From: Myxococcota bacterium
Lineage (GTDB): Bacteria > Myxococcota_A > SURF-8 > G963663525
Assembly: GCA_963676915.2 (NCBI GenBank)
Contig: CAXXVK010000049.1
Coordinates: 1-64,000, forward strand
Direction of reading: 5' to 3'
DNA: 64,000 bases
A program made the translations under genes and the position numbers. The notes beneath the pieces were generated by a model. The model was not told where the DNA came from. It worked only from the letters and a program-made list of their open reading frames with translations, and made no database searches. Position 1 is the first letter of the stretch, and each line of letters starts with the position of its first letter. Shown one piece after another: positions 1 through 64,000 of the stretch.

Positions 1-911
1 TTTTTGTCATCGAAGGCTTGGACCGTAAAACGGGAGTCTATCCCGTAGCCTCCTTTTTCTTTTTGGGAATCGAGACCTTTTAACGTGAAATCCCTTGTAA
101 TGTATTGAACTTGGTCTTTGTCCACAACCATCATCCATCCGGCTGCGGAACCACCGTATTTCTTATTGCCGACCAGTTGCATCACATTGACCGAATAATC
201 GTTGGTATGGGTATGGAACCCCACACGACGTGCAATAAACATCGTCGGCAGCATCGTCTGGTAGCTGTGTTCGTGGTAGGCCCAGCCCGAGACGTTGAAA
301 CTGTATTTACCCAATGACAACGTGCCTTTCACTCTCGCACGAGGGATGGTGAAAAAGACGGCCAGTTCGTCGCTTTTGTCTTTGTTGAAATAGTAGGTTC
401 CGTTGCCTTCTTTGACACCGGGGACCATCCTGCCGAATTCCAGATCCAGCTTCACACCGCCAGACTTACGGATCTCTAGGTGAATCGCGTGCCGTTTCGG
501 GGGAATACCTTCGATGTAGGTTTGCTCGGCTTTCGGGTTATCGGGATTGCTGCACCAGATTTGTTCTTTGTCTTTGAATTCGTGGAAGTTTTTCAGCGGT
601 TTTTCGCGGGCATAGACTCTCGGTGGCGATCCGGGCTTGACGATGGAAATGTTCGCGCCGCAGCGACCCTCACGAAGACCTATGTTCGTTTTCAGGAAAT
701 TGACGAAAAACTGGTAGCCGCTATCGGTGTGAATCTCGTAATACCAATACTCACCATAGGTTTTCTGCGGTCGTTCATGATGCCAGAAATCATCCGCCGT
801 GACAGGCTGCAATGAACCCGTGGGTGGGTATATCGGTTCTTTCGCCATTGCAGGACCGAGTTGTATAAATAGAATCAGAAGCGCAAATCCCAAACTATAC
901 GTTCGTCTCAC
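1..911 (-). CDS. Secreted AttH/CrtC/Svf1-like lipocalin-fold protein (3' end runs off the window)
   Basis: Not in the ORF track because there is no stop in the window. Translated by hand from GTG at 911 (GAGGA RBS upstream): MRRTYSLGFALLILFIQLGPAMAKEP...YGEYWYYEIHTDSG...IPRARVKGTLSLGKYSFNVSGWAYHEHSY..., open to position 3. The signal peptide and the E-x-W-Y and G-x-A-Y-H-E-H motifs fit this fold family. Confidence 0.65.
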   Translation of the reverse strand, partial: MRRTYSLGFALLILFIQLGPAMAKEPIYPPTGSLQPVTADDFWHHERPQKTYGEYWYYEIHTDSGYQFFVNFLKTNIGLREGRCGANISIVKPGSPPRVYAREKPLKNFHEFKDKEQIWCSNPDNPKAEQTYIEGIPPKRHAIHLEIRKSGGVKLDLEFGRMVPGVKEGNGTYYFNKDKSDELAVFFTIPRARVKGTLSLGKYSFNVSGWAYHEHSYQTMLPTMFIARRVGFHTHTNDYSVNVMQLVGNKKYGGSAAGWMMVVDKDQVQYITRDFTLKGLDSQKEKGGYGIDSRFTVQAFDDK

Positions 912-1021
912 GGATTCCTCCTTATCGAATCGTGATCTCAATTTCCACCGCACACTCTATCGTTAACGTAACACAAACCGGCAAAAACTCCCATAATCCG
1001 CTACCTTTTTGATACAAAACG

Positions 1022-3016
1022 TCACGGAATAGGGTGATTTTTGCGAATCGATTGCCTTAAATGAGGAATGCGGGCATCGTCCGGATGCTCGCTTTCCAAT
1101 TCTTTCAACTTTTCCAAGGCTTCCTTGATTTGTCCATTTTCTGCAAGAACCTGTGTGTAGTTTAAATGAAGTGTCATATCCTCAGGTTCATGTTTTATCG
1201 CATCGAGGAACAGCTTTTTCGCACGTTCTACATTGCCATGGTGTTGGGCGATATAAGCAAGTGTCTTGGCATTTCTCGGATCGTTGGGAAATTTTCCCAG
1301 CCATGCCATGACGGTCTGTTCCGCCTGGGGATCTTCGAGCAACGTAAGCGTCCAGGCTCGTCCTGCCCAGCCTTCATAATTATCGGGATCGAAATCGATC
1401 GACGCATTGAATAAACCGAATGCACGTCGAGGATTTTTTCCGAGCCAGCGGTTCGCCTCGTTGTTCGTTAGTTTTGGGTAATAGCGCCAGAACCCCTTAT
1501 AGTCTTCATTGTCGGTCCGGCTTGCCATTGCGAGCCAACTGGCCACAGCACGGCTATATTCCTGTTTGGAAAAATACGCTTTTCCTAGCCAGTGAAGGGC
1601 GATGATGTGTTTGGGGTAGATTTCAATGGCTCGTTGAAAACGTTGGATAGCCTGGTCATATTGTTGGCGTCCAAAGAGCTGTTTTCCATAGGCCAATTGC
1701 GCGTTGGCACTGTTGGGTGACGTGTCGGCGTAGCGTTCGAAAAGGGTATAATCGTCTCCCCAGACTGTGGCGATTTTTGATTGATATCCCAGGAAAATCG
1801 CCAAAACAACCCCAAGTACCGCTGCTGGAAGACGCCAATTCCATGGTCCACGGGAAAGAACAGGAAACACCAATCCCACGACGGCAATGCATAGCCCGAT
1901 CATTGGGAAATACAGATAACGCTCGGAAAAGAAGTTGGGAACCGGTGCAAAGCTCTGGACGACGAGAAGAATCTGCAACGAGAACCAAAGCAGTCCCAAA
2001 ACGACCGGCAAACGGTCGTACAATCTTTTGCGGACAGCGATAATCAGAAGCAGGATGGCAGTCCAGACAGCCAGTAGCAACGGCAAAGTATCCACGTACA
2101 TCACCGGAAGCTGATTGAATAACCAATCCATCGGTTGCGGGAACGGCCAGACGAAGCGCCAGAGGTAGTACACAAACAACCAACCCATGTTTAAATATCG
2201 CCAGAATTCTGGCAGCATGAGAGTCGGGTTGAACATGTCGGGGATTTCGATGGCGATGGTTCCCAAAGCTTGCCGCCTCAAAGCAAACATGATGGCAAGT
2301 GCGATCGTACCAAGAATCAACGCTGGCCACTGACGGCGAAACGTTTCTTTCCAGGAGGTCGAACCACCGGGGGCGAGACGGTCGGTCAGTACGAGTAGCG
2401 GCAAAATCATCACGCCGCTTTCTTTCGATAAAATGGCCGCAAAGAACAGAAAGAACGCTGCAATATGTCGTTTGATTCCAGGGCGGGAATGATCCTCGGG
2501 AAGCAAAACAAACAGGTACAACATGGAAAAAAACGCGCTAAGCAACGTCGAATGTTGCACGATGTTGTGAATCGTTTCGGCGTTGGCGGGATGAAGCGCA
2601 AACAGTGCCGCCGCAAACCACGGAAGTGGAGGTGGAAGCCAACGTCGGAGCAATCGAAATGCCATCCAGACTACGGAAAGATGCAACAGCAGGTTGACTA
2701 CGAGAAACAGCGTTGGATCTCCACCCGAAAGTTTCCACATGGTGATGAACGACATGACCAGCAACGGTCGGTACGTTCCACAGTTGGGAGGTTCGGTTCT
2801 GCCCCAGATATCGGCTTTCCAAAGGGTTCCCCATTGTCCTTCAGTGACGATCGGATTGTCTGCGATTGCCACGAAATCGTCATATACAAAACCGTTTCCA
2901 AGGGAAGGAAGCAGCATAGCGACGACAAGCAGGCCGAGCCAGAATCCACCGCGTACGCCTTGAAAAACGCTTGGGACGTCGGTATAGGGAGCATCTAATT
3001 CGATTGGTTGGTTCAT
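1022..3016 (-). CDS. TMTC-like GT-C glycosyltransferase (putative protein O-mannosyltransferase) with C-terminal TPRs
   Basis: Motifs FVYDD..I..NP, YRPL, LFALHP..AE, LSKESG, SERYLYFP and WGDDYTLF; about 11 TM segments followed by TPR repeats. Start taken at MNQPIELD (3016); the ORF track extends it to 3115. Confidence 0.8.
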   Translation of the reverse strand: MNQPIELDAPYTDVPSVFQGVRGGFWLGLLVVAMLLPSLGNGFVYDDFVAIADNPIVTEGQWGTLWKADIWGRTEPPNCGTYRPLLVMSFITMWKLSGGDPTLFLVVNLLLHLSVVWMAFRLLRRWLPPPLPWFAAALFALHPANAETIHNIVQHSTLLSAFFSMLYLFVLLPEDHSRPGIKRHIAAFFLFFAAILSKESGVMILPLLVLTDRLAPGGSTSWKETFRRQWPALILGTIALAIMFALRRQALGTIAIEIPDMFNPTLMLPEFWRYLNMGWLFVYYLWRFVWPFPQPMDWLFNQLPVMYVDTLPLLLAVWTAILLLIIAVRKRLYDRLPVVLGLLWFSLQILLVVQSFAPVPNFFSERYLYFPMIGLCIAVVGLVFPVLSRGPWNWRLPAAVLGVVLAIFLGYQSKIATVWGDDYTLFERYADTSPNSANAQLAYGKQLFGRQQYDQAIQRFQRAIEIYPKHIIALHWLGKAYFSKQEYSRAVASWLAMASRTDNEDYKGFWRYYPKLTNNEANRWLGKNPRRAFGLFNASIDFDPDNYEGWAGRAWTLTLLEDPQAEQTVMAWLGKFPNDPRNAKTLAYIAQHHGNVERAKKLFLDAIKHEPEDMTLHLNYTQVLAENGQIKEALEKLKELESEHPDDARIPHLRQSIRKNHPIP

Positions 3017-3139
3017 CGGTTTCCACAACGTGAGCGTACCGTAAATCGTAGATTGCTTTGGTGCTCCAAGTCTAAAGCGACAAGCCAACGAACGCAAGCA
3101 AAGCGTGGATTTCACCGAAAAACGAAAAAATTCGAATCA

Positions 3140-3940
3140 CTATTTCTGACAGGTTGGGCAATAAAAAGTACTACGTTGCTGTTGTAGGACGCGCTGGATC
3201 GTTGTTTTACAATGGGGGCAGGGGTCTCCCTCGTGGCCGTAGACATTCAGAAAATCCTGAAAGCCTCCATCTTCTCCACGAGCATTCTGGAAGTCGGAAA
3301 AGGTTGTGCCGCAAAACGAAATGGCTTTTCGCAAGATGCGTCGCATATGCCTGAAAAGACAGGAAATTTCTTCGTCTGCCAAGTCTTCGGCCGGTCGGAA
3401 GGGATCGATTCCCGAAGCGAACAGAATTTCCGAGGCATAGATGTTCCCCAACCCCACCAAGCGATCCTGACGCAATAACCACTGTTTTATCGGTTGACGA
3501 CTTCTCCCGATTTTCTGCTGTAGCAGTTTTGCTGTAAGGCGATTGTCAAGCGGGTCGATTCCACCTGTGTCGAAGTCTTTGAAGGACGAGGCAAGTTTCA
3601 TCGTTCCGAAACGTCGGACATCGGCGAAATCAAGACAACCGCTATCGAAATGCAAACGTGCACGAAGATATGGAACCGATTCCGGGCCGGAGCCTATCAG
3701 CAACCGACCCGTCATGCGCAAATGAACACCTAAAAACCGATCTTCGTTTTGTTTCCCTTCAAAAACGAAAAGAATGGTTTTTCCCAAGCGTTCAAGACGT
3801 TTTACCCGACGCCCCACGATAGGAGCGTCGGAATCAAGTGCTAATTTGTGATCGAAAATTTCGATGCGCTGAAGAATCCGTCCTTCGACCGCAGGTGCAA
3901 TTTGTCGTACGACGGTTTCGACTTCCGGCAATTCCGGCAT
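3140..3940 (-). CDS. mutM: Formamidopyrimidine-DNA glycosylase / AP lyase (Fpg)
   Basis: N-terminal MPELPEVET, HLRMTG, DVRRFG, H2TH motif GLGNIYASE and C-terminal zinc finger CPHC...FYCPTCQ. Confidence 0.97.
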   Translation of the reverse strand: MPELPEVETVVRQIAPAVEGRILQRIEIFDHKLALDSDAPIVGRRVKRLERLGKTILFVFEGKQNEDRFLGVHLRMTGRLLIGSGPESVPYLRARLHFDSGCLDFADVRRFGTMKLASSFKDFDTGGIDPLDNRLTAKLLQQKIGRSRQPIKQWLLRQDRLVGLGNIYASEILFASGIDPFRPAEDLADEEISCLFRHMRRILRKAISFCGTTFSDFQNARGEDGGFQDFLNVYGHEGDPCPHCKTTIQRVLQQQRSTFYCPTCQK

Positions 3941-3946
3941 GAAAGA

Positions 3947-4108
3947 TCAGCTTACCGGTTCGAACATGGATTTATCGGCTCCGCACACCGGGCAGACCCA
4001 ATCTTCAGGAATATCTTCGAATTTCGTACCGGGAGCGATGCCGCCATCGGGATCACCTTTTTCCTGGTCGTACACATAACCGCAGGCCGTACATTCCATC
4101 TTTTTCAT
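3947..4108 (-). CDS. Rubredoxin
   Basis: [14 protein letters not shown]...[20 protein letters not shown], with two CxxC motifs. AGGAGA RBS precedes the ATG at 4108. Confidence 0.97.
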
Positions 4109-4165
4109 ATTCGCTCTCCTAGTGGTGGTGATTCGGTCGTTAGCTAACATAAGGTAACCGTACTT

Positions 4166-4193
4166 ACTTTAGCCACGTACCTGGAAAGGTCAA
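4166..4193 (-). promoter_or_regulatory. Candidate sigma70 promoter for rubredoxin-mutM
   Basis: Minus strand TTGACC-N16-TAAAGT. Confidence 0.45.
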
Positions 4194-4263
4194 TAGATGG
4201 ACCGCGAAATTGTAACGAATTCAAATTCTCGACTCGTGGTTTTCCTGGTTTTGCATCGGGAAC

Positions 4264-4683
4264 TCAGGCGTTTTGGTTTTGTCGTCTCAGGCGGCGGGTC
4301 AGGACTTTGATGATTCCTTCGGCGATTTCGGACCGTTCGTGCATGATGAAGTAGAAATCATCGCGACCGATGACCAGAGCGACGACTTTTTCCTTGGCGG
4401 TGACGGTTGCCGAGCGTGGTTCGGAATCGAGAATCGCCATTTCTCCAACGCACTGGCTTGCACCCAATTCGGCGACTTCACGATCTCCCACGGTGACGCT
4501 GACTTTTCCGGAAACGATCAGATACAACACATCGCCCAACTCGCCTTCATTCATCAGCACTTCGCCGCTTTCGAAGGTGAATTCACGTGTGATTCTGGCA
4601 ATTTCCGCCAGTTCGCTTCCTGGAATGTTTCGGAACAGGTCGATCTGTTTTAGGATCAATACCCGCTCTACGATCGTCAGCAT
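4264..4683 (-). CDS. Stand-alone cyclic nucleotide-binding domain protein
   Basis: Start MLTIVERVLILK; motifs EGELGDVLYLIVSGKV and GEMAILDSEPRSATV (phosphate-binding cassette). No HTH domain. Confidence 0.9.
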   Translation of the reverse strand: MLTIVERVLILKQIDLFRNIPGSELAEIARITREFTFESGEVLMNEGELGDVLYLIVSGKVSVTVGDREVAELGASQCVGEMAILDSEPRSATVTAKEKVVALVIGRDDFYFIMHERSEIAEGIIKVLTRRLRRQNQNA

Positions 4684-4780
4684 CTTGTTTGCCTCTACAA
4701 ATGTTCCTTGTGCAGACTGTACTGGTTTGAACGATCTTGCGCAAGTTTTTCCATTTTCATACTCTCTTGAGGGAAGCTCT

Positions 4781-5548
4781 TTACTTGAAAACGGAAACTC
4801 TGTGGCTTGGAGTTTCCAACAGGCGATCGACGGCATAGCAGTATTTCGAGAATCCCCGCTGTCGCAGGTCGAAATTGCGAATGATTTCTATAGCCCAGAA
4901 TGGAACCGCACTTTCAGTCTTGATTTCCAGAATTACCGGCGACTCGTCGGCAGAGGTCGCAACCGGGTCGTCGCAGGAAATCATCGGACAATCGGGTACC
5001 GGGTCGAACGAGTCTTTCGACGGATGGCAGGTCAACCGGCGGTCGAAAGTGATACGTCCGTAGGTGTCGAGATCGCTGACATAAGGTTCTCGAAAATAAC
5101 GGACGTGAACGAGAGGTTTGGCTCCGCTCATCGTAACGACGTGTTCGAAAGACGTGGAGATCTTCTCGTGACCCACTTCCGTATAGCTTTCCTCGGGACG
5201 TTGCAAAAGCGTCGGCCAGTCGGATAAAGGGACCGGGCGGCGGAACTTCCAGATCATGGAATCGTTGCGGTATTTCAACTCCAGCCAGAGGTTGTTTTCA
5301 GGACGTGTTCCATAATAGCGGACTCTGGGTTTGACGCGCCGCAACTTGCGAAATTTCACGTCGTGATAAAAAAGAAAATCCGGGGTTTCGAAATACAGAT
5401 TGTTGACGGTGTAGCCTAGTATGTTCGGGTCGGCGTGGGCATCGAGTGAGAAAAAACTGCGGATGTAGTCCCGGATTTCCCGAGCCATTTGTTCGGAAAT
5501 CGTATACTTCAATTCGTAACGGATAATGGTGTTGACGTTTCCCGTCAT
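4781..5548 (-). CDS. VTC-domain polyphosphate polymerase (CYTH/triphosphate tunnel fold)
   Basis: Motifs RYELKY, NLYFETPD, KPRVRYY, LELKYR, YFREPY, RITFD, ILEIK and FSKYC. Confidence 0.9.
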   Translation of the reverse strand: MTGNVNTIIRYELKYTISEQMAREIRDYIRSFFSLDAHADPNILGYTVNNLYFETPDFLFYHDVKFRKLRRVKPRVRYYGTRPENNLWLELKYRNDSMIWKFRRPVPLSDWPTLLQRPEESYTEVGHEKISTSFEHVVTMSGAKPLVHVRYFREPYVSDLDTYGRITFDRRLTCHPSKDSFDPVPDCPMISCDDPVATSADESPVILEIKTESAVPFWAIEIIRNFDLRQRGFSKYCYAVDRLLETPSHRVSVFK

Positions 5549-5552
5549 CAGG

Positions 5553-6842
5553 CTACCTCGTCAAGGGTGCGGTATCGTCGAGTCCGACGAGGTAGGCGAG
5601 ATCCAACAGAGCATGACGCAATTGCCGCCGTTTGTCTTCCAGCATTTTTTCCGTCTCAACGACGGTTAGCTCCAACTCCAACACTTCATCGGGATACAGA
5701 CTGCGATGGATACGCGCCTGCTCGATAATGTTCTGCGCTTCACGGATCATGCTCTCGGCTTCAAGCTTAAAATGCTCCCAATCCTCCAGGATTTCCATAT
5801 AGAGGTTGTAGCCTTCGACCACTTCGTTTTCGATTCGTTCCGAATTGACCTCGATTTGCGCATCTTTGCGCTGTACGGCCTGCCGAGTGGCCCGAATATT
5901 CCCGGTGTTGAAATTGAACAGCGGCAGCTCGACTCCTACCATCAACTCGGCCCAGTCGGTGTTGTCTTTTTCCAGGTGATAGTTGGCTTCGATCATGCTG
6001 AACCACGGAATTCGCTGGTAGCGCTCGAATTCGTACTGATCCAGCGCCAGTTGTTTTCGTTGTACAGCGAGTTTGGTTTCGGGGCGGTTTTCCAGTGCCA
6101 GACGCACGAGTTCATCTTGGGGAAGGGTTAGCGTGGAAAGCGGAGCGGGATGTACGTGAATCGGTGTTTCCGATCCCGTCAGGCGCTGAAGGCGGCGGAG
6201 TACCACGTTGCGTTGTCTTTCGATACGCGACAGGTCGTTTTTCGATTCGGCCAGCCACATTTTCGCCTTGGTGAAATACACCACCGAGCGGTTTCCCTGT
6301 TTCACCATACCTTCGATAATTCGCAGACGTTCCGTTTCAAGTTGCAAACGTCGGTTGGCAAGCTGCCAGTGGTTATCCAGCATGGAAAACGTGGCGCAAT
6401 TACGGCGGATTTTTCGTATCAATTCCTGGCGAAACCGGCTGGCTCGGACCCGTCGTTCTTCGAGTTCCACCCGCGAGGTTTGCTCGGATTGCGACAACCC
6501 GCCGGGACGTGGAGGTGTCCAACGAAGTCCGAGTTGTACCTCGTCGAAGCCTTCCGTAAAATAGCGTGTCGAAAGATCCCGTACGCGCAACTCGGGATTT
6601 TCGAGGCTTCCGGCGGAGTCGAGGCGGTAGCGGGCTACGGTGATGTTCGATTGCAAAAGCGCAAGCTCGCGACTGTGCGCCAGCCCGAGTTCGACCACTT
6701 GAGCTTCATCGAGAATTACAGCGTTTTCGTCGGATTCCGTGGAGTTCTCTTGTCCAAAAGCCGGAGAAACGATGAGAAAAATCAAACAAGAAAACGTCAG
6801 AACGTGTAAAAAACGAAACGTTTGATTCTTTTGTTCGTTCAT
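5553..6842 (-). CDS. TolC-family outer membrane efflux protein
   Basis: Signal peptide ending AFG; LENPEL, ALENRPE and GVELPLFNFNTGNI motifs; two helical repeat halves. Confidence 0.85.
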   Translation of the reverse strand: MNEQKNQTFRFLHVLTFSCLIFLIVSPAFGQENSTESDENAVILDEAQVVELGLAHSRELALLQSNITVARYRLDSAGSLENPELRVRDLSTRYFTEGFDEVQLGLRWTPPRPGGLSQSEQTSRVELEERRVRASRFRQELIRKIRRNCATFSMLDNHWQLANRRLQLETERLRIIEGMVKQGNRSVVYFTKAKMWLAESKNDLSRIERQRNVVLRRLQRLTGSETPIHVHPAPLSTLTLPQDELVRLALENRPETKLAVQRKQLALDQYEFERYQRIPWFSMIEANYHLEKDNTDWAELMVGVELPLFNFNTGNIRATRQAVQRKDAQIEVNSERIENEVVEGYNLYMEILEDWEHFKLEAESMIREAQNIIEQARIHRSLYPDEVLELELTVVETEKMLEDKRRQLRHALLDLAYLVGLDDTAPLTR

Positions 6843-8866
6843 CGTTCCCCCTTGGAAACGATGGCGAATGTTGGCGCGCCCTGGTCGGCATCGAAAGCGA
6901 TGAAAGCTTTACCGCCTTCGAAAAAGGCCAGACCTTCGGCTTTTTTTCCGGGGAATGCGTTCAATATTTCCGATGCGCCGTTTGATTGCAGACGGAAATA
7001 GCGACCGATCTGGCGTTCCGTTCCGGCATTTGCGATGGTCGAAAGCCCATGCAAAACACCGGAAGCATCGAAAGCCAGCGACGAAATCGAGCCTCCCGGG
7101 GGATCTCCCAAGGGAAATTCAGCGAATCGTTGAAGTTGATTGGGGGAGAGCTTGCCTGTGTCGAGTAGTTGGCTTGGGTTGTCCAACTTCCAGACCATCG
7201 CCTTGTTTCCGTCCAAAGGCTGCTTGAGTCCGAGATACAGGCTGCCGTCCTTCCACGCTGCCCCTTCGATGTTAAGCAGTTTGCGACCATCCCGGTCGAG
7301 CGCTATAAGGCCAAGTTGCTTTAACTGGTCGGAAGTATACGATTTTTCCAATGCCGAAAGAAATTCGATGCTTTTGATGACTTCGAACGAGCGGCCTTCG
7401 CGTCGGACTTTGTATATTTTTTCGCGGGATGACTTCCGTTTCCCCTTTTTCGACGTGTTTTGACTGGAGACGAACCAAAGGATGTCTTTGGATTCGACTG
7501 CAATTGCTTCGAGATCGTTGAATTTCTTCACGCCACGCACAAGGAGCGGTTGGTTTTCCACGTTTCCGAAGCGATCCATCAGGAAAATCCACGGTGTTTT
7601 GTCGTTCGAATTCTTCCAGCCGGTGTCGTCACTCAACACGATGAAACGCTGGAGGTCATCCAGCCAGGTGAGGGCCGACGGCTCGAAGCGGGTGCGTCGC
7701 GCCAACTCAGGCGGCACGGTGATGGTTCCCTCTTTCAACGTGACTTTGTTTTTTTTGGAAGCGGGTAGGGGGGCGGCGTGAGCGGAGTGGGGAAAGTCCA
7801 CGTTTTTTCCGGTGAAGCGAACGTGAACCGCTTCGCCCGGTAAAAACGGATGACCGTCGTCCAGTTTTACCCGCACTTTTCGCGCCCAGAAAATCTGGTT
7901 GCGGAACGTCAGCCGCTCGGGGACCGCTTCGAAACCGGGATGCACGAAAACCACGGTTCCGCCGAAAATATCCAAGCTTCGGCGTCGAGGTGTGATTTCG
8001 ACTCGCGTTCCGGTGGCGATCGATGTATCCGCCGTTTCTGGAATATACATTTGCAGGTGGTTGGAGCGGGTTTCCTCGATGACGATCCAGGGCTGAAATG
8101 CCGCGAGGGTGTCGCTTTCCCAGGCCAGAACATCCACGACACGACCGATGCAAGGGGCGTGTAGACTCCGAGCGTGAATCCGTTCTTCCAATAGCGCGAT
8201 TTCCGTTCGTAGTTCACTGACGGCAAGGCTTCGTTCGCTTAAACCCGATTGTACGAGTTTTTTCTCGTCGTCGGGTAACGTTACTCCGGATTCCGCCTGC
8301 TGAGCCTGAACTTTTCTTTCGATGGCTCTCTCGGAGGCGTTCGCCTCGGCCACATAGCGTTCCAGCCATGCACGGCGCAGCAAGAGGCGTGTCAAATCGG
8401 GGGTATGGCCCAATCCCGCATTTTCGGCGGTGCGTAGGCGCTCGATTTCCTCGTTGATGCTTTTCAACTCGGCTCTGCGGGAAGCGAACAGCGCTTTGGT
8501 TTCGGCCAAGTTGGAAAGATCGGCCTCCAGTGCCAGTTGCAATTGCTGGAATTCGAGGGCGAAACGTCGTTCGTCGGCGGGGAAGCCGCGTTCCAGTTCT
8601 TTAAGCGTTTCTTCAAGGATCGTTTTCTGCCGTTCGAGTTCTTGGTTGTCCAGGCTGGCGAGCAATTGCCCCGGCTTCACTTCGTCGCCTACACGAACCT
8701 GTAACGCACCGATTTTCCCGGCTTCAGGGACGCCCAATGTGTGTCGTCGGGTTTCCATCAGGCCGAGGTAATTCGAAGCGAAATACCACTGATGAAAGAA
8801 GTAGGCTGCTACACCCGCAATGAACAGCCATACAAGAACGAATCCGCTTGGTTTGAATCGTTTCAC
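6839..8866 (-). CDS. HlyD-family periplasmic adaptor fused to a C-terminal DUF3616-like beta-propeller domain
   Basis: N-terminal TM, lipoyl half-motifs GKIGALQVRVGDEVKPGQLLASLD and LHAPCIGRV, a long coiled coil and a beta-barrel ending FLPGEAV. A further ~290 aa carries FEPSAL, DLEAIA, LNIEGAAW..LYLGLKQPL and KAEGLA. Confidence 0.8.
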   Translation of the reverse strand: MKRFKPSGFVLVWLFIAGVAAYFFHQWYFASNYLGLMETRRHTLGVPEAGKIGALQVRVGDEVKPGQLLASLDNQELERQKTILEETLKELERGFPADERRFALEFQQLQLALEADLSNLAETKALFASRRAELKSINEEIERLRTAENAGLGHTPDLTRLLLRRAWLERYVAEANASERAIERKVQAQQAESGVTLPDDEKKLVQSGLSERSLAVSELRTEIALLEERIHARSLHAPCIGRVVDVLAWESDTLAAFQPWIVIEETRSNHLQMYIPETADTSIATGTRVEITPRRRSLDIFGGTVVFVHPGFEAVPERLTFRNQIFWARKVRVKLDDGHPFLPGEAVHVRFTGKNVDFPHSAHAAPLPASKKNKVTLKEGTITVPPELARRTRFEPSALTWLDDLQRFIVLSDDTGWKNSNDKTPWIFLMDRFGNVENQPLLVRGVKKFNDLEAIAVESKDILWFVSSQNTSKKGKRKSSREKIYKVRREGRSFEVIKSIEFLSALEKSYTSDQLKQLGLIALDRDGRKLLNIEGAAWKDGSLYLGLKQPLDGNKAMVWKLDNPSQLLDTGKLSPNQLQRFAEFPLGDPPGGSISSLAFDASGVLHGLSTIANAGTERQIGRYFRLQSNGASEILNAFPGKKAEGLAFFEGGKAFIAFDADQGAPTFAIVSKGER

Positions 8867-8872
8867 GTCGGA

Positions 8873-9553
8873 CTATACCTCCACCGTTGTTTTTTGATTG
8901 TGATAGGTTAGTCCGCGCAGTCCTTTAACTTTGGAAAGCGCCTGGATCAGTCGTGTTTCGTCGTTTTCTCCTCCCAATTTGATCTGGTAGGCGCAGTCCA
9001 TCCATTCTCCTTGGGAAATGTCCCGAAGGGTGACCAGTACGAAATGTTGAGAGAGACGACGCAAAACGTCCGTAACTTCGTCGAGGTGTTCGTCCCCGGA
9101 AGGAATCTGGAATCGGATAAGGCCGTCATTGCGCTTATGGGTGGCGAACGATGAACGATGCAGGATCATCGCGACCGCCGAGAAAAACAGCGTCCCGATA
9201 ATCGCCGCCGTATAGCTTTGAACGCCGCAAGCGACACCTACGCCGAGTGAGGCGAAAAGAAAAACGAGGTCTTTGGGGTCGCGCAGGTTGGTACGAAAAC
9301 GGATAATCGCGAGTGAACCCACGATCCCGATACCTCGGGCGATGTTGTCGCCGATGGCAATCATCAGCAGGCAGGATATCAAGCTGCCCAACACCATGCT
9401 TTGCAAAAGCCCTCGTGACCAGCTAAGTCCCTGAAATGTCCGTTCGTAAATGGCGGCCACGACGCTGGATAGCAAAAACGCCAACATGAACGATAGCAAA
9501 ATATTGCGCCAGTCCAGCGCAATCGATCCGAATTGCAGTAGCAGAGTATCCAT
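8873..9553 (-). CDS. DUF4956-family membrane protein
   Basis: IGDNIARGIGIVGSLAIIRFRTNLRDPKDLVFLF signature, about 4-5 hydrophobic segments and a soluble C-terminal domain. GAGGAG RBS. Confidence 0.9.
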   Translation of the reverse strand: MDTLLLQFGSIALDWRNILLSFMLAFLLSSVVAAIYERTFQGLSWSRGLLQSMVLGSLISCLLMIAIGDNIARGIGIVGSLAIIRFRTNLRDPKDLVFLFASLGVGVACGVQSYTAAIIGTLFFSAVAMILHRSSFATHKRNDGLIRFQIPSGDEHLDEVTDVLRRLSQHFVLVTLRDISQGEWMDCAYQIKLGGENDETRLIQALSKVKGLRGLTYHNQKTTVEV

Positions 9554-9619
9554 TGCTCCTCAACACACTGTTTTCATACGCCGATACAAGAGATGTTTTC
9601 CCGAAGGAAGAATTTCAGA

Positions 9620-9648
9620 AGTGTATGAAATTCCAGTTAGAAAAGCAA
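9620..9648 (-). promoter_or_regulatory. Candidate sigma70 promoter of the DUF4956-HlyD-TolC-VTC operon
   Basis: Minus strand TTGCTT-N17-TACACT, about 67 nt upstream of the ATG at 9553. Confidence 0.55.
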
Positions 9649-9651
9649 TGT

Positions 9652-12600
9652 TCAGTCAGGATTTGCATAATCGGGGATGTCTGTAGCAACCCATTCGATA
9701 CTGTATTCGGTGACCGAATTCCCGGAATACAGGTTTTCGACTTTCAGGTAATAGAAACCGGGATACATGATTTCCGAGATTTGCCAATTGTCGGAGGCAT
9801 CCGCCGTAACGTCGGGACCATCCGTAGGATCGATGTACAGCGAAAGAACGGGACTCTCGGTGGAACTCCAACCGTTACCGTTCAATTCGACACGGAAATA
9901 GACCCTGCTCGTGAAACTGCTGACGTAGATGTAATACCAATCGACATCCCCCGCCGGACAGATCGAATGCACCTGTTCGTCGTATTCACTCAGAGTGACT
10001 GCATTTTGCCAGGTTTGATCGACTTCGTAGCCGTCACAGTCGCAGTTGTCGTCACCGATGCACAGGCATTGTCCGTCAGAGACCGTTAGCGGTATCTCGC
10101 AAGCTGTGGGCATACATTCCCGCTCGATACATGTAGCTTCCAGCGCTCCTTCAAACGGTTCGGCCGTGCAGGGATTCGAGCACATGCCGCAGTGGTCGTT
10201 GTCGGTGGAAATGTCGATTTCACAGCCGTTGCGGTCGTTGTCGTCGCAATCGTAGTAATCCCCGATGCAGCGGTCGATGTTGCAGGTGCTATCTACGCAA
10301 GTATAAGAAGATACATGGCATTCTCCATTTTCACAGGCTTCTGTCTGGTCGTAACAATGGCGGTCGCAGGAGCCGCAATGCCACCCATCGTCGTTATCTG
10401 GCAGATAGCGTTCACAACCATTGTCGCTTTCGCCGTCACAGTCCCCATAGTCGGTGATACAGGAAGTGATACGACATTCTCCCTGGAAACATTCGTAGTC
10501 GGCATTGTCGAAATCGCAACGGTAGGCATAATTGTTGGCTGCGTTACTGCATCCTCCACAGTGGTTGATGTCTACCAGCAGATCTCTTTCACAACCGGTA
10601 CTTTTTTCTCCGTCGCAATCTGCCCAGCCACTCATGCAGGTCAATATTTCGCATTGACTGTCAACGCACTGGTATTCGTTCACTTTGTACCAGCTATAGC
10701 GTGTGCAGTCTTTATGCCCAAGATCGTCGGGGCAGCCACCGCAGTTTTCTGTATCGGTGGGAAGGTGAATTTCACAACCGTTGTCAATATCACCGTCGCA
10801 ATCTGCCCAATCCGTTTCGCAGGTGGTAATTTTGCAGTTTCCTGCATAACAACTGTACTGAGCGACGTGGCAGTTTTCCCCGCAGGAACGAGGCAGGTCT
10901 GCGCAATTTGTATCGCAACCTCCGCAGTTTTCGCCGTTTTCGTCGTTCCGAATATCTGTTTCGCAGCCAGGATACTCTGACCCGGTTTGGCAATCTTCAT
11001 AACCGTAGAGGCAGGAATCCACTTCGCAAGTACTGTTTTGGCACACGTAGGTATCGACATGAGGCCAATCGTAGTCTTCGCAACGATTATTGCAGTCCCC
11101 GCAGTGGTTAAGGTTCGCCGTAGTGGAGGTTTCGCAGCCGTCGAGCGGGCTTCCGTTGCAGTCGGCCCAACCTTCGTCACAAGTATCGACCTTACAGCTT
11201 CCTTCCACACAGAGATGGTCGAGGGTGTGGTTCAGGTTACAGACCTGATTGCAGCCGCCGCAGTGGTCCGGGCTGGCTTCCGTGCCAAGTTGAGGATGGC
11301 CGTAAATATCTGTTTCACAACCGTTTTCTTCGTTTTCATCGCAGTCGTCGTAGCCGCTTTCGCAAGATACCAGACGACAGACGCCTTGTTGACAGGAATA
11401 CTCATCGACGTTGGACCAGTCCAATGCACCGCAATCGTTTTCGCAGGAGCCGCAGTGCTCCGGGTCCATGCTGGGGAAGGTTTCGCACCCGGTTTGCAGA
11501 GGATCGCAGTCCAGATAACCTAGATTGCATTCGGTAACGCATTCGCTTTCGATGCAGTGAAGAAAACGAATATGATAGGTTGCCCAGTCCGATTGAGCAG
11601 GTTCACAAGCCTGGTTGCAGCCCGAACAATGCAGCCGGTTCGAGGTGGTGTCCGTTTCGCAACCTTCCACTTCTTCCATGCAGTCGTCCCAACCTTCATC
11701 ACACAGAACGACTCCGCAGATTCCATCGTTGCAGGAGTACTCCGCTACGTTGGCGAGGGTACATGGCTCGCAGGAGCCACAGTGGGCCGGGTTATCTAGT
11801 AAATAGGTTTCGCAGCCGTCCGAAGCCTCGCCGTTGCAGTCTTCATAACTGTTTTCACAGAGGAAACCGCAGGTTTGGCCGTTGCAGGTGGCGGAGGTGT
11901 GGTCGTATTCGGGGCAAGGTTCGCAGAGAGTTCCGCAATGGTCTACGCTCTGATTGGATACGCAGGTTTGACCGCAAAGGTGGGTGGTCAGGGGGCAATC
12001 GGTTCCAAGACCGGTGAGAGGAACCTGTGTCGTGCTGTTTTCGACATCGTTGCTTGTGATTTCAAGCACTGCGTTATGAGACCCGGACCTCTCCGGCTCG
12101 AAAGTTACAGAAAGAACCCATTCTTCTGCAAGTTCCGCCGAAAGCGTTATCGGGAATTCGATGGAAGACATATCGGGAGACAGAACGAAGGACGAAGAAT
12201 CATCTCCTGTGATTTCAATGGCTTCTATGGATAACGTGCCGTTGCCTTCGTTTGAAAGGGTCAGCGTTATCGGTTCGGAGACACTGCCTGCAAGCTGTTG
12301 ATCGAAATCAAGACCCGTTTCGAGTAGTTCCGGTTCGATATGCAATAGCGGTTGTGGAATTTCGGTGCAGTCGGGGTAGTTTTCATGCCCCGTGGCGCAA
12401 ATGTCACACGTATCGCCATCGTAGGCTTCGTTGCAGGTGCAGTGCCCCGTTTGAGGATCGCAGACCCCGTGCCGGTTGCAACTATACAGGTTGCACAAAC
12501 CTTCCACATCGATACAGCAGCGGAATCCCACGGTTTCCAGGCTGTCCGACGATTCATGAATCGTGCAGGAAGAACAGGAAAGATTCTCGGCATCGAAATC

Positions 12601-15600
12601 TTCGAAACTTCCTCCACAGGCGAGCGGTTCGTTTTCGTCTTCCGGTTGAATCCATTCCGCAACGTTGCCCGAAGCGTCGAAAACCTGGTATGGATCGTTC
12701 GAACTCGTCCAGGAACAGAAATAGGGATCATCCACTCGTGAGGCCGTGAGTTGGCTTTCGCCACCCAGAGGAACGGCGGTTCGGTCGGCGCAACGTCCTT
12801 CGAGGAAGGATTCTCCATAAGGGTAGGCGTGTCCTTCACCGCAGCCATAATTCCATTCCTCAAAGTGACACAGGCGTTTTCCTTGGTTGATGCAGGCGCG
12901 GGAGGCTTGTTGCCACGATAGCCAGGCCGAAGGTCGCTGACCGGCGACGGAACACGCGTACAGTTCCGTTTCTGGGGAATCGTCGGGGAATTCGTCATCC
13001 ATCAGGGGATCGGGGTTGACCTCCGGTGGGAAAAACTCGTGGAAATCCGGAGGAAGTTCCTCGACGGATTGCCCGTAGAGCGTGCCATCGACATCGCAAT
13101 ACATGTCTTCACTGAGGACGTTTTCATACCGATCCATACAGTAGGAGAAGGAGGGTAACTCCACCATCTCTGGATGTCCGGGGCAGCAGCCGTCAATGGC
13201 TTCTCCGACACAAACACCCTCATGACAGCTATCGTTTTCGGTGCAGCCGTCGTTGTCATCGCAGGTTCGTGTATCGGCGACAGGCTCGAAAACACAGGCT
13301 TCATCACTGGATGCGGCGTAAGGATCGCAGGAATCCTCGGTGCAGTCGTTGTCATCGTCGCAGGTGCGCGAATGACCGCCGCAGATGTCCATACCGCTGA
13401 TTTTATTGCAGGTTCCATCGATTATGCAGGGGTTGGAAGGTGTGCAGCTTTGTCCTGTTTGGAATTCGAAATGACATCCTGCATCGAGACCGCTTCCAGG
13501 CTGGCAGGTGATGTCGTAGCATTGCGGCAATTGTCCGGTAAAGTCCGGGTGGTTGGCGTCGCAGAGAACGGGGGCTTCGTAGCCGTCGCCGTCTTCATTG
13601 CAACGTGAACTTTGCGGAACTCCTTGAGACATTTCACAGACGACGGTTCCTGCTGTACACGAAAACTGCTCTTCCTCTTCCACATCCTGTTCATCTTCAT
13701 CGCCATCCGGGAAAATAGTGTGTTCGTCCCAGGCAATTAGCGACGGTCCCTCTCCGACGGCCAACCCGTGCAGGGAATCGGCGAAGTCGAGCGCTAGAAT
13801 GCTCGTTGCTGCAGCCGGTGTGCCATCCAGTGTGTGAATGTCGAAAGATTCCCAGTCGTTTCCACCGTTTTCGGTGAACAGCAATAGCGGCTGGCTTTCG
13901 TCGATTGTCCCGGCACTTCCCGCCAGCCAACCTCTTTCGAGGGATTCGAAGGAGATATCCTTCAGTTCTCGGACGGCTTTTGTGCCTACCGGGGTTTCCA
14001 CTGATTGTGGAGTCGATACCGTTTGCCAAAGCCATCCGCCGTCGGTCGTTTGCCAGATTTCGTCCAGTCGTTCGCCATCTGTTTCTTTTTGTACCAGGAT
14101 GAAGCCGTTTTGCGCGTCCAGGAATTGTGCTCGAAGGAAAAGAACGCTCAATCCCTGTTGCACGGCGCTCCAGGTTTCACCACCGTCAGGGGTACCCCAA
14201 ATCGTTCCGTATGAATCGATCTGAGGTTCGTTGTTGTCATCGAGGCTTTCTTTGTCCGCAAAGACCCATCCTTGGAGAGAATTGACGAATTCGAGGTCGG
14301 CAAGATGCAGACCGGAGGCCGGAAGGGAAAGAGTCGTCCAGTTCTGACCTCCGTCACGGGTACGAAGTACTTTGCCACCGTCGCAGCCGACCCAGCAGGT
14401 CAGATCGTCCACACAGTCGATGTGCGAACATTGCGGATTATCCGTAAGTCTTCGAGCTTCCCAAAGAAGTCCACCATTGTAGAAACGGTACAGGCTGGTA
14501 ACGTTTTCATCCCCAGCTTGTCCTCGACCCACGCCGATTCCCTGCGTAGCGGACAGAAAACGGGCGTCGTGCAGGAAAAAGCTGTCTGCCTCCGGCGCGA
14601 TACTCGATGTTGCAATCCAGGAAATGCTGTAGTTCGTCAAAGAAGCTCGGAGTATCCGTGCTTCCCCTGAATCATTGTTGCGACCCCAGGCGAGCAGGCT
14701 TTCTCCATCGAATGAAACGATGTCTTCGAATGTCGCATTGTTTCCTTCTCCATGGTTGTAAACCTGCAACCAATAGGGAGATTCTTCCTCGTCTTCGGTT
14801 TCGTCACCATCCACCGGGGGATCGTCCAGGCAATAGGCTTGTCCGTCGTTATCGTCTCGGCATCCTGCTTCACAGAGACGTACCGTCTCGCAGGCGCAGC
14901 CATCCGGGCAGTTTTCGGAGGAAGGGCAACCCGGAGCGGCGAAAATCAGAGCGTCTTCCAGGCAGAACCAACCCTCCCGGAGTGTCGCCACACTGGGGAA
15001 GCAGTCCGCGTCCGGATCGTAGGAACATTCCTGCTCGTCTTCGTCTCCATCGGGACCGGGAATGCAGGACGGATATCCCACGTAACCATCGTCACAGGTG
15101 CCGCAACGTTCACCGGTGTAGCCTTCCTCACAGAGACAGGTTCCCGTTTCGGACTGGCATTGCCCGTGATTGCTACAGGTGATTGTCGTTCCCGAAATAC
15201 ATTCTCCTGCCTGACAACGGTCGTTTTCGGTGCAGGCCAGTCCATCATTACAAGGGGTATTGTCTTGCAAAATCAAATCTATACACGATTCTTCATCCCA
15301 ATTGTACGTGACGTAATGGCAATCGTTGGAAGGTTCGGGACATGGTGGGCAGGGGGTGCGGAACGTCGCCGAAGAGCCTGCTTCCAGCGAATTTCCGGTG
15401 GCGTCGGCTACGGAACCGAGGAGTTCCCAACGGTACTCCCTGCCTGTCAAAAGCGCTTGTTGAGGAAGAAAACGCAGGGTGAGGCCGTCTTCGTCGAGAA
15501 CGGAATGTCCGGGAATCGCGTTGTCTTTTTTGAAAAGCCTGAAGGTTTCGTCTGGAGTGTCGCAAACGATAGGTTCGTTAAATCGCAGCCAGATGGAGTC

Positions 15601-18096
15601 CATCGGGTCTACGTTTCGTTGGCCGTCCGATGGGTAGGCCGTGACGATGTACGGAGCGCGAGTATCACCGGAAGGAAGGATTATGTCGCCGAAGTCGTAT
15701 ACCGAGTCGGCGTCATCCACTTCGAATGCCATCTCAACGGACTCACCGGAACTGGGATGGGTAGCCGTCAGAGCGCAATCAAGATCCACGGGCACGTCTG
15801 AAAATGCGACTTCACCTGAAGCCGAGGATTGTTGGAGCAGTGTAGCACCGTTTTCGCAGTCGATACGGGCGCTTGCGCCCTCGACAGGTGTAAGTGCATC
15901 CGCTTCGAGCACTTTCCCTCGTGCAAAACCTTTCGGTGGCGTTGCGGAAAATTCGATGACCGGCATTTCAAACGGTGTATCGCTGGACGGAGGCCAGCGA
16001 AATGTTTCGGAACGTTCGGTTAACGACTGTCCCCAGGTGTTTCCTCGGAAGGCGTAGAGCGTACCGGCGGAAGTTTCGGGGATTCCTGGCACGTTTTCCA
16101 GGCTATAGCGCCCGGAGGCGTTCGTTCTGGCGGACACATGATGATAAAAGACCCAGGCTCCCTCGATGGGAGAAACGTAACCGTCGTGGGATCGTTCGAT
16201 GACCATGCCGTTGATGGTATAGGTCAGCGATGTATCCGGTACGGCGAACGTTCCAAGGGCTTCGATTCCACCTTCTATGGTGACCCAGCGGTCACCGTCG
16301 GCGGTGATTTCGAGGGTTGCTACCGAATTCCACTGTAAATCGTCCTCGGAAAAACGAAGCAAGGGAAGACGGCTCCCCGGTGCGAGTTCGCTGCTGTTCG
16401 GATACTCCAGTATGGCTGCTTCACTGAAGCGGGCGTGTTTGTCGCCGATGTAGATCGCGGCGAAGCTTGCTCCACTTTCCGGTAATGGCCAGGGAAGAGC
16501 CGGAGCATGAACGCTTTGCAGCCAAAGACCGTTTTCGGTGGAGGAATCTTCAGTATCCGGCCACTCGATATCCTCGGGATCGAATCGCAGCGACGTGCCA
16601 GGAATGTCTAACGATGTGATAGCGCCGCCTTGCACGGGTTGTGCCGTTTCCGGATAGAGGCGTTCCAGAATGGCGGAAATGGCAGCGGTTTGTGACGAAT
16701 AAGAGCGATATTGTGTGGAATACGGGCCGCCGAGCGCTTCCCAACCGTCTATGGAAATCACGGTTTCGTCTGCATTGGAGGTATCGATTAAAAGTCTTCC
16801 GAGAAAGTCGGTTGTTCCCAGTTCTTCGCCGTTGCGAATGGCAACCAGCGCTCCCTGAATCGGTTCTCCATTAATATCGTGAACGTTGAGGACGATGCTG
16901 TTACCCGGTTTGATTCCAAGTCCCGAAAGTTCCAAAGTAACTTGCGGTTCGGTGGCGGAATCTGTTTCGAAAGTCAACTGCGATACGTAATTCTTAGCTT
17001 CGGTTGGCGAGAAAAGCAGGTCCATCGGACAAGACTCTCCCGGTTCTAGAGTTTTTCCGTTAACCCTATCGTTGGGAGCCAGCAAGGAAAATGCCTGAAC
17101 GCCGGAAGGAAACGAGCAGGAAGACAGGTTGACCGGCACATCTCCGAGATTGGTCAGATGCAAGGTCCGGTAGCTGGAGGTTCCGGTTTCTACAAGACCG
17201 AAGTCCATGTTCGAAGGTTCCAGCGTCAAGGTCGGTGTGGTGCCAACGCCTTTCAGTTTCACATTGGCCATGGGTTCGCCTGTCGAAGCATCGGAATCGA
17301 CGATGACTGTTGCCGACTTCTCGCCGTCCGAAAGGGGCGAGAAACGTACTTCGCAGGAATGGCTTTGTCCTTGACCGATTAGAATCGGTTCTTCACGACT
17401 GGCGGTGCACGTCGAGGCATCCAACGAAAACGAACCGTTGTTTCTGGAAAGAGTGATGGCTGCAATCGCGAGCGTACGGTTTCCGCCGTCGTCGTTATTG
17501 TTTTCGATGATCAACTCAAGACGCTTGGTTTCGCGGGTGGATGTCGAGCCGAAATCCAATTCTTCCTGGACAATCAGCTTCGAATCACCCTGAACCTTCG
17601 AAACAACTCCGATGGTTTGAGACGGATTGAAGCGAGAATCCGAGGTGACGACGATGACGCCTTCGTCGGTGCCCTGATCTACAGGGCGGTATGCAATTTG
17701 AATGAAGGCTTCGTCGGTGGAACTCAAAGTAAATGGTAAAGACAGCTCCAACCCTCGGGCGTTCGTAACGGAATCGACGGAAAATTCAGGTGTGGTTTCG
17801 CTGCTGCGAGACACATCTTGGATGGTCACCGGATCGGTTCCTTCGATAGCGATTTTACAGGATTTGCTGACCGTTTGAAGCAAAGACACTGTGCCAAAAT
17901 CGATTGTATCGCAAACCAGCACCGTACTGGAAACGTTTCCCTGCCGGTCGGTAGTATCCGAGGTTTCCCCACCGGGCGTGTTGTCGGAATCGAGTGTGTC
18001 TTGATCTCCTGCTGATGACGTGGACTCCGAACAGCCCATCCAGACCACGAGCACCAGAAAAATCACGAGGGTCCAGAGAAATTTTTGCACGTTCAT
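9652..18096 (-). CDS. Giant (~2810 aa) multidomain Cys-rich surface lipoprotein
   Basis: Lipobox MNVQKFLWTLVIFLVLVVWMG-C. Contains ASH/choice-of-anchor-D Ig domains (xDFG motifs), carboxypeptidase-regulatory-like repeats, Big_5 (YPSDG..FNEPI), EGF (CSNHGQC), a BNR/YCF48 propeller (TxDGGxxW), an FGE-sulfatase domain, about 10 GCE repeats and a C-terminal PPC-like domain (GDVDWY). A TATAAT at 18178-18183 favours the 18096 start over 18171. Confidence 0.85.
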   Translation of the reverse strand: MNVQKFLWTLVIFLVLVVWMGCSESTSSAGDQDTLDSDNTPGGETSDTTDRQGNVSSTVLVCDTIDFGTVSLLQTVSKSCKIAIEGTDPVTIQDVSRSSETTPEFSVDSVTNARGLELSLPFTLSSTDEAFIQIAYRPVDQGTDEGVIVVTSDSRFNPSQTIGVVSKVQGDSKLIVQEELDFGSTSTRETKRLELIIENNNDDGGNRTLAIAAITLSRNNGSFSLDASTCTASREEPILIGQGQSHSCEVRFSPLSDGEKSATVIVDSDASTGEPMANVKLKGVGTTPTLTLEPSNMDFGLVETGTSSYRTLHLTNLGDVPVNLSSCSFPSGVQAFSLLAPNDRVNGKTLEPGESCPMDLLFSPTEAKNYVSQLTFETDSATEPQVTLELSGLGIKPGNSIVLNVHDINGEPIQGALVAIRNGEELGTTDFLGRLLIDTSNADETVISIDGWEALGGPYSTQYRSYSSQTAAISAILERLYPETAQPVQGGAITSLDIPGTSLRFDPEDIEWPDTEDSSTENGLWLQSVHAPALPWPLPESGASFAAIYIGDKHARFSEAAILEYPNSSELAPGSRLPLLRFSEDDLQWNSVATLEITADGDRWVTIEGGIEALGTFAVPDTSLTYTINGMVIERSHDGYVSPIEGAWVFYHHVSARTNASGRYSLENVPGIPETSAGTLYAFRGNTWGQSLTERSETFRWPPSSDTPFEMPVIEFSATPPKGFARGKVLEADALTPVEGASARIDCENGATLLQQSSASGEVAFSDVPVDLDCALTATHPSSGESVEMAFEVDDADSVYDFGDIILPSGDTRAPYIVTAYPSDGQRNVDPMDSIWLRFNEPIVCDTPDETFRLFKKDNAIPGHSVLDEDGLTLRFLPQQALLTGREYRWELLGSVADATGNSLEAGSSATFRTPCPPCPEPSNDCHYVTYNWDEESCIDLILQDNTPCNDGLACTENDRCQAGECISGTTITCSNHGQCQSETGTCLCEEGYTGERCGTCDDGYVGYPSCIPGPDGDEDEQECSYDPDADCFPSVATLREGWFCLEDALIFAAPGCPSSENCPDGCACETVRLCEAGCRDDNDGQAYCLDDPPVDGDETEDEEESPYWLQVYNHGEGNNATFEDIVSFDGESLLAWGRNNDSGEARILRASLTNYSISWIATSSIAPEADSFFLHDARFLSATQGIGVGRGQAGDENVTSLYRFYNGGLLWEARRLTDNPQCSHIDCVDDLTCWVGCDGGKVLRTRDGGQNWTTLSLPASGLHLADLEFVNSLQGWVFADKESLDDNNEPQIDSYGTIWGTPDGGETWSAVQQGLSVLFLRAQFLDAQNGFILVQKETDGERLDEIWQTTDGGWLWQTVSTPQSVETPVGTKAVRELKDISFESLERGWLAGSAGTIDESQPLLLFTENGGNDWESFDIHTLDGTPAAATSILALDFADSLHGLAVGEGPSLIAWDEHTIFPDGDEDEQDVEEEEQFSCTAGTVVCEMSQGVPQSSRCNEDGDGYEAPVLCDANHPDFTGQLPQCYDITCQPGSGLDAGCHFEFQTGQSCTPSNPCIIDGTCNKISGMDICGGHSRTCDDDNDCTEDSCDPYAASSDEACVFEPVADTRTCDDNDGCTENDSCHEGVCVGEAIDGCCPGHPEMVELPSFSYCMDRYENVLSEDMYCDVDGTLYGQSVEELPPDFHEFFPPEVNPDPLMDDEFPDDSPETELYACSVAGQRPSAWLSWQQASRACINQGKRLCHFEEWNYGCGEGHAYPYGESFLEGRCADRTAVPLGGESQLTASRVDDPYFCSWTSSNDPYQVFDASGNVAEWIQPEDENEPLACGGSFEDFDAENLSCSSCTIHESSDSLETVGFRCCIDVEGLCNLYSCNRHGVCDPQTGHCTCNEAYDGDTCDICATGHENYPDCTEIPQPLLHIEPELLETGLDFDQQLAGSVSEPITLTLSNEGNGTLSIEAIEITGDDSSSFVLSPDMSSIEFPITLSAELAEEWVLSVTFEPERSGSHNAVLEITSNDVENSTTQVPLTGLGTDCPLTTHLCGQTCVSNQSVDHCGTLCEPCPEYDHTSATCNGQTCGFLCENSYEDCNGEASDGCETYLLDNPAHCGSCEPCTLANVAEYSCNDGICGVVLCDEGWDDCMEEVEGCETDTTSNRLHCSGCNQACEPAQSDWATYHIRFLHCIESECVTECNLGYLDCDPLQTGCETFPSMDPEHCGSCENDCGALDWSNVDEYSCQQGVCRLVSCESGYDDCDENEENGCETDIYGHPQLGTEASPDHCGGCNQVCNLNHTLDHLCVEGSCKVDTCDEGWADCNGSPLDGCETSTTANLNHCGDCNNRCEDYDWPHVDTYVCQNSTCEVDSCLYGYEDCQTGSEYPGCETDIRNDENGENCGGCDTNCADLPRSCGENCHVAQYSCYAGNCKITTCETDWADCDGDIDNGCEIHLPTDTENCGGCPDDLGHKDCTRYSWYKVNEYQCVDSQCEILTCMSGWADCDGEKSTGCERDLLVDINHCGGCSNAANNYAYRCDFDNADYECFQGECRITSCITDYGDCDGESDNGCERYLPDNDDGWHCGSCDRHCYDQTEACENGECHVSSYTCVDSTCNIDRCIGDYYDCDDNDRNGCEIDISTDNDHCGMCSNPCTAEPFEGALEATCIERECMPTACEIPLTVSDGQCLCIGDDNCDCDGYEVDQTWQNAVTLSEYDEQVHSICPAGDVDWYYIYVSSFTSRVYFRVELNGNGWSSTESPVLSLYIDPTDGPDVTADASDNWQISEIMYPGFYYLKVENLYSGNSVTEYSIEWVATDIPDYANPD
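10165..12000 (-). repeat. Protein-level tandem Cys-rich repeats C..G..DC....GCE....D..HCG.C...C (10 full copies and 1 partial)
   Basis: Counted in the translation, e.g. CDEGWADCNGSPLDGCETSTTANLNHCGDCNNRC and CIGDYYDCDDNDRNGCEIDISTDNDHCGMCSNPC. The copies are diverged at DNA level. Confidence 0.85.
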
Positions 18097-18326
18097 CGGG
18101 AACTCCGAAAGCGCTGAGTTACGGCATGTTGTCGCGTATCGTTTTAACTGCCTGTCGATTCGTGTCGTCAAAACTACATTATAGTTAGAAATCTTGTAAA
18201 GAAAACAGAAACTTCGATGTTGCCCGAGTAGTGTTCATCTCGCCGAACTTACAAGTTACGCCCCCTCTGCAAATCACTGCATACTAATTTCAACGGAATG
18301 TAAGAACCTATAGCGATATGACGTTC

Positions 18327-20153
18327 TCAAGACGAAAATGTATCGAGACGTGGAAGGTCGTCCGGGGATAGATTCCAGCTTTCTTTGTCGTTGGTGCCGT
18401 TTTCCAGCAATTCCGGTCCACGATTCAAATGACGGCTCCCCATTTGTTTTCGGTTCCAGTCTCCAACGATGCGGTGGGCTTCGGTGAAGGTCGTATGGCC
18501 GGTCATGGCCTTGATGTAAGCGTATTCTTCCAGTCGCTTGATGCCGTCCTGACGAATGCGCCGGTTGATTTGCTTGATGTCTGGCCAGGTGGAAAAGAAA
18601 TCGCGTACGGCGTTGGTCATGAAAAGACTTTCGAAGATCCCTGTACGCTTGGAGTATCCCGTGTTTCGGCAATGCTCGCATCCGCGTTCCACGTAGACTC
18701 GTTTCAATGTGTCGATCCCGAAATCCTTGGCGATCTTTCGTTCTTTTTCTGAGGGCTCGTTTTTCGAGCGGCAATAGCGGCAGACTCGACGTACGAGGTT
18801 TTGAGCTACGATCCCGCGAACCATCGAGGAAATCGTTCCGTAAGAAAGTCCCATCTGCACGAGTTTTTGCACGCTTTCTCCGATAGAAGAAGCATGGAAA
18901 CCAATCAGCACCAACGTGCCAAGCCTCGCCACTTCCACGCAGCGTTCCAGCGTTTCGGGATCGCTGACCGGATCGACGATGATAACACCTGGAAAATCAC
19001 GTATAGCGAGATTGAGTAGTTGCAGAGCGGTACGATCTCTTTCTGGATCGACCTCCCATTGGGTGATATCTTGCGTTTCATAGAGGATCGTTTTTTCGAT
19101 CGAATGCACGCTCCGACCGGCAAGAAAAAGATGGCGTGCCGCGTGATACAAGGTCGTAGACTTTCCGCCTCCTCGGGGTGATGCAACCACGATCAGACCC
19201 GTTTCCTTATCCATGGCTTTGTCGAAGCGATTGAACGTGGATTTGGTGAAACCGATTTGGTCGATGCGTTTGTTGAGAACGTAAAGGTTAGGGAGGTGCA
19301 GAATGTATCGGGTTTCTTCCGGGAAAACGATGCGAGACAGGCGGATGTTCGGCAATTGTCCTTGCAAACGCTGGGGGACGGTACCACGGATTTCGTGTTG
19401 GCTTCGGTTTTCGGAGAACTGAACGTAAAACATTTTCGCTAGAGTTGCGGCGAGAGTGTCCACGGTTCTGCGTGAAAATGAAGTGGCATAGACCGGTTCG
19501 TTGTCTATCAGGTACTCCACGGTGACGACCTGCTCGGAACAGCGAAATGTAATCCGGGTGCTACGCTGGTCTACAGCATTTAAAATCAAGTCGATCAGGT
19601 AGTTTTCGAGTTTGCTCGGGTCGTCTCGTACAAGGTCGGATGGCGGTTCGGTTTTGGCGTTTGCCCAATCCTCGTTTTCTTCGTCCATCGAGAGGATCGC
19701 CGATGGGGAAATATCATCGAAATAACGATCAATGGCCTGGTGAATCTCCGAATACGAGGCTAGAGAGATTGTTAATGGTAAGGATGTAAAAGTTTGTAAG
19801 ATATCGTAATGCTTTAGATTTCCAGGATTGAAAACGGCAACGTGCAGCTTTCCCTTTTCGATGCGGAAAGGAAAAAGGTGCTGTGCACGACAGGTTTCGG
19901 CGTCGAGGGATATTTCGTTGGGAACGTTGGCTTGTTGGGGATCGAGTTCGATACAGGGTTTTTGGTAGAGTTCCGAAAGGAGATCCCGCAGAGAAATAGG
20001 GTTTACATCGAAAAGTGTGATCAGTTCGACGAGAGCGTCTTCAGGCGGTTTGCCGTTCTCGACTTCTTGCCAAAGCGACTCTTCGGCATCGGACGGCAAT
20101 TGACCGTCGGCTTCGAGGCTACGCAAAATTCGCTTGAGTACGTTCCTGTTCAT
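18327..20153 (-). CDS. GspE/PilB-family secretion ATPase homolog with degenerate motifs
   Basis: T2SSE N-terminal domain, Walker A SPRGGGKSTT, AQNLVRRVCRYC...GCEHCRNTGYSKRTGIFE zinc motif and G.TTFTEA.R. Confidence 0.85.
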   Translation of the reverse strand: MNRNVLKRILRSLEADGQLPSDAEESLWQEVENGKPPEDALVELITLFDVNPISLRDLLSELYQKPCIELDPQQANVPNEISLDAETCRAQHLFPFRIEKGKLHVAVFNPGNLKHYDILQTFTSLPLTISLASYSEIHQAIDRYFDDISPSAILSMDEENEDWANAKTEPPSDLVRDDPSKLENYLIDLILNAVDQRSTRITFRCSEQVVTVEYLIDNEPVYATSFSRRTVDTLAATLAKMFYVQFSENRSQHEIRGTVPQRLQGQLPNIRLSRIVFPEETRYILHLPNLYVLNKRIDQIGFTKSTFNRFDKAMDKETGLIVVASPRGGGKSTTLYHAARHLFLAGRSVHSIEKTILYETQDITQWEVDPERDRTALQLLNLAIRDFPGVIIVDPVSDPETLERCVEVARLGTLVLIGFHASSIGESVQKLVQMGLSYGTISSMVRGIVAQNLVRRVCRYCRSKNEPSEKERKIAKDFGIDTLKRVYVERGCEHCRNTGYSKRTGIFESLFMTNAVRDFFSTWPDIKQINRRIRQDGIKRLEEYAYIKAMTGHTTFTEAHRIVGDWNRKQMGSRHLNRGPELLENGTNDKESWNLSPDDLPRLDTFSS

Positions 20154-20485
20154 ATGGGGTCTCGTTCGCCGTTCCTGGAGCGCAAACTTTTACGATTCGG
20201 GATGATGAGAACTGACAACCGAACTATCATACACTAAGTAAGGAAAAGAAACAACTTTCCTGTTGGATGTCAAAGTTCTTGTCAGATCGCTTTGAAAGAT
20301 GACGAAACATCAAGATATTCTGGATTCGTATGCCGTCTCGGGCTATAGTGCATTCGGTTCCGTGTATCATTGGGTTTTGTTGTGTGAATTGTCGTTTTTT
20401 ACTTGCGATGACGAATTTTCGACGCTTGGGACCATCGAATAGGATACGAATCGGATTCACCTTGGGAAAAACAGGAGGAAGGGAA

Positions 20486-21238
20486 ATGAAACGAATCGGA
20501 TTGGCCGCAATGATCCTGCTTCTGGTACTGGCGGTTGGATGCACGACGAAATTCAGCAATACGCGCACGAAACTGGAACAAAACAGCCGAGTGGCCGTAC
20601 TGTTGGTTGGCGATGACGGAACCGACTACGATTTCGGTATGGCCGAAAACTATGTGTTCAATGCGATGCTTAAGCACAACCTCGAACCGGTTTCATTGAA
20701 CTCTGCGGATGTGAAATCGTTTGGTGAGTTGCATAGGGATTACTTGGGAGAAGAAAAACTGAAGCAAGAAGCCAAAGAGCCGCTCGCGTTTTCTCCCGTC
20801 TTTTTGGAGAATATGCAGGAGTATCTCTCCGCTCGAAAGATCGATTACCTGTTGTTGCTCAATTTCGATATCAGCGGATTGGACGAACACCTTCAGGCCA
20901 TGCTCGTTCACGTAAACGACATGAAGATAACGGCTAGTAAATACTATGATTTCAGTATCATGAGCCCGATGTGCACGGGAACTTTTTTCGTTTCCTGGCT
21001 CTATTGTCCGTTCCTCATGGCTCGCAATTCCGAAGAAGCTTCCTATCTGATGATCAACGAAATGTTGGAAGAATTCATGGGAATGCGCGTGTCTTCTTCG
21101 CAAAGATCGAAACGACGCTCGGGCAAATCCCTTCGTTCTCGTGCTCGTCAGCGCAAGGCGACTCCCGAACCGGTCACGGGTGAAGAACCCATGGAAGATG
21201 AAGAGGAATTTGACGACGACTACGAATACGGCTACTAA
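20486..21238 (+). CDS. Hypothetical lipoprotein
   Basis: GGAGGAAGG RBS, lipobox MKRIGLAAMILLLVLAVG-C, and a basic then acidic C-terminal tail. Confidence 0.75.
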   Translation: MKRIGLAAMILLLVLAVGCTTKFSNTRTKLEQNSRVAVLLVGDDGTDYDFGMAENYVFNAMLKHNLEPVSLNSADVKSFGELHRDYLGEEKLKQEAKEPLAFSPVFLENMQEYLSARKIDYLLLLNFDISGLDEHLQAMLVHVNDMKITASKYYDFSIMSPMCTGTFFVSWLYCPFLMARNSEEASYLMINEMLEEFMGMRVSSSQRSKRRSGKSLRSRARQRKATPEPVTGEEPMEDEEEFDDDYEYGY

Positions 21239-21360
21239 GTCGGTTACTCCTTGAATTTCGTTTCGAGGATCGTTGTGGTACTCTGACATATTTTTCCGAC
21301 TTCGGAAGGATTAGCTGAATTCTCCCAATCGGGAAATCGAAATTCACGTGTGTTTTCAAG

Positions 21361-21927
21361 ATGTTTCAAAGAAACAAAATGGCTCGTAAATTGCATATGA
21401 TATGGAGTCGGTTCTTTGAAGCCTTGACGGTTCTCGTTTTTGCGGCCTTCGTCGGCTGTGTGATTCCTATGGATATCGAGGAACGCGACGAATCGGACAC
21501 TCGGGAGTATTGGCCCGTAATCGTGACGACGACTCCCGCCGTCGGTCGGGTAGAGATTTCCCGTGAGTGCACAGAGTTCGAATTCAAGATCCTCGAATAT
21601 ACCAAGCCACCGGAAGACGACTACATCAGCCAAATCGCTACAAGCTGGCGGTGGTTTCTGGATTATTACGAATCCACCGACCAACAGCCGCAGATAGGTG
21701 GGTTGACCTATTCGATCAATCCGTCCTTCCTTTGGGCGGAAGATTCGGAAGTTGCTGACGCAACGACGAAGACGCATTACATCGAAGTGGTGATCAGCGA
21801 CCGAAATTTCGATGATTCCGACCCCGAGGAACAACCTCGCTTTCGGATAACCCAACCCAATGCGAGAACCGATACGGCTACTTGGATATTGATTCCCACG
21901 GAAGGCCCGTGCCCGACGGAGGAGTAA
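21361..21927 (+). CDS. Hypothetical lipoprotein
   Basis: Lipobox AAFVG-C followed by a beta-rich body. Exact start is uncertain (21361, 21379 or 21397). Confidence 0.7.
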   Translation: MFQRNKMARKLHMIWSRFFEALTVLVFAAFVGCVIPMDIEERDESDTREYWPVIVTTTPAVGRVEISRECTEFEFKILEYTKPPEDDYISQIATSWRWFLDYYESTDQQPQIGGLTYSINPSFLWAEDSEVADATTKTHYIEVVISDRNFDDSDPEEQPRFRITQPNARTDTATWILIPTEGPCPTEE

Positions 21928-21935
21928 AAAGACCG

Positions 21936-23480
21936 TTGAAACGCTTGATTTCCATCTTTGTGATTGCATTTTGCTTGCTGGCAACGTCTCTTGGGTGTGT
22001 CGATCGACAAGATTTGGCTCGTGACCCGGATGGTCTCAACCTGGATAATTCCACCGGTACGGTAGGCTTGTTGATTACGCCGCCCCAGAACACCGGAATT
22101 CCCGTGCAAACCGTGTCGAGTTTGGATCTTCCGTCCTTCAATGGAACGATCCGATTGAAGCCAAACTATCTGTATACAGGCACTGTAACGGGGGACGACC
22201 TGCCGGTTTCTTCATGGATCAAATTGGCTCGTGTAAACCAAGGTGACGTTTTAGGGCAACGGCTTAGCAGTCCCAGTGTCTTTACCGACGACGAAAGCGC
22301 CGAGTTTTCTCTAGCGGCTTTGGCCGGAACCTACGATCTGTTCGTATATCCCAACAACGAAACGGCTTTTCCTCCCTTGATTTTGTATTCCGGGGTTGTG
22401 TTGTCTGAAGATACAAGCACGGCCATTACGTTTCCGAAAAACGTGATCGAGGTAAATGGGCGGATCGTGGATGCCGAGGCAAACGGTTTGGGAGGTCTGC
22501 GTGTCTGGGCCGAAACCAGCGGAGAAAGCAATTGGTATCGTAGTTCGAGAGAAATTACCGCCGATGGAGGGAGCGCCGGAGAGTTTTCTCTGAAACTCCC
22601 GGCAATCGATGGTACGTATACTGTTAATTTTACGGGATTTTCTTCGGAAAGCAATACCGCTCGCGAGGTGGATTCTTCCTTGTATCCCGAGGTAAACGCA
22701 GGGGCGTTGATCGAAATATTGGATGGTGAACTGTTGATTCCGCGAGACGCCTGGCTCGATTTATCCTATGAGACTTTCGAACCGTTATCTTGTGTCTTGA
22801 ACGGTCGCCTGTTGGATGATGAAGGAGAAGCGGTTTCCGAAGCACAAATCGTTGCTGCGACCGCAATAGGCGGTGGCATTTTCGAGCGTTCTGCCGTATC
22901 CGATACGGACGGTCGTTTCAAATTGAGCCTGTTGCAAAGTGTCTACCAGGTGAAAATCACTCCTTCCGGCGATTCCGACGCCGCTTTCACGATCCTTAAC
23001 GACTTGTCGTGCAAGGTCGAACAAAGGGATATCGATTTCGAACTCACCGAGCGCATTGCTCTAACCGGCACCCTCACCGATTCCTCGGCTCAACAACTTG
23101 CCGGAGTGGAAGTTCGGGCCACACGCCAATCGGGTAAAGATAACCAGGCCAGCTATACCAAATCCGCTTTTACGTTGCCGGACGGCAGTTATCGTCTCAA
23201 ACTGGACCCCGGAACCTACGACGTGCAATTCATTCCTCCGGCGGAATCGACCTTCTCTCGGGCCTATATCGGAGATGTCGCGCTATCGACGCAAGCCACA
23301 CTCGATCAGTCATTGGGGCAGGGCACATTGTTCGAAGGCAACGTGGTGGATGACAACGACCAGCCTGTTGCGAATGCTTTTATCGAAGTGTTTCGAATGA
23401 GGCAGGAATCCGAAACCGCAGAGCCGATCGGAGAAGGTTCGACGGACGAAAACGGAGTTTTCCGTATTGTCGTGCCGTAG
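21936..23480 (+). CDS. Lipoprotein with tandem carboxypeptidase-regulatory-like (prealbumin-like) domains
   Basis: TTG start after GGAG, lipobox ATSLG-C, repeated G.V.D..G..V..A.V and TD..G.F.L...G.Y.V motifs. Confidence 0.8.
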   Translation: MKRLISIFVIAFCLLATSLGCVDRQDLARDPDGLNLDNSTGTVGLLITPPQNTGIPVQTVSSLDLPSFNGTIRLKPNYLYTGTVTGDDLPVSSWIKLARVNQGDVLGQRLSSPSVFTDDESAEFSLAALAGTYDLFVYPNNETAFPPLILYSGVVLSEDTSTAITFPKNVIEVNGRIVDAEANGLGGLRVWAETSGESNWYRSSREITADGGSAGEFSLKLPAIDGTYTVNFTGFSSESNTAREVDSSLYPEVNAGALIEILDGELLIPRDAWLDLSYETFEPLSCVLNGRLLDDEGEAVSEAQIVAATAIGGGIFERSAVSDTDGRFKLSLLQSVYQVKITPSGDSDAAFTILNDLSCKVEQRDIDFELTERIALTGTLTDSSAQQLAGVEVRATRQSGKDNQASYTKSAFTLPDGSYRLKLDPGTYDVQFIPPAESTFSRAYIGDVALSTQATLDQSLGQGTLFEGNVVDDNDQPVANAFIEVFRMRQESETAEPIGEGSTDENGVFRIVVP

Positions 23481-23597
23481 TTCTTTACGTATATCCACGT
23501 AAAACTTGTGAGGGTATTGACCTTTTCCCTCCTTTTATGCTTTGTTTCATGCAGAGGTTCCGCACGTTCGGGGATTTCCCGAAAATTTCTATAATGG

Positions 23598-24614
23598 ATG
23601 ACGGCACGAATGAATCGTTTCCTTCCATTCACGGCGCTGGCTGTGTATGCCATGACGCTCGGTTATTTTCTTCTCGTGAGAGACGCGTTGTTTCTCTCGC
23701 CGACAGCTTTGGATGAAACGTGGTTTTCTTTTCTGTTGTATCGTTTTGAAGGCGGCTTGGACTTCCAGTTGTCTTTGGGACCAAACGTTTATGGTTCGGT
23801 GTTGGGATTGATGGCTTGTGGTTTGTTGCAGATTCCCATATTTCTGCATGCTTTTAAGCCGAAGAGCTGGAGCGCTCCCGTACCGGAAATTCTCCTGCCG
23901 TTTGCGTTTTTCTTATTGATGTCGCTGCTACATGACGCTTTGGCAATTGCGCTCGTGTGGAGCGCAATTACCGGATGGCTGTTTCTTCAATTTTACAGAT
24001 GGAACGATGCCAAACCGTTGTTTTTTATTGGCTTTGTTGAAGGACTCGCTTCCTTTTCACTTGTGTTTTCCGTGGCTTTGCTCGGACAAATGGCGGGGAC
24101 TTTCGAGGTTTCCAAGCTGTTTTCCCAAAATGCTTGTTCTAACTTTTTTGCTTTGAACGCTCTCGAAATTCCTGCACGATACACGGTGGCTAGCAATTTG
24201 GGTGGAATCTCCTGGGGCGTAGCGGTGATTTTAGGCATGGTCTCTCCGTGGATTCTTCGACGCCGAGAGATTTGTACCGTTTCGTTTGGAGTTTCCTGGG
24301 TGCTTTTTTTACTCGCCAGCGGCTATTTGGTTATTGTGGCATCTCCTTGTTTTGGAATCGAGAATCAATGGCCGATCTCGATTGAAATTGCCCTGGGATT
24401 CTCGGCGCTTGTTGGATTGGGCTGGTTGGTTTCGAGGACGTTTTGGGAGCGGTTTTCTCTCAATTTCTCATTGATCCCTAAAGCTTTTTCGCGTTTTTCG
24501 TTTTTTGCCGACAAAGGAAAGAAATTTCACACTGTAGGTTTTCTCGTGTTGGCCATGTTGGTCTTCGTATCATTATTGCTGGCATCGCTTTTCGTTCCTG
24601 TGGAGATGCCATGA
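23598..24614 (+). CDS. Highly diverged, truncated NuoL/MrpA-like membrane protein
   Basis: Multi-TM. Segments LDFQLSLGPNVYGSVLGLMACG, FAFFLLMSLLHDA..LVWSAITGWLFLQFYRW and LLGQMAGTFEVSKL parallel the NuoL N-terminal half. First of three translationally coupled genes. Confidence 0.5.
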   Translation: MTARMNRFLPFTALAVYAMTLGYFLLVRDALFLSPTALDETWFSFLLYRFEGGLDFQLSLGPNVYGSVLGLMACGLLQIPIFLHAFKPKSWSAPVPEILLPFAFFLLMSLLHDALAIALVWSAITGWLFLQFYRWNDAKPLFFIGFVEGLASFSLVFSVALLGQMAGTFEVSKLFSQNACSNFFALNALEIPARYTVASNLGGISWGVAVILGMVSPWILRRREICTVSFGVSWVLFLLASGYLVIVASPCFGIENQWPISIEIALGFSALVGLGWLVSRTFWERFSLNFSLIPKAFSRFSFFADKGKKFHTVGFLVLAMLVFVSLLLASLFVPVEMP

Positions 24615-25975
24615 ACCTTTTTGCATTTTCTATCATTCATTTTATTGCAATTCTTTCGTTGGCGGGATTTATAGCGATTCGGTCGAATCGTTGGCAAAGG
24701 ATTCTGAATCGGATCGTTTTGACGGGTTTGTTTGTGGCAGCGCTTGCGGTGTTCGGTCGATTTCTTGAGGGGCTTGCTCATATGCCGACGGAAGTCCTGC
24801 CCGCATATGAACCCGTGGTAGAGGATTGGGTAAAACTCTCCTGGTGGAGTGACGCGGGGCTTGTGCCTACTTTCGGATTTCATCCGACGGGGCTGGTTTA
24901 TTTCCTCGCTGGGTGGCTGTTGTTTTTGTGTCAAGGTTGGGATTTGCACGAAAAGCCATTGCGTTCACGAATGGCTTGGATTTTCGGAGCGATTTTGTGG
25001 CCGTGGCTTTGTTTCTCGTTGGATTTGTTCGGTTTTTCCTTGATCGGACTTCTACTGACGTGGAATTTTGCGTGGTTTGATTCAAAGGAAGAACGGGACG
25101 AGTTGAAAGGCCGATTGTTCGCCTGGTTGCCTTTGGCGGGGATGGTGCTATTCGTCTCTGCTTGGCTTGCGGCGGCATCTTCCGTAATGGTTTCTCTGGG
25201 AATGGGAACGTTTTTCGACCTGGGAGCCGAGACGATGCCGCTTTCTCGACAGAATCTAGCGTTTTTTCTTGGGATGGGAGGATGGCTGTTGACCTCTGGC
25301 GTCGTTTCTCTTGTTCCGTCTCGAAAAAACAGACTATCGAACTTGAATCGGAATCTTTCTGTTTTGCTGGGATTTCTGGCATTTGGTCATCTTTTGTTGC
25401 TTTTTCCCGAAGCCTTGCGGAATCATGCACCGTTTCTACTTGGAACGGCATGTTGTATCGCGCTTGTGGGAACGTTCAAAAACATGCTTGGTAAAACATC
25501 GCGAGCCGTTTGGTTGCCGTTTCCGGTGGCGCTAGCGTTGGGCGCGTGGTCAACGTTGCAGATGGATGGCTTCGTGGCGGCTCCGCTCTTGGTTGTTTCC
25601 GCCGTGATGACCGTAGCGTTGGGTTCGTTGGAGAATGAGAGCGGGATGTCTTCCCGCTGGCGGATGTTTCTGGCCAGTGGCTTGCCGTTTTCACCTATGT
25701 TTCCGGGAATGTTGCTCGTATTGATCGCATGTGTTTTGCAGAACGATCCTTTGATTTGGGGCGCTTTTGGCGGAATGCTCGTTCTGTATATGACGGGATT
25801 GTTTCAATTTTTAAAGCGAAAAGGGCAGGGGGGCGAGCCAGACAAGAAAGAGAATCCGTGGCTTCGGGGCGTTTCTTGTGTTCTCGCTTTGGTTTTGCTT
25901 TTGCTGTTTGTGCGTTTTTTGCAACTGGCGGCGGCTCCCATGGCGTTTCAACTTTTCCGCGTTTGGCCGAGGTAA
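24611..25975 (+). CDS. Diverged NuoM-like proton-conducting-transporter membrane protein
   Basis: WWSDAGLVPTFGFHPTGL, CFSLDLFGF and LASGLPFSPMFPGMLLVL resemble NuoM segments. ATGA overlap with the upstream gene. Confidence 0.55.
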   Translation: MNLFAFSIIHFIAILSLAGFIAIRSNRWQRILNRIVLTGLFVAALAVFGRFLEGLAHMPTEVLPAYEPVVEDWVKLSWWSDAGLVPTFGFHPTGLVYFLAGWLLFLCQGWDLHEKPLRSRMAWIFGAILWPWLCFSLDLFGFSLIGLLLTWNFAWFDSKEERDELKGRLFAWLPLAGMVLFVSAWLAAASSVMVSLGMGTFFDLGAETMPLSRQNLAFFLGMGGWLLTSGVVSLVPSRKNRLSNLNRNLSVLLGFLAFGHLLLLFPEALRNHAPFLLGTACCIALVGTFKNMLGKTSRAVWLPFPVALALGAWSTLQMDGFVAAPLLVVSAVMTVALGSLENESGMSSRWRMFLASGLPFSPMFPGMLLVLIACVLQNDPLIWGAFGGMLVLYMTGLFQFLKRKGQGGEPDKKENPWLRGVSCVLALVLLLLFVRFLQLAAAPMAFQLFRVWPR

Positions 25976-27208
25976 ATGTTGCGTTGGTTTTCCTCCATTC
26001 TTGGCTTATTAGCCCTGACCGCTTTGGTTGGCAGTTTTACCCTGTCCGGGGAATTTTCGTTCCCGCAAGCTCATCCGTCTCTTTGGTTCTTTGGTCGTAT
26101 GTGGCTGTTGTTGTCGGCGGTTTCTTTGTTTCTTCCTTGTCAGAAGTTGACTCGATTTCGGCTTGTTTCACAAGCTCTAACGATCATCGCGGGGGGTGCG
26201 GCGCTGATTTCTTCCAATATGTTGTTAACTTTTATCGCCCTGGAAATAGCCCTGTTTTCCATAGTTTGGGAAAGAATCAAATCGCTTTCAAAGCTCGCTC
26301 CTACAACCTTTTCTCTTTCTATGATCTCGGGATTTCTACTGATGGCCGTTTCGCTGGCCTGGATCGTCTCAACTCTGGATGTTTCCGGAATCACTGAAAT
26401 TTCCCAGCGCTTTTTACCACGACGTTCCATGAGATTCGCCGCTGTGGGGTTGTTGTTCGGTGTGGCGATGCAGCTTTGGGGTATAGGTTGGGGAAGTGAG
26501 TCGGAGAACGAGTCCAAAAAGTTCGACAATTCCGAACTGCTACGGCTGGGAATACCGATCCTTTTAGGAATTCCGGTGCTATGGAAGATTTTTCATTTGG
26601 GAATTTCGGTACACGCGGATTTCTGGAGTGGACCATTTCAGGTATTGGGTCTTGTTGGCTTATCGATTTCGGGCGTAGCTGCCGTTTTGGCGACCGGTTT
26701 CGTGCAACGATTCAAAAGAGTCAGCCTGGCGGTTTTGTCGGGGATGATCGTCTTTCTTGCCCAACCTGGAAACAATTCCTGGTATCCCTTGGCGGCTATT
26801 GCTGTTTCCTGGTCGATCGGAGTGTTTCTTGCTATGGGGTTGCAGGAGCATTCCGAATCCAAGCCCCCCAAAAAAGATTTTACTGAAAATACAGGCCGTT
26901 GGTTGGGAGTGGCGGCTCTTGCTTTTGCTTGCGGATTGCCGTTGACACTTGGGTTTTTAGGTCGTTTTTCATCCAGCACGATCTTGCTGGCTTCGGAGCA
27001 ATTTTATGCCGGAGTCGGTTCGATGATCGGGTGGTTTCTTTGCTGGGTTGCTATCGGCTCCGAAATTCTACACCGGAAGAAAAGCCTCGTTTTTGCGAAA
27101 AAATGGGGCTTGGCCTGGGTGATTGCAATTCTTCTGGTGGGTCTGGTTTACAGCCTGTTTCCAGGGATTATGGAGTATTTTCCGGGAGTTCCTCTTCTGC
27201 TGGTCTGA
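25976..27208 (+). CDS. Diverged NuoN-like membrane protein
   Basis: SSNMLLTFIALEIALFS and CGLPLTLGFLGRF match the NuoN patterns DL..LF.GLE and GIPP..GF.GKF. Abuts the upstream stop codon. Confidence 0.6.
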   Translation: MLRWFSSILGLLALTALVGSFTLSGEFSFPQAHPSLWFFGRMWLLLSAVSLFLPCQKLTRFRLVSQALTIIAGGAALISSNMLLTFIALEIALFSIVWERIKSLSKLAPTTFSLSMISGFLLMAVSLAWIVSTLDVSGITEISQRFLPRRSMRFAAVGLLFGVAMQLWGIGWGSESENESKKFDNSELLRLGIPILLGIPVLWKIFHLGISVHADFWSGPFQVLGLVGLSISGVAAVLATGFVQRFKRVSLAVLSGMIVFLAQPGNNSWYPLAAIAVSWSIGVFLAMGLQEHSESKPPKKDFTENTGRWLGVAALAFACGLPLTLGFLGRFSSSTILLASEQFYAGVGSMIGWFLCWVAIGSEILHRKKSLVFAKKWGLAWVIAILLVGLVYSLFPGIMEYFPGVPLLLV

Positions 27209-28004
27209 GGTCTTCGGGAGGTGGAGGGTGTAAGCCTGCGTCGAATTCTTCGGGAGAAATCTCCCGGTATTCCGCCGGAGGTTGCAAAAAGGACTCGGCC
27301 ACCTTTTTATGCTGCATATCCGTTGTGATTTCTTCACGCAGCTTCAGCACATTCTGGTATGTGTCCAATTGCACATGCTTCATGTAAAGTGGCATGGTGT
27401 AGCCGTCTTCTGGCAGAAGATCGGGGCGCCACTCGTAAAACGGAGTATCCTTGTCACGGGTCCAACATTCTTCCATGTGGACGGAACCGTTCTCGACTAG
27501 CATGTCCTTTTTCCACATTTCGCAGGATTTACCTGCAAACTCCCGTTTTTCACCCATGGGTAAATACCCGATTTCACTCAAAGGCTGGGAAGGTGTCAGG
27601 GGGAACTCTCCTGTCGTTCGTGTATAGACCGCCCGGAAATGGTCGAGGTTCAGGACGACACCTTCTTTTTCCCAGAAAAGACTGCTCAAAGCGACCTGCC
27701 GTTGGGATTCTAAGGTCAATTCAGGAATCGAAGGATTGACGACCGAATCGAGGGTTTCGATATGCGATTTTCCGGGAATCCCGGTGGTACGTTTCTTTTC
27801 GTTCAGGCTGATCATAATGCCGTTGGGTTGTCTCGTCTGAGTCCGAACCTCGGTGAGGAACTCCCAGCCGTCAAGCAGGTTTTCTGCAGGAGCATTTTTC
27901 AACGCGGGAGGTTCGTTGAATACCGTCGGTTGGCATCCCTCACAACCCGAAAAAAAGAACACCGAGAGCAACAGGAAAATCAGTGGTGTAAAAAACCGGT
28001 TCAT
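27168..28004 (-). CDS. Hypothetical lipoprotein (DUF4412-like)
   Basis: Lipobox FFFSG-C and GEKREFAGKSCEMW motif. Overlaps the nuoN-like gene convergently by 41 nt. Confidence 0.6.
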   Translation of the reverse strand: MNRFFTPLIFLLLSVFFFSGCEGCQPTVFNEPPALKNAPAENLLDGWEFLTEVRTQTRQPNGIMISLNEKKRTTGIPGKSHIETLDSVVNPSIPELTLESQRQVALSSLFWEKEGVVLNLDHFRAVYTRTTGEFPLTPSQPLSEIGYLPMGEKREFAGKSCEMWKKDMLVENGSVHMEECWTRDKDTPFYEWRPDLLPEDGYTMPLYMKHVQLDTYQNVLKLREEITTDMQHKKVAESFLQPPAEYREISPEEFDAGLHPPPPEDLRPAEEELPENTP

Positions 28005-28013
28005 AGCGTCCCT

Positions 28014-28670
28014 TTATCGATAGTCCATTTGGAGATCGGAAAGTCTCAATACCTTTTGCAGCTCTGCGACTAGCGAACGAATATCGGCGAAATTCGCCAA
28101 ACCATCCAACTGGCCAACGAAATCCCGATGCGAACGTCCCCGTCGATAGTCCGGTTCGCGGGGTGGATGACGCAAAATGCGCTCCATGGCCTCCACATCG
28201 GGATGGTGCAAGAGCGTAGTGGAATAATACAATAGGTTACGCCTCAGGTACAGAGCCGAACCGCCGATTTTGCGATTTCCAAGCACGAGATCCGAAATTC
28301 CCGCGATTTCGCAGGGAATCTCCAGTATGTGCAGTCCTTGGCACATCCAACGCGAAATCCTTGCAAATCGTTCGTGGACATTGCCTGGTTCTCGTATCGG
28401 AAATGCCAGTGAAACGATGATGTTCCCCGGATCGAGCCACACGGAACAGCCTCCACCTCTTCGGCGAAAAATCGGAATGTTTTCCGAGCGGCAGTAGTCT
28501 AAATGCAATTCCATTTCGGGGCGGCTCGAACGTCCAAGGACGACAGCCGATTCATCGCAGATCCGCACCGAAACTTCACCTTGGCAGGAGGCTTCGACGT
28601 TCGCAAGCAGGTCTTCGTCTCGCTCGTATAAAGGAAAACCTTGCAGCATTTTGGGGGGATGGTTCTTCAT
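28014..28670 (-). CDS. Lipoate-protein ligase A family protein (catalytic domain only)
   Basis: VVLGRSS, RRRGGGCSVWLDPG, SDL..GNRKIGGSA and HPPREPDYR.GRSH.DFV. Confidence 0.88.
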   Translation of the reverse strand: MKNHPPKMLQGFPLYERDEDLLANVEASCQGEVSVRICDESAVVLGRSSRPEMELHLDYCRSENIPIFRRRGGGCSVWLDPGNIIVSLAFPIREPGNVHERFARISRWMCQGLHILEIPCEIAGISDLVLGNRKIGGSALYLRRNLLYYSTTLLHHPDVEAMERILRHPPREPDYRRGRSHRDFVGQLDGLANFADIRSLVAELQKVLRLSDLQMDYR

Positions 28671-29002
28671 TCCATACTGATTTTATGTAAAAGTTTAAAA
28701 CGATATTTTGTTACTTCTTTAAAGTAATGAACACATCGTTATTTTGTCAAGAATCCGAAGAAATGAAAATTTCGTTACAAGGTCATGATTTTCCGGGGAA
28801 ACTCTTGACACTTCGTTGCTTCTCGACGTACGTATAAAAGGATTGAATTTCTTGGCTACCCGTGACGGCCTTCTGTCGTCCGAAGTCCCAGAGATTTCCT
28901 CGGGGTTCCTCACTCCGGGTACGGGTTTAAGGAACATCTACAGGATGAACCGCATTTCGAAACCTCGTAGACCTGTGTCAGGTTGGAAAGGAAGGATTAG
29001 GC

Positions 29003-30310
29003 ATGGCAAAGAAAGTCTTGATTATGGGAGCCGCCGGGCGTGATTTCCATAACTTCAACACCGTTTATCGCGACAACGACGAGTATGAAGTCGTGGCATT
29101 TACCGCCACCCAGATTCCCAATATCGACGATCGCCGCTATCCGCCGGAATTGGCTGGAAAACTGTATCCCAACGGAATTCCGATTCTTCCCGAAGAGGAA
29201 CTCGTTGAATTGATCAAAAAGCATGAGATCGACATCGTAGTGTTCTCTTATTCCGATGTCAGCCACGAAAAAGTCATGCATCACGCCAGCACCGTGATTG
29301 CCGCCGGTGCGGATTACATGCTGTTGGGAGCAAAAGACACGATGGTTGCTTCCACCAAGCCGCTGGTATCGATCTGCGCGGTTCGTACCGGTTGCGGAAA
29401 AAGCCAGACGACTCGTTACGTAGCGGAAATCCTTGAGAAAAAAGGCCGCAAAGTTTCGGCTATTCGCCATCCGATGCCGTACGGTGATCTGGCGGCACAG
29501 GCGGTTCAGCGATTCGCCGAGAAGGCCGATCTCGAACGCCATGAATGCACCATCGAAGAGATGGAAGAATACGAGCCGCACATCGAAAGCGGTCGCGTCG
29601 TGTACGCCGGAGTCGATTACGAAGCGATTCTGCGTCAAGCCGAGCAAGAGTCGGACGTCGTATTGTGGGATGGTGGAAACAACGACCTGTCGTTTTACAA
29701 ATCCGATTTCCACATTGTCGTCGCCGACCCGCATCGTGTCGGGCATGAGTTGACCTATCATCCCGGCGAAGCCAACCTTCGCATGGCGGATGCCGTGGTC
29801 ATCAACAAGGCCGATACGGCGAAGGCCGAGGACGTCGAGCAACTCAAAGCCAACATTCGTTCGGTCAATCCCGATTGCCGGATTCTCGTGTGTAATTCGC
29901 CGGTTACGGTGGATAAGCCTGAACTGCTCAAAGGCAAACGGGCGCTCGTTGTTGAGGATGGTCCGACCCTGACTCACGGCGAAATGACCTTTGGTGCAGG
30001 CATTGTTGCGGCGAAAAAAGAAGGCGTTGGCGAGTTGGTCGACCCGCGTCCCTTCACCGTTGGCGAAATCAGCGAAACGTTCGAGAAATACCCGGATATC
30101 GGCGTGTTGCTTCCCGCGATGGGGTACGGTGAGCAGCAGGTCAAGGATCTGGAAGAGACGATCAACAAGACCGATTGCGACGTGGTGGTCAGCGCTACGC
30201 CGATCGATCTCAGCCGTATCGTGAACATCAACAAGCCGCTCGTTCGCGTACGCTATGCTTTGGAAGAGCAGAATCCGGGTGAATTGGCCAAATTGCTCGA
30301 AAAATTCTAA
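29003..30310 (+). CDS. arcE: Arginine synthetase-like P-loop NTPase (often annotated as cyclic 2,3-diphosphoglycerate synthase/GTPase family)
   Basis: GAAGRDFHNFN, AFTATQIP, AVRTGCGKSQT, IRHPMPYGDL, CTIEEMEEYEP, WDGGNND, VEDGPTLTHG and LPAMGY. Recognised from memory as close to Thermococcus ArcE. Confidence 0.75.
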   Translation: MAKKVLIMGAAGRDFHNFNTVYRDNDEYEVVAFTATQIPNIDDRRYPPELAGKLYPNGIPILPEEELVELIKKHEIDIVVFSYSDVSHEKVMHHASTVIAAGADYMLLGAKDTMVASTKPLVSICAVRTGCGKSQTTRYVAEILEKKGRKVSAIRHPMPYGDLAAQAVQRFAEKADLERHECTIEEMEEYEPHIESGRVVYAGVDYEAILRQAEQESDVVLWDGGNNDLSFYKSDFHIVVADPHRVGHELTYHPGEANLRMADAVVINKADTAKAEDVEQLKANIRSVNPDCRILVCNSPVTVDKPELLKGKRALVVEDGPTLTHGEMTFGAGIVAAKKEGVGELVDPRPFTVGEISETFEKYPDIGVLLPAMGYGEQQVKDLEETINKTDCDVVVSATPIDLSRIVNINKPLVRVRYALEEQNPGELAKLLEKF

Positions 30311-30331
30311 AGACTGCATTTCGAAAATAAC

Positions 30332-30358
30332 AAAAGCCGGGAGTTTTTCCCGGCTTTT
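30332..30358. terminator. Bidirectional intrinsic terminator
   Basis: AAAAGCCGGGA-GTTTT-TCCCGGCTTTT between convergent genes. Confidence 0.85.
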
Positions 30359-30386
30359 GTCGTTTCAGATCTTTTTTAACGAAGCG

Positions 30387-31622
30387 TTACCAGATTTTAA
30401 AAGGAACCTGGATTCCGGTTGTAACGACATCTGCCGCACGGGTATTTTTTCCGGGGATCAGAGACAGGAAGCGCACGTTGCAATACAGTTGGAACGGAGC
30501 GCCAAGACGCATGAAACTTAACAGCGCGGTTCCCGAAATAAAGTTCTTGTAGCCCGGTCGCCAGTATTTTTCCTTGTCCCAGTCCCATTGCTCGAAATTC
30601 GAACGCCAATCGGTCTGTTGCAGATACATGAACGTGTAATTGAATGAGATCGTGATCATCGGCGGAAGATTTTTAGCTTTTTCCGCATCGCCGTCCACAA
30701 GCCAGGTTCCCCATGCCGGACCTTTGTAAGGCACGATATCGGCTTGTACGCCGAAGCCGGAGAAATCGCCCGGTTTGATGGTATAGGTGTCGCCAACGAA
30801 GGGTTTCTGTGTTTGCAATAACGGATGCTTGGTGCCTTCGGCAGCGTCGCGTTCGCGAGGGAAGAAGACTTCGTAAAAGACGTCCAAACCAAGGGTAAGG
30901 CGATTGTCGAGTTCTTCCTTGAATTTCTTATCGAAACTGAGATGGAAAGCCAGATCGCCCATGGTGTGGAGATCGTACATGGAGGTTCCGACCGAAACGA
31001 CTTCTTCCGGGTCCGCTGGGGAACCGGTGGGAATCACGCCACTGATGGACAAGGCGCTGTGGAGGTCGAGTTCCTGCATTTTATCGACGCGGTGGCTCCA
31101 ACGCCAACGCAGTCCCAATACCATATCGGAGAGTTTTCCTTTGTTGCCACTCCATTTTTCAGGCTTGCTCTGGCCCATGCTTCCGGCCCAGGCCCAGAAA
31201 TCGTCTTCGCTATACGGACGGCCGATCTGTCGTTGGTAGTCGCCGGTTTCCCAGCTCAGGCCGGGATCGACTTCGCTATTGAGTACGACGGGAATTCCCA
31301 GACCGACCGAAAGATCGTCGAGGATACCGTACTGCAACTTATTGATAAGAATCATGTATTTGGCTTTGGGGCGAACGTGGATGACGCCTTGCTTGCCTCC
31401 GCCTGGCTCGTAACGGTCGATGGCTTCGAGGATCGGTGCCTCGCTGCCGCTGTTGTCCCAAATGCTATCTACATAGGAGTAAACGAAAGCCTCGTCCAAC
31501 ATGAACAACCCTTGCGGCAGGGTTTCGGTGAATCCTGCCCAGGCCATGGATGCAAAACCGAAAGAGACTGTGGAAAAAGCAAGGGAGATCAAAAGGTTAC
31601 GGAAGGTAGTGCGTCGCTTCAT
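30387..31622 (-). CDS. Putative outer-membrane beta-barrel protein of unknown function
   Basis: Signal peptide ending AWA, amphipathic strands (LQYGILDDLSVGLGIP, LSDMVLGLRWRW, VIPTG) and terminal aromatic GIQVPFKIW. Confidence 0.6.
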   Translation of the reverse strand: MKRRTTFRNLLISLAFSTVSFGFASMAWAGFTETLPQGLFMLDEAFVYSYVDSIWDNSGSEAPILEAIDRYEPGGGKQGVIHVRPKAKYMILINKLQYGILDDLSVGLGIPVVLNSEVDPGLSWETGDYQRQIGRPYSEDDFWAWAGSMGQSKPEKWSGNKGKLSDMVLGLRWRWSHRVDKMQELDLHSALSISGVIPTGSPADPEEVVSVGTSMYDLHTMGDLAFHLSFDKKFKEELDNRLTLGLDVFYEVFFPRERDAAEGTKHPLLQTQKPFVGDTYTIKPGDFSGFGVQADIVPYKGPAWGTWLVDGDAEKAKNLPPMITISFNYTFMYLQQTDWRSNFEQWDWDKEKYWRPGYKNFISGTALLSFMRLGAPFQLYCNVRFLSLIPGKNTRAADVVTTGIQVPFKIW

Positions 31623-33877
31623 TTCGCACCTCCTTCCTCAAGGAAGGCTTTTAGGTCGAAGGCCGTAAACGGTCCATCCGAGGCGGGAACCACTCCAAGC
31701 GACCAGTGAACCACCCGCTTTTTCGGCTCGAATACGGCGGCGCTCATCGAGTCCCGCTTGTCTACAAGATCCGGAACCTGAAGAATTTCAATCGCTTTGG
31801 GAACATCGATAGCCCCGTAGTTTTCTTCGATCTTTTCACCCAATACGTAAAACGTTCTCAAGGATCGGAGGAAATAGCCGGTCCAATTCATTTGTTTCGG
31901 AGGTTCGAAAGTACTCATGATCGGTTGGGCAGGGATGTCCTGGACATTCTTCTGATAATGGCTGGAGATGCGCAGGTCGTCTTCGTGAACGCTGGCCCAT
32001 GCTGGACCGTCTTCCGGGTTACCCTCTGTCGGTGTGTAGTACATGAAACCGTCACGATCCCCGAAGTCCGGGTGTTCCTCGGTATCGAGCACCGCCGAAT
32101 CGACTTCGATGGCCATCATTCCGCCTTCCGCGTCGGCGAGCAGGAAGTTCCAGCCGTAGCTATGCTTGAGACTATGGATGTATTCAGCAGCTTCCTGGAC
32201 CGTAGAATAATGGGTCAGCACGTCACGCCCGACCATTCCGGCGGGGATGCCTTCGGCCAGCATTTTCACGCCTTGCATGGCCGAGGAAAGACCTACAAGG
32301 TCGGGATTGTCCAGCAAATCTGCAATATTCTCGTAGATCTTGGTCAAAGCTGCGCCAACCAGCGGATTGTCGAGAGAATCCGAATTGGTGAATCCGAAAC
32401 TAAGTCCTTCGGAATTCATCCCGGAAAATCCCCAAATGAGTCCCGCGAAACCGAGCACAACGTGCGGATAGCCATCATCGGGCTTGTGGACGAATAAAAT
32501 CGAATGCTTGTGCACCATGTCCGAGTCCAGCAAGGCGTAATGGTGCGCCATCAGCGGATTTCCGTCTGCCGTGGCCGTATTGCGCAGCGCGAAGCCCAAC
32601 GAGGTAGGCTGGCTGTTGGGATCGACTGCCCCCCGGTTTTCTATCTCGCTGGGTACTTGGCCATAACCTTCTTTTTCGTAAAAACCTTTTGTTGTGAATA
32701 CGACGCGTTCGTCGCGCATATAACGATTATGGAAAGGCTCCGGGCTGTAGACCGGCGATTGGTCACCGGCTTGGATCAGCAACGAGACTTCGCTGGCTTC
32801 CGGCCAACCTCCCGGCGGAATAAACGTAACTTCTATCGGGTAGTTGCAGACTTTTCGATAAGGATGATCCTCGGGCAGTCCATCGCCGGTAGCTTCGGAG
32901 CCTTCCACTTGCTCCCATTGGATCGCATCATCGGTGGCCACATACAATGTGTCGTTCATCTGGATGCGGATGGAATCCGGGTTTACACAGCCGGGGTCCA
33001 TCGACTCGGCGCAATAGATATCGAGACATTCGATGCCGATACGAGGTTCCAGGCAGGAATTGAGGGCTTCTTCCGTAAAATGCTCTCTACTGACGAATTC
33101 CAGATTCTGATATTCCGGTAAAAGGCAATTGGTTTCTACGCAGCTTCTATCAATCGTGAATTCGGTTCTGGGTTTGAGATTTCGGGGGTCCATACAGGCG
33201 AAACCCGGCAGGTACAAGTCTTCGAGCACGATTTTGATCGGGGCGTCCGAAGGAATCTCGACGAGCGTGGCATAAAACGACGTTTCATATGGATCGATCG
33301 GTCCCTCGTCAGAGTCGTCTACGAAGCCGCTACCGTCGTTGTCAAAACCGTCTTGCGTCAGGTCGGCATCGAACCAAAGTTTTTGGATTTGGGGATCTTG
33401 AATGCCCTGAATGAACGAGACGATTCCGCGAAAACCCATCATTGTGTCGAAAAACGTATTCAGTACTAGAATGTCATCGAGTTCCATATCTGCGCCATCG
33501 GCGATGCCTTGCATTTCATCCTTTTGGGCATCGCTTAAATAATGGTCATACAGGTATCGACCGCTCTCTTTGACCATGACGTAGGAAAACTTGCCGTCCC
33601 GATATTCCTGTTCGTTGTAAACGGGAAGAACCGGAGCGATGCTGCCTTGTTCACGGTTGAGGTAGGGTAAAATGGAAGTGGTCAGCATTCGGGTGTAAAG
33701 GGAGCGAACGTGAGATTTGAACTGAGAGCCGTGTTGGTAGCCTCTTTCGTAGGGAGTGCCTTCCAATACGGCGAATTGCGTATAGGAAGGTTCGGTTGCT
33801 TTTTCGCAGGAGATTGACAGGAAACCCATAAGCATTAGAGAGATACAAAGAACAACCAACCACGATGATTTCTTCAT
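31619..33877 (-). CDS. C45/acid-ceramidase-like Ntn-hydrolase lipoprotein with a large insertion
   Basis: Lipobox FLSIS-C; LEGTPYERGYQHG, EMQGIADGA, ATADGNPLMA, GFAGLIWGFSGMNSEGL and YGWNFLLADA. Confidence 0.8.
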   Translation of the reverse strand: MKKSSWLVVLCISLMLMGFLSISCEKATEPSYTQFAVLEGTPYERGYQHGSQFKSHVRSLYTRMLTTSILPYLNREQGSIAPVLPVYNEQEYRDGKFSYVMVKESGRYLYDHYLSDAQKDEMQGIADGADMELDDILVLNTFFDTMMGFRGIVSFIQGIQDPQIQKLWFDADLTQDGFDNDGSGFVDDSDEGPIDPYETSFYATLVEIPSDAPIKIVLEDLYLPGFACMDPRNLKPRTEFTIDRSCVETNCLLPEYQNLEFVSREHFTEEALNSCLEPRIGIECLDIYCAESMDPGCVNPDSIRIQMNDTLYVATDDAIQWEQVEGSEATGDGLPEDHPYRKVCNYPIEVTFIPPGGWPEASEVSLLIQAGDQSPVYSPEPFHNRYMRDERVVFTTKGFYEKEGYGQVPSEIENRGAVDPNSQPTSLGFALRNTATADGNPLMAHHYALLDSDMVHKHSILFVHKPDDGYPHVVLGFAGLIWGFSGMNSEGLSFGFTNSDSLDNPLVGAALTKIYENIADLLDNPDLVGLSSAMQGVKMLAEGIPAGMVGRDVLTHYSTVQEAAEYIHSLKHSYGWNFLLADAEGGMMAIEVDSAVLDTEEHPDFGDRDGFMYYTPTEGNPEDGPAWASVHEDDLRISSHYQKNVQDIPAQPIMSTFEPPKQMNWTGYFLRSLRTFYVLGEKIEENYGAIDVPKAIEILQVPDLVDKRDSMSAAVFEPKKRVVHWSLGVVPASDGPFTAFDLKAFLEEGGAK

Positions 33878-34341
33878 GATGACTCCAGCTCGATAGTCGA
33901 ACACCAAAAGGTCAACAAAGATATGCCCATACGATATCTCCCCCCCAAACTGGCCGTTGGCCAACGCGAGATGATATTTACAATGACATTATTTTTACAA
34001 CTGCGTGTAAAGGGATAGTCAGCGCTTTGAAACCTAGCTTAACTCTGAGATGCTGTCAAATTCCTGCGAGAAAAAAATGTCTTTTCTGATATTTTAATCA
34101 ATATGACAAAATGCTTATATGTTTCTGCGTGTATTAAATAGTATTTCTCCTGTAAATATCATGGAAAAATCATAGCTTTTCAGTATTTTACCAGAATTGA
34201 ATTGTTGACTCATGACGGAAAAGGCTTGCTCCACCGTTCAGCTCCGTCTATAAAGGGTGCAAACGACTGGCTCGGAATACGTAGGAATTCGTATCACATC
34301 CACATATCATTTAAGAAACTACCGCAAAGGAGGACGTGCAA

Positions 34342-36033
34342 ATGGAAACGATCATGGCTGCGAAACTGGCTGCCGATGCTCTCATCGAAAAAGATGTAAA
34401 AGTCATTTTTACTTTGAGCGGTGGACATATCACCCCGATTTACCAGTTTCTTGAAGGTACCGACGTACAACTGATGGATACCCGTCACGAGCAATCCGCC
34501 GTCTTCATGGCGGAGGCATACGGACGCCTGACCCGCAAACCGGGTATTGCGCTTGTCACCGCCGGTCCCGGATTCACCAATGCTCTGACTGGTATCGCCA
34601 ATGCTCGTCAGGCCAACAGCCCCCTCTTGCTGATTTCCGGCTGTGTCGGCGTGCGCTGCAACGAAAAACTCGACCTTCAGGATATGTGCCAGGCTCCCAT
34701 TGCCGAGCCGATGGTCAAAAAAGCTCTCGTCTGTCATCGTCCCGAGCGTGTGCCGGAATTCATCGACATGGCCTACCGCATCGCGTGCACCGGTCGTCCC
34801 GGTCCTGTATATCTTGAACTGCCGGTTGACGTTCTCAACGAGCAGGTCGATGCTGCGCGAGTAAAAAGAACTCATACCGTAATGGACAGCCACCCCGTGG
34901 ATATGGCTGCTGCCGAGAAGATTCTCGACATGATCTCTCAGGCCGAAAAGCCGGTGATCGTTGCCGGAAACGGTACCTGGTATTCGGACGCTTCCGCCGA
35001 GCTGCTTGAATTCGTCGAAGGAACCGGCGTTCCCGTGATGAACTCGGGTATGGGACGTGGCACGGTGTCCGACCTGCACCCGCTGTGCTTCGAATCCGGT
35101 GTGGGAACTCGCCCCGGTGCCTCTTTGCTGGCCCAGGCCGATTCCGACCTGTTCATCTTGCTGGGAACCCGCTTGAGCCTGTTCTACATGTTCGGCGATA
35201 TGATCAGCCCCAACGCCAAATTGATCCAAGTGGATGTCCAGGGCGAGGAAATCGGTCGTAACCATTCGATCGATTTGCCGGTGGTCAGTGAAATCAAAGG
35301 CTTGTTGGCCGAAATGAATCGCCTCATCAAAGAAAAGAACCTTACGGAAACGCTGAAGGGTCGTTACGATGTCTGGATCGAAACCCTTAAGATGACCGAC
35401 ACGATGTCGAAATCCGCTTTCGAGCCGCAATGGGCCAGTGAAGAAGCTCCCATTCACGCCCTGCGCCTGGCTCGCGAAGTCAACGAATTCATGGATCGCG
35501 ACGACGATACCGTGGTTGCGGATGGCGGCGACACGCAAATCTGGATGGGCATGACCCGTACCACGCGCACTCCGGGTCATTACCTGGATTCCGGCCTGTA
35601 TGGCTGTCTCGGTGTAGGTCTGCCTTTCGCCAATGCGGCGCAGTATCTCAATCCTGGCAAGCGCGTGTTGTTGATCATCGGTGACGGCGCGGTTGGTTTC
35701 AACTTCATGGAATTCGAAACGGCGCTGCGTAAAAAACTGCCGATCGTGGTGGTGGTCGCCAATGACCTCGGTTGGGGCATGATTCGCCATAGCCAGGAAT
35801 TGCGCATGGGCCATGCTATCGAAGACGGAACCTTCATCGGCGAAGTGCCTTATCACAAAATGGCGGAAGCGCTTGGCTGCGTAGGAATGTACGTCACCAA
35901 GCCGGAAGACATCCGCCCGGCGCTCGAAGAAGCTTTCGCCAGCGGAAAACCGGCGTTGATCAACGTGATGACCGACCCGACGACCGTAAGTCCTGGTAGC
36001 CTCGCCCTCGCGAATGTTGGAGCCTATAAGTAA
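34342..36033 (+). CDS. Thiamine-pyrophosphate enzyme of the ILVBL/2-hydroxyacyl-CoA lyase-like branch of the acetolactate synthase family
   Basis: FTLSGGHITP, DTRHEQSAVFMA, TAGPGFTN, DGGD, LDSGLYGCLGVG and the TPP motif GDGAVGF...AND. AAGGAGG RBS. Confidence 0.88.
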   Translation: METIMAAKLAADALIEKDVKVIFTLSGGHITPIYQFLEGTDVQLMDTRHEQSAVFMAEAYGRLTRKPGIALVTAGPGFTNALTGIANARQANSPLLLISGCVGVRCNEKLDLQDMCQAPIAEPMVKKALVCHRPERVPEFIDMAYRIACTGRPGPVYLELPVDVLNEQVDAARVKRTHTVMDSHPVDMAAAEKILDMISQAEKPVIVAGNGTWYSDASAELLEFVEGTGVPVMNSGMGRGTVSDLHPLCFESGVGTRPGASLLAQADSDLFILLGTRLSLFYMFGDMISPNAKLIQVDVQGEEIGRNHSIDLPVVSEIKGLLAEMNRLIKEKNLTETLKGRYDVWIETLKMTDTMSKSAFEPQWASEEAPIHALRLAREVNEFMDRDDDTVVADGGDTQIWMGMTRTTRTPGHYLDSGLYGCLGVGLPFANAAQYLNPGKRVLLIIGDGAVGFNFMEFETALRKKLPIVVVVANDLGWGMIRHSQELRMGHAIEDGTFIGEVPYHKMAEALGCVGMYVTKPEDIRPALEEAFASGKPALINVMTDPTTVSPGSLALANVGAYK

Positions 36034-36053
36034 ATCGGAAGTACGTATCGAAC

Positions 36054-37988
36054 ATGCCGCAAATGAAAAGCACAGGCGTTAAACGCCTGATCACGATTGT
36101 GGTGGCGGTCGCCTTTATGGCGACCGCCTTATGTTGTGCCGAACGCATGGCCCGGCACGAAAAAAATATCTGCTGGTGGAATGAGCAGAATAAAACGATC
36201 GAGAAAGCCCCTCGATACGAGAAGGTATCTCTTCAGTCGTTTTATCTGCCGATGCGGGACGGGGTGAAAATCGCTCTGGATCTCTATCTACCCGACGGTT
36301 TGAAGGTAGACGAGAAACTGCCGACGGTCTTGATCCAGACGCGCTACGTTCGCCGCCAGCAGTATCGTTGGCCGTTCAACCAGATCCTTCACGGCCGTTT
36401 CGACAAAACCATAGAAACCTTCGTAAAGCAGGGATATGCCTGGGTTTTCGTCGATGCTCGCGGTTCGGGCGCCTCCTATGGCACACGTCCTCATCCTTAT
36501 TCGGAAGACGAAGTGAAGGATGGTGGTGAAATCGTGGATTGGATCATCAAACAACCCTGGTCCAACGGAAAAGTCGGGACTATCGGCAACTCGTATACCG
36601 GTGGGTCTGCGCTGTTTCTCGCCACGTTGCAGCATCCTGCTGTAACGGCGGTGATGCCGCGCTATGCTATGTTCGATCTCTATTCCGAAACCGTGTTTCC
36701 CGGTGGTGTGCACCTGGAATGGTTATCCAAAACCTGGTCCACGCTGGCCGATGCGCTCGACACCAACGAGCTGGACCGTTACCTTGGTGCCGGTATCAAT
36801 CTGGTGACGAAAGGCGTGCATCCCGTCGATGGAGACGAAAAACGTAAGCAATTGATGGAAGCGCTGGAAGATCACAAGAAAAACGGCAACATTCACAACC
36901 TGATCGGGGGGATTACCTTCCGGGACGATCACTCCGCCGCCATGCCGGAACGCCGGGTGGACGATATCAGTCCCGCAGGGCATCTCGATCGCTTGAACAA
37001 CCCGGACGCATCCTATTACTTTTATACGGGGTGGTATGATGCATCTTTCCTGTTGTCGGAAATCCATTTGTTTATGAATGTGACCGACTCTCGGCGTAAG
37101 CTTACGATCGGTCCTTGGGATCACGGCGGATACCACAACATCAGTCCTTTCGCACCCAAGAATAAATCGATTTTCAACCACGATGCCGAAAGCCTGCGGT
37201 TTTTCGATTATCATTTGCAGGGAAGTGCTACCGGTATCTACGATGAATCGGTGGTTCATTATTTCACGATGGGCGAGGAAAAATGGCATGGCTGCGAAAG
37301 CTGGCCACCGCCCGGATATGAAACCGTTCCCTATTATCTGAATGCCGACGGTGTGTTGTCCATGGAGGCACCGGAGGACGAAAAAACTGCTTTCGATCCG
37401 TACACCGTAGATTTCACGGCGGCAACGGGATCGTCCTCGCGTTGGGACTCTCTGGTAAACATCCGTCATCGCCCCATTCGTTACCCCAACCGGAAAAAAC
37501 GGGATCGCAAACTCAAAATCTATACGTCCGAACCTCTGGAAGTGCCTACCGAAGTCACGGGACATCCTATTGTGGAACTGTACGTATCTTCGACGGCAAC
37601 GGACGGCAATTTCTTCGTTTATCTGGAAGATGTCACCCCTAAAGGCAAAGTGTACTACGTTACCGAAGGTCTGTTGCGTGCCGTGCATCGTAAACTGAGC
37701 GACAAAACGCCTCCCTACGAAATGGCTGTGCCGTATCGGACGTTCGAACGTGCAGACGCCATGCCGTTGGTGCCGCAAGAGGTTGCCAAGCTGGAATTCG
37801 ATCTGTATCCGACTTCGTACCTGTTCAAGGCGGGGCATCGCATCCGTATCGCCTTGGCGGGGGCGGATGAAGATCATTTCGAAGCCGTACCCGATACCCC
37901 GCCGGATCTGCGATTTTATCGGGACGCCGAACATCCATCACAGGTTCGTTTGCCGATTCGGATTCGAAACGATTTGCTGCAAGAATAA
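36054..37988 (+). CDS. CocE/NonD family (S15-like) serine hydrolase, exported
   Basis: MRDGVKIALDLYLP, DARGSGASYG, QPWSNGKVG, nucleophile motif GNSYTG, GWYD, IGPWDH and C-terminal PepX-like domain (GHRIRIA). Confidence 0.92.
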   Translation: MPQMKSTGVKRLITIVVAVAFMATALCCAERMARHEKNICWWNEQNKTIEKAPRYEKVSLQSFYLPMRDGVKIALDLYLPDGLKVDEKLPTVLIQTRYVRRQQYRWPFNQILHGRFDKTIETFVKQGYAWVFVDARGSGASYGTRPHPYSEDEVKDGGEIVDWIIKQPWSNGKVGTIGNSYTGGSALFLATLQHPAVTAVMPRYAMFDLYSETVFPGGVHLEWLSKTWSTLADALDTNELDRYLGAGINLVTKGVHPVDGDEKRKQLMEALEDHKKNGNIHNLIGGITFRDDHSAAMPERRVDDISPAGHLDRLNNPDASYYFYTGWYDASFLLSEIHLFMNVTDSRRKLTIGPWDHGGYHNISPFAPKNKSIFNHDAESLRFFDYHLQGSATGIYDESVVHYFTMGEEKWHGCESWPPPGYETVPYYLNADGVLSMEAPEDEKTAFDPYTVDFTAATGSSSRWDSLVNIRHRPIRYPNRKKRDRKLKIYTSEPLEVPTEVTGHPIVELYVSSTATDGNFFVYLEDVTPKGKVYYVTEGLLRAVHRKLSDKTPPYEMAVPYRTFERADAMPLVPQEVAKLEFDLYPTSYLFKAGHRIRIALAGADEDHFEAVPDTPPDLRFYRDAEHPSQVRLPIRIRNDLLQE

Positions 37989-38044
37989 GCCGGATGGCTC
38001 GAAAAAGATTCTTTTGACATAATTATTAAGGAGTTTCCGACCGT

Positions 38045-38617
38045 ATGGAAACCGCCGCTTTGATTGTCGTGGCTTTTGCGTTGGCTGTTGACGCCTTTTC
38101 GGTAGCTACGGCCAGTGGCTTGGTGCTGCCGGAAGTCGGTTGGCGGCGAACCTTGCGCCTTGCCTGGCATTTTGGCTTGTTTCAATCCTTGATGACCCTG
38201 GCCGGTTTCGGGTCAGGAGAAGTTCTGCGGATGGTGGCGGCGTGGCTGGTTCCCTGGATTGCCTTCCTTTTGCTGGTGATTGTAGGGGGAAACATGCTCG
38301 TGGAAGGCTACCGTTCCGAGTCGGAGGACTCTCCAAAGAAAAAGAAAGATCCCACCAAGGGCGGCATGATGGTGTTCCTTTCCGTAGCTACGAGCCTTGA
38401 TGCCTTCGCCGTAGGCGTGAGCCTCGCAACGGTGGATTTCGACCTCGTGTTCGCACTTCTCGTAATTGGATTCATGGCGTTTGGTATGACCGTACTTGGC
38501 ATGAAACTGGGAGAAAAAATCAAGCGCTGGGGACCGGTTGAGCGCTACGCTCAATATCTGGGAGGTGTCGTGCTCATCGGAATCGGCGTACGGATATTGT
38601 TCGAGCACTTGGTCTAA
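38045..38617 (+). CDS. mntP: Manganese efflux pump MntP
   Basis: ALAVDAFSVA, FGLFQSLM, SVATSLDAFAVG and GGVVLIGIG. Confidence 0.9.
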   Translation: METAALIVVAFALAVDAFSVATASGLVLPEVGWRRTLRLAWHFGLFQSLMTLAGFGSGEVLRMVAAWLVPWIAFLLLVIVGGNMLVEGYRSESEDSPKKKKDPTKGGMMVFLSVATSLDAFAVGVSLATVDFDLVFALLVIGFMAFGMTVLGMKLGEKIKRWGPVERYAQYLGGVVLIGIGVRILFEHLV

Positions 38618-39520
38618 TGACTGGACAACACCCCCAGCCAGTCTTGCAGCAGAAATTCCAAACGACCGATAAACAGGCTCATACGAGCCATGATGGTGTA
38701 CCCGAAGCTTGCGCCGAAGCTGATCATCAGGAAGTAGATTCCCATCTTGCTAACCGGTGCGATCGGACCTTTGTGCTCGATGGAAAAGAAGAAGTACACC
38801 AGCACCGAAAGCACGCCGACCAGCACGATGACGTTGGATAAACTGATCATGCCCACGATGGTGCCGTAGTAGGTCATGCCCGTCAGCGGGACAATCAGCA
38901 CCCAGCGCAACCAGCTTTTGCGCGAGGTGGAAAACACCAGCCATTCCAGTACGATGGTGGAAACGAGCAGCCCCAGGAAAATTCCGGCAAAGGCAATCTC
39001 GAAGGTATCGCCCACAAATGGATTCTGCACGGTATAGCGGGTCTGCTTGATAATGATCGATTCCATGTATTTCGGAATCGCCAATCCGGCACTGACACCC
39101 ATCACCCAGGCGAAGGTATATCGGCTGATCCAACCGATTTTCTTCGAAACCCGCAGAACCATCAGAATACCCAACACTAGCGGAATAATGCGCCAGAAGT
39201 CGTGCGGATCGCCGGGCTCGGGAACGAAAATTTTCTGAATGATTTCGGGCCAGAAGACGTTATGCCATTGCAAAAACAGCATGTAGCCGCCTGACACGCC
39301 GATAAAAATGTGCTCGACCGCTTTGAATAGGGACGTTGTCCTTGTACAACACGGAGTACATGCCGATGGTGATGCCTGCGGCGATCATGATCCCAAGACC
39401 TTCCCAGTCGGCGGGAAGTCGTCCCGTGGCCAACAAGGCCACGTTGACGACCACGAGTAGGGCAATGACCACGGCCCAGACGATGTAATCGGTGCGGGTG
39501 GTTTCTTCGCTGTGGTTCAT
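38614..39520 (-). pseudogene. Multi-TM membrane protein of the DUF6754 operon, split by a +1 frameshift (sequencing error or pseudogene)
   Basis: Removing one base from GGG at 39330-39332 joins ORFs 39260-39520 and 38614-39297 into a single 301-aa protein reading ...LYKDNVLFKAVEHIFIGVSGGY... Confidence 0.8.
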
Positions 39521-40375
39521 AGCTGCCCCCTCATCCGTTCGCGTCGTGCAAGATAGCGGTCGTAAAAGAACAGCAGATTACCGAACAGTACGAACAGCAC
39601 CAGCAACGCATGTACGGCGGATTGTGGACGCATTCCCACGGCGGCGCGGTCGGTTTCGCCTACGAAATTCTCGAACTCCGCAGCCCCGGCCAGCCCTCCG
39701 AGAAAACCCTGAACCTGACCGGTCTGAATGAACGGGAAGATATCCGGCGCGATGACACCCGTAACTCCGCAACCCAGTGTGAACTTGTATTTTTTCGACC
39801 GTGTAAATCACGTAGTCTTCGCAGGCTTTGTTGGAGGTTACCGTTACCACGTAGTCGAAATCCGAAAGCGAGTGTATGTCACGGGTCAGTGGAATGGAGC
39901 GCAGGTCGCGTCCTTCGGAATCTTTGCTGAAGGTGCTGTAGAAATCCTGTCCCATACCGATCATCACCGTGACGAAACCGGGCTTGTAGCCCAAAAACGC
40001 CCATTCGGTTCCGTAATCCTTTTTTTGTTCCTCGGCCACGAAACGCATGTTGCGTTCGGCGAGATCCTGCCCGTTCTGCGCTAAAGTGATGCCCACGACC
40101 TTTACATCGTGTTTGAATGCATGGCGCATGATGGCTTTCGACATCGGGTCCAACTCCGGAGCGGTACCAGGCTCGTAATCGAAAGAAATCAGCATCCGTC
40201 CGCCTTTTTCACCGACTTCACGAATGGTGTCGGCCATGGCACGCACGTTGGGTCCGGCGTCAATGGGCAGATCGAAAGGAATCAAACGGGCGATCAGGAT
40301 GGAGACGAAGACCATCAGGAAGATCCAGCGCCGATCCATCTTCAACAGCTTTTGCGTGGTGGCTCTCCGCATCAT
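39517..40375 (-). pseudogene. Membrane-anchored protein of the DUF6754 operon, split by a +1 frameshift (sequencing error or pseudogene)
   Basis: Removing one base from the T6 run at 39790-39795 gives 285 aa ending ...GVTGVIAP..P..QTGQVQGFLGGLAGAAEFE...GMRPQSAVH..GNLLFF...GQL*. Its TGA then overlaps the next ATG (ATGA at 39517-39520). Confidence 0.8.
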
Positions 40376-41034
40376 TCACCTCCAAGGTAGGTGCGTTCGA
40401 TGCCGAAGATGATTCGTAGCGAGGTGGAAATCACCCCAAGCGCCACACCGATGAAAATCGCCCGTTTGACGGCAGCGTTGGGAACGTCCATCAGCCACGC
40501 AGCGAGAATCGGCAGGTGATCCGAAAGATATGAGCCGATGGGTACCCGTCCCAGCATGACCACCGTTGCGGCGAGTAACAGTAATGTGGCGGGCAGCGTC
40601 CGCGCTCGAAACGTTCTAAACGAGGCGGAGGCGATGAAAAACGCCAGAATCGAAAACATCGTCGCTCCTGCTGGTAGGAATACGTAGTCGTAAATCCAGG
40701 GAATGGTCAGCGGATAGCCGCCCCCGTGTTCGCGCTGATTGAAGAACCACGAGCCATCGTTGTAAATGGCCGCCGACAGCGTAAACAGGAACGCCACGAA
40801 AAACAACAGCGAAAAGCCGTAGCCCTCGCGCTTGAAAGCGATGCGCTTCCAATGCAGGCGAAGCAGGGAAATCAGACCGATCAGCGCCGCAAAAGCATAG
40901 ATAATGCGGGTGGTCGTGACCATTTCCTTGTAAACGTTCTCGCTGAACTGATGCGGAATGAAAAAGCTGGCGATCATCAGCAGTCCGCAGATGAAAGCAA
41001 TCGCCAGAGGCAGAGTACGTTTGATGAGAATCAT
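40372..41034 (-). CDS. Uncharacterised ~6-TM membrane protein (DUF6754 operon)
   Basis: ATMFSILAFFIASASFRTFRAR, MLGRVPIG, VPNAAVKRAI and LRIIFGIERTYLG. ATGA coupling to the next gene. Confidence 0.85.
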   Translation of the reverse strand: MILIKRTLPLAIAFICGLLMIASFFIPHQFSENVYKEMVTTTRIIYAFAALIGLISLLRLHWKRIAFKREGYGFSLLFFVAFLFTLSAAIYNDGSWFFNQREHGGGYPLTIPWIYDYVFLPAGATMFSILAFFIASASFRTFRARTLPATLLLLAATVVMLGRVPIGSYLSDHLPILAAWLMDVPNAAVKRAIFIGVALGVISTSLRIIFGIERTYLGGE

Positions 41035-41049
41035 GCTCTTCCTTGCAGG

Positions 41050-42411
41050 CTAAAACGTTTCGAGAAGTCGAGATACCCACTGAACGCCGAAGGTCGAAAG
41101 CGTGACGCCCGCGACCATTACAGCCAACAGCGCCGCCTTGATCATGTCCTGCGCCTTGAGCGATCCAAGCAGCATCGGTTCGCGGCTGAGGTAAGCGCTA
41201 GCGGCGTACAGTTCTTCACCCATCAGCGTGTAATCGCAGGTGGTGATGAAAAACGGAAGCTGGGTATAGGCATCGGTTCCGGCAACTTGAATCGCTCCGA
41301 CATGCACGCCGGTTTCGGCCATCAGCATCGATTCGGCGAAGTAATAGCCGAAGTAGAACACGGCGGCGGGGCGCTCTCGCAGCATGATGCCTTCGACACC
41401 GGTAGCGTAGGCGAATTGGTTGTCCGAAATGAAAAACACATGGTCTTCGTGGTACAGCTCAGGTCGTCCCACTTTGAGGTAGGATTCTTTGACGGTTTCC
41501 TGGCTGACGGCCATAACCACCGGATCGCGGTTGGTGACTTTGAATTCGGTTGAAAATTCCGCCACCCGTTCCGCCAGTTTTCCCAGAATGTTCAGACCGG
41601 CGATGGTCGAAATCGAGTCGATGGAGGTCAAACCGTGCACGAAGAGAATAGGGCGACCCATTTCGGTAGCACGGCCCACAGCGTCGTCCACGGCTTCCAG
41701 TCCGGCAATACGACGAATGAACAGACGCTCGGGATGCGAACGGGCAATACGAATGAAATTGAGAATAAACCCGGCCAGCGCCAAAGTCAGTAAGAGGTTG
41801 ATGGTCTTATTGGTGTTGTACCATTGTCCGACGGGTTTGGCCGAAGAGACAAGCGCCTGAGAAGGGGAGCCGTTCGCATCGAATACACGAACGTAATATG
41901 TGTGCCCGGTTACAAGGGGATCGACGGGAACGTTTTCTTCCAAAGCGAGAAGCAAGGACTCTTTGCGCTTCTTGAGTTGTTCCAAGCGTCGTTTTCCACC
42001 TTTGGATTGCACCCCTGCAAGATCATCGATGGCCGCTTGTGTCTGGTCCAGCATCTGTTTTTTTTCAAAACGGCTGCGCTTGAGTTCTTCGACGGGTAGC
42101 GGGCCTTCCTTGATGACAAGAGCCTGCCAGCGGTCGAGATCCTCTCCCCATCCATAGACTTCGGGAAGTTCGGAGGCCGACTTGGTACCCGCAACGACCT
42201 TTTCGACTTCGTGCCACGGCCCGGAAGGCTCAGCGGCGATCTGAACCAATGTACTACCGGTTTCTTGCCGGTTTCGCCAGCGAACCACAATGGCGTGCCC
42301 GGAATCGTTCGGCATATCCATCGCTTCCATGTCCGGGAGAATGTCCGCCCGAGCCACGGAAAACGGCAACAACAGAGCGCAAAAAATCAGGAGGAGGATG
42401 CTTCGTTTCAC
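41050..42411 (-). CDS. DUF6754-domain protein with an N-terminal exported FN3-like region
   Basis: Signal peptide; D.PNDSG.AI.V.W and YYVRV (FN3-like); then TM, IRRIAGLEAVDDAVGRATEMGRP, QFAYA, FAESM..AETG and QLPFFITTCDYTLMGEELYAASAYLSREP. Confidence 0.85.
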   Translation of the reverse strand: MKRSILLLIFCALLLPFSVARADILPDMEAMDMPNDSGHAIVVRWRNRQETGSTLVQIAAEPSGPWHEVEKVVAGTKSASELPEVYGWGEDLDRWQALVIKEGPLPVEELKRSRFEKKQMLDQTQAAIDDLAGVQSKGGKRRLEQLKKRKESLLLALEENVPVDPLVTGHTYYVRVFDANGSPSQALVSSAKPVGQWYNTNKTINLLLTLALAGFILNFIRIARSHPERLFIRRIAGLEAVDDAVGRATEMGRPILFVHGLTSIDSISTIAGLNILGKLAERVAEFSTEFKVTNRDPVVMAVSQETVKESYLKVGRPELYHEDHVFFISDNQFAYATGVEGIMLRERPAAVFYFGYYFAESMLMAETGVHVGAIQVAGTDAYTQLPFFITTCDYTLMGEELYAASAYLSREPMLLGSLKAQDMIKAALLAVMVAGVTLSTFGVQWVSRLLETF

Positions 42412-42779
42412 GAGGACGTTTCTCCTTCTTCCGGTTTTTGGGATAAGGTTTCTATTTTATCCATCAATAAGGGAAGTGTGCTTTTTCGTTCAAGCAGTTC
42501 GGCCAGCCGATTGTAGGCTTCGGGATCGAAAATCACTTCGGCGAACGGTTTTAGAAAGTGCAACGCCTGAGAGCCGACGAAGTTCAGAGGGCGAAACGTT
42601 TCCAGTGTCATTACGGCTACTTCTGCCATACCACGCCGAACGACGACCTCGGCCAGACGGTCGAGCAGGTGGTGGTCGGCGTCCGAAAACGGCTCATCCT
42701 CGGGAATGGCGAAGGCGTGGACCGCCTCAGCTTTGATCCGTTTCCAGAGCGTGGGCTTTTTCGATGTGTCGTCGGGCAT
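42408..42779 (-). CDS. Conserved hypothetical protein
   Basis: VVRRGM..A..LET.RPLNFVGSQAL.FL.PF motif. GTGA overlap with the DUF6754 gene. Confidence 0.75.
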   Translation of the reverse strand: MPDDTSKKPTLWKRIKAEAVHAFAIPEDEPFSDADHHLLDRLAEVVVRRGMAEVAVMTLETFRPLNFVGSQALHFLKPFAEVIFDPEAYNRLAELLERKSTLPLLMDKIETLSQKPEEGETSS

Positions 42780-43179
42780 AGTCCAAAACGTTTTCGGCTA
42801 ACGCGTCATTGCAACGGAGATACAGTCCCCGGAAGGCATCCAGACGATGAGGCCGGATGTCGCAACCGAGAAATACACCGCCGGGAATTTTCACGGCTCG
42901 TCCGAAGTCGTGCCACGGCTTGCGAGTGGTCCATATGCCGAGGTGGCGACGAACGCCGTTGGGATCGAGGCGAAAGCTATGATTCGAAAAATAGGGCGCC
43001 ATGGAACCGACCAGCAGCACCGCGCTGAGCAAGCCCCAGGCCGCTTCCGCATATACCATACCGATTGCGCATGGAAACGCAACCAGAAGCGACAGCAAAA
43101 GCGCCGTTTTCGTCCACTTCTCTTCAACGACGGGACGGCTTTCCCAGGCGATCGACGCCGAATCGTTGGGAGATGTCAT
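42727..43179 (-). CDS. Conserved hypothetical 2-TM protein with a PH-like C-terminal domain
   Basis: Two TMs followed by FRLDPNGV..KPW..F..GVFLG..PHRLDAFRGLYL. ATGA overlap with the upstream gene. Confidence 0.7.
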   Translation of the reverse strand: MTSPNDSASIAWESRPVVEEKWTKTALLLSLLVAFPCAIGMVYAEAAWGLLSAVLLVGSMAPYFSNHSFRLDPNGVRRHLGIWTTRKPWHDFGRAVKIPGGVFLGCDIRPHRLDAFRGLYLRCNDALAENVLDYARRHIEKAHALETDQS

Positions 43180-44006
43180 GGTGAAGAGTCCTTAGATTTC
43201 AAGGACTTGTGAAGAATCACTTCCGTATCTACGTCAACTCCGAACCTTGCGGCAGCGCTTCCCCGATTGACTGCGATTTCCAGCCGTTTCGACGATCCGA
43301 CGTAGGCCAGAGCCTCTCCCGTAGCCACTTCGGAAAACGTGCGTCCCAAAGGAACGCAATGTTGCTTGAACGTTGCATAACTATCCGTAATTACAATGGA
43401 AACGTTATCGAAGCTGTCGTAGTTCAAGCGAATATCGGTGATCAGGTTACCGAAACGATCGAGTGCAATGACCCTCCCGTGGATGTCGCCGGAATCTTGT
43501 TCGACCGAGGGTTCGGGGAGAGTTTTCAGGCTGTGGCGCGGTGAGCCGAGACGGTCGATGGCAAGCCCGCAAGCCAGATGCGCTGCGACCGGTGCGAAGA
43601 TGTCCCGACCGTGGAAAGTGCTTGATATTTCAGGGTAAAAGTAAGATTTGTTTTTCAACGCTACGATGCGTTTGACATCTTTGAGAAAGCCGAACAAGCC
43701 ATTGTCCGGGCCGACGAATACGCCCGTTGACGTTTCGATTGCCACGCCTTCCCGGCTGGAACCCACTCCCGGATCGATCACGGCGAGGTGAATGCTTCCG
43801 GCAGGAAAAAAAGGCGTGGACGATTCTAGCACCAAAGCGGCGGCATCGAGGTTTTGAGGTGGTATATCATGAGTGATATCAATAAGTTGAACTTGCGGAC
43901 AGATCGAGAGAATCACACCTTTCATCTGACCGATATAGCCCATCTCACCACCGAAATCGGTGGTCAGCGTAAGAATTGGAGGAGTCATCACAGCGGCTCC
44001 ATTCAT
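43176..44006 (-). CDS. SAM-dependent chlorinase/fluorinase / SAM hydroxide adenosyltransferase family (DUF62)
   Basis: LTTDFG, MKGVI, DITHDIPP, VIDPGVGS.R, GPDNG, SSTFHGRDIFAP, DRFGNL and LEIAVN.GSAA. Confidence 0.93.
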   Translation of the reverse strand: MNGAAVMTPPILTLTTDFGGEMGYIGQMKGVILSICPQVQLIDITHDIPPQNLDAAALVLESSTPFFPAGSIHLAVIDPGVGSSREGVAIETSTGVFVGPDNGLFGFLKDVKRIVALKNKSYFYPEISSTFHGRDIFAPVAAHLACGLAIDRLGSPRHSLKTLPEPSVEQDSGDIHGRVIALDRFGNLITDIRLNYDSFDNVSIVITDSYATFKQHCVPLGRTFSEVATGEALAYVGSSKRLEIAVNRGSAAARFGVDVDTEVILHKSLKSKDSSP

Positions 44007-44215
44007 AAATGGTTCTTATTCGCTTTCGTACCATTTCGATACGTTTCGACCAAGAAAATGTGCAGGGATATGGAGGAATTCGGTGAACGTAAAAATTTGC
44101 GGTGATTTACCTCAATATGTCTAACCGTAAAAGCTAGAGTTTTCATTCCATTGGTCGAAAAACGAAACCGCTGTGAAATCCGCATATCGGGTGTGAAGTC
44201 TTGCGGCCGAAAGCC

Positions 44216-44272
44216 AAGGCTGTGTTCAGTGGGGTGGGATTTTCCATCCTTCCACACTGTTCACAGCCTTTT
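44216..44272. terminator. Long imperfect hairpin downstream of the acyl-CoA ligase (probable terminator or processing stem)
   Basis: AAGGCTGTG-TT-CAGTG ... CACTG-TT-CACAGCCTT inverted repeat. Confidence 0.45.
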
Positions 44273-44329
44273 CGTGCTTGATCGTGAGGGAACAGTCCTC
44301 ATTGTTTGATTCAATTTTCGACTGCGTTG

Positions 44330-46129
44330 CTACTGGTACATTCGGTCGATTTCATCCTCAAACTGTTCCATAACCACTTTGCGCTTGACCTTCATTGTCG
44401 GAGTCAGGGTGCCCGACTCGACGCTGAACGGCGTCGCGATCACGGTGAAGCGTTTGATCGTCTCGTAACTGGGAAGTTGCTTGTTGACGGTCAGAATGTC
44501 CTTCTCGATGGCTTCGACGATCTCCTGCTTGGCGGCGACATCTTCCGGTTTCAATCCCTGCCAACCCTTCTCCTCGACCATTTTCTTCATCCAGTCTTCA
44601 TTGGGCACGATCAGTGCCACACAATAGGGACGCCGATCCCCCACGACGCAGATCTGCTCGATGGTAGGCATGGATTTGGCAATATTTTCAACGTTTTGCG
44701 GAGCAATGTTCTTGCCGCCCGCCGTGACGATCAGATCCTTGATGCGGTCGGTGATTCGCAGATAGCCTTCCGAATCGACCTCTCCCACATCGCCGGTATG
44801 GAACCATCCGTCCGGATCGAGCGCTTCGGCCGTGGCCTCGGGTTTGTTGTAATAACCTTTCATCACGTTGGGACCGCGAACGAGGATCTCACCACTCTCC
44901 GCGATACGAACTTCCACACCCGGCAGTGGCTTACCGACCGTTCCGAACTTAAACTCCCGCTTGCGGTTGTTGGTCACCACAGGCGAGGTTTCGGTCAGAC
45001 CGTAGCCTTCGAGAATCAGAATCTTCGAGGCCAGCATAAACCGTCCGATATGTGCCGCCAACGGACCGCCACCGGACATCATCAGGCGCACGCTACCGCC
45101 CAAACCCTCGTAAATCTTTGAAAACAGCAGTTTGTAGGCAAGACGATACTTGGCTTCCAGCGCAATCGATGGAGTCTCGCCACGCTCCAGACACCCGACA
45201 TAGCGTTTTCCAACAGCTATCGCCCAATCGATGATGACCTTTTTAACAGGAGACGCCTCGTTGCGTATCTCTTTGATTCCATTGTAGATTTTTTCATAAA
45301 TACGCGGAACCGAGACCATCATCGTCGGCTTGACTTCCAAAAACGCCTGCTTGAGGTTTTTGATATCCTGCCAGATGTAAACCACGCCGTCACCATGATA
45401 AAACGCCGTGTAATACCCGATGGTGCGTTCCAGAACATGTGAAAGCGGCAAAAACGATAGCGCCCGCTGATGTCCCAACACGCTTTCCCGGTTGACCCGA
45501 TACGTGGTTTCCACATTGGAAATCAGGTTTCCGTGGCTCAGCATGACACCTTTCGGCGGTCCCGTCGTCCCGGACGTATAAATGATGGTGGCGAGGTCGT
45601 CGAGCGTTACTTCGGGCCAGGATCGGTCGAAAACCTCTTTGTCTTCAAAGGCTTCTCCAAGCTCCAATAGGCTGGCCCAGTCGAGGATATCTTCCGCTTT
45701 TTCGTGCTCGTCCAGTGTGTCGAAAACGACAATCGGCCCCAACGACTCCGCCGATTCCCGTGCTTCGATTGCTTTTTGCATCTGTGCTTTCGTCGAAACC
45801 AACAGCACGCTGGCACCGGAATCATTAAGAATATAAGCGACTTCCTCGGCTAGATTGTTGGGATAGATAGGAACATCCGCCGCTCCGAGTCCAAGAGTTG
45901 CGATATCCGTCATGTACCATTCCGGTCGATTTTCAGACAGCAGACCGACGCGATCCCCAGACTTTACGCCAAGGCTTGCCAATCCCAGAGCGGCTATACG
46001 TGTCTGACGAATGAACTCCCGGCTGCTCCAGGATTTCCACTCTCCGTCGAGCATCATTTTACAGAGCGGTTCGTCCGATTCACCGTTGATTCGATCCAAT
46101 AGCATAGCAGGAATGGACTGAAATCCCAT
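44330..46129 (-). CDS. Long-chain-fatty-acid--CoA ligase (AMP-dependent, FadD15-like)
   Basis: IIYTSGTTGPPKGVMLSH, FLPLSHVLER, EGYGLTET, GWFHTGDVG and DRIKDLIVTAGGKNIAP. GGAGG RBS before the ATG at 46129. Confidence 0.93.
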   Translation of the reverse strand: MGFQSIPAMLLDRINGESDEPLCKMMLDGEWKSWSSREFIRQTRIAALGLASLGVKSGDRVGLLSENRPEWYMTDIATLGLGAADVPIYPNNLAEEVAYILNDSGASVLLVSTKAQMQKAIEARESAESLGPIVVFDTLDEHEKAEDILDWASLLELGEAFEDKEVFDRSWPEVTLDDLATIIYTSGTTGPPKGVMLSHGNLISNVETTYRVNRESVLGHQRALSFLPLSHVLERTIGYYTAFYHGDGVVYIWQDIKNLKQAFLEVKPTMMVSVPRIYEKIYNGIKEIRNEASPVKKVIIDWAIAVGKRYVGCLERGETPSIALEAKYRLAYKLLFSKIYEGLGGSVRLMMSGGGPLAAHIGRFMLASKILILEGYGLTETSPVVTNNRKREFKFGTVGKPLPGVEVRIAESGEILVRGPNVMKGYYNKPEATAEALDPDGWFHTGDVGEVDSEGYLRITDRIKDLIVTAGGKNIAPQNVENIAKSMPTIEQICVVGDRRPYCVALIVPNEDWMKKMVEEKGWQGLKPEDVAAKQEIVEAIEKDILTVNKQLPSYETIKRFTVIATPFSVESGTLTPTMKVKRKVVMEQFEDEIDRMYQ

Positions 46130-46328
46130 CGTTTGACCTCCCCTTGGAGCCTGTATTTTTACGAATTGCGCTTTGGAGCGATATTCTATGCGTATTCGTT
46201 TCAAAATCGAAGGCTTTTTTTCTCTTCCCGAAGGATTCCTCTCAATTTTCGCGCCTTTCGGCCATTTCCTTGCAATCATCGGCCTTGTGGGCTATAGCAG
46301 CACTGTAAATTTATAGATCATTTTCGGC

Positions 46329-47045
46329 ATGGAATTCGAACTTTATCAGGATTGTAAAACATTGAAAAAAGCTGTCATTTTCATCGATGGGTCCATCCTG
46401 CATAACCAGCTTAAAGGTATTGGTCTTCAGGAAAGAGACATCTACTGGCAACAACTCTTCCAAAGCATCACTCCCGAGGACTGCGAACTCGTGCGAGCGT
46501 ACTGGTACCAGGTGGACCGGGTAGCTCCCGTCAAATGGTATCCCAACCAGTTCGTGCGCTACTGCCCGGAACACTTGAGTCCCGAGCAATTCGAGTTGCA
46601 ATGCAAATCCTGGTACGACGACGAATGCCGCCGCATCCGTGATATGCATGATTTCCTCTACAATGCGATTTGCCTGAACAACGACCAGATCGAGTTCCGG
46701 TACGTCGGATACCTCAAGGTCAATCCCTATCGAATGGAACGTCTGGGGGAATCCGGGTTGGATATCGGTCTTGTGGTCGATCTCGTCACCCTGACGGATA
46801 AATACGATACAGCAATCCTGCTTTCGGGTGACCCAGGGTACACCCCAGCGATTCAATACGTGAAAAATCAGCTTAAACAGATTCATTTCGTAATGATTCA
46901 TAAAGGCGAACCTGCCACCGGGGATCGGGGTGGTGCTCGTAACCTGCGGATTGTCGCCGATACGGTTGATCTGCTATTCGAATCGGAAATCAAAGATCCT
47001 GACAACGGATTTTTGCTGCATCCTTCTCGTGAGCCAATGGCGTAA
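46329..47045 (+). CDS. NYN/LabA-like PIN-domain protein
   Basis: VIFIDG, RAYWY, ESGLDIGLVVD, AILLSGD..Y.PA and LR.VAD. Confidence 0.85.
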   Translation: MEFELYQDCKTLKKAVIFIDGSILHNQLKGIGLQERDIYWQQLFQSITPEDCELVRAYWYQVDRVAPVKWYPNQFVRYCPEHLSPEQFELQCKSWYDDECRRIRDMHDFLYNAICLNNDQIEFRYVGYLKVNPYRMERLGESGLDIGLVVDLVTLTDKYDTAILLSGDPGYTPAIQYVKNQLKQIHFVMIHKGEPATGDRGGARNLRIVADTVDLLFESEIKDPDNGFLLHPSREPMA

Positions 47046-47271
47046 TAACCGGTGATCTTGAGAAGAATCTACAAGAAGCGCGTTCGAACTCGTCCAACAA
47101 GACGAGAAAAAAGACGATGAACACCTTTCGGGCAACACGAGATGACCTCCGAAGTAACATTGTCATTGATTCGAATTGAAAAAAGAGTAAACTTTTTGAC
47201 CGTTAAAAAGATTGGACCGTTGTTTTTTCTTGCATGGTCCCATTGATCTTCGAACCAAAACGAGGAAACCG

Positions 47272-49437
47272 ATGATTCATCAAGCCGAAACCTCCTCTCC
47301 CGTTCCCATTCCGTTTTTCTTGGCAATTCTGATTTTGTTACTAGCCGTCTTCGCCGTTTCCTGCCAGGAAACCGAAAAAACATCGTCCGAATCCGAAGTG
47401 GCGGTGATCGGCGATCCCGAACCCATCATCAACGGTCAAACGTCGCCGACGCTTTATACTGACATGCCCAACAGTGACCAAAATTCCGTGATGCGGCTGA
47501 TTTTCACGTCAGGAATGTCGCAAGGATCCTGTACTTGTACATTGATTTCCCCGAAAGTCGTCCTGACGGCTGCGCACTGTATTCACCAGGACAGCGGTAC
47601 CCCCGACGCCAGTCAGTTCGTCGTGCTCGTTGGTCCCAATTCCTATAACTACCTCGATTACCTCGAAGTCGAATCGGTACATTACAATTCGGATTGGGCA
47701 CCCAATACGTACGATCAGGAACGGCACGATGTCGGCATCGTGATTTTAAGCAACCGTTACTATGATACCGATCCGATTCCGATCAAAACGGGAGGCGTTT
47801 CAGCTCTCTGGTACCAAAACATCCAGGCCGTCGGTTATGGAATCACAACGAACAACGAGTCGAATCCCCTACGCTACTGGACGACACTGCCGGTCGAATA
47901 CGTCGGCAGCGGACAAATTACCGTCAATGGTCACGGATCGACTGGCATTTCCAGTGGAGATTCCGGTGGGCCGTTGCTGTACGACTTCGGTAACGGTATC
48001 CAGGTTGCCGGTGTAGCCAGCACATCCGCCGATGGCTTTGTATATGAAGGCAATTATGCCTCGGTCGCGACTAACGAAAGCTACATTCTTTCTTTTATCA
48101 ACCAGTATGACAACCCCACCTGTCTGGCCGCCTGTGAGAACGTAGATTGCGGAACTTACAACGGATGCGCCTGCGGTTCCTGCGATCGCGGGGAAGAATG
48201 TGTCGGCAATACCTGCGAACCGATGCAGGCAGGGGAGGGCGGTGTATGCACCTCGCTCAATCCGGGCAATGAATGTTCCACAGCTGCGGACTGCGAGGGC
48301 GAAAACGACATTTGTTTAGTATATAATAGCCGTTACAGCGAATGCGCCGAACGTTGTGGACCGGAATCCTGCTCGGATCGTGAAGACGACGCCTATTGTG
48401 CCCCTCTATCTTTGCAAGGTGGTGGTTATTTCAACATTTGCCTCGAAAATAACCCGGAAAGCTGTACGAACGAATATGAAAGCTGCACCACGACTTCGGG
48501 CCGTTCCGGTATCTGTATGCAACTTTACACCAACGGTCCCGTCGGTTGCTACATCCAATGCGAGACGGTAGAAACCTGCCCGGAAGGTACGGGTTGCCAA
48601 CCCTACGATACGCCCTCCTGCGAAGATATCTGTGCAGGAGCCGATTGCGGAGCACGACAAGGCTGCGACTGCGGCACCTGTGATGATGGCGAGGAATGCA
48701 TTCAGAACCGTTGCGGAGGAAACTATTCCTGCGAGGAAATTTGTGGTCGAGCGCAACTGGAATGTGGCGAGTATGGCGACTGCGACTGTGGTTCCTGTGA
48801 AAGTGGCGAAGTCTGTCAGGATTACAAATGCGTTGCAAGTGGCGTAGACTGTGAAGTGCTTTGCCAACGTTATGAATGCGGACCGGTCAGTTCCTGTGAT
48901 TGCGGCGACTGCTCCGAAGGCTATGCCTGTGAGGATAGTACCTGCGTCGAATGTACGGCTTCTTGCGATGGCAAAGAGTGTGGCGATAACGGGTGCGGCG
49001 GTGTTTGCGGAACCTGTGAAGAAGACGAGGAGTGCGTCGAAGGTCTATGCAAAAGCTGCGAGGAAGTCTGCAACGGGCTGGAATGCGGAGTATACGATGG
49101 CTGCAATTGCGGAACCTGCGAGGCTACACAGGACTGCGTAGCTGGTGCGTGTATCCAGGGCTGCGTTCCCTCCTGTTTCGGCAAACAATGTGGTGCCGAT
49201 GGTTGCGGTGGCACTTGCGGAACTTGTGCCATTGGACAAACTTGCAATGCCACCAACGGTACTTGTGAAACCCTGGTGGAAGACGGTGACGAGGACACTG
49301 GTGGCAACGACCAGTTCACGGTCGGAGCAACGTCCACCGGTTGCCGCATGAACGGTCCCGAAACTTCGGGATGGTCTCTTCTGTTGGGAATGGCGCTGCT
49401 GATGTTGGCTTTCCGCAGCAGAATGGCACTTCGGTAA
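47272..49437 (+). CDS. Trypsin-like (S1) serine protease with Cys-rich stalk and MYXO-CTERM-like tail
   Basis: Lipobox AVS-C, propeptide then IINGQ; catalytic triad TAAHC / HDVG / GDSGGP; seven Cys repeats; C-terminal GC...WSLLLGMALLMLAFRSR. Confidence 0.9.
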   Translation: MIHQAETSSPVPIPFFLAILILLLAVFAVSCQETEKTSSESEVAVIGDPEPIINGQTSPTLYTDMPNSDQNSVMRLIFTSGMSQGSCTCTLISPKVVLTAAHCIHQDSGTPDASQFVVLVGPNSYNYLDYLEVESVHYNSDWAPNTYDQERHDVGIVILSNRYYDTDPIPIKTGGVSALWYQNIQAVGYGITTNNESNPLRYWTTLPVEYVGSGQITVNGHGSTGISSGDSGGPLLYDFGNGIQVAGVASTSADGFVYEGNYASVATNESYILSFINQYDNPTCLAACENVDCGTYNGCACGSCDRGEECVGNTCEPMQAGEGGVCTSLNPGNECSTAADCEGENDICLVYNSRYSECAERCGPESCSDREDDAYCAPLSLQGGGYFNICLENNPESCTNEYESCTTTSGRSGICMQLYTNGPVGCYIQCETVETCPEGTGCQPYDTPSCEDICAGADCGARQGCDCGTCDDGEECIQNRCGGNYSCEEICGRAQLECGEYGDCDCGSCESGEVCQDYKCVASGVDCEVLCQRYECGPVSSCDCGDCSEGYACEDSTCVECTASCDGKECGDNGCGGVCGTCEEDEECVEGLCKSCEEVCNGLECGVYDGCNCGTCEATQDCVAGACIQGCVPSCFGKQCGADGCGGTCGTCAIGQTCNATNGTCETLVEDGDEDTGGNDQFTVGATSTGCRMNGPETSGWSLLLGMALLMLAFRSRMALR
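48121..49266 (+). repeat. Seven Cys-rich protein repeats C...C....CG...GC.CG.C....C....C
   Basis: Counted in the translation, e.g. CTASCDGKECGDNGCGGVCGTC and CVPSCFGKQCGADGCGGTCGTC. Confidence 0.8.
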
Positions 49438-49462
49438 CCCCCACAATACCAAGCAAATCTCT

Positions 49463-49493
49463 AGGCCGGACGTCCATGCGTCCGGCCTTTTTT
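49463..49493 (+). terminator. Intrinsic terminator of the protease gene
   Basis: AGGCCGGACG-TCCATG-CGTCCGGCCT followed by a T run. Confidence 0.85.
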
Positions 49494-49929
49494 GATGCAC
49501 CCAAGCAATTATTCACTCGAAAATTACTGTTATTTCGAGCCTCTTGCATACATCCCGAAGAAAAATTTTCGGGGTGCTATAGCCTCACGGATCGGAAGGT
49601 CCGGGAGACTGTGCAAATCATTGAAAACACAGCCTTCCACGCTTAGCGCGTAAGACTATGGCACACATGGGTTTTATAAAAACCATCAAAATCCTGATTT
49701 ATGCTAAAGCCACATTTCAACAATCTTTTGCAGGTGTCTTGTATAAAGTCACATCTTCGGGCTACAATCCAGCCGATCATGACCTTTTCGAAGGCACGAT
49801 CAAAACCAATCAGACGACCTTGAATCTTTTCCTTCGTTTTTTCATGGATCAGTTATAGAGTCTTGCGATAAAGCATGACCTCGTAACAGACTTTGGTATG
49901 CGATCTCACAAAAGAAAGGTAGGTGCTAC

Positions 49930-50919
49930 GTGAAAGCTCTCGTGACCGGTGCTGATGGATTGCTGGGAAGCCACCTCGTCCGAAAATTGTTGGCAAAGGA
50001 CATCGACGTTCGCGTGTTCATTCTTCCGGGAAGTAATTCACCTTCCCTGGATGGTCTCGACATCGAACGGATGGAAGGAGATCTTCTCGGCGAGGCCGAA
50101 GCCATCGACAAGGCCGTTTCGGGATGCGACTACATTTTCCATTGTGCAGCCATTACCGACTTCTGGGCGTCTGACGAAATCACCTGGAAAGTCAACCTCG
50201 ACGGCACGAAAAACCTACTGGACGCCGCCATAAAGCACGAGATCAAACGTTTCGTGTTCACGGGTTCGGCCAGCTCGTTCCAGTTCGGTCCACTGGCCTA
50301 TCCGACGGATGAAACCGCGCCTTTCTCCCCAGAATACAAAGGCGTTTCCTACATGGAATCGAAAAGCGCCGCCATGAAACTGGTCAACCAGTACGTCGCC
50401 GAAAAAGGATTGAGCGCCGTCACTATCTGCCCGACGTTCATGCTGGGCGAATACGACTGGCGACCCAGTTCCGGCGAATTGATCCGGCAGTTCATCAATC
50501 GGAAAATGCGGCTGGTATCTCCCGGTGGACGCTGTTTCGTGCTGGCCGCCGACGTTGCGGGAGCCATGGTATCCGGTCTTGAAAAAGGTGGAAACGGAGA
50601 AGTCTATATCGCGGGTGGAACCAACCTTACGTACATCGACTTTTTCACAAAAGTTGCTGAAATCGCAAAGGTTCCCAAGCCTATCGGTGTGCTGCCGGGT
50701 TGGCTTGTCAAAGCGGTTGGCGCGGGTGGATCGCTGTACGAAAAACTGACGGGTAACAAAGTGACGATCAATTACCACATCGCCCGGATGTCTACCATGG
50801 GAACGTATTACAGTTCGGCCAAAGCGGTTCGCGAACTGGACATGGAGCAAACGGATGTGGAAATCGGTATCGAAGGCACCTTGCGCAGCCTGAAGGAATA
50901 CGGACACATTCAGGGATAG
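49930..50919 (+). CDS. NAD-dependent epimerase/dehydratase (HpnA/dihydroflavonol-reductase-like extended SDR)
   Basis: VTGADGLLGS, FHCAA, VNLDGT and catalytic YMESK. Confidence 0.9.
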   Translation: MKALVTGADGLLGSHLVRKLLAKDIDVRVFILPGSNSPSLDGLDIERMEGDLLGEAEAIDKAVSGCDYIFHCAAITDFWASDEITWKVNLDGTKNLLDAAIKHEIKRFVFTGSASSFQFGPLAYPTDETAPFSPEYKGVSYMESKSAAMKLVNQYVAEKGLSAVTICPTFMLGEYDWRPSSGELIRQFINRKMRLVSPGGRCFVLAADVAGAMVSGLEKGGNGEVYIAGGTNLTYIDFFTKVAEIAKVPKPIGVLPGWLVKAVGAGGSLYEKLTGNKVTINYHIARMSTMGTYYSSAKAVRELDMEQTDVEIGIEGTLRSLKEYGHIQG

Positions 50920-50950
50920 TTTTTCATTCTCGACATTGTTTCTTTTCACG

Positions 50951-50990
50951 ACCCGGTTCGATCCACGATCCGGGTTGTTTATTTTTTCTT
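50951..50990 (+). terminator. Probable intrinsic terminator
   Basis: ACCCGG...CCGGGT stem followed by a T-rich tail. Confidence 0.5.
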
Positions 50991-51105
50991 CTTTCCCTTA
51001 CAATCCTTAAAAAATCCGAAAAAAGGTTTGAATTCAATTCGTTCGGGCGTAGACTACTACGAAATAGCGATAGAATTTGGCGACTCTCCGAAAGGTTGTC
51101 TTGTT

Positions 51106-51762
51106 ATGCGTGTTGGATTGCTGGGAACGTGCCTGGGGGGCGTTGCGCTGTCTCTGTTTCTGTGCCTACCGGTCTTGAGTGCACAACCGAAATTCAAAAA
51201 TAACAATCAGAAATTCAGACCGTTAACGCTTGCAGAGGAAAAGAAACTCGAACCTGTCAAACTTGGCCAACCTCCCGAACTTACAGAGAAAGAACAAAAA
51301 AGGATCGAGAAGGGAAGAATCGTTACGCACAAGATCGCGGAAAAAACCTTTCGTGCAATCGGAATTGTCAATGCGCCTCCTGCGAAACTTATGGCATTTA
51401 TGAAAGACTATCCCGCCCGTGCCGGGAAAATGCCCCACATCACGAAAATGAGAGCGATCTGGAATAAAAACATGGCCATTGTGGATCAAACGATGAAGGT
51501 AGCGCTAAGTACTTTCGAATACCGTCTCAGCTTTTTACATTATGGAAATTCCTATATCGAGTGGGAATACGTCGAAGGTGATGTCCGCGACACACACGGC
51601 TACTGGAAGTTTTTCCCACAGGACAATGGCAAAAAAACACTGGTCGTGCAACAGATCACCACGGACCCTGGCATTCCCATGCCGAAATCCATTTACACTC
51701 TGTTGACCAAGCACTCCCTGCCGAAAGCCATCAAAGCTTTGCGCAAAGCCGTGGTCAACTAG
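51106..51762 (+). CDS. Exported START/SRPBCC-superfamily protein
   Basis: Signal peptide; GIVNAPPAKL...DY, MPHI, WEYVEGD.RD.HGYW.F and TDPGIPMP. Confidence 0.75.
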   Translation: MRVGLLGTCLGGVALSLFLCLPVLSAQPKFKNNNQKFRPLTLAEEKKLEPVKLGQPPELTEKEQKRIEKGRIVTHKIAEKTFRAIGIVNAPPAKLMAFMKDYPARAGKMPHITKMRAIWNKNMAIVDQTMKVALSTFEYRLSFLHYGNSYIEWEYVEGDVRDTHGYWKFFPQDNGKKTLVVQQITTDPGIPMPKSIYTLLTKHSLPKAIKALRKAVVN

Positions 51763-51796
51763 GCGTAATCTTTAGAGAATTTTTTAAAAAATTCCG

Positions 51797-51837
51797 GAAA
51801 AAAAGAAATGCGGGCCGATAGCTGGATTCGGCCCGCA
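51797..51837 (-). terminator. Intrinsic terminator hairpin with its U-tract on the minus strand
   Basis: TGCGGGCCGA/TCGGCCCGCA 10-bp stem with an A-tract on its left side. Confidence 0.6.
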
Positions 51838-52187
51838 AGAGAAGAGGGATTGATTCCGCTGAAGGAATCACCACGCGGCCTGACACCTGGGAAGCTCGCG
51901 CAGGAAAAAGGAGGGGGAAGCCTGATTCGTTTCCCCAGGTCGAAACGATGCTCTATCTGACTATGCAAACATAAGGCCAAATGGAACTGGGTATGTCGGA
52001 ATGGCTCATTCGTGCATGATTTCTCCCAATTTCTTGGGGATTGGGACAATTGTATTTTTACGATTTAGCACAAAACGACGCAACAAGGGCTAGGTGATGC
52101 CAAAGATTTTCACGCCTATCGTTTGAAAGCCTGCGCCAATGGAGTACACTTGAGCTATGGAAATTGTCTTGAAACGGAGGGAAGACC

Positions 52188-52994
52188 ATGACGCAACTTC
52201 ATCTGCTTTCGGACCCGGATCAAACCGTTTATCATCTTGAATTATGTCGCAACCATCTGAACGGGGCCCATGCGGCGATTCTTCCCGGAGCGCCCGAACG
52301 AGCTGAATTAATTGCGGGATCGTTGGAGAATCCGCAAAAAGTTGCAAGTCATCGGGGTCTGGATAGCTGGACCTGTAAACTGGATGGACATCCGGTGCTT
52401 GTCACCAATACCGGCATGGGAGGTCCAAGCCTGGAAATCGTGCTTCAAGAGCTTATCCAACTGGGACTCGATACGTTTCTACGGATCGGAACTACAGGCT
52501 CGATTCAGGAAAACGTCCCTTTGGGTTCGCTGGTGATTTCAGAAGCCGCCATTCGTTTGGACGGCACCAGCGACCACTACGCCCCACCATGCTATCCAGC
52601 CGTAGCGGATCTGGACCTGACCATGGATCTCGTACACTCCTCGGAGGGCTTCAGCCGCCCTGTTGCTCGTGGTCTCACGGTTTCGGCGGCAAGTTTCTAC
52701 TCGGCCCAGGAACGCTACGATTCCGCCGCTGGGTACGTGATCCGAGCCAACCAAGGTTCCCTCAAAGAATGGCAGGCACTTGGCGCCATCAATTACGAAA
52801 TGGAAGCCGGAACGCTGTTTACGCTCTGCCGTACCATGGGTCTCAAAGCGGCGGCGATCTGCGCGGTGGTAGCCCATCGAACGCAGTCGGAAACCGTCGC
52901 CCGCGACATCATCCGGGACACCGAAAAAGCCTGTATTGAGGTCGGGCTGGCGGGGCTTTCACGCTATCTGAGCCGAAATTCTTCGCACAAATAA
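52188..52994 (+). CDS. udp: Uridine phosphorylase
   Basis: VYHL, LPG.PER, TGMGGPS, RIGTTGSIQ, SFY..QERY and NYEMEA.TL. Confidence 0.9.
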   Translation: MTQLHLLSDPDQTVYHLELCRNHLNGAHAAILPGAPERAELIAGSLENPQKVASHRGLDSWTCKLDGHPVLVTNTGMGGPSLEIVLQELIQLGLDTFLRIGTTGSIQENVPLGSLVISEAAIRLDGTSDHYAPPCYPAVADLDLTMDLVHSSEGFSRPVARGLTVSAASFYSAQERYDSAAGYVIRANQGSLKEWQALGAINYEMEAGTLFTLCRTMGLKAAAICAVVAHRTQSETVARDIIRDTEKACIEVGLAGLSRYLSRNSSHK

Positions 52995-53074
52995 GAAACG
53001 ACGTGGACTTTTTCTGCCGAATGCGCACAATAGAACCATAAGTTTGGAACACCTGCATCGAACGACGAAACGGC

Positions 53075-53566
53075 ATGGGCAAAAAAAATTCGAAAAAACA
53101 CAGCGATCCCCCAGGGATCAAAACCGTGGCCCGAAACCGGAAAGCCCGGCATTTTTACCACATCGAACAGAATTTCGAGGCGGGGGTGGTGTTGCAGGGA
53201 ACCGAAGTCAAAAGCCTGCGCGCCGGGCGCGTCAGCCTGGTCGATTCTTACGCCCGCATCAAAAAGGGTGAACTGTGGATGATCGGCGTCCATATCGACG
53301 AATACGAGCAAGGCAACCGCTGGAATCACGAACCCACGCGAGAACGCAAACTGCTGATGCACAGACAGGAAATCCGTCGTCTGGAGAAAAAAATCAACGA
53401 GCGTGGCTACACGCTGATCGTACTGTCGATTTATTTCAAACAGGGAAAAGCCAAGGTCGACATCGGTCTGGCGCGAGGAAAGAAGCTGTTCGATCGTCGT
53501 GAAGACATCAAAGAGCGCGATTCGAACCGCAACATTCAACGGCATCTGAAACGGGATTTTCAGTAA
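53075..53566 (+). CDS. smpB: SsrA-binding protein
   Basis: NRKARH.Y, EAGVVLQGTEVKSLR, NHEPTRERKLLMH and LARGKKLFDRRE. Confidence 0.98.
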   Translation: MGKKNSKKHSDPPGIKTVARNRKARHFYHIEQNFEAGVVLQGTEVKSLRAGRVSLVDSYARIKKGELWMIGVHIDEYEQGNRWNHEPTRERKLLMHRQEIRRLEKKINERGYTLIVLSIYFKQGKAKVDIGLARGKKLFDRREDIKERDSNRNIQRHLKRDFQ

Positions 53567-53641
53567 AACGAATCGTTTTCGATCGTTTTTGGGCAAGACT
53601 GTTTCATTTCGATCCCAAAACCTGGTTGGCTAGATGATTTC

Positions 53642-55360
53642 ATGGTTTGTTCTTCCACATCCGGAAAGAAAGAACACGGACCGTCCGAGTTCGTAAAAAC
53701 CGCTGCCGGAGCACTGTTCCTGTTGGGTACCTTTGTGTTGCTGGCATGGATCGAACGGACGACGTGGATCTTCGCCGCCGGTGTCGTTTTGACGCTATTG
53801 TGGATTCTTTTAAAGACATTTTGGGCAAAACGCACGATGTGGCGCGTTTTGATGGTTTTGGCGACCTGCTCTACGGTTCTCGTCGCCACGGATGGACTGT
53901 TCCGGCTTGGGGGATTCGAACTTCTTGGAGAACGACTGCAACGGCGGTGGGCTTATTTCTGGAATGAAGATCCCTTCGAGGACTTATGGGACTACGGCGA
54001 TTGCCCACGTTTTCAATACAAACCAGGACAAGACAGAGACGCCAACGGCTGGTTACGTTTACAAACCGGCGGAAAAGAAGAAACCAGGCAACGACTGTAC
54101 GTGATCGGTGATTCCGTAGCCAGCGATACTCTGGCGCAAAGCCTTGTTTATGCACTGGAAACCACCGGCACCGCAGCCGAAGTGGTGGACACCACCGTGG
54201 GAGGTTACAACCAGCTCGATCAGGAATGCATCTTAGACCACATTTTGCAAGAAACTCCGCAGCCGGATCTCATCATCTACGGCATTTGTCTCAATGATTT
54301 CAGGGATTTCGGAATCCGCTTGAATCTCGGCGCGGGAACCAGAAATTACGTCTGGGGTGCGTCGTTCGAAGATCGTCTGGATCGTGCCGGATACATTCCT
54401 TTGCTGATGGAAAGCAACACTCCCTGGGTCGAACAACAGCGTCTATGGATCGAGGAACGCTGGGGAGATGCGGCGGTGTTCGACTTCGCCGACCCGGATG
54501 CGTTTATGGAAGCCCTGGCACGAAATGCAGCGTTGGAAGAGAATCTGCACGCTTTGGAGCGCGTCGCCCGTACACTGCACGAGCGAAACATTCCTCACGT
54601 CATTGTTCCGTTTCCTTTCAACTATCGGGCCGATCCCGATCCGTTGAAACCGCTGTACAGTGAAATCGTGCAACGGTTGAAGCAACAAAACCTCGTTTGG
54701 ATAGATCTCACCGGCTGGGTACAAAAATTTCGATACGAGGATCTGGCCCCGCTCTACCTGCAATCGAAGGCCAACCACCGCGCTTTGGTACATCCCTCCT
54801 TGGCCACCGAGAAAAAGCCTGCCACATCCCAACGTCTTCAACTGGATACCGTGCATTTCAAGTCCGGTGTGATGGAGCTGTTTTTGTTCCAAATTCTGCG
54901 CAAAGCAAACGAACACTATCCCCAAAAAGCGTTTGGCCGTCTGCTCGTTCCTCTATGGAGCAAAATGGTGGACGGTGGCCTCGATCCACGCTTGCTGAGT
55001 TTCGCCGACCCCAAACGTCCACAGGTTTCGTTGCTGCCGCATGTTGGCACGCTTCCGGAAGATTTTGATGGCAAGGCTTTCCAAAATCAAAACTTGCCCG
55101 GCGGCTTTCGCGTGGTTCGAATCCGGCAAGACGCCATAGAGGCTCGTTTCGAAGTAGCGGATACGGCGGGGAAAATAGCCTTTTCCCTACGATTATTCGT
55201 CAATGACCAATCGCTGGCTCTGCGCGAACTTCCCCGACACGTCCGCCTCGCGGTGGATCTTCCCCCCGAAACGTCGATGCCCGCCGGAGGACCGCAGGCG
55301 GTTGAAGCCCTCGGCGATCGAATAGAGAAAGCCCTTTTGTCCCTTCCTCCAGGAAAGTGA
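53642..55360 (+). CDS. Membrane-anchored SGNH/GDSL hydrolase-family protein
   Basis: Three N-terminal TMs, block I VIGDS, block II GGYN, block III CLND and block V DTVH. Confidence 0.75.
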   Translation: MVCSSTSGKKEHGPSEFVKTAAGALFLLGTFVLLAWIERTTWIFAAGVVLTLLWILLKTFWAKRTMWRVLMVLATCSTVLVATDGLFRLGGFELLGERLQRRWAYFWNEDPFEDLWDYGDCPRFQYKPGQDRDANGWLRLQTGGKEETRQRLYVIGDSVASDTLAQSLVYALETTGTAAEVVDTTVGGYNQLDQECILDHILQETPQPDLIIYGICLNDFRDFGIRLNLGAGTRNYVWGASFEDRLDRAGYIPLLMESNTPWVEQQRLWIEERWGDAAVFDFADPDAFMEALARNAALEENLHALERVARTLHERNIPHVIVPFPFNYRADPDPLKPLYSEIVQRLKQQNLVWIDLTGWVQKFRYEDLAPLYLQSKANHRALVHPSLATEKKPATSQRLQLDTVHFKSGVMELFLFQILRKANEHYPQKAFGRLLVPLWSKMVDGGLDPRLLSFADPKRPQVSLLPHVGTLPEDFDGKAFQNQNLPGGFRVVRIRQDAIEARFEVADTAGKIAFSLRLFVNDQSLALRELPRHVRLAVDLPPETSMPAGGPQAVEALGDRIEKALLSLPPGK

Positions 55361-56859
55361 ACTTCATGAGATCTGTACACTCGCTCCCCACTTTTTCCTT
55401 TTCCTCCTGGATGTTTTTGTGTGTCGCGTTGTTTGCATCGTTTATGGCTTTGGCTTGTTCGGATGACGGACAAACCAACACACCAATGGCCGATTCGGAG
55501 GTGGGAAACAACGGTGAAGAACAAAGCACAAACTCCGGTGAAACTCCCGTTGAACCGAAAAAAGTTACCACCCGTTCCGTTTCCGCAACAAATATTGCTT
55601 TGTACTGGGAGGTCGAAGCGTCCTGGGACGAAACCGTTTCGCTCGTCGTAGAACGAAAACTCTCCGGTCAGGATACGTATGTCGAAGTCGCTCGTACAGC
55701 GGCAACCTCCGGCAAATTTCTCGATCTCGCGTTGGCTTCACAAACCGGGTATGGGTACCGGTTGAAATCCTGCCGGGGAGAGAATTGCTCTTCCGCCGTA
55801 GAAATAGGAGAAACCCCGACCCTGCCGTCGGTTCTTCCGGGATTCGAGATTACCCATAAATTTCAGGGAGAAAGCAACGATGAACTGTTCGTTTTCAATG
55901 TGATGAACTGGGTCGATGCGGAATTTTATGCGGTCATGATGGCGATAAATCGCAACGGCACCGTGGTCTGGTCCCTCCAGGATCTACCGGGTGGGCAGGT
56001 TTTCGAAACCCAACCCATGAGCGACGGAAGCTTTGCCGTGACCACGGGAGAATCTCTGGCAATTTTCGACCAGGACGCCACCGAGCTATATCGATACTCC
56101 GAGGACAACGTTCACCACGATATCGACGAACTCTCCGACGGAAACCTTATTTACCTGACGTGGTATTCGGCAACCGATTCCAATAACCTTCCGTTGCTGG
56201 CTGACAAAATCCACATTCTCAATCCAAGCACCAACGAAATCGTCTGGGAATGGTTGGCGGAAGACCACATTTACACCGGAGATTTCTGCGAATTCTGCAT
56301 CTTGACTACGTATAAAGATTACGGCCACGACTGGACCCACTCCAACGCGATTCATTTCGATGAAGAGCAAAGCGCTATTTACCTGAACGTTCGAAACCTG
56401 AACCGAATTTACAAAATCGGCTATCCTTCCGGAAAAATCGAGTGGATCATGGGCGACGGCGGCGACTTCGGCGAGGGGCTTTGGTCCCATAGTCACGATC
56501 CGCTATTTTACGAAGACGGGCATTTTCTTCTGTTCGACAACGGGTACCACAGGCCGGACGGCACGAACTGGTCGAGAGTTATCTCCGTGGCATATGATGA
56601 GACCGCCAAGCAGGCGTCCATCGATTGGGAGTACCGCGAAATTCCTGACTTTTTAACGATTGGATATGGAAGTGCGCGATTCACCGAACACGGAGTTATG
56701 GTCTGCGACGGCGCAAACTCCCGCCTGTTCGAAACATCGACGGAAGGTGAGATGCTGTGGGAGATGACCTTCGAAAGCAATATCTATACGGTCTACAAAG
56801 CCAACGTTCTCCCACGATCCTTTTTCGAAAACTGGGGAAGCTCTACCGTGAAAAAGTAA
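55357..56859 (+). CDS. Arylsulfotransferase (ASST)-family lipoprotein with an N-terminal FN3 domain
   Basis: Lipobox ALA-C, FN3-like Y.YRLK, HHD, DWTHSNAI, HSHDP and LFDNG. Confidence 0.85.
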   Translation: MNFMRSVHSLPTFSFSSWMFLCVALFASFMALACSDDGQTNTPMADSEVGNNGEEQSTNSGETPVEPKKVTTRSVSATNIALYWEVEASWDETVSLVVERKLSGQDTYVEVARTAATSGKFLDLALASQTGYGYRLKSCRGENCSSAVEIGETPTLPSVLPGFEITHKFQGESNDELFVFNVMNWVDAEFYAVMMAINRNGTVVWSLQDLPGGQVFETQPMSDGSFAVTTGESLAIFDQDATELYRYSEDNVHHDIDELSDGNLIYLTWYSATDSNNLPLLADKIHILNPSTNEIVWEWLAEDHIYTGDFCEFCILTTYKDYGHDWTHSNAIHFDEEQSAIYLNVRNLNRIYKIGYPSGKIEWIMGDGGDFGEGLWSHSHDPLFYEDGHFLLFDNGYHRPDGTNWSRVISVAYDETAKQASIDWEYREIPDFLTIGYGSARFTEHGVMVCDGANSRLFETSTEGEMLWEMTFESNIYTVYKANVLPRSFFENWGSSTVKK

Positions 56860-56865
56860 AGAGGG

Positions 56866-57813
56866 TTATTGCTCCAAACTGCCGATGAAATCCCGAATGT
56901 CCTCGATATCGTGTTCATGCAGCCAACGGGCGATACCGTCCACCGTGTCGGGCCAGACTTGAGGATCGACGAAACCCGCCGTACCGATCTGCACCGCCCT
57001 GGCACCCACCATCAGGAATTCCAGGGCGTCGCGAGCCGACGCGATACCGCCGATGGCGATAACCGGAACCTCGGTTTTCGTACAGACTTCCCATACCATG
57101 CGCAACGCTACGGGACGAATAGCCGGACCAGAGAGACCGCCGACCGTATTGGCCAGCACCGGACGGCGGCGTTCCAAATCTACCGCCATACCCGTGATGG
57201 TGTTGATCAATGACACGGCGTCGGCTCCCGCTTCGTGAACCGCCGAAGCCATTTCGACAATATCCGTCACATTCGGCGATAGTTTGACGATCAACGGCAG
57301 TGTGGACGCTTCACGCACCGCACGTGTCACCTGAGCGGCGGCTTCAGGCTTTTTGCCGAATTCGATCCCGCCCGCCTTGACGTTGGGGCAGGAAATGTTC
57401 AGTTCCAGAGCATGCACGTCGGGTACGGAATCGAGACGGGCGGCCAATCGTGCGTACTCGTCGATCGTTGTCCCAAAGATATTGGCGATCAATGCCGTAG
57501 AGGTGAGGCTCCGAAGGAAAGGCATCTTCTTTTCGACAAAGGCGTCCACCCCGACATTCTGCAAACCGATGGCATTGAGCATCCCCGACGGGGTTTCACA
57601 GATGCGCGGCGGTTCGTTGCCTGGTCTTGGTGCAAGGGACAATCCTTTGGCGGCAATCCCGCCCAGTACGCCCGAATCGAAGAAATCTTTGACATCCTCG
57701 CCATAACTGAAACATCCGCTGGCGGCGATGACCGGGTTTTTTAAGTGTAGACCACCCACCTCGACACCGAGACGAACACCATGCCGCGTTTCAGGTTGTA
57801 TCTCGAAGCTCAT
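56866..57813 (-). CDS. pyrD: Dihydroorotate dehydrogenase B, catalytic subunit
   Basis: KNPVIAASG, GMLNAIGLQN.G, ELNISCPN, VKLSPNVTDI and GGLSGPAIRP. Confidence 0.96.
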   Translation of the reverse strand: MSFEIQPETRHGVRLGVEVGGLHLKNPVIAASGCFSYGEDVKDFFDSGVLGGIAAKGLSLAPRPGNEPPRICETPSGMLNAIGLQNVGVDAFVEKKMPFLRSLTSTALIANIFGTTIDEYARLAARLDSVPDVHALELNISCPNVKAGGIEFGKKPEAAAQVTRAVREASTLPLIVKLSPNVTDIVEMASAVHEAGADAVSLINTITGMAVDLERRRPVLANTVGGLSGPAIRPVALRMVWEVCTKTEVPVIAIGGIASARDALEFLMVGARAVQIGTAGFVDPQVWPDTVDGIARWLHEHDIEDIRDFIGSLEQ

Positions 57814-58637
57814 GCTTTCTCCTCGTGTTTCGTTTTACCGTAGTCGGCCAGCGATTCGGAGGAAAAGACCGGTCCTTCCCGGCAAACGCGGACGAAATTC
57901 CCCTCCCGATCCTTCACCACACAGCCCAGGCAAACGCCATACCCACAGCCCATATGCGCTTCAAGACTTAGACTGCATGGCAGGTTCGCATCTTCACATA
58001 GAACACCAACCGCTTTAAGCATTCCCTCAGGTCCGCAGGAATAAACATGCAACGGCTCGTCGGCTTCATCGATCAACGATTGAAGCAGTTCGGTAACCCT
58101 TCCGTGATGTCCCTGTGAACCGTCTTCGGTCGCCAATCTCAGGTCGTTGGTGAATGCGGCGAATTGCTCCAGTGCAAGGAGGTCGTCCCGGCTGCGACCA
58201 CCGATCAAGGCGGTCATCGGGCGATCCTTCATGGCTTCGGACGCGCCGAAAGCAATAAGCGGTGGGATACCGATACCGCCACCGACCAGCACGGCCCGAA
58301 CGTCTTTGGCGGGAGGCTCGAAACCGTGACCTAGCGGACCGATAAGATCGATCGGTGTCCCGATGGCGAGTTCTCGATAGGCGTGTGTCGCTTTGCCGAC
58401 CGCTTTGATCAACAAACGAAGTTCGCCTTGAGGGTGTTCCATCGTAGGTGGTGTTTCCCGATACAGGCTGAACGGACGTTTTAAAAAAGGATCGTTCGTG
58501 CCGTGGACCGAAATCATCACGAACTGCCCCGGCTTCCAGGGTTTTCGAAAACTGTTTTCCAGCGCCAGTTCGTAATAATCGCCACCGTGTTCGAAACGTC
58601 CTGTCAAATGAGACAAGGTTTGCAAGGATTCGTTCAT
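57810..58637 (-). CDS. pyrK: Dihydroorotate dehydrogenase electron-transfer subunit
   Basis: PGQFVM, RPFS, GPLGHGF, GGGIGIPP, CGP..M and 2Fe-2S motif MGCGYGVCLGC...VC.EGPVF. Coupled to pyrD. Confidence 0.95.
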   Translation of the reverse strand: MNESLQTLSHLTGRFEHGGDYYELALENSFRKPWKPGQFVMISVHGTNDPFLKRPFSLYRETPPTMEHPQGELRLLIKAVGKATHAYRELAIGTPIDLIGPLGHGFEPPAKDVRAVLVGGGIGIPPLIAFGASEAMKDRPMTALIGGRSRDDLLALEQFAAFTNDLRLATEDGSQGHHGRVTELLQSLIDEADEPLHVYSCGPEGMLKAVGVLCEDANLPCSLSLEAHMGCGYGVCLGCVVKDREGNFVRVCREGPVFSSESLADYGKTKHEEKA

Positions 58638-58652
58638 CGGTTGGAAAGTTCC

Positions 58653-59138
58653 TTATTCTTCGGTTTCATCATTGAAATACAAATCCATCAAAATCGCGTC
58701 TTTTCCTTCATCAATGTAATAATTGGCCCGCCGTCCCACGGGACGAAATCCCGTGCGGAGATACAGGTTGATTGCCGGGAAATTGTCTTCGCGGACTTCC
58801 AGCGAAACATGGTGGCAGTGCTTGTTTCGGGTTTCGTCGATCAGGCATTCCATCAGCAGCGTTGCGAGACCACGTCCTTTGAATCTCGGTTGTACGGCGA
58901 TGTTCATCAGGTGGGCTTCATCCAACACCACCCAGTATACCATGTACGCCACGACGTGACCTGTAAAGCGATCCTGAACGATGCGTTTGACGGATCGGGG
59001 GTTGCTGAACTCGTTGACGAACAGATCCGGTGTCCAAGGCGACAGAAAACTGATGCGCTCGATGTCCAGCACTTCGTCCAGATCGTCCAGAACCATCGGC
59101 CGGACAACCATTCGTTCTCTGTTCAGCGGTTTTTTCAT
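58653..59138 (-). CDS. rimI: Ribosomal-protein-alanine N-acetyltransferase
   Basis: IER.SF.SPW, DEAHLMNIAV.P...GRG, LEVREDN..A..LY...GF and RR.NYY...DA. Confidence 0.9.
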   Translation of the reverse strand: MKKPLNRERMVVRPMVLDDLDEVLDIERISFLSPWTPDLFVNEFSNPRSVKRIVQDRFTGHVVAYMVYWVVLDEAHLMNIAVQPRFKGRGLATLLMECLIDETRNKHCHHVSLEVREDNFPAINLYLRTGFRPVGRRANYYIDEGKDAILMDLYFNDETEE

Positions 59139-59842
59139 TTCGATACACCAAGCTCGTGCAACGCAGGAAGCGGGTCGCTGGGCTGGTCGAACTTGACCAG
59201 TTGGTACACGCGACCACGTTCCGCCAGTTGCTTGATCCACCGTTCCAAAGCCTGTTTTTTTTCTTCCCGTTCCATGTCGAAACGAAGTTTTTTCCGAAGG
59301 GATTCCACTTCTTGTTCTCCGACAAACTCCCGCGCCGTAATCAACCGCAGACGTTCGGCGAGCTTTCGTTCGTCCAGGCGGACAATCAGTTGCAGGCGTT
59401 CTTCCACGAAATCGTCGATAAGTCGATTGCGTAACAAGCGAGAGACAAGTCCTTCCTCAGACAGTTGCATACGGGTAAGAAAATAGCGATAATTGGCCAA
59501 CTCCAGAAAAACGCTTCGAAACCGGTCGAGCAATTGTCCTCTTAAAGCATTGGAATCCTTATCGTTTTTTCTGTATTCGATGCGCTCCGCCTCCTGGCGC
59601 AGCAACTCCCGCGATACCATATCGTCCATCACGGCTTCCAGGTAATCGGGCGGCAGACGTCCTCCCCAATACGCTCCTTTTTCAGCCAGACGAATGCGGG
59701 CTTCCTGTTCCACCTGCGTACGTGTAATGGCAATATCGTTGACCGCGCAAGCGACCTCATCCAGAGGTGTGACATGGGATTCCGGCATTTCGGTTTGCAT
59801 CGGAACGCCTGCCCACAACAACGCGGTCAAGAGGAAAATCAC
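59135..59842 (-). CDS. SurA N-terminal-domain-like periplasmic chaperone
   Basis: LDEVACAVND..IT..V, LL.QEA.R and terminal W...L..R..V helix. No parvulin domain. Confidence 0.65.
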   Translation of the reverse strand: MIFLLTALLWAGVPMQTEMPESHVTPLDEVACAVNDIAITRTQVEQEARIRLAEKGAYWGGRLPPDYLEAVMDDMVSRELLRQEAERIEYRKNDKDSNALRGQLLDRFRSVFLELANYRYFLTRMQLSEEGLVSRLLRNRLIDDFVEERLQLIVRLDERKLAERLRLITAREFVGEQEVESLRKKLRFDMEREEKKQALERWIKQLAERGRVYQLVKFDQPSDPLPALHELGVSK

Positions 59843-60435
59843 GCGTCCTCCAGTTCGGCCAGAGTCAACACCGCTTGCAACAGTGCATCTTTTCCCGTTT
59901 TTTTCAGCGAGGAAAAAACAAACAGGTCCGTAGGTTGCAGACCCATGTCACGGGCTATTTTGAATCGTCGGTTGTTTCCTTGCTGTTTGGAGAGTTTGTC
60001 GGCTTTGGTCAAGGCAAACAGCACGGGAAGTCCTTCTTCGGCCAACCAGGCGATCAAGTCGAGATCTTCGCCGGAAGGATCGCGGCGGATGTCGAGAATC
60101 ACCACGACACCGGCCAATTGTTCTCGGGTGGACAGGTAATCGCCGATCAACTGTCCCCACTGTTTTTTCAAGGATTTGGAGACTTTGGCGTACCCATACC
60201 CCGGAAGATCCACGAAGCGCGCTTTTCCGCCCAGGTCGATGAGGTTCAGTGTCTGGGTGCGTCCCGGACGTCCCGAGACTTTCGCAAGCGCTTTACGACC
60301 TAGCAAGGTGTTGACAAGACTGGATTTTCCGACGTTGGAACGTCCCGCGAAAGCGATTTCCGGAAGATCGTCTTGGGGCAGTTGGTCCAAACGACCTGCC
60401 GAGATGAGAAATTGAGCTTGTTTCAAGGCTTTCAC
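59839..60435 (-). CDS. engB: Ribosome biogenesis GTP-binding protein YihA/YsxC
   Basis: GRSNVGKSS, PGRTQ, DLPGYGYA and TKADK. Confidence 0.96.
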   Translation of the reverse strand: MKALKQAQFLISAGRLDQLPQDDLPEIAFAGRSNVGKSSLVNTLLGRKALAKVSGRPGRTQTLNLIDLGGKARFVDLPGYGYAKVSKSLKKQWGQLIGDYLSTREQLAGVVVILDIRRDPSGEDLDLIAWLAEEGLPVLFALTKADKLSKQQGNNRRFKIARDMGLQPTDLFVFSSLKKTGKDALLQAVLTLAELEDA

Positions 60436-60629
60436 GATGAGTTACCTTCCCATGGTTTAAAACCCGATACAGATTAAAACCACCCCATGTTTTCGTCAAG
60501 AAAGGAAGTGGCGTCCATAGAAATCCGGGTGAGATTTATTTTATGGGGAACCTATTGTTGGAGCAGGATTGGTCCCTGCTCATCGCGCTTTACTTGACTG
60601 TCCTTCAAAAAAATCCTCGTTCGAGAAAG

Positions 60630-60656
60630 AAAAAAGGGTGGAATCTTCCACCCTTT
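60630..60656 (-). terminator. Intrinsic terminator after the TPR lipoprotein gene
   Basis: Minus strand AAAGGGTGGAAGATTCCACCCTTTTTT. Confidence 0.8.
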
Positions 60657-60681
60657 ATAAATCCACGAGAACTCGTCGAAG

Positions 60682-61605
60682 TTACGGAATTTCTTCCATA
60701 GCTACTATTTGTTCGTCTTTGAACTCTTTCATCTGCTTCTGAGCTTCGGTGAGATAGTCTGTCATCTCCAGGTAGGTTTTGGCTCCGAGGTGGCCGGGGC
60801 TTTCCGTCAACACCTCGACCATCACCGCTTTGGCGGCATCGTGATCGCCTTTTTTATCGAAAGCCAATCCTTTGTAATATTTGGCTTTGATAAAATCGGC
60901 ATCCATCCCAAGTGCTTCGTCGAAATAGGCAATGGCTTTATCGTAATCCTTGTCCATATCCATTGCGATGGCTCCCCGGATGAAACGAGCGCCCACGCTT
61001 TCGGGATTGTTCACATCCACCAGGATAAGATTTTCCTCGGCGCTTTGGCGATCGCCCTTGATGCGGTAGAAGTCCGCCAGCACACGCCAGCTCATATGGC
61101 TGAGATCCCGAGACAGAATCTTGCTCAAAACGATATCCTCGCCTTTTTGGATGGCATTTGCAGAATCATCGGTCCATTTGTCGACGATTTTGTCGATTTC
61201 CCGCAATTGGTCCTGCATTTTAATGACTTTTTCCTGAGCTTTGGCTTTGTCCTTCCAATCCTTGACCTGTTTCAGATCGGTCTGGGCTTCGGTCAACATT
61301 TTCTGGATGCCATCGCGTCGTTTCGTGATGTACTGAAGTTCCTGACGAAGGGAATCTCCCCAGGCCAACAGCATCTGACTATGCCAGCAAGGCAGTTCAA
61401 GATTTTTGGGATAGCGTTCTTCCAACTCTACGAACACCCCTTCGGCACTTTCATAATTGCTTTTATCATCCGATCGAACAAGACTTGTGGCGTGATTGAA
61501 CAATTCCTGGTCTGGTTCGGTCATTTTATTGCCGAAACACCCCGTCAGTATCAGAGCCAGAACTGTAAAAAGAACCCAGCATGCTTTCCATTCGTGTTTT
61601 TTCAT
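60682..61605 (-). CDS. TPR-containing lipoprotein with an internal coiled coil
   Basis: Lipobox ILTG-C; TPRs (YDKAIAYFDEAL, AKYYKGLA). Confidence 0.8.
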   Translation of the reverse strand: MKKHEWKACWVLFTVLALILTGCFGNKMTEPDQELFNHATSLVRSDDKSNYESAEGVFVELEERYPKNLELPCWHSQMLLAWGDSLRQELQYITKRRDGIQKMLTEAQTDLKQVKDWKDKAKAQEKVIKMQDQLREIDKIVDKWTDDSANAIQKGEDIVLSKILSRDLSHMSWRVLADFYRIKGDRQSAEENLILVDVNNPESVGARFIRGAIAMDMDKDYDKAIAYFDEALGMDADFIKAKYYKGLAFDKKGDHDAAKAVMVEVLTESPGHLGAKTYLEMTDYLTEAQKQMKEFKDEQIVAMEEIP

Positions 61606-61889
61606 GTTCTTCCCCGTAATTTTTTGTGATTTCCATCAGTCTTTTGGTACCCAAATTCTAAAAGAAAGTCAAGCCGGTTCGGGAAGAGATAAATGTACGA
61701 AACGTTGGCTTCTTTATGATGTCATCTTAGCCCGCATACTTCATGAGGATCGTAGCGAGACGCCGAAAACCGAAGAACTTTCATGAAGTTGGAGTGATTT
61801 TTTAACGGAAGCAACCTTGACAGGTTGTTGAGTATAAAAAATCGGGAAACGAATGAAAGATCAAGAGTTTTCAAGTCGTAGGTGATTCT

Positions 61890-64000
61890 TCATGAATTAT
61901 GCGGGTTAGCCGCCATAAAACATACTAACGATGCTGCTGCCAGAAAAAGCAGCGTCGCGCCAACTCCCAGAAAAAGAACCAGCAGCGGTGCAAGTACGGC
62001 GGCCAACGTCGCTCCGAAGTGATCGACGCCGTTGGCCCAGGCTGTCCAAGAGATGGTTTCGCCCTCGAAATTCATTCGGGCGTTGCTTGTTCCGAAGGCA
62101 AACAATCCCCCTGATATCCCACCCGTCAGCGCCAGCAACACAGCAAAGACTGTAAAACCAGCGTTTATCTGTAATGCGCCCAACACGACCAGCGCCAGAA
62201 GTCCCGGTAGACCGAGCGCTATCCGTTGTAAACTTCGCTTTCCGGCGTTTCGGGATACCAACCAGGTGCCTGCCGCCATTCCTGCCATAAACATCGCAAG
62301 CAGCATACCCACCTGATGGTACAGTTCACCGAAACGGATCTGGTAAGCGAGGATCAACGACAGTTCGAGCATCACTCCCGCTACCCCGGATAAAAACAGC
62401 CACGGAAAAGAACGCAGCCTCAAAAATCTTCTTGTTAGTGCAAGGGGAATTCCAAGGAAAACGAAAAATACAGCACTCAGTACAAACAGAATTTTCGCTC
62501 CCCTTTCTCCCGAAAAAAACGCTTTCGGGACAAGCATCGGAGCGAAGTTCTCCATCCATTGCGCCAGCGAATGCATGACGAGCGCCGGATGGTCCTCTGT
62601 CACCAGGAAACCATTTGTGGTGTCGGTGGAAAAAGTCTGTCGCTCGAAGCGCGATTCCAGAGCTTCGGCGGTGAGGGAACGAAACCTCGAAGGGAGATTT
62701 TTCAGGCGTTGGGTCAGTTCGGAACGGTTTTTGGGAAATCCAGATTCACCGGAGAAAACAAGATACGAACCCAACTCCGCGATATCCACACTTTCATGTC
62801 TTGCTTGCGCCAACGTCGCCGCTACCATGGATTGCTGTTCGTTTCTCCAGGGCGAACGGTAGTTTTCTACCGCGCCCAAAGGCAGGAACACAGCCCGCAC
62901 TCCCTGACTTTTCTGCGGGGTATAGCGTGTCTTTTCGAAAAACGTTTCGGTATAGCCATGAACGGCGGAAAATGTATCGGCACCTTCGTGAAGATTCAGT
63001 AGCGCCAGACATTGCATGGGAGGGCGACAAACCGTTCGGATTACCTCCAGCGGTTCGCGAAAATCGAGCGTCAGACCATCGGGCAAGCCACGAGGACGAT
63101 AGGTTGCGACTTCCAGCGCCACTTGCTCTCGATCTCGTAAAATCTGAAGAACGTTCGGAAATTCTTTTCCCATCGTTTCGACGATGTACGCCGACCGTGC
63201 CACGCTCCCACCAAGCACCAGGAACAGCGGATTTTCCACTTTGGGAAAAGAGGAAACAAGCAACGGGAGAAACTCGCGCTCCGCCCGTTCACGATCCAGA
63301 GCAGCAGTGTGCAGACGTCCGTTGATAAACAAATTCACTTCGGAACCTGTTGAAATAGCAACGGTTTTTCCATATGGGGTTTCTAGGTGATCCACAATGC
63401 GATAGCCTCGCCAGACGATGTTTTCGAGAAACCATGACGAGGCAGGAATCCACAGCAACACGCTCAAAGCCAATGCGGCAACAAGCCAGGAAAGAGTCTT
63501 CCGATCTTTTCTAACGAATCCTGCGGCAGCAATACCCAAAGCCACACCACCCAGAGCCAGCAGCACGGCGGAGTCGAACACAACCAGCGTTAGCCCGCCC
63601 CCAAGCACAGCTCCCAGCGCTTCGTACAGATAGACCCGACTGGCTCCGTCGGTATGGGATGGAAAGGAGCGCGCCAACTCGACGAAACCGGCTCCTTGTA
63701 CAACACAAGCCGGAGCGGGGAGCAACAGAACGGCGGTAAGCAATCCTCCCGGACCAGGTACAGCGCCGGGTGGCAAGCCGATTAGTCGGGGAAACAGTTC
63801 GACCGAAATCTGTGTCGCAATGCCAAGCCACGGCGCGAGAATCAGCAAAAATGAAAGCCAAGGAAAGGAAGGTCGAAGCTTCGGCAACCAGGAACCGATT
63901 CCGCTCCAAAACAGCCACGACGCCATAACAAGACCGATGACGACCTCATTGCTGCCGAATACTGAGAGAAATTCTCGTAGCAGCACGACTTGAAACACCA
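61890..64000 (-). CDS. Fused membrane / spermidine-synthase-like protein (5' end outside the window)
   Basis: QVVLLREFLSVF.SNE, RVYLYEALGAVLGG, ETPYG, LFING, TEDHP, YQIRFGELY..G.LLA.FMAGMA.G and DHFGA. Confidence 0.8.
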   Translation of the reverse strand, partial: VFQVVLLREFLSVFGSNEVVIGLVMASWLFWSGIGSWLPKLRPSFPWLSFLLILAPWLGIATQISVELFPRLIGLPPGAVPGPGGLLTAVLLLPAPACVVQGAGFVELARSFPSHTDGASRVYLYEALGAVLGGGLTLVVFDSAVLLALGGVALGIAAAGFVRKDRKTLSWLVAALALSVLLWIPASSWFLENIVWRGYRIVDHLETPYGKTVAISTGSEVNLFINGRLHTAALDRERAEREFLPLLVSSFPKVENPLFLVLGGSVARSAYIVETMGKEFPNVLQILRDREQVALEVATYRPRGLPDGLTLDFREPLEVIRTVCRPPMQCLALLNLHEGADTFSAVHGYTETFFEKTRYTPQKSQGVRAVFLPLGAVENYRSPWRNEQQSMVAATLAQARHESVDIAELGSYLVFSGESGFPKNRSELTQRLKNLPSRFRSLTAEALESRFERQTFSTDTTNGFLVTEDHPALVMHSLAQWMENFAPMLVPKAFFSGERGAKILFVLSAVFFVFLGIPLALTRRFLRLRSFPWLFLSGVAGVMLELSLILAYQIRFGELYHQVGMLLAMFMAGMAAGTWLVSRNAGKRSLQRIALGLPGLLALVVLGALQINAGFTVFAVLLALTGGISGGLFAFGTSNARMNFEGETISWTAWANGVDHFGATLAAVLAPLLVLFLGVGATLLFLAAASLVCFMAANPHNS

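Follow-up and report, generated by a model that had tools for sequence, protein, structure and literature searches.

The operon and its surroundings

The window, i.e. the whole stretch of 64,000 nucleotides analysed here, carries four consecutive genes on the minus strand. The first encodes a DUF4956 membrane protein (8873..9553, 226 amino acids). It is followed by the gene of an adaptor fusion (6839..8866, 675 amino acids, GTG start), which joins an EmrA-like MFP to a C-terminal propeller-type domain, by that of a TolC-family outer-membrane channel (5553..6842, 429 amino acids) and by that of a VTC-domain protein (4781..5548, 255 amino acids). Both the open reading frame calls and the sequence gave gaps of 6, -4 and 4 nucleotides between these genes, as stated in a preliminary description of this DNA.

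A spacer of 98 nucleotides on the same strand (9554..9651) separates the DUF4956 gene from a giant gene upstream, and contains a GAGGAG ribosome-binding site as well as the sequence TTGCTT-N17-TACACT, proposed earlier as the operon's own promoter. This sequence agrees with the consensus at 7 of 12 positions and was not reported by a consensus promoter scan, which gave one promoter-like site in the region where chance alone would give 3.3; a site scan found no terminator-like site between the giant gene and the DUF4956 gene. A separate promoter is thus unproven, and the proposal was not upheld. The giant gene was considered as a part of the unit and rejected, since it adjoins the operon only in a genome of the same genus (L128). 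The neighbours in the window encode a 2839-residue surface protein, a T2SSE ATPase, a cNMP-binding protein, Fpg and a TPR protein; three of these genes (cNMP-binding, T2SSE and Fpg) recur at none of the compared loci.

No ABC, RND or MFS gene lies within approximately 10 kb of the operon or between position 1 and approximately 34 kb of the window, in line with the earlier remark that such pumps are missing in and beside the operon, and no PET transporter is encoded with the adaptor in the first 34 kb. The preliminary description also gave CotH as absent, which is correct for the genes beside the operon; CotH is nevertheless a recurrent neighbour at related loci, and two copies unlinked to the operon are found elsewhere in the same genome.

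Features of the four proteins

The domains named in the preliminary description were recovered by HMM searches, directly with Pfam models for DUF4956, OEP and VTC and through a family profile for the adaptor. The VTC protein matched PF09359 with 104.8 bits (cut-off 23) over profile positions 2-233 of 235. A profile of 27 relatives aligned full-length with Vtc4 (3g3q, E 2.1e-16), and its matches among solved structures were only Vtc4, Vtc2 and Vtc3, again over the full length. The protein is a stand-alone Vtc4-like triphosphate-tunnel catalytic domain: its 255 residues include no SPX domain, no Vtc1-type membrane domain, no signal peptide and no hydrophobic segment. K14 and K235, the counterparts of Vtc4 K200 and K458, which we take to be tunnel residues needed for catalysis, are invariant in 27/27 sequences, as are R75, R77 and E208, the counterparts of Vtc4 R264, R266 and E426. 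The R264A/R266A/E426N triple substitution in Vtc4 is described as giving a catalytically impaired complex (PMC9911596). The motifs RYELKY, KPRVRYY, LELK, RITFD, LEIK and FSKY, earlier judged intact, are indeed present and contain invariant VTC columns. In the tunnel motif the first glutamate position is occupied by R, as in Vtc4, and the second by E, where Vtc4 has T, so that the active site is not identical to that of Vtc4.

The DUF4956 protein matched PF16316 with 46.4 bits (cut-off 30.6) and belongs to a family of 6417 representatives (clusters) at E<=0.001. An AF2 model (pLDDT 79.3) predicted membrane helices at residues 15-39, 47-67, 71-88, 93-110 and 114-133, followed by a beta-alpha-beta-beta-alpha-beta, ACT-like part that would be cytoplasmic. 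This C-terminal domain gave structural matches with ACT and MgtC C-domains at Z 10.3 to 8.2, those with MgtC being 7qa5 (Z 9.1, rmsd 2.9, 89 aligned residues) and 2lqj (Z 8.2), with many other ACT domains equal or better. Searches with Foldseek and VIA-align gave no solved match, channels included, for the membrane part; the ACT domain alone was matched. In its five modelled membrane helices and C-terminal ACT-like domain DUF4956 may resemble MgtC/SapB, with which it also shares weak sequence matches, but it remains below the cut-off of the MgtC family PF02308 (24.9 vs 31.4 bits), far below those of the NCBIfam MgtC models, and has its own invariant basic loop RFRTNLRDPRD (RFRTxLRDPRD as a family pattern). 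To our knowledge, MgtC does not pair with VTC or adaptors. A pore made of this small protein would require an oligomer.

Taken alone, the adaptor stayed below all Pfam cut-offs (HlyD_D23 23.8, HlyD_3 17.7, Phytase-like 19.5), and 19/19 members of its family matched HlyD_3 at E<=0.01. The family profile matched EmrA (4tko, E 2.5e-24) and MacA (7e-16) among the solved structures. The MFP part spans residues ~1-372 with an N-terminal membrane anchor, the single hydrophobic segment being residues 6-27, and a beta-propeller-type domain covers residues ~385-675. The label DUF3616 given to it earlier was approximately right, in that the domain falls in the DUF3616/DUF6929/DUF6910/Phytase-like group. 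The adaptor is thus nearest to EmrA, and adaptors of the EmrA type serve inner-membrane partners without large periplasmic domains.

The channel protein has a Sec-type signal peptide (hydrophobic segment 7-31) and two OEP repeats (77.1 bits, cut-off 22), and its profile matched MtrE, CusC and OprM over nearly the full length (E 2.7e-10 to 1.6e-8). The idea of unusually basic duct proteins was considered and rejected, since channel and adaptor are acidic overall, as are the other ducts of the genome. The channel has a net charge of -9 and a pI of 5.7, compared with a median pI of 5.76 for linked OEPs and 5.1-8.9 for five control OEPs, and at this crude level of net charge and pI there was no sign of a conduit adapted to a polyanion.

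The likeness of the duct proteins to ordinary efflux ducts would fit a new tripartite efflux pump for a cargo other than polyphosphate, with DUF4956 as the transporter and VTC, in place of polymerising, hydrolysing triphosphate or ATP so as to drive or regulate it. Triphosphate-tunnel enzymes other than VTC are hydrolases or cyclases. Hydrolases are described as the majority among these enzymes (PMC4641920), and the literature that we found contains no assayed bacterial VTC-domain protein and thus no bacterial member with demonstrated polymerase activity. Against this stand the strong VTC score with full-length matches solely to Vtc4, Vtc2 and Vtc3, the invariance of the residues needed for Vtc4 catalysis, the fact that we know of no precedent besides VTC itself for a tunnel enzyme driving a transporter, and a phosphate porin and a PHO4 gene at one related locus (L079), which point to phosphate chemistry. 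We regard a pump for another cargo as unlikely.

Recurrence of the gene linkage

The same genome contains a second, paralogous cluster encoding Cthe_2159, DUF4956, a 393-residue adaptor without propeller, OEP and VTC in the same gene order, and both VTC proteins fall in one starred clade of 15 rows in the VTC tree. Among 57 loci found through the adaptor fusion, all four genes were present in 43, which span at least nine named phyla and show two orders, DUF4956-MFP-OEP-VTC (25 loci) and VTC-DUF4956-MFP-OEP (18 loci). DUF4956, adaptor and channel are contiguous in both orders, and VTC alone shifts between front and back. Median intergenic spacings at the adaptor-found loci ranged from -1 to 10 nucleotides. 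Of the other 14 loci, 11 lie on contigs that end at the expected place of the missing gene, L039 has no VTC and L054 no OEP. The completeness of L052 is ambiguous.

Starting from VTC, we took 100 loci of 173 matches in the phylum of the window. In 92 of them DUF4956 was adjacent; adaptors were adjacent in 77 and TolC-like genes in at least 42. The 77 adaptors comprised 59 clear ones, 6 of a divergent subfamily and 12 of the A5 type. In a second phylum DUF4956 was adjacent in 57/60 VTC loci and an adaptor in 38/60, 30 of the latter being of a very divergent type (hhalign 98.9%, E 3.9e-17) missed by ordinary models. A provisional class of loci with VTC and DUF4956 only (27 and 48 in the two phyla) was abandoned as partly an artefact of the adaptor models, 12 and 30 of these loci holding a very divergent adaptor upstream of VTC. 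All these samples are non-random, consisting of top-ranked matches with enough flanking sequence.

Chance adjacency of unrelated genes has a negligible probability, being refuted by the recurrence of the arrangement across phyla (43/57 and at least 42/100 loci), the overlapping start and stop codons and the paralogous copy. In the 100 loci from the window's phylum no open reading frame joined two of VTC, DUF4956, MFP and OEP, and a VTC domain was absent from the five longest proteins among the 150 best DUF4956 representatives.

A further possibility is that adaptor and channel serve a conventional pump encoded elsewhere, VTC and DUF4956 being a separate module for polyphosphate or for Mg/phosphate homeostasis, similar to MgtC, that merely shares the operon. 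In favour of this, several pumps often use one TolC-family channel, DUF4956 may be likened to MgtC, for which no transporter function is known, and the genome has other pumps, as judged from its five other adaptors and five other channels. However, adaptor genes normally adjoin their own pump, and here it is DUF4956 that adjoins the adaptor in 43/43 complete loci and in two gene orders, an association kept by three adaptor subfamilies. The cluster type also tracks the VTC tree, with 19 label changes against a mean of 56.3 after shuffling (0/200 shuffles as low), a contrast that is overstated because kin share labels. An unlinked pump is quite improbable in our estimation.

The linkage of VTC and DUF4956 with HlyD/TolC genes, for which a neighbourhood survey had been suggested, recurs across phyla without a linked ABC or RND pump. 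Among 177 flanking open reading frames of 22 loci we found no ABC ATPase and no RND gene, but a convergent MFS gene at L039 and two permeases of the MacB/FtsX type, of which that at L044 is adjacent and that at L030 lies 4.5 kb away; these frames were called greedily and are unreliable in high-GC loci, where genes may be missed or mis-started. The recurrent neighbours of the clusters are CotH kinases, lamin-tail (LTD), Cthe_2159 and PPDK_N proteins. Signal peptides or lipoboxes mark these proteins as exported, and this suggests that the role is extracytoplasmic. At a single locus, L079, a gene for a phosphate-selective porin O/P takes the position of the channel gene and is followed by that of a PHO4 phosphate transporter.

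No linked TolC gene was detected in 58/100 and 52/60 of the diderm VTC-DUF4956 loci of the window's phylum and the second phylum, respectively, and no adaptor was detectable in 33/160 VTC loci of both phyla. A dedicated export duct is thus not obligatory for the VTC-DUF4956 core. This leaves room for deposition of the polymer in the periplasm or at the surface in place of its release: VTC and DUF4956 would carry it across the inner membrane only, as in vacuolar storage, and adaptor and channel would tether or vent it at the envelope, for use there by the exported CotH kinases, PPDK_N and LTD proteins. VTC with DUF4956 forms the core that is kept throughout (92/100 and 57/60 loci), the TolC gene is missing from many loci and the neighbouring proteins bear export signals. 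TolC-family channels, on the other hand, are known as exit ducts, and where present the TolC-family gene is translationally coupled inside the operon. Gram-positive relatives are reported to have VTC-DUF4956 and CotH beside pel operons (PMC7112168; bioRxiv 10.1101/2024.04.20.589940), which favours deposition. We hold deposition without release to be rather unlikely.

A candidate route for polyphosphate synthesis and export

We propose that the four genes form a conserved candidate machine for the synthesis of polyphosphate and its passage out of the cell, and we see about even chances that they constitute a synthase-coupled polyphosphate exporter. In its favour are the domain identities, the recurrent linkage with its paralogous cluster, the invariant catalytic residues and the lack of a linked conventional pump; against it are the difference from Vtc4 in the active site, the acidic duct proteins and the loci devoid of a TolC gene or an adaptor. 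The cytoplasmic VTC protein would make polyphosphate from ATP, polymerising it in a basic tunnel as Vtc4 does, and would pass the growing chain to a DUF4956 oligomer in the inner membrane. In the inner membrane DUF4956 is proposed to partner VTC as well as the adaptor, so that its oligomer would also dock the EmrA-like adaptor, anchored by one helix. The latter would bridge to the dedicated TolC-family channel, through which the polymer, probably as a Mg/Ca salt, would reach the cell surface or the medium. Polymerisation, and not an ABC, RND or MFS pump, would provide the driving force. The propeller fused to the adaptor would be placed close to the inner membrane and act on the chain by binding or trimming it; it is optional, as it was gained or lost repeatedly.

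Synthase-dependent secretion of cellulose (Bcs), PNAG (Pga), Pel and alginate relies on a polymerase at the cytoplasmic face, passage through the inner membrane and periplasmic and outer-membrane parts, all encoded in one operon without a separate pump. The proposed system is the same in outline, in mode of action only. It has no homologous component, its four proteins being devoid of glycosyltransferase and TPR/beta-barrel porin domains; its polymer would be inorganic polyphosphate, and its envelope parts are borrowed from efflux pumps. As in EmrAB-TolC, other tripartite efflux systems and type I secretion, an adaptor (here of the single-anchor EmrA type) and a TolC-family channel are encoded together, but the operon lacks an MFS, ABC, RND or PET transporter, the adaptor subtype carries a C-terminal propeller and the presumed energy source is polymerisation.

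The eukaryotic VTC complex (Vtc4/Vtc3/Vtc1; 3g3q, 7ytj, 8i6v) is reported to link synthesis at the cytoplasmic face with the chain's transit through a membrane partner (PMC9911596). The tunnel domain studied here is homologous over its full length and keeps the key basic and acidic residues, and the concept of synthesis coupled to membrane passage would be shared. In contrast to that complex, the SPX and Vtc1-type three-helix domains are missing, the partner is the unrelated DUF4956 (five helices and ACT), and the chain would be destined for the bacterial envelope, for which an adaptor and an outer-membrane channel are added. The Gram-positive pel-linked genes contain the same VTC-DUF4956 pair, often with CotH, but occur in monoderms, which have neither adaptor nor channel; intact catalytic residues and a 4-TM protein whose ACT domain is cytoplasmic are described there, and the authors suggest that the polymer may remain cytoplasmic (PMC7112168; bioRxiv 10.1101/2024.04.20.589940).

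Our literature search found neither a published description of the four-gene system nor a paper on bacterial polyphosphate export. The accepted view is that PPK1 and PPK2 make the polyphosphate of bacteria and that it does not leave the cytoplasm, and we know of no explanation for the origin of the surface or extracellular polyphosphate of some bacteria. If correct, the proposal would provide a bacterial polyphosphate polymerase of the type known from the eukaryotic VTC complex and an export route for an inorganic polymer, both the first of their kind. Besides the four existing kinds of inner-membrane partner for adaptor/TolC ducts there would be a fifth, powered by polymerisation and not by ATP hydrolysis or proton flow in a pump. 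DUF4956 and the bacterial CotH/LTD proteins, two large families whose function is unknown, would acquire a role as well, with a bearing on metal binding, biomineralisation, the biofilm matrix and phosphorus cycling.

More speculatively, diderms of many phyla might maintain an extracytoplasmic phosphoryl economy, in which a VTC-DUF4956 synthase-translocase and the adaptor/TolC duct supply polyphosphate to the periplasm and cell surface. The polymer would act there as an energy-rich phosphoryl donor or as a matrix, its users being exported CotH kinases, exported ATP-grasp-like PPDK_N proteins, and lamin-tail and Cthe_2159 binding proteins. We consider this extension possible, if on the unlikely side. 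It would make DUF4956 a polymer-conducting component in the inner membrane, of a class new to tripartite systems, and VTC the main polyphosphate synthase in lineages poor in PPK1, such as the order of the window, where PPK1 was found in 1/10 genomes and VTC in 9/10. Over all genomes counted, 89 had both VTC and PPK1, 59 VTC only, 100 PPK1 only and 53 neither; the two are distributed independently, and VTC is therefore not merely a substitute for PPK1. Cultured Nannocystis strains carry the cluster (L045 and L048), which makes the question directly testable.

The four genes and their surroundings

The four open reading frames lie head to tail on the minus strand with gaps of 6, -4 and 4 nt, as the preliminary description had given them. 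They encode a DUF4956 protein of 226 aa (9553..8873), an adaptor fusion of 675 aa (8866..6839), a TolC-family channel of 429 aa (6842..5553) and a VTC-domain protein of 255 aa (5548..4781). The four domain identities proposed in that description were confirmed, three of them above the Pfam cut-offs (DUF4956, 46.4 bits; OEP, 77.1 bits; VTC, 104.8 bits). The adaptor alone fell under every Pfam and NCBIfam cut-off and was identified through its family: HlyD_3 was matched by 19 of 19 aligned full-length members, and the family profile matched the solved structures of EmrA (4tko, E 2.5e-24) and MacA (7e-16) over positions ~43-320. The C-terminal 290 residues of the adaptor, a propeller-type domain, belong to the DUF3616/DUF6929/DUF6910/Phytase-like group, and a profile search gave no sequence match for them among solved structures. 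The channel profile aligned near end to end with MtrE, CusC and OprM. A hydropathy scan detected no hydrophobic segment in the VTC protein, a single N-terminal anchor in the adaptor and a segment resembling a signal peptide in the channel; of DUF4956's five helices it picked up four.

Upstream and on the same strand lies a surface-type giant of 2839 aa with a lipoprotein-like start (9652-18171, minus strand), which carries Cep192/HYDIN/ASH-type Ig domains, Big_5, BNR/Sortilin repeats, an FGE-sulfatase-like domain and EGF-like motifs, and is preceded by a T2SSE/MshEN secretion ATPase (18327-20153, minus strand). Downstream are a cNMP-binding protein, Fpg and a TPR protein; the first, small and single-domain (4264-4683, minus strand), lies 97 nt downstream of VTC. 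A longer cNMP-binding reading frame from 4836 overlaps VTC, and the true start is probably elsewhere. In a comparison of 157 related loci, the giant adjoined the operon only in a same-genus genome, and the remaining window neighbours, cNMP-binding protein included, recurred in none. The unit therefore consists of the four genes.

The promoter of its own previously proposed for the operon, TTGCTT-N17-TACACT, is not supported: it matches the consensus at only 7 of 12 positions and is absent from the output of a promoter scan, which found fewer sites in the operon region than expected by chance. No terminator was seen by scanning between the giant and DUF4956.

Recurrence of the gene cluster

Three independent routes, through the same genome, the adaptor and VTC, indicate that the linkage is conserved. 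The window's own genome has exactly two VTC and two DUF4956 genes. The second, paralogous cluster, on contig C72 (L003, 4267-10464), has the same gene order as the window and reads Cthe_2159, DUF4956, a 393-aa adaptor without propeller, OEP and VTC. Upstream of it is a gene for a large hybrid histidine kinase of the PAS/GAF type.

For the adaptor-based route, a word-based protein search yielded 18 full-length relatives, whose alignment was scanned over genomes and gave 57 loci, with median intergenic spacings of -1 to 10 nt. All four genes were present in 43, of which 25 had the order of the window and 18 the order VTC-DUF4956-adaptor-channel. Among the 14 incomplete loci, 11 had a contig end where the missing gene belongs, L039 was without VTC and L054 without the channel, though room was present, and L052 was ambiguous. 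By record title, 26 complete loci were from Myxococcota, and others were from Ignavibacteriota, Bacteroidota, Calditrichota, Fidelibacterota, Deferribacterota, Acidobacteriota and Thermodesulfobacteriota. Cultured Nannocystis is among the carriers (L045, L048). Recurrence of the four-gene linkage, which the preliminary description had put forward for checking, was borne out in several phyla.

The VTC family is present in 148 of the 301 genomes of the window's phylum. Stretches of 16 kb round 100 of 173 matches, from 91 genomes, were scored with profiles made from our alignments; these loci are the listed matches, taken by rank from the top, that have 7 kb or more of upstream sequence, and not a random sample. 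DUF4956 adjoined VTC in 92 of the 100. The full set with propeller was found in 30, a propeller adaptor without channel in 4, an adaptor without propeller plus channel in 12, an adaptor only in 13, a divergent adaptor, in part with a divergent channel, in 6, VTC by itself in 8 and, at first scoring, an apparent VTC-DUF4956 pair alone in 27. In a second phylum, to which the genome of locus L017 belongs, VTC occurred in 95 of 167 genomes (a tally taking in two unpublished genomes that contributed nothing further), and the first scoring of 60 loci gave adaptor and channel in only 8 and the pair alone in 48.

The pair-alone class did not stand as first counted. When the neighbours were clustered, 30 of 45 second-phylum loci of this class proved to share a conserved protein of 370 aa, lying upstream of VTC at a median distance of 12 nt. 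Its family has no Pfam match, and reads as an anchor, a lipoyl half, a long coiled coil, a second lipoyl half and a barrel. It aligned with the adaptor part of the family of the window's fusion (hhalign probability 98.9%, E 3.9e-17, 310 columns) and, among solved structures, with MacA (4.5e-9) and EmrA (1.9e-8); by these sequence comparisons it is a very divergent periplasmic adaptor. One example lies directly upstream of VTC in L165 (7714-8775, minus strand), and others are in the range L161-L215 and in L110, L127, L133, L140, L142, L143, L145, L147, L148, L155, L157 and L160. Standard annotation would call such a protein 'hypothetical'. With its profile an adjacent adaptor was gained in 30 of the 48 and 12 of the 27 pair-alone loci of the second and the window's phylum, respectively, which brings the loci with an adjacent adaptor to 77 of 100 in the window's phylum and 38 of 60 in the second. 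Even so, 33 loci showed no adaptor, and in 20 of these a CotH-type giant of ~1000 aa is directly adjacent, which is the known Gram-positive arrangement.

Cluster type tracks the VTC tree (FastTree, 96 VTC sequences), with 19 label changes, whereas shuffled labels gave a mean of 56.3 and none of 200 shuffles reached 19 or fewer. Propeller presence switches repeatedly across the tree, and the two VTC copies of the window's genome fall in one starred 15-row clade. Since kin share labels, this result shows a stable vertical association and nothing more. The four-gene arrangement is real, far beyond chance, and the four genes are a conserved module. The architecture matches no described bacterial system.

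VTC protein, membrane protein and putative duct

Only Vtc4, Vtc2 and Vtc3 were matched among solved structures by a profile of 27 VTC proteins (Vtc4, E 2.1e-16, positions 4-248). In the printed alignment, Vtc4 K200, R264, R266, E426 and K458 align to K14, R75, R77, E208 and K235, which are invariant in 27 of 27 sequences; the catalytic residues are intact, as the preliminary description had judged. In Vtc4, K200 and K458 too are tunnel residues required for catalysis. According to PMC9911596, the Vtc4 triple mutant R264A/R266A/E426N is catalytically impaired, and in Vtc a positively charged path links the exit of the tunnel with the membrane channel. No report of an assay of any bacterial VTC member was found in open-access papers and preprints.

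The most likely mechanism is a polyphosphate exporter in which polymerisation would drive the export, and to which we give about an even chance. Its main rivals are deposition of polyphosphate in the periplasm or at the surface, a cargo other than polyphosphate, and a duct shared with another pump. The invariant residues would suit the exporter; one active-site motif position, E12 here for T198 in Vtc4, speaks against it.

The AF2 model of DUF4956 (pLDDT 79.3, 26 sequences) shows five helices and, at the C-terminus, a domain of beta-alpha-beta-beta-alpha-beta topology. This domain matches ACT domains such as 2nzc (Z 10.3), as well as MgtC C-domains (7qa5, Z 9.1, rmsd 2.9, 89 residues; 2lqj, Z 8.2); the membrane part has no match among solved structures. 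The ACT domain is predicted to be cytoplasmic, also in bioRxiv 10.1101/2024.04.20.589940, so the invariant RFRTNLRDPRD loop that lies between helices 3 and 4 would, in the model, face the cytoplasm. Helices 3 and 4 also hold invariant glycines. A putative DUF4956 pore would need an oligomer. Weighing against the polyphosphate exporter, DUF4956 is small and resembles the known MgtC family, and no VTC-DUF4956 fusion was found in the 100 loci of the window's phylum or, among the best 150 DUF4956 representatives, in the five longest.

The claimed lack of a linked ABC or RND pump agrees with our survey. No ABC, RND or MFS transporter is among the operon's immediate neighbours in the window, and Pfam searches of 177 of 216 flanking reading frames, from 22 of the 26 loci that have 5 kb or more on either side, brought up neither an ABC ATPase nor an RND transporter. 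They did find a single MFS gene, convergent, in L039, and two permeases of the FtsX/MacB type (L030, at 4.5 kb; L044, adjacent). Elsewhere the window's genome encodes five more adaptors and five more channels, some side by side. The adaptor and the channel are both net acidic, as are control ducts, which counts against the polyphosphate exporter. A further point against polyphosphate export is that a linked channel is missing beside many VTC-DUF4956 pairs.

Recurrent neighbours and polyphosphate kinases

Four kinds of protein recur beside the clusters: CotH kinases, Cthe_2159 proteins, proteins with a PPDK_N domain, and lamin-tail-domain proteins, which often carry a type IX secretion tail. 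The examples inspected, one PPDK_N protein included, begin with signal peptides or lipoboxes. In pyruvate phosphate dikinase, PPDK_N is the domain that binds ATP. The PPDK_N neighbours (L027, 6627-8723; L049, 5557-7800; L051, 2978-8329; L053, 5907-8699; also in L084, L109, L136 and L061) are of 700-930 aa, with the match confined to the C-terminal part. The signal peptide of the L027 protein is odd for an ATP-using domain. According to PMC7112168 and bioRxiv 10.1101/2024.04.20.589940, pel operons of Gram-positives have cotH, DUF4956 and a gene resembling a polyphosphate polymerase as neighbours; both papers leave open what these genes do. Open-access papers and preprints held nothing relevant on VTC with polyphosphate and TolC, or on extracellular polyphosphate with outer membrane and export.

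Neither PPK1 (PF02503) nor PPK2 (PF03976) was matched in the window's genome, which is 90.8% complete. Within its order (G000, the window's genome, with G005, G012, G018, G024, G030, G036, G042, G048 and G054), VTC was detected in 9 and PPK1 in 1 of the 10 genomes. In the phylum as a whole, 89 genomes have both, 59 VTC only, 100 PPK1 only and 53 neither, and the two distributions are independent.

In a single case (L079, 3657-7231, minus strand), a divergent adaptor is followed by a phosphate-selective porin O/P (171 bits) and, after it, a phosphate transporter of the PHO4 type (399 bits). L078 and L129 likewise have PHO4 homologues close to the cluster. An adenosine deaminase takes the channel's place after the propeller adaptor in two related genomes (L077, 12074-13693; L085, 12239-13699). 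Beside the VTC-DUF4956 pair of L176, a giant exported protein (3-5999, minus strand) combines two lamin-tail domains, a CotH kinase domain, six TIG domains and three CBM96 modules, and relatives of it of ~1000 aa occur in 28 of the 45 second-phylum pair-alone loci.
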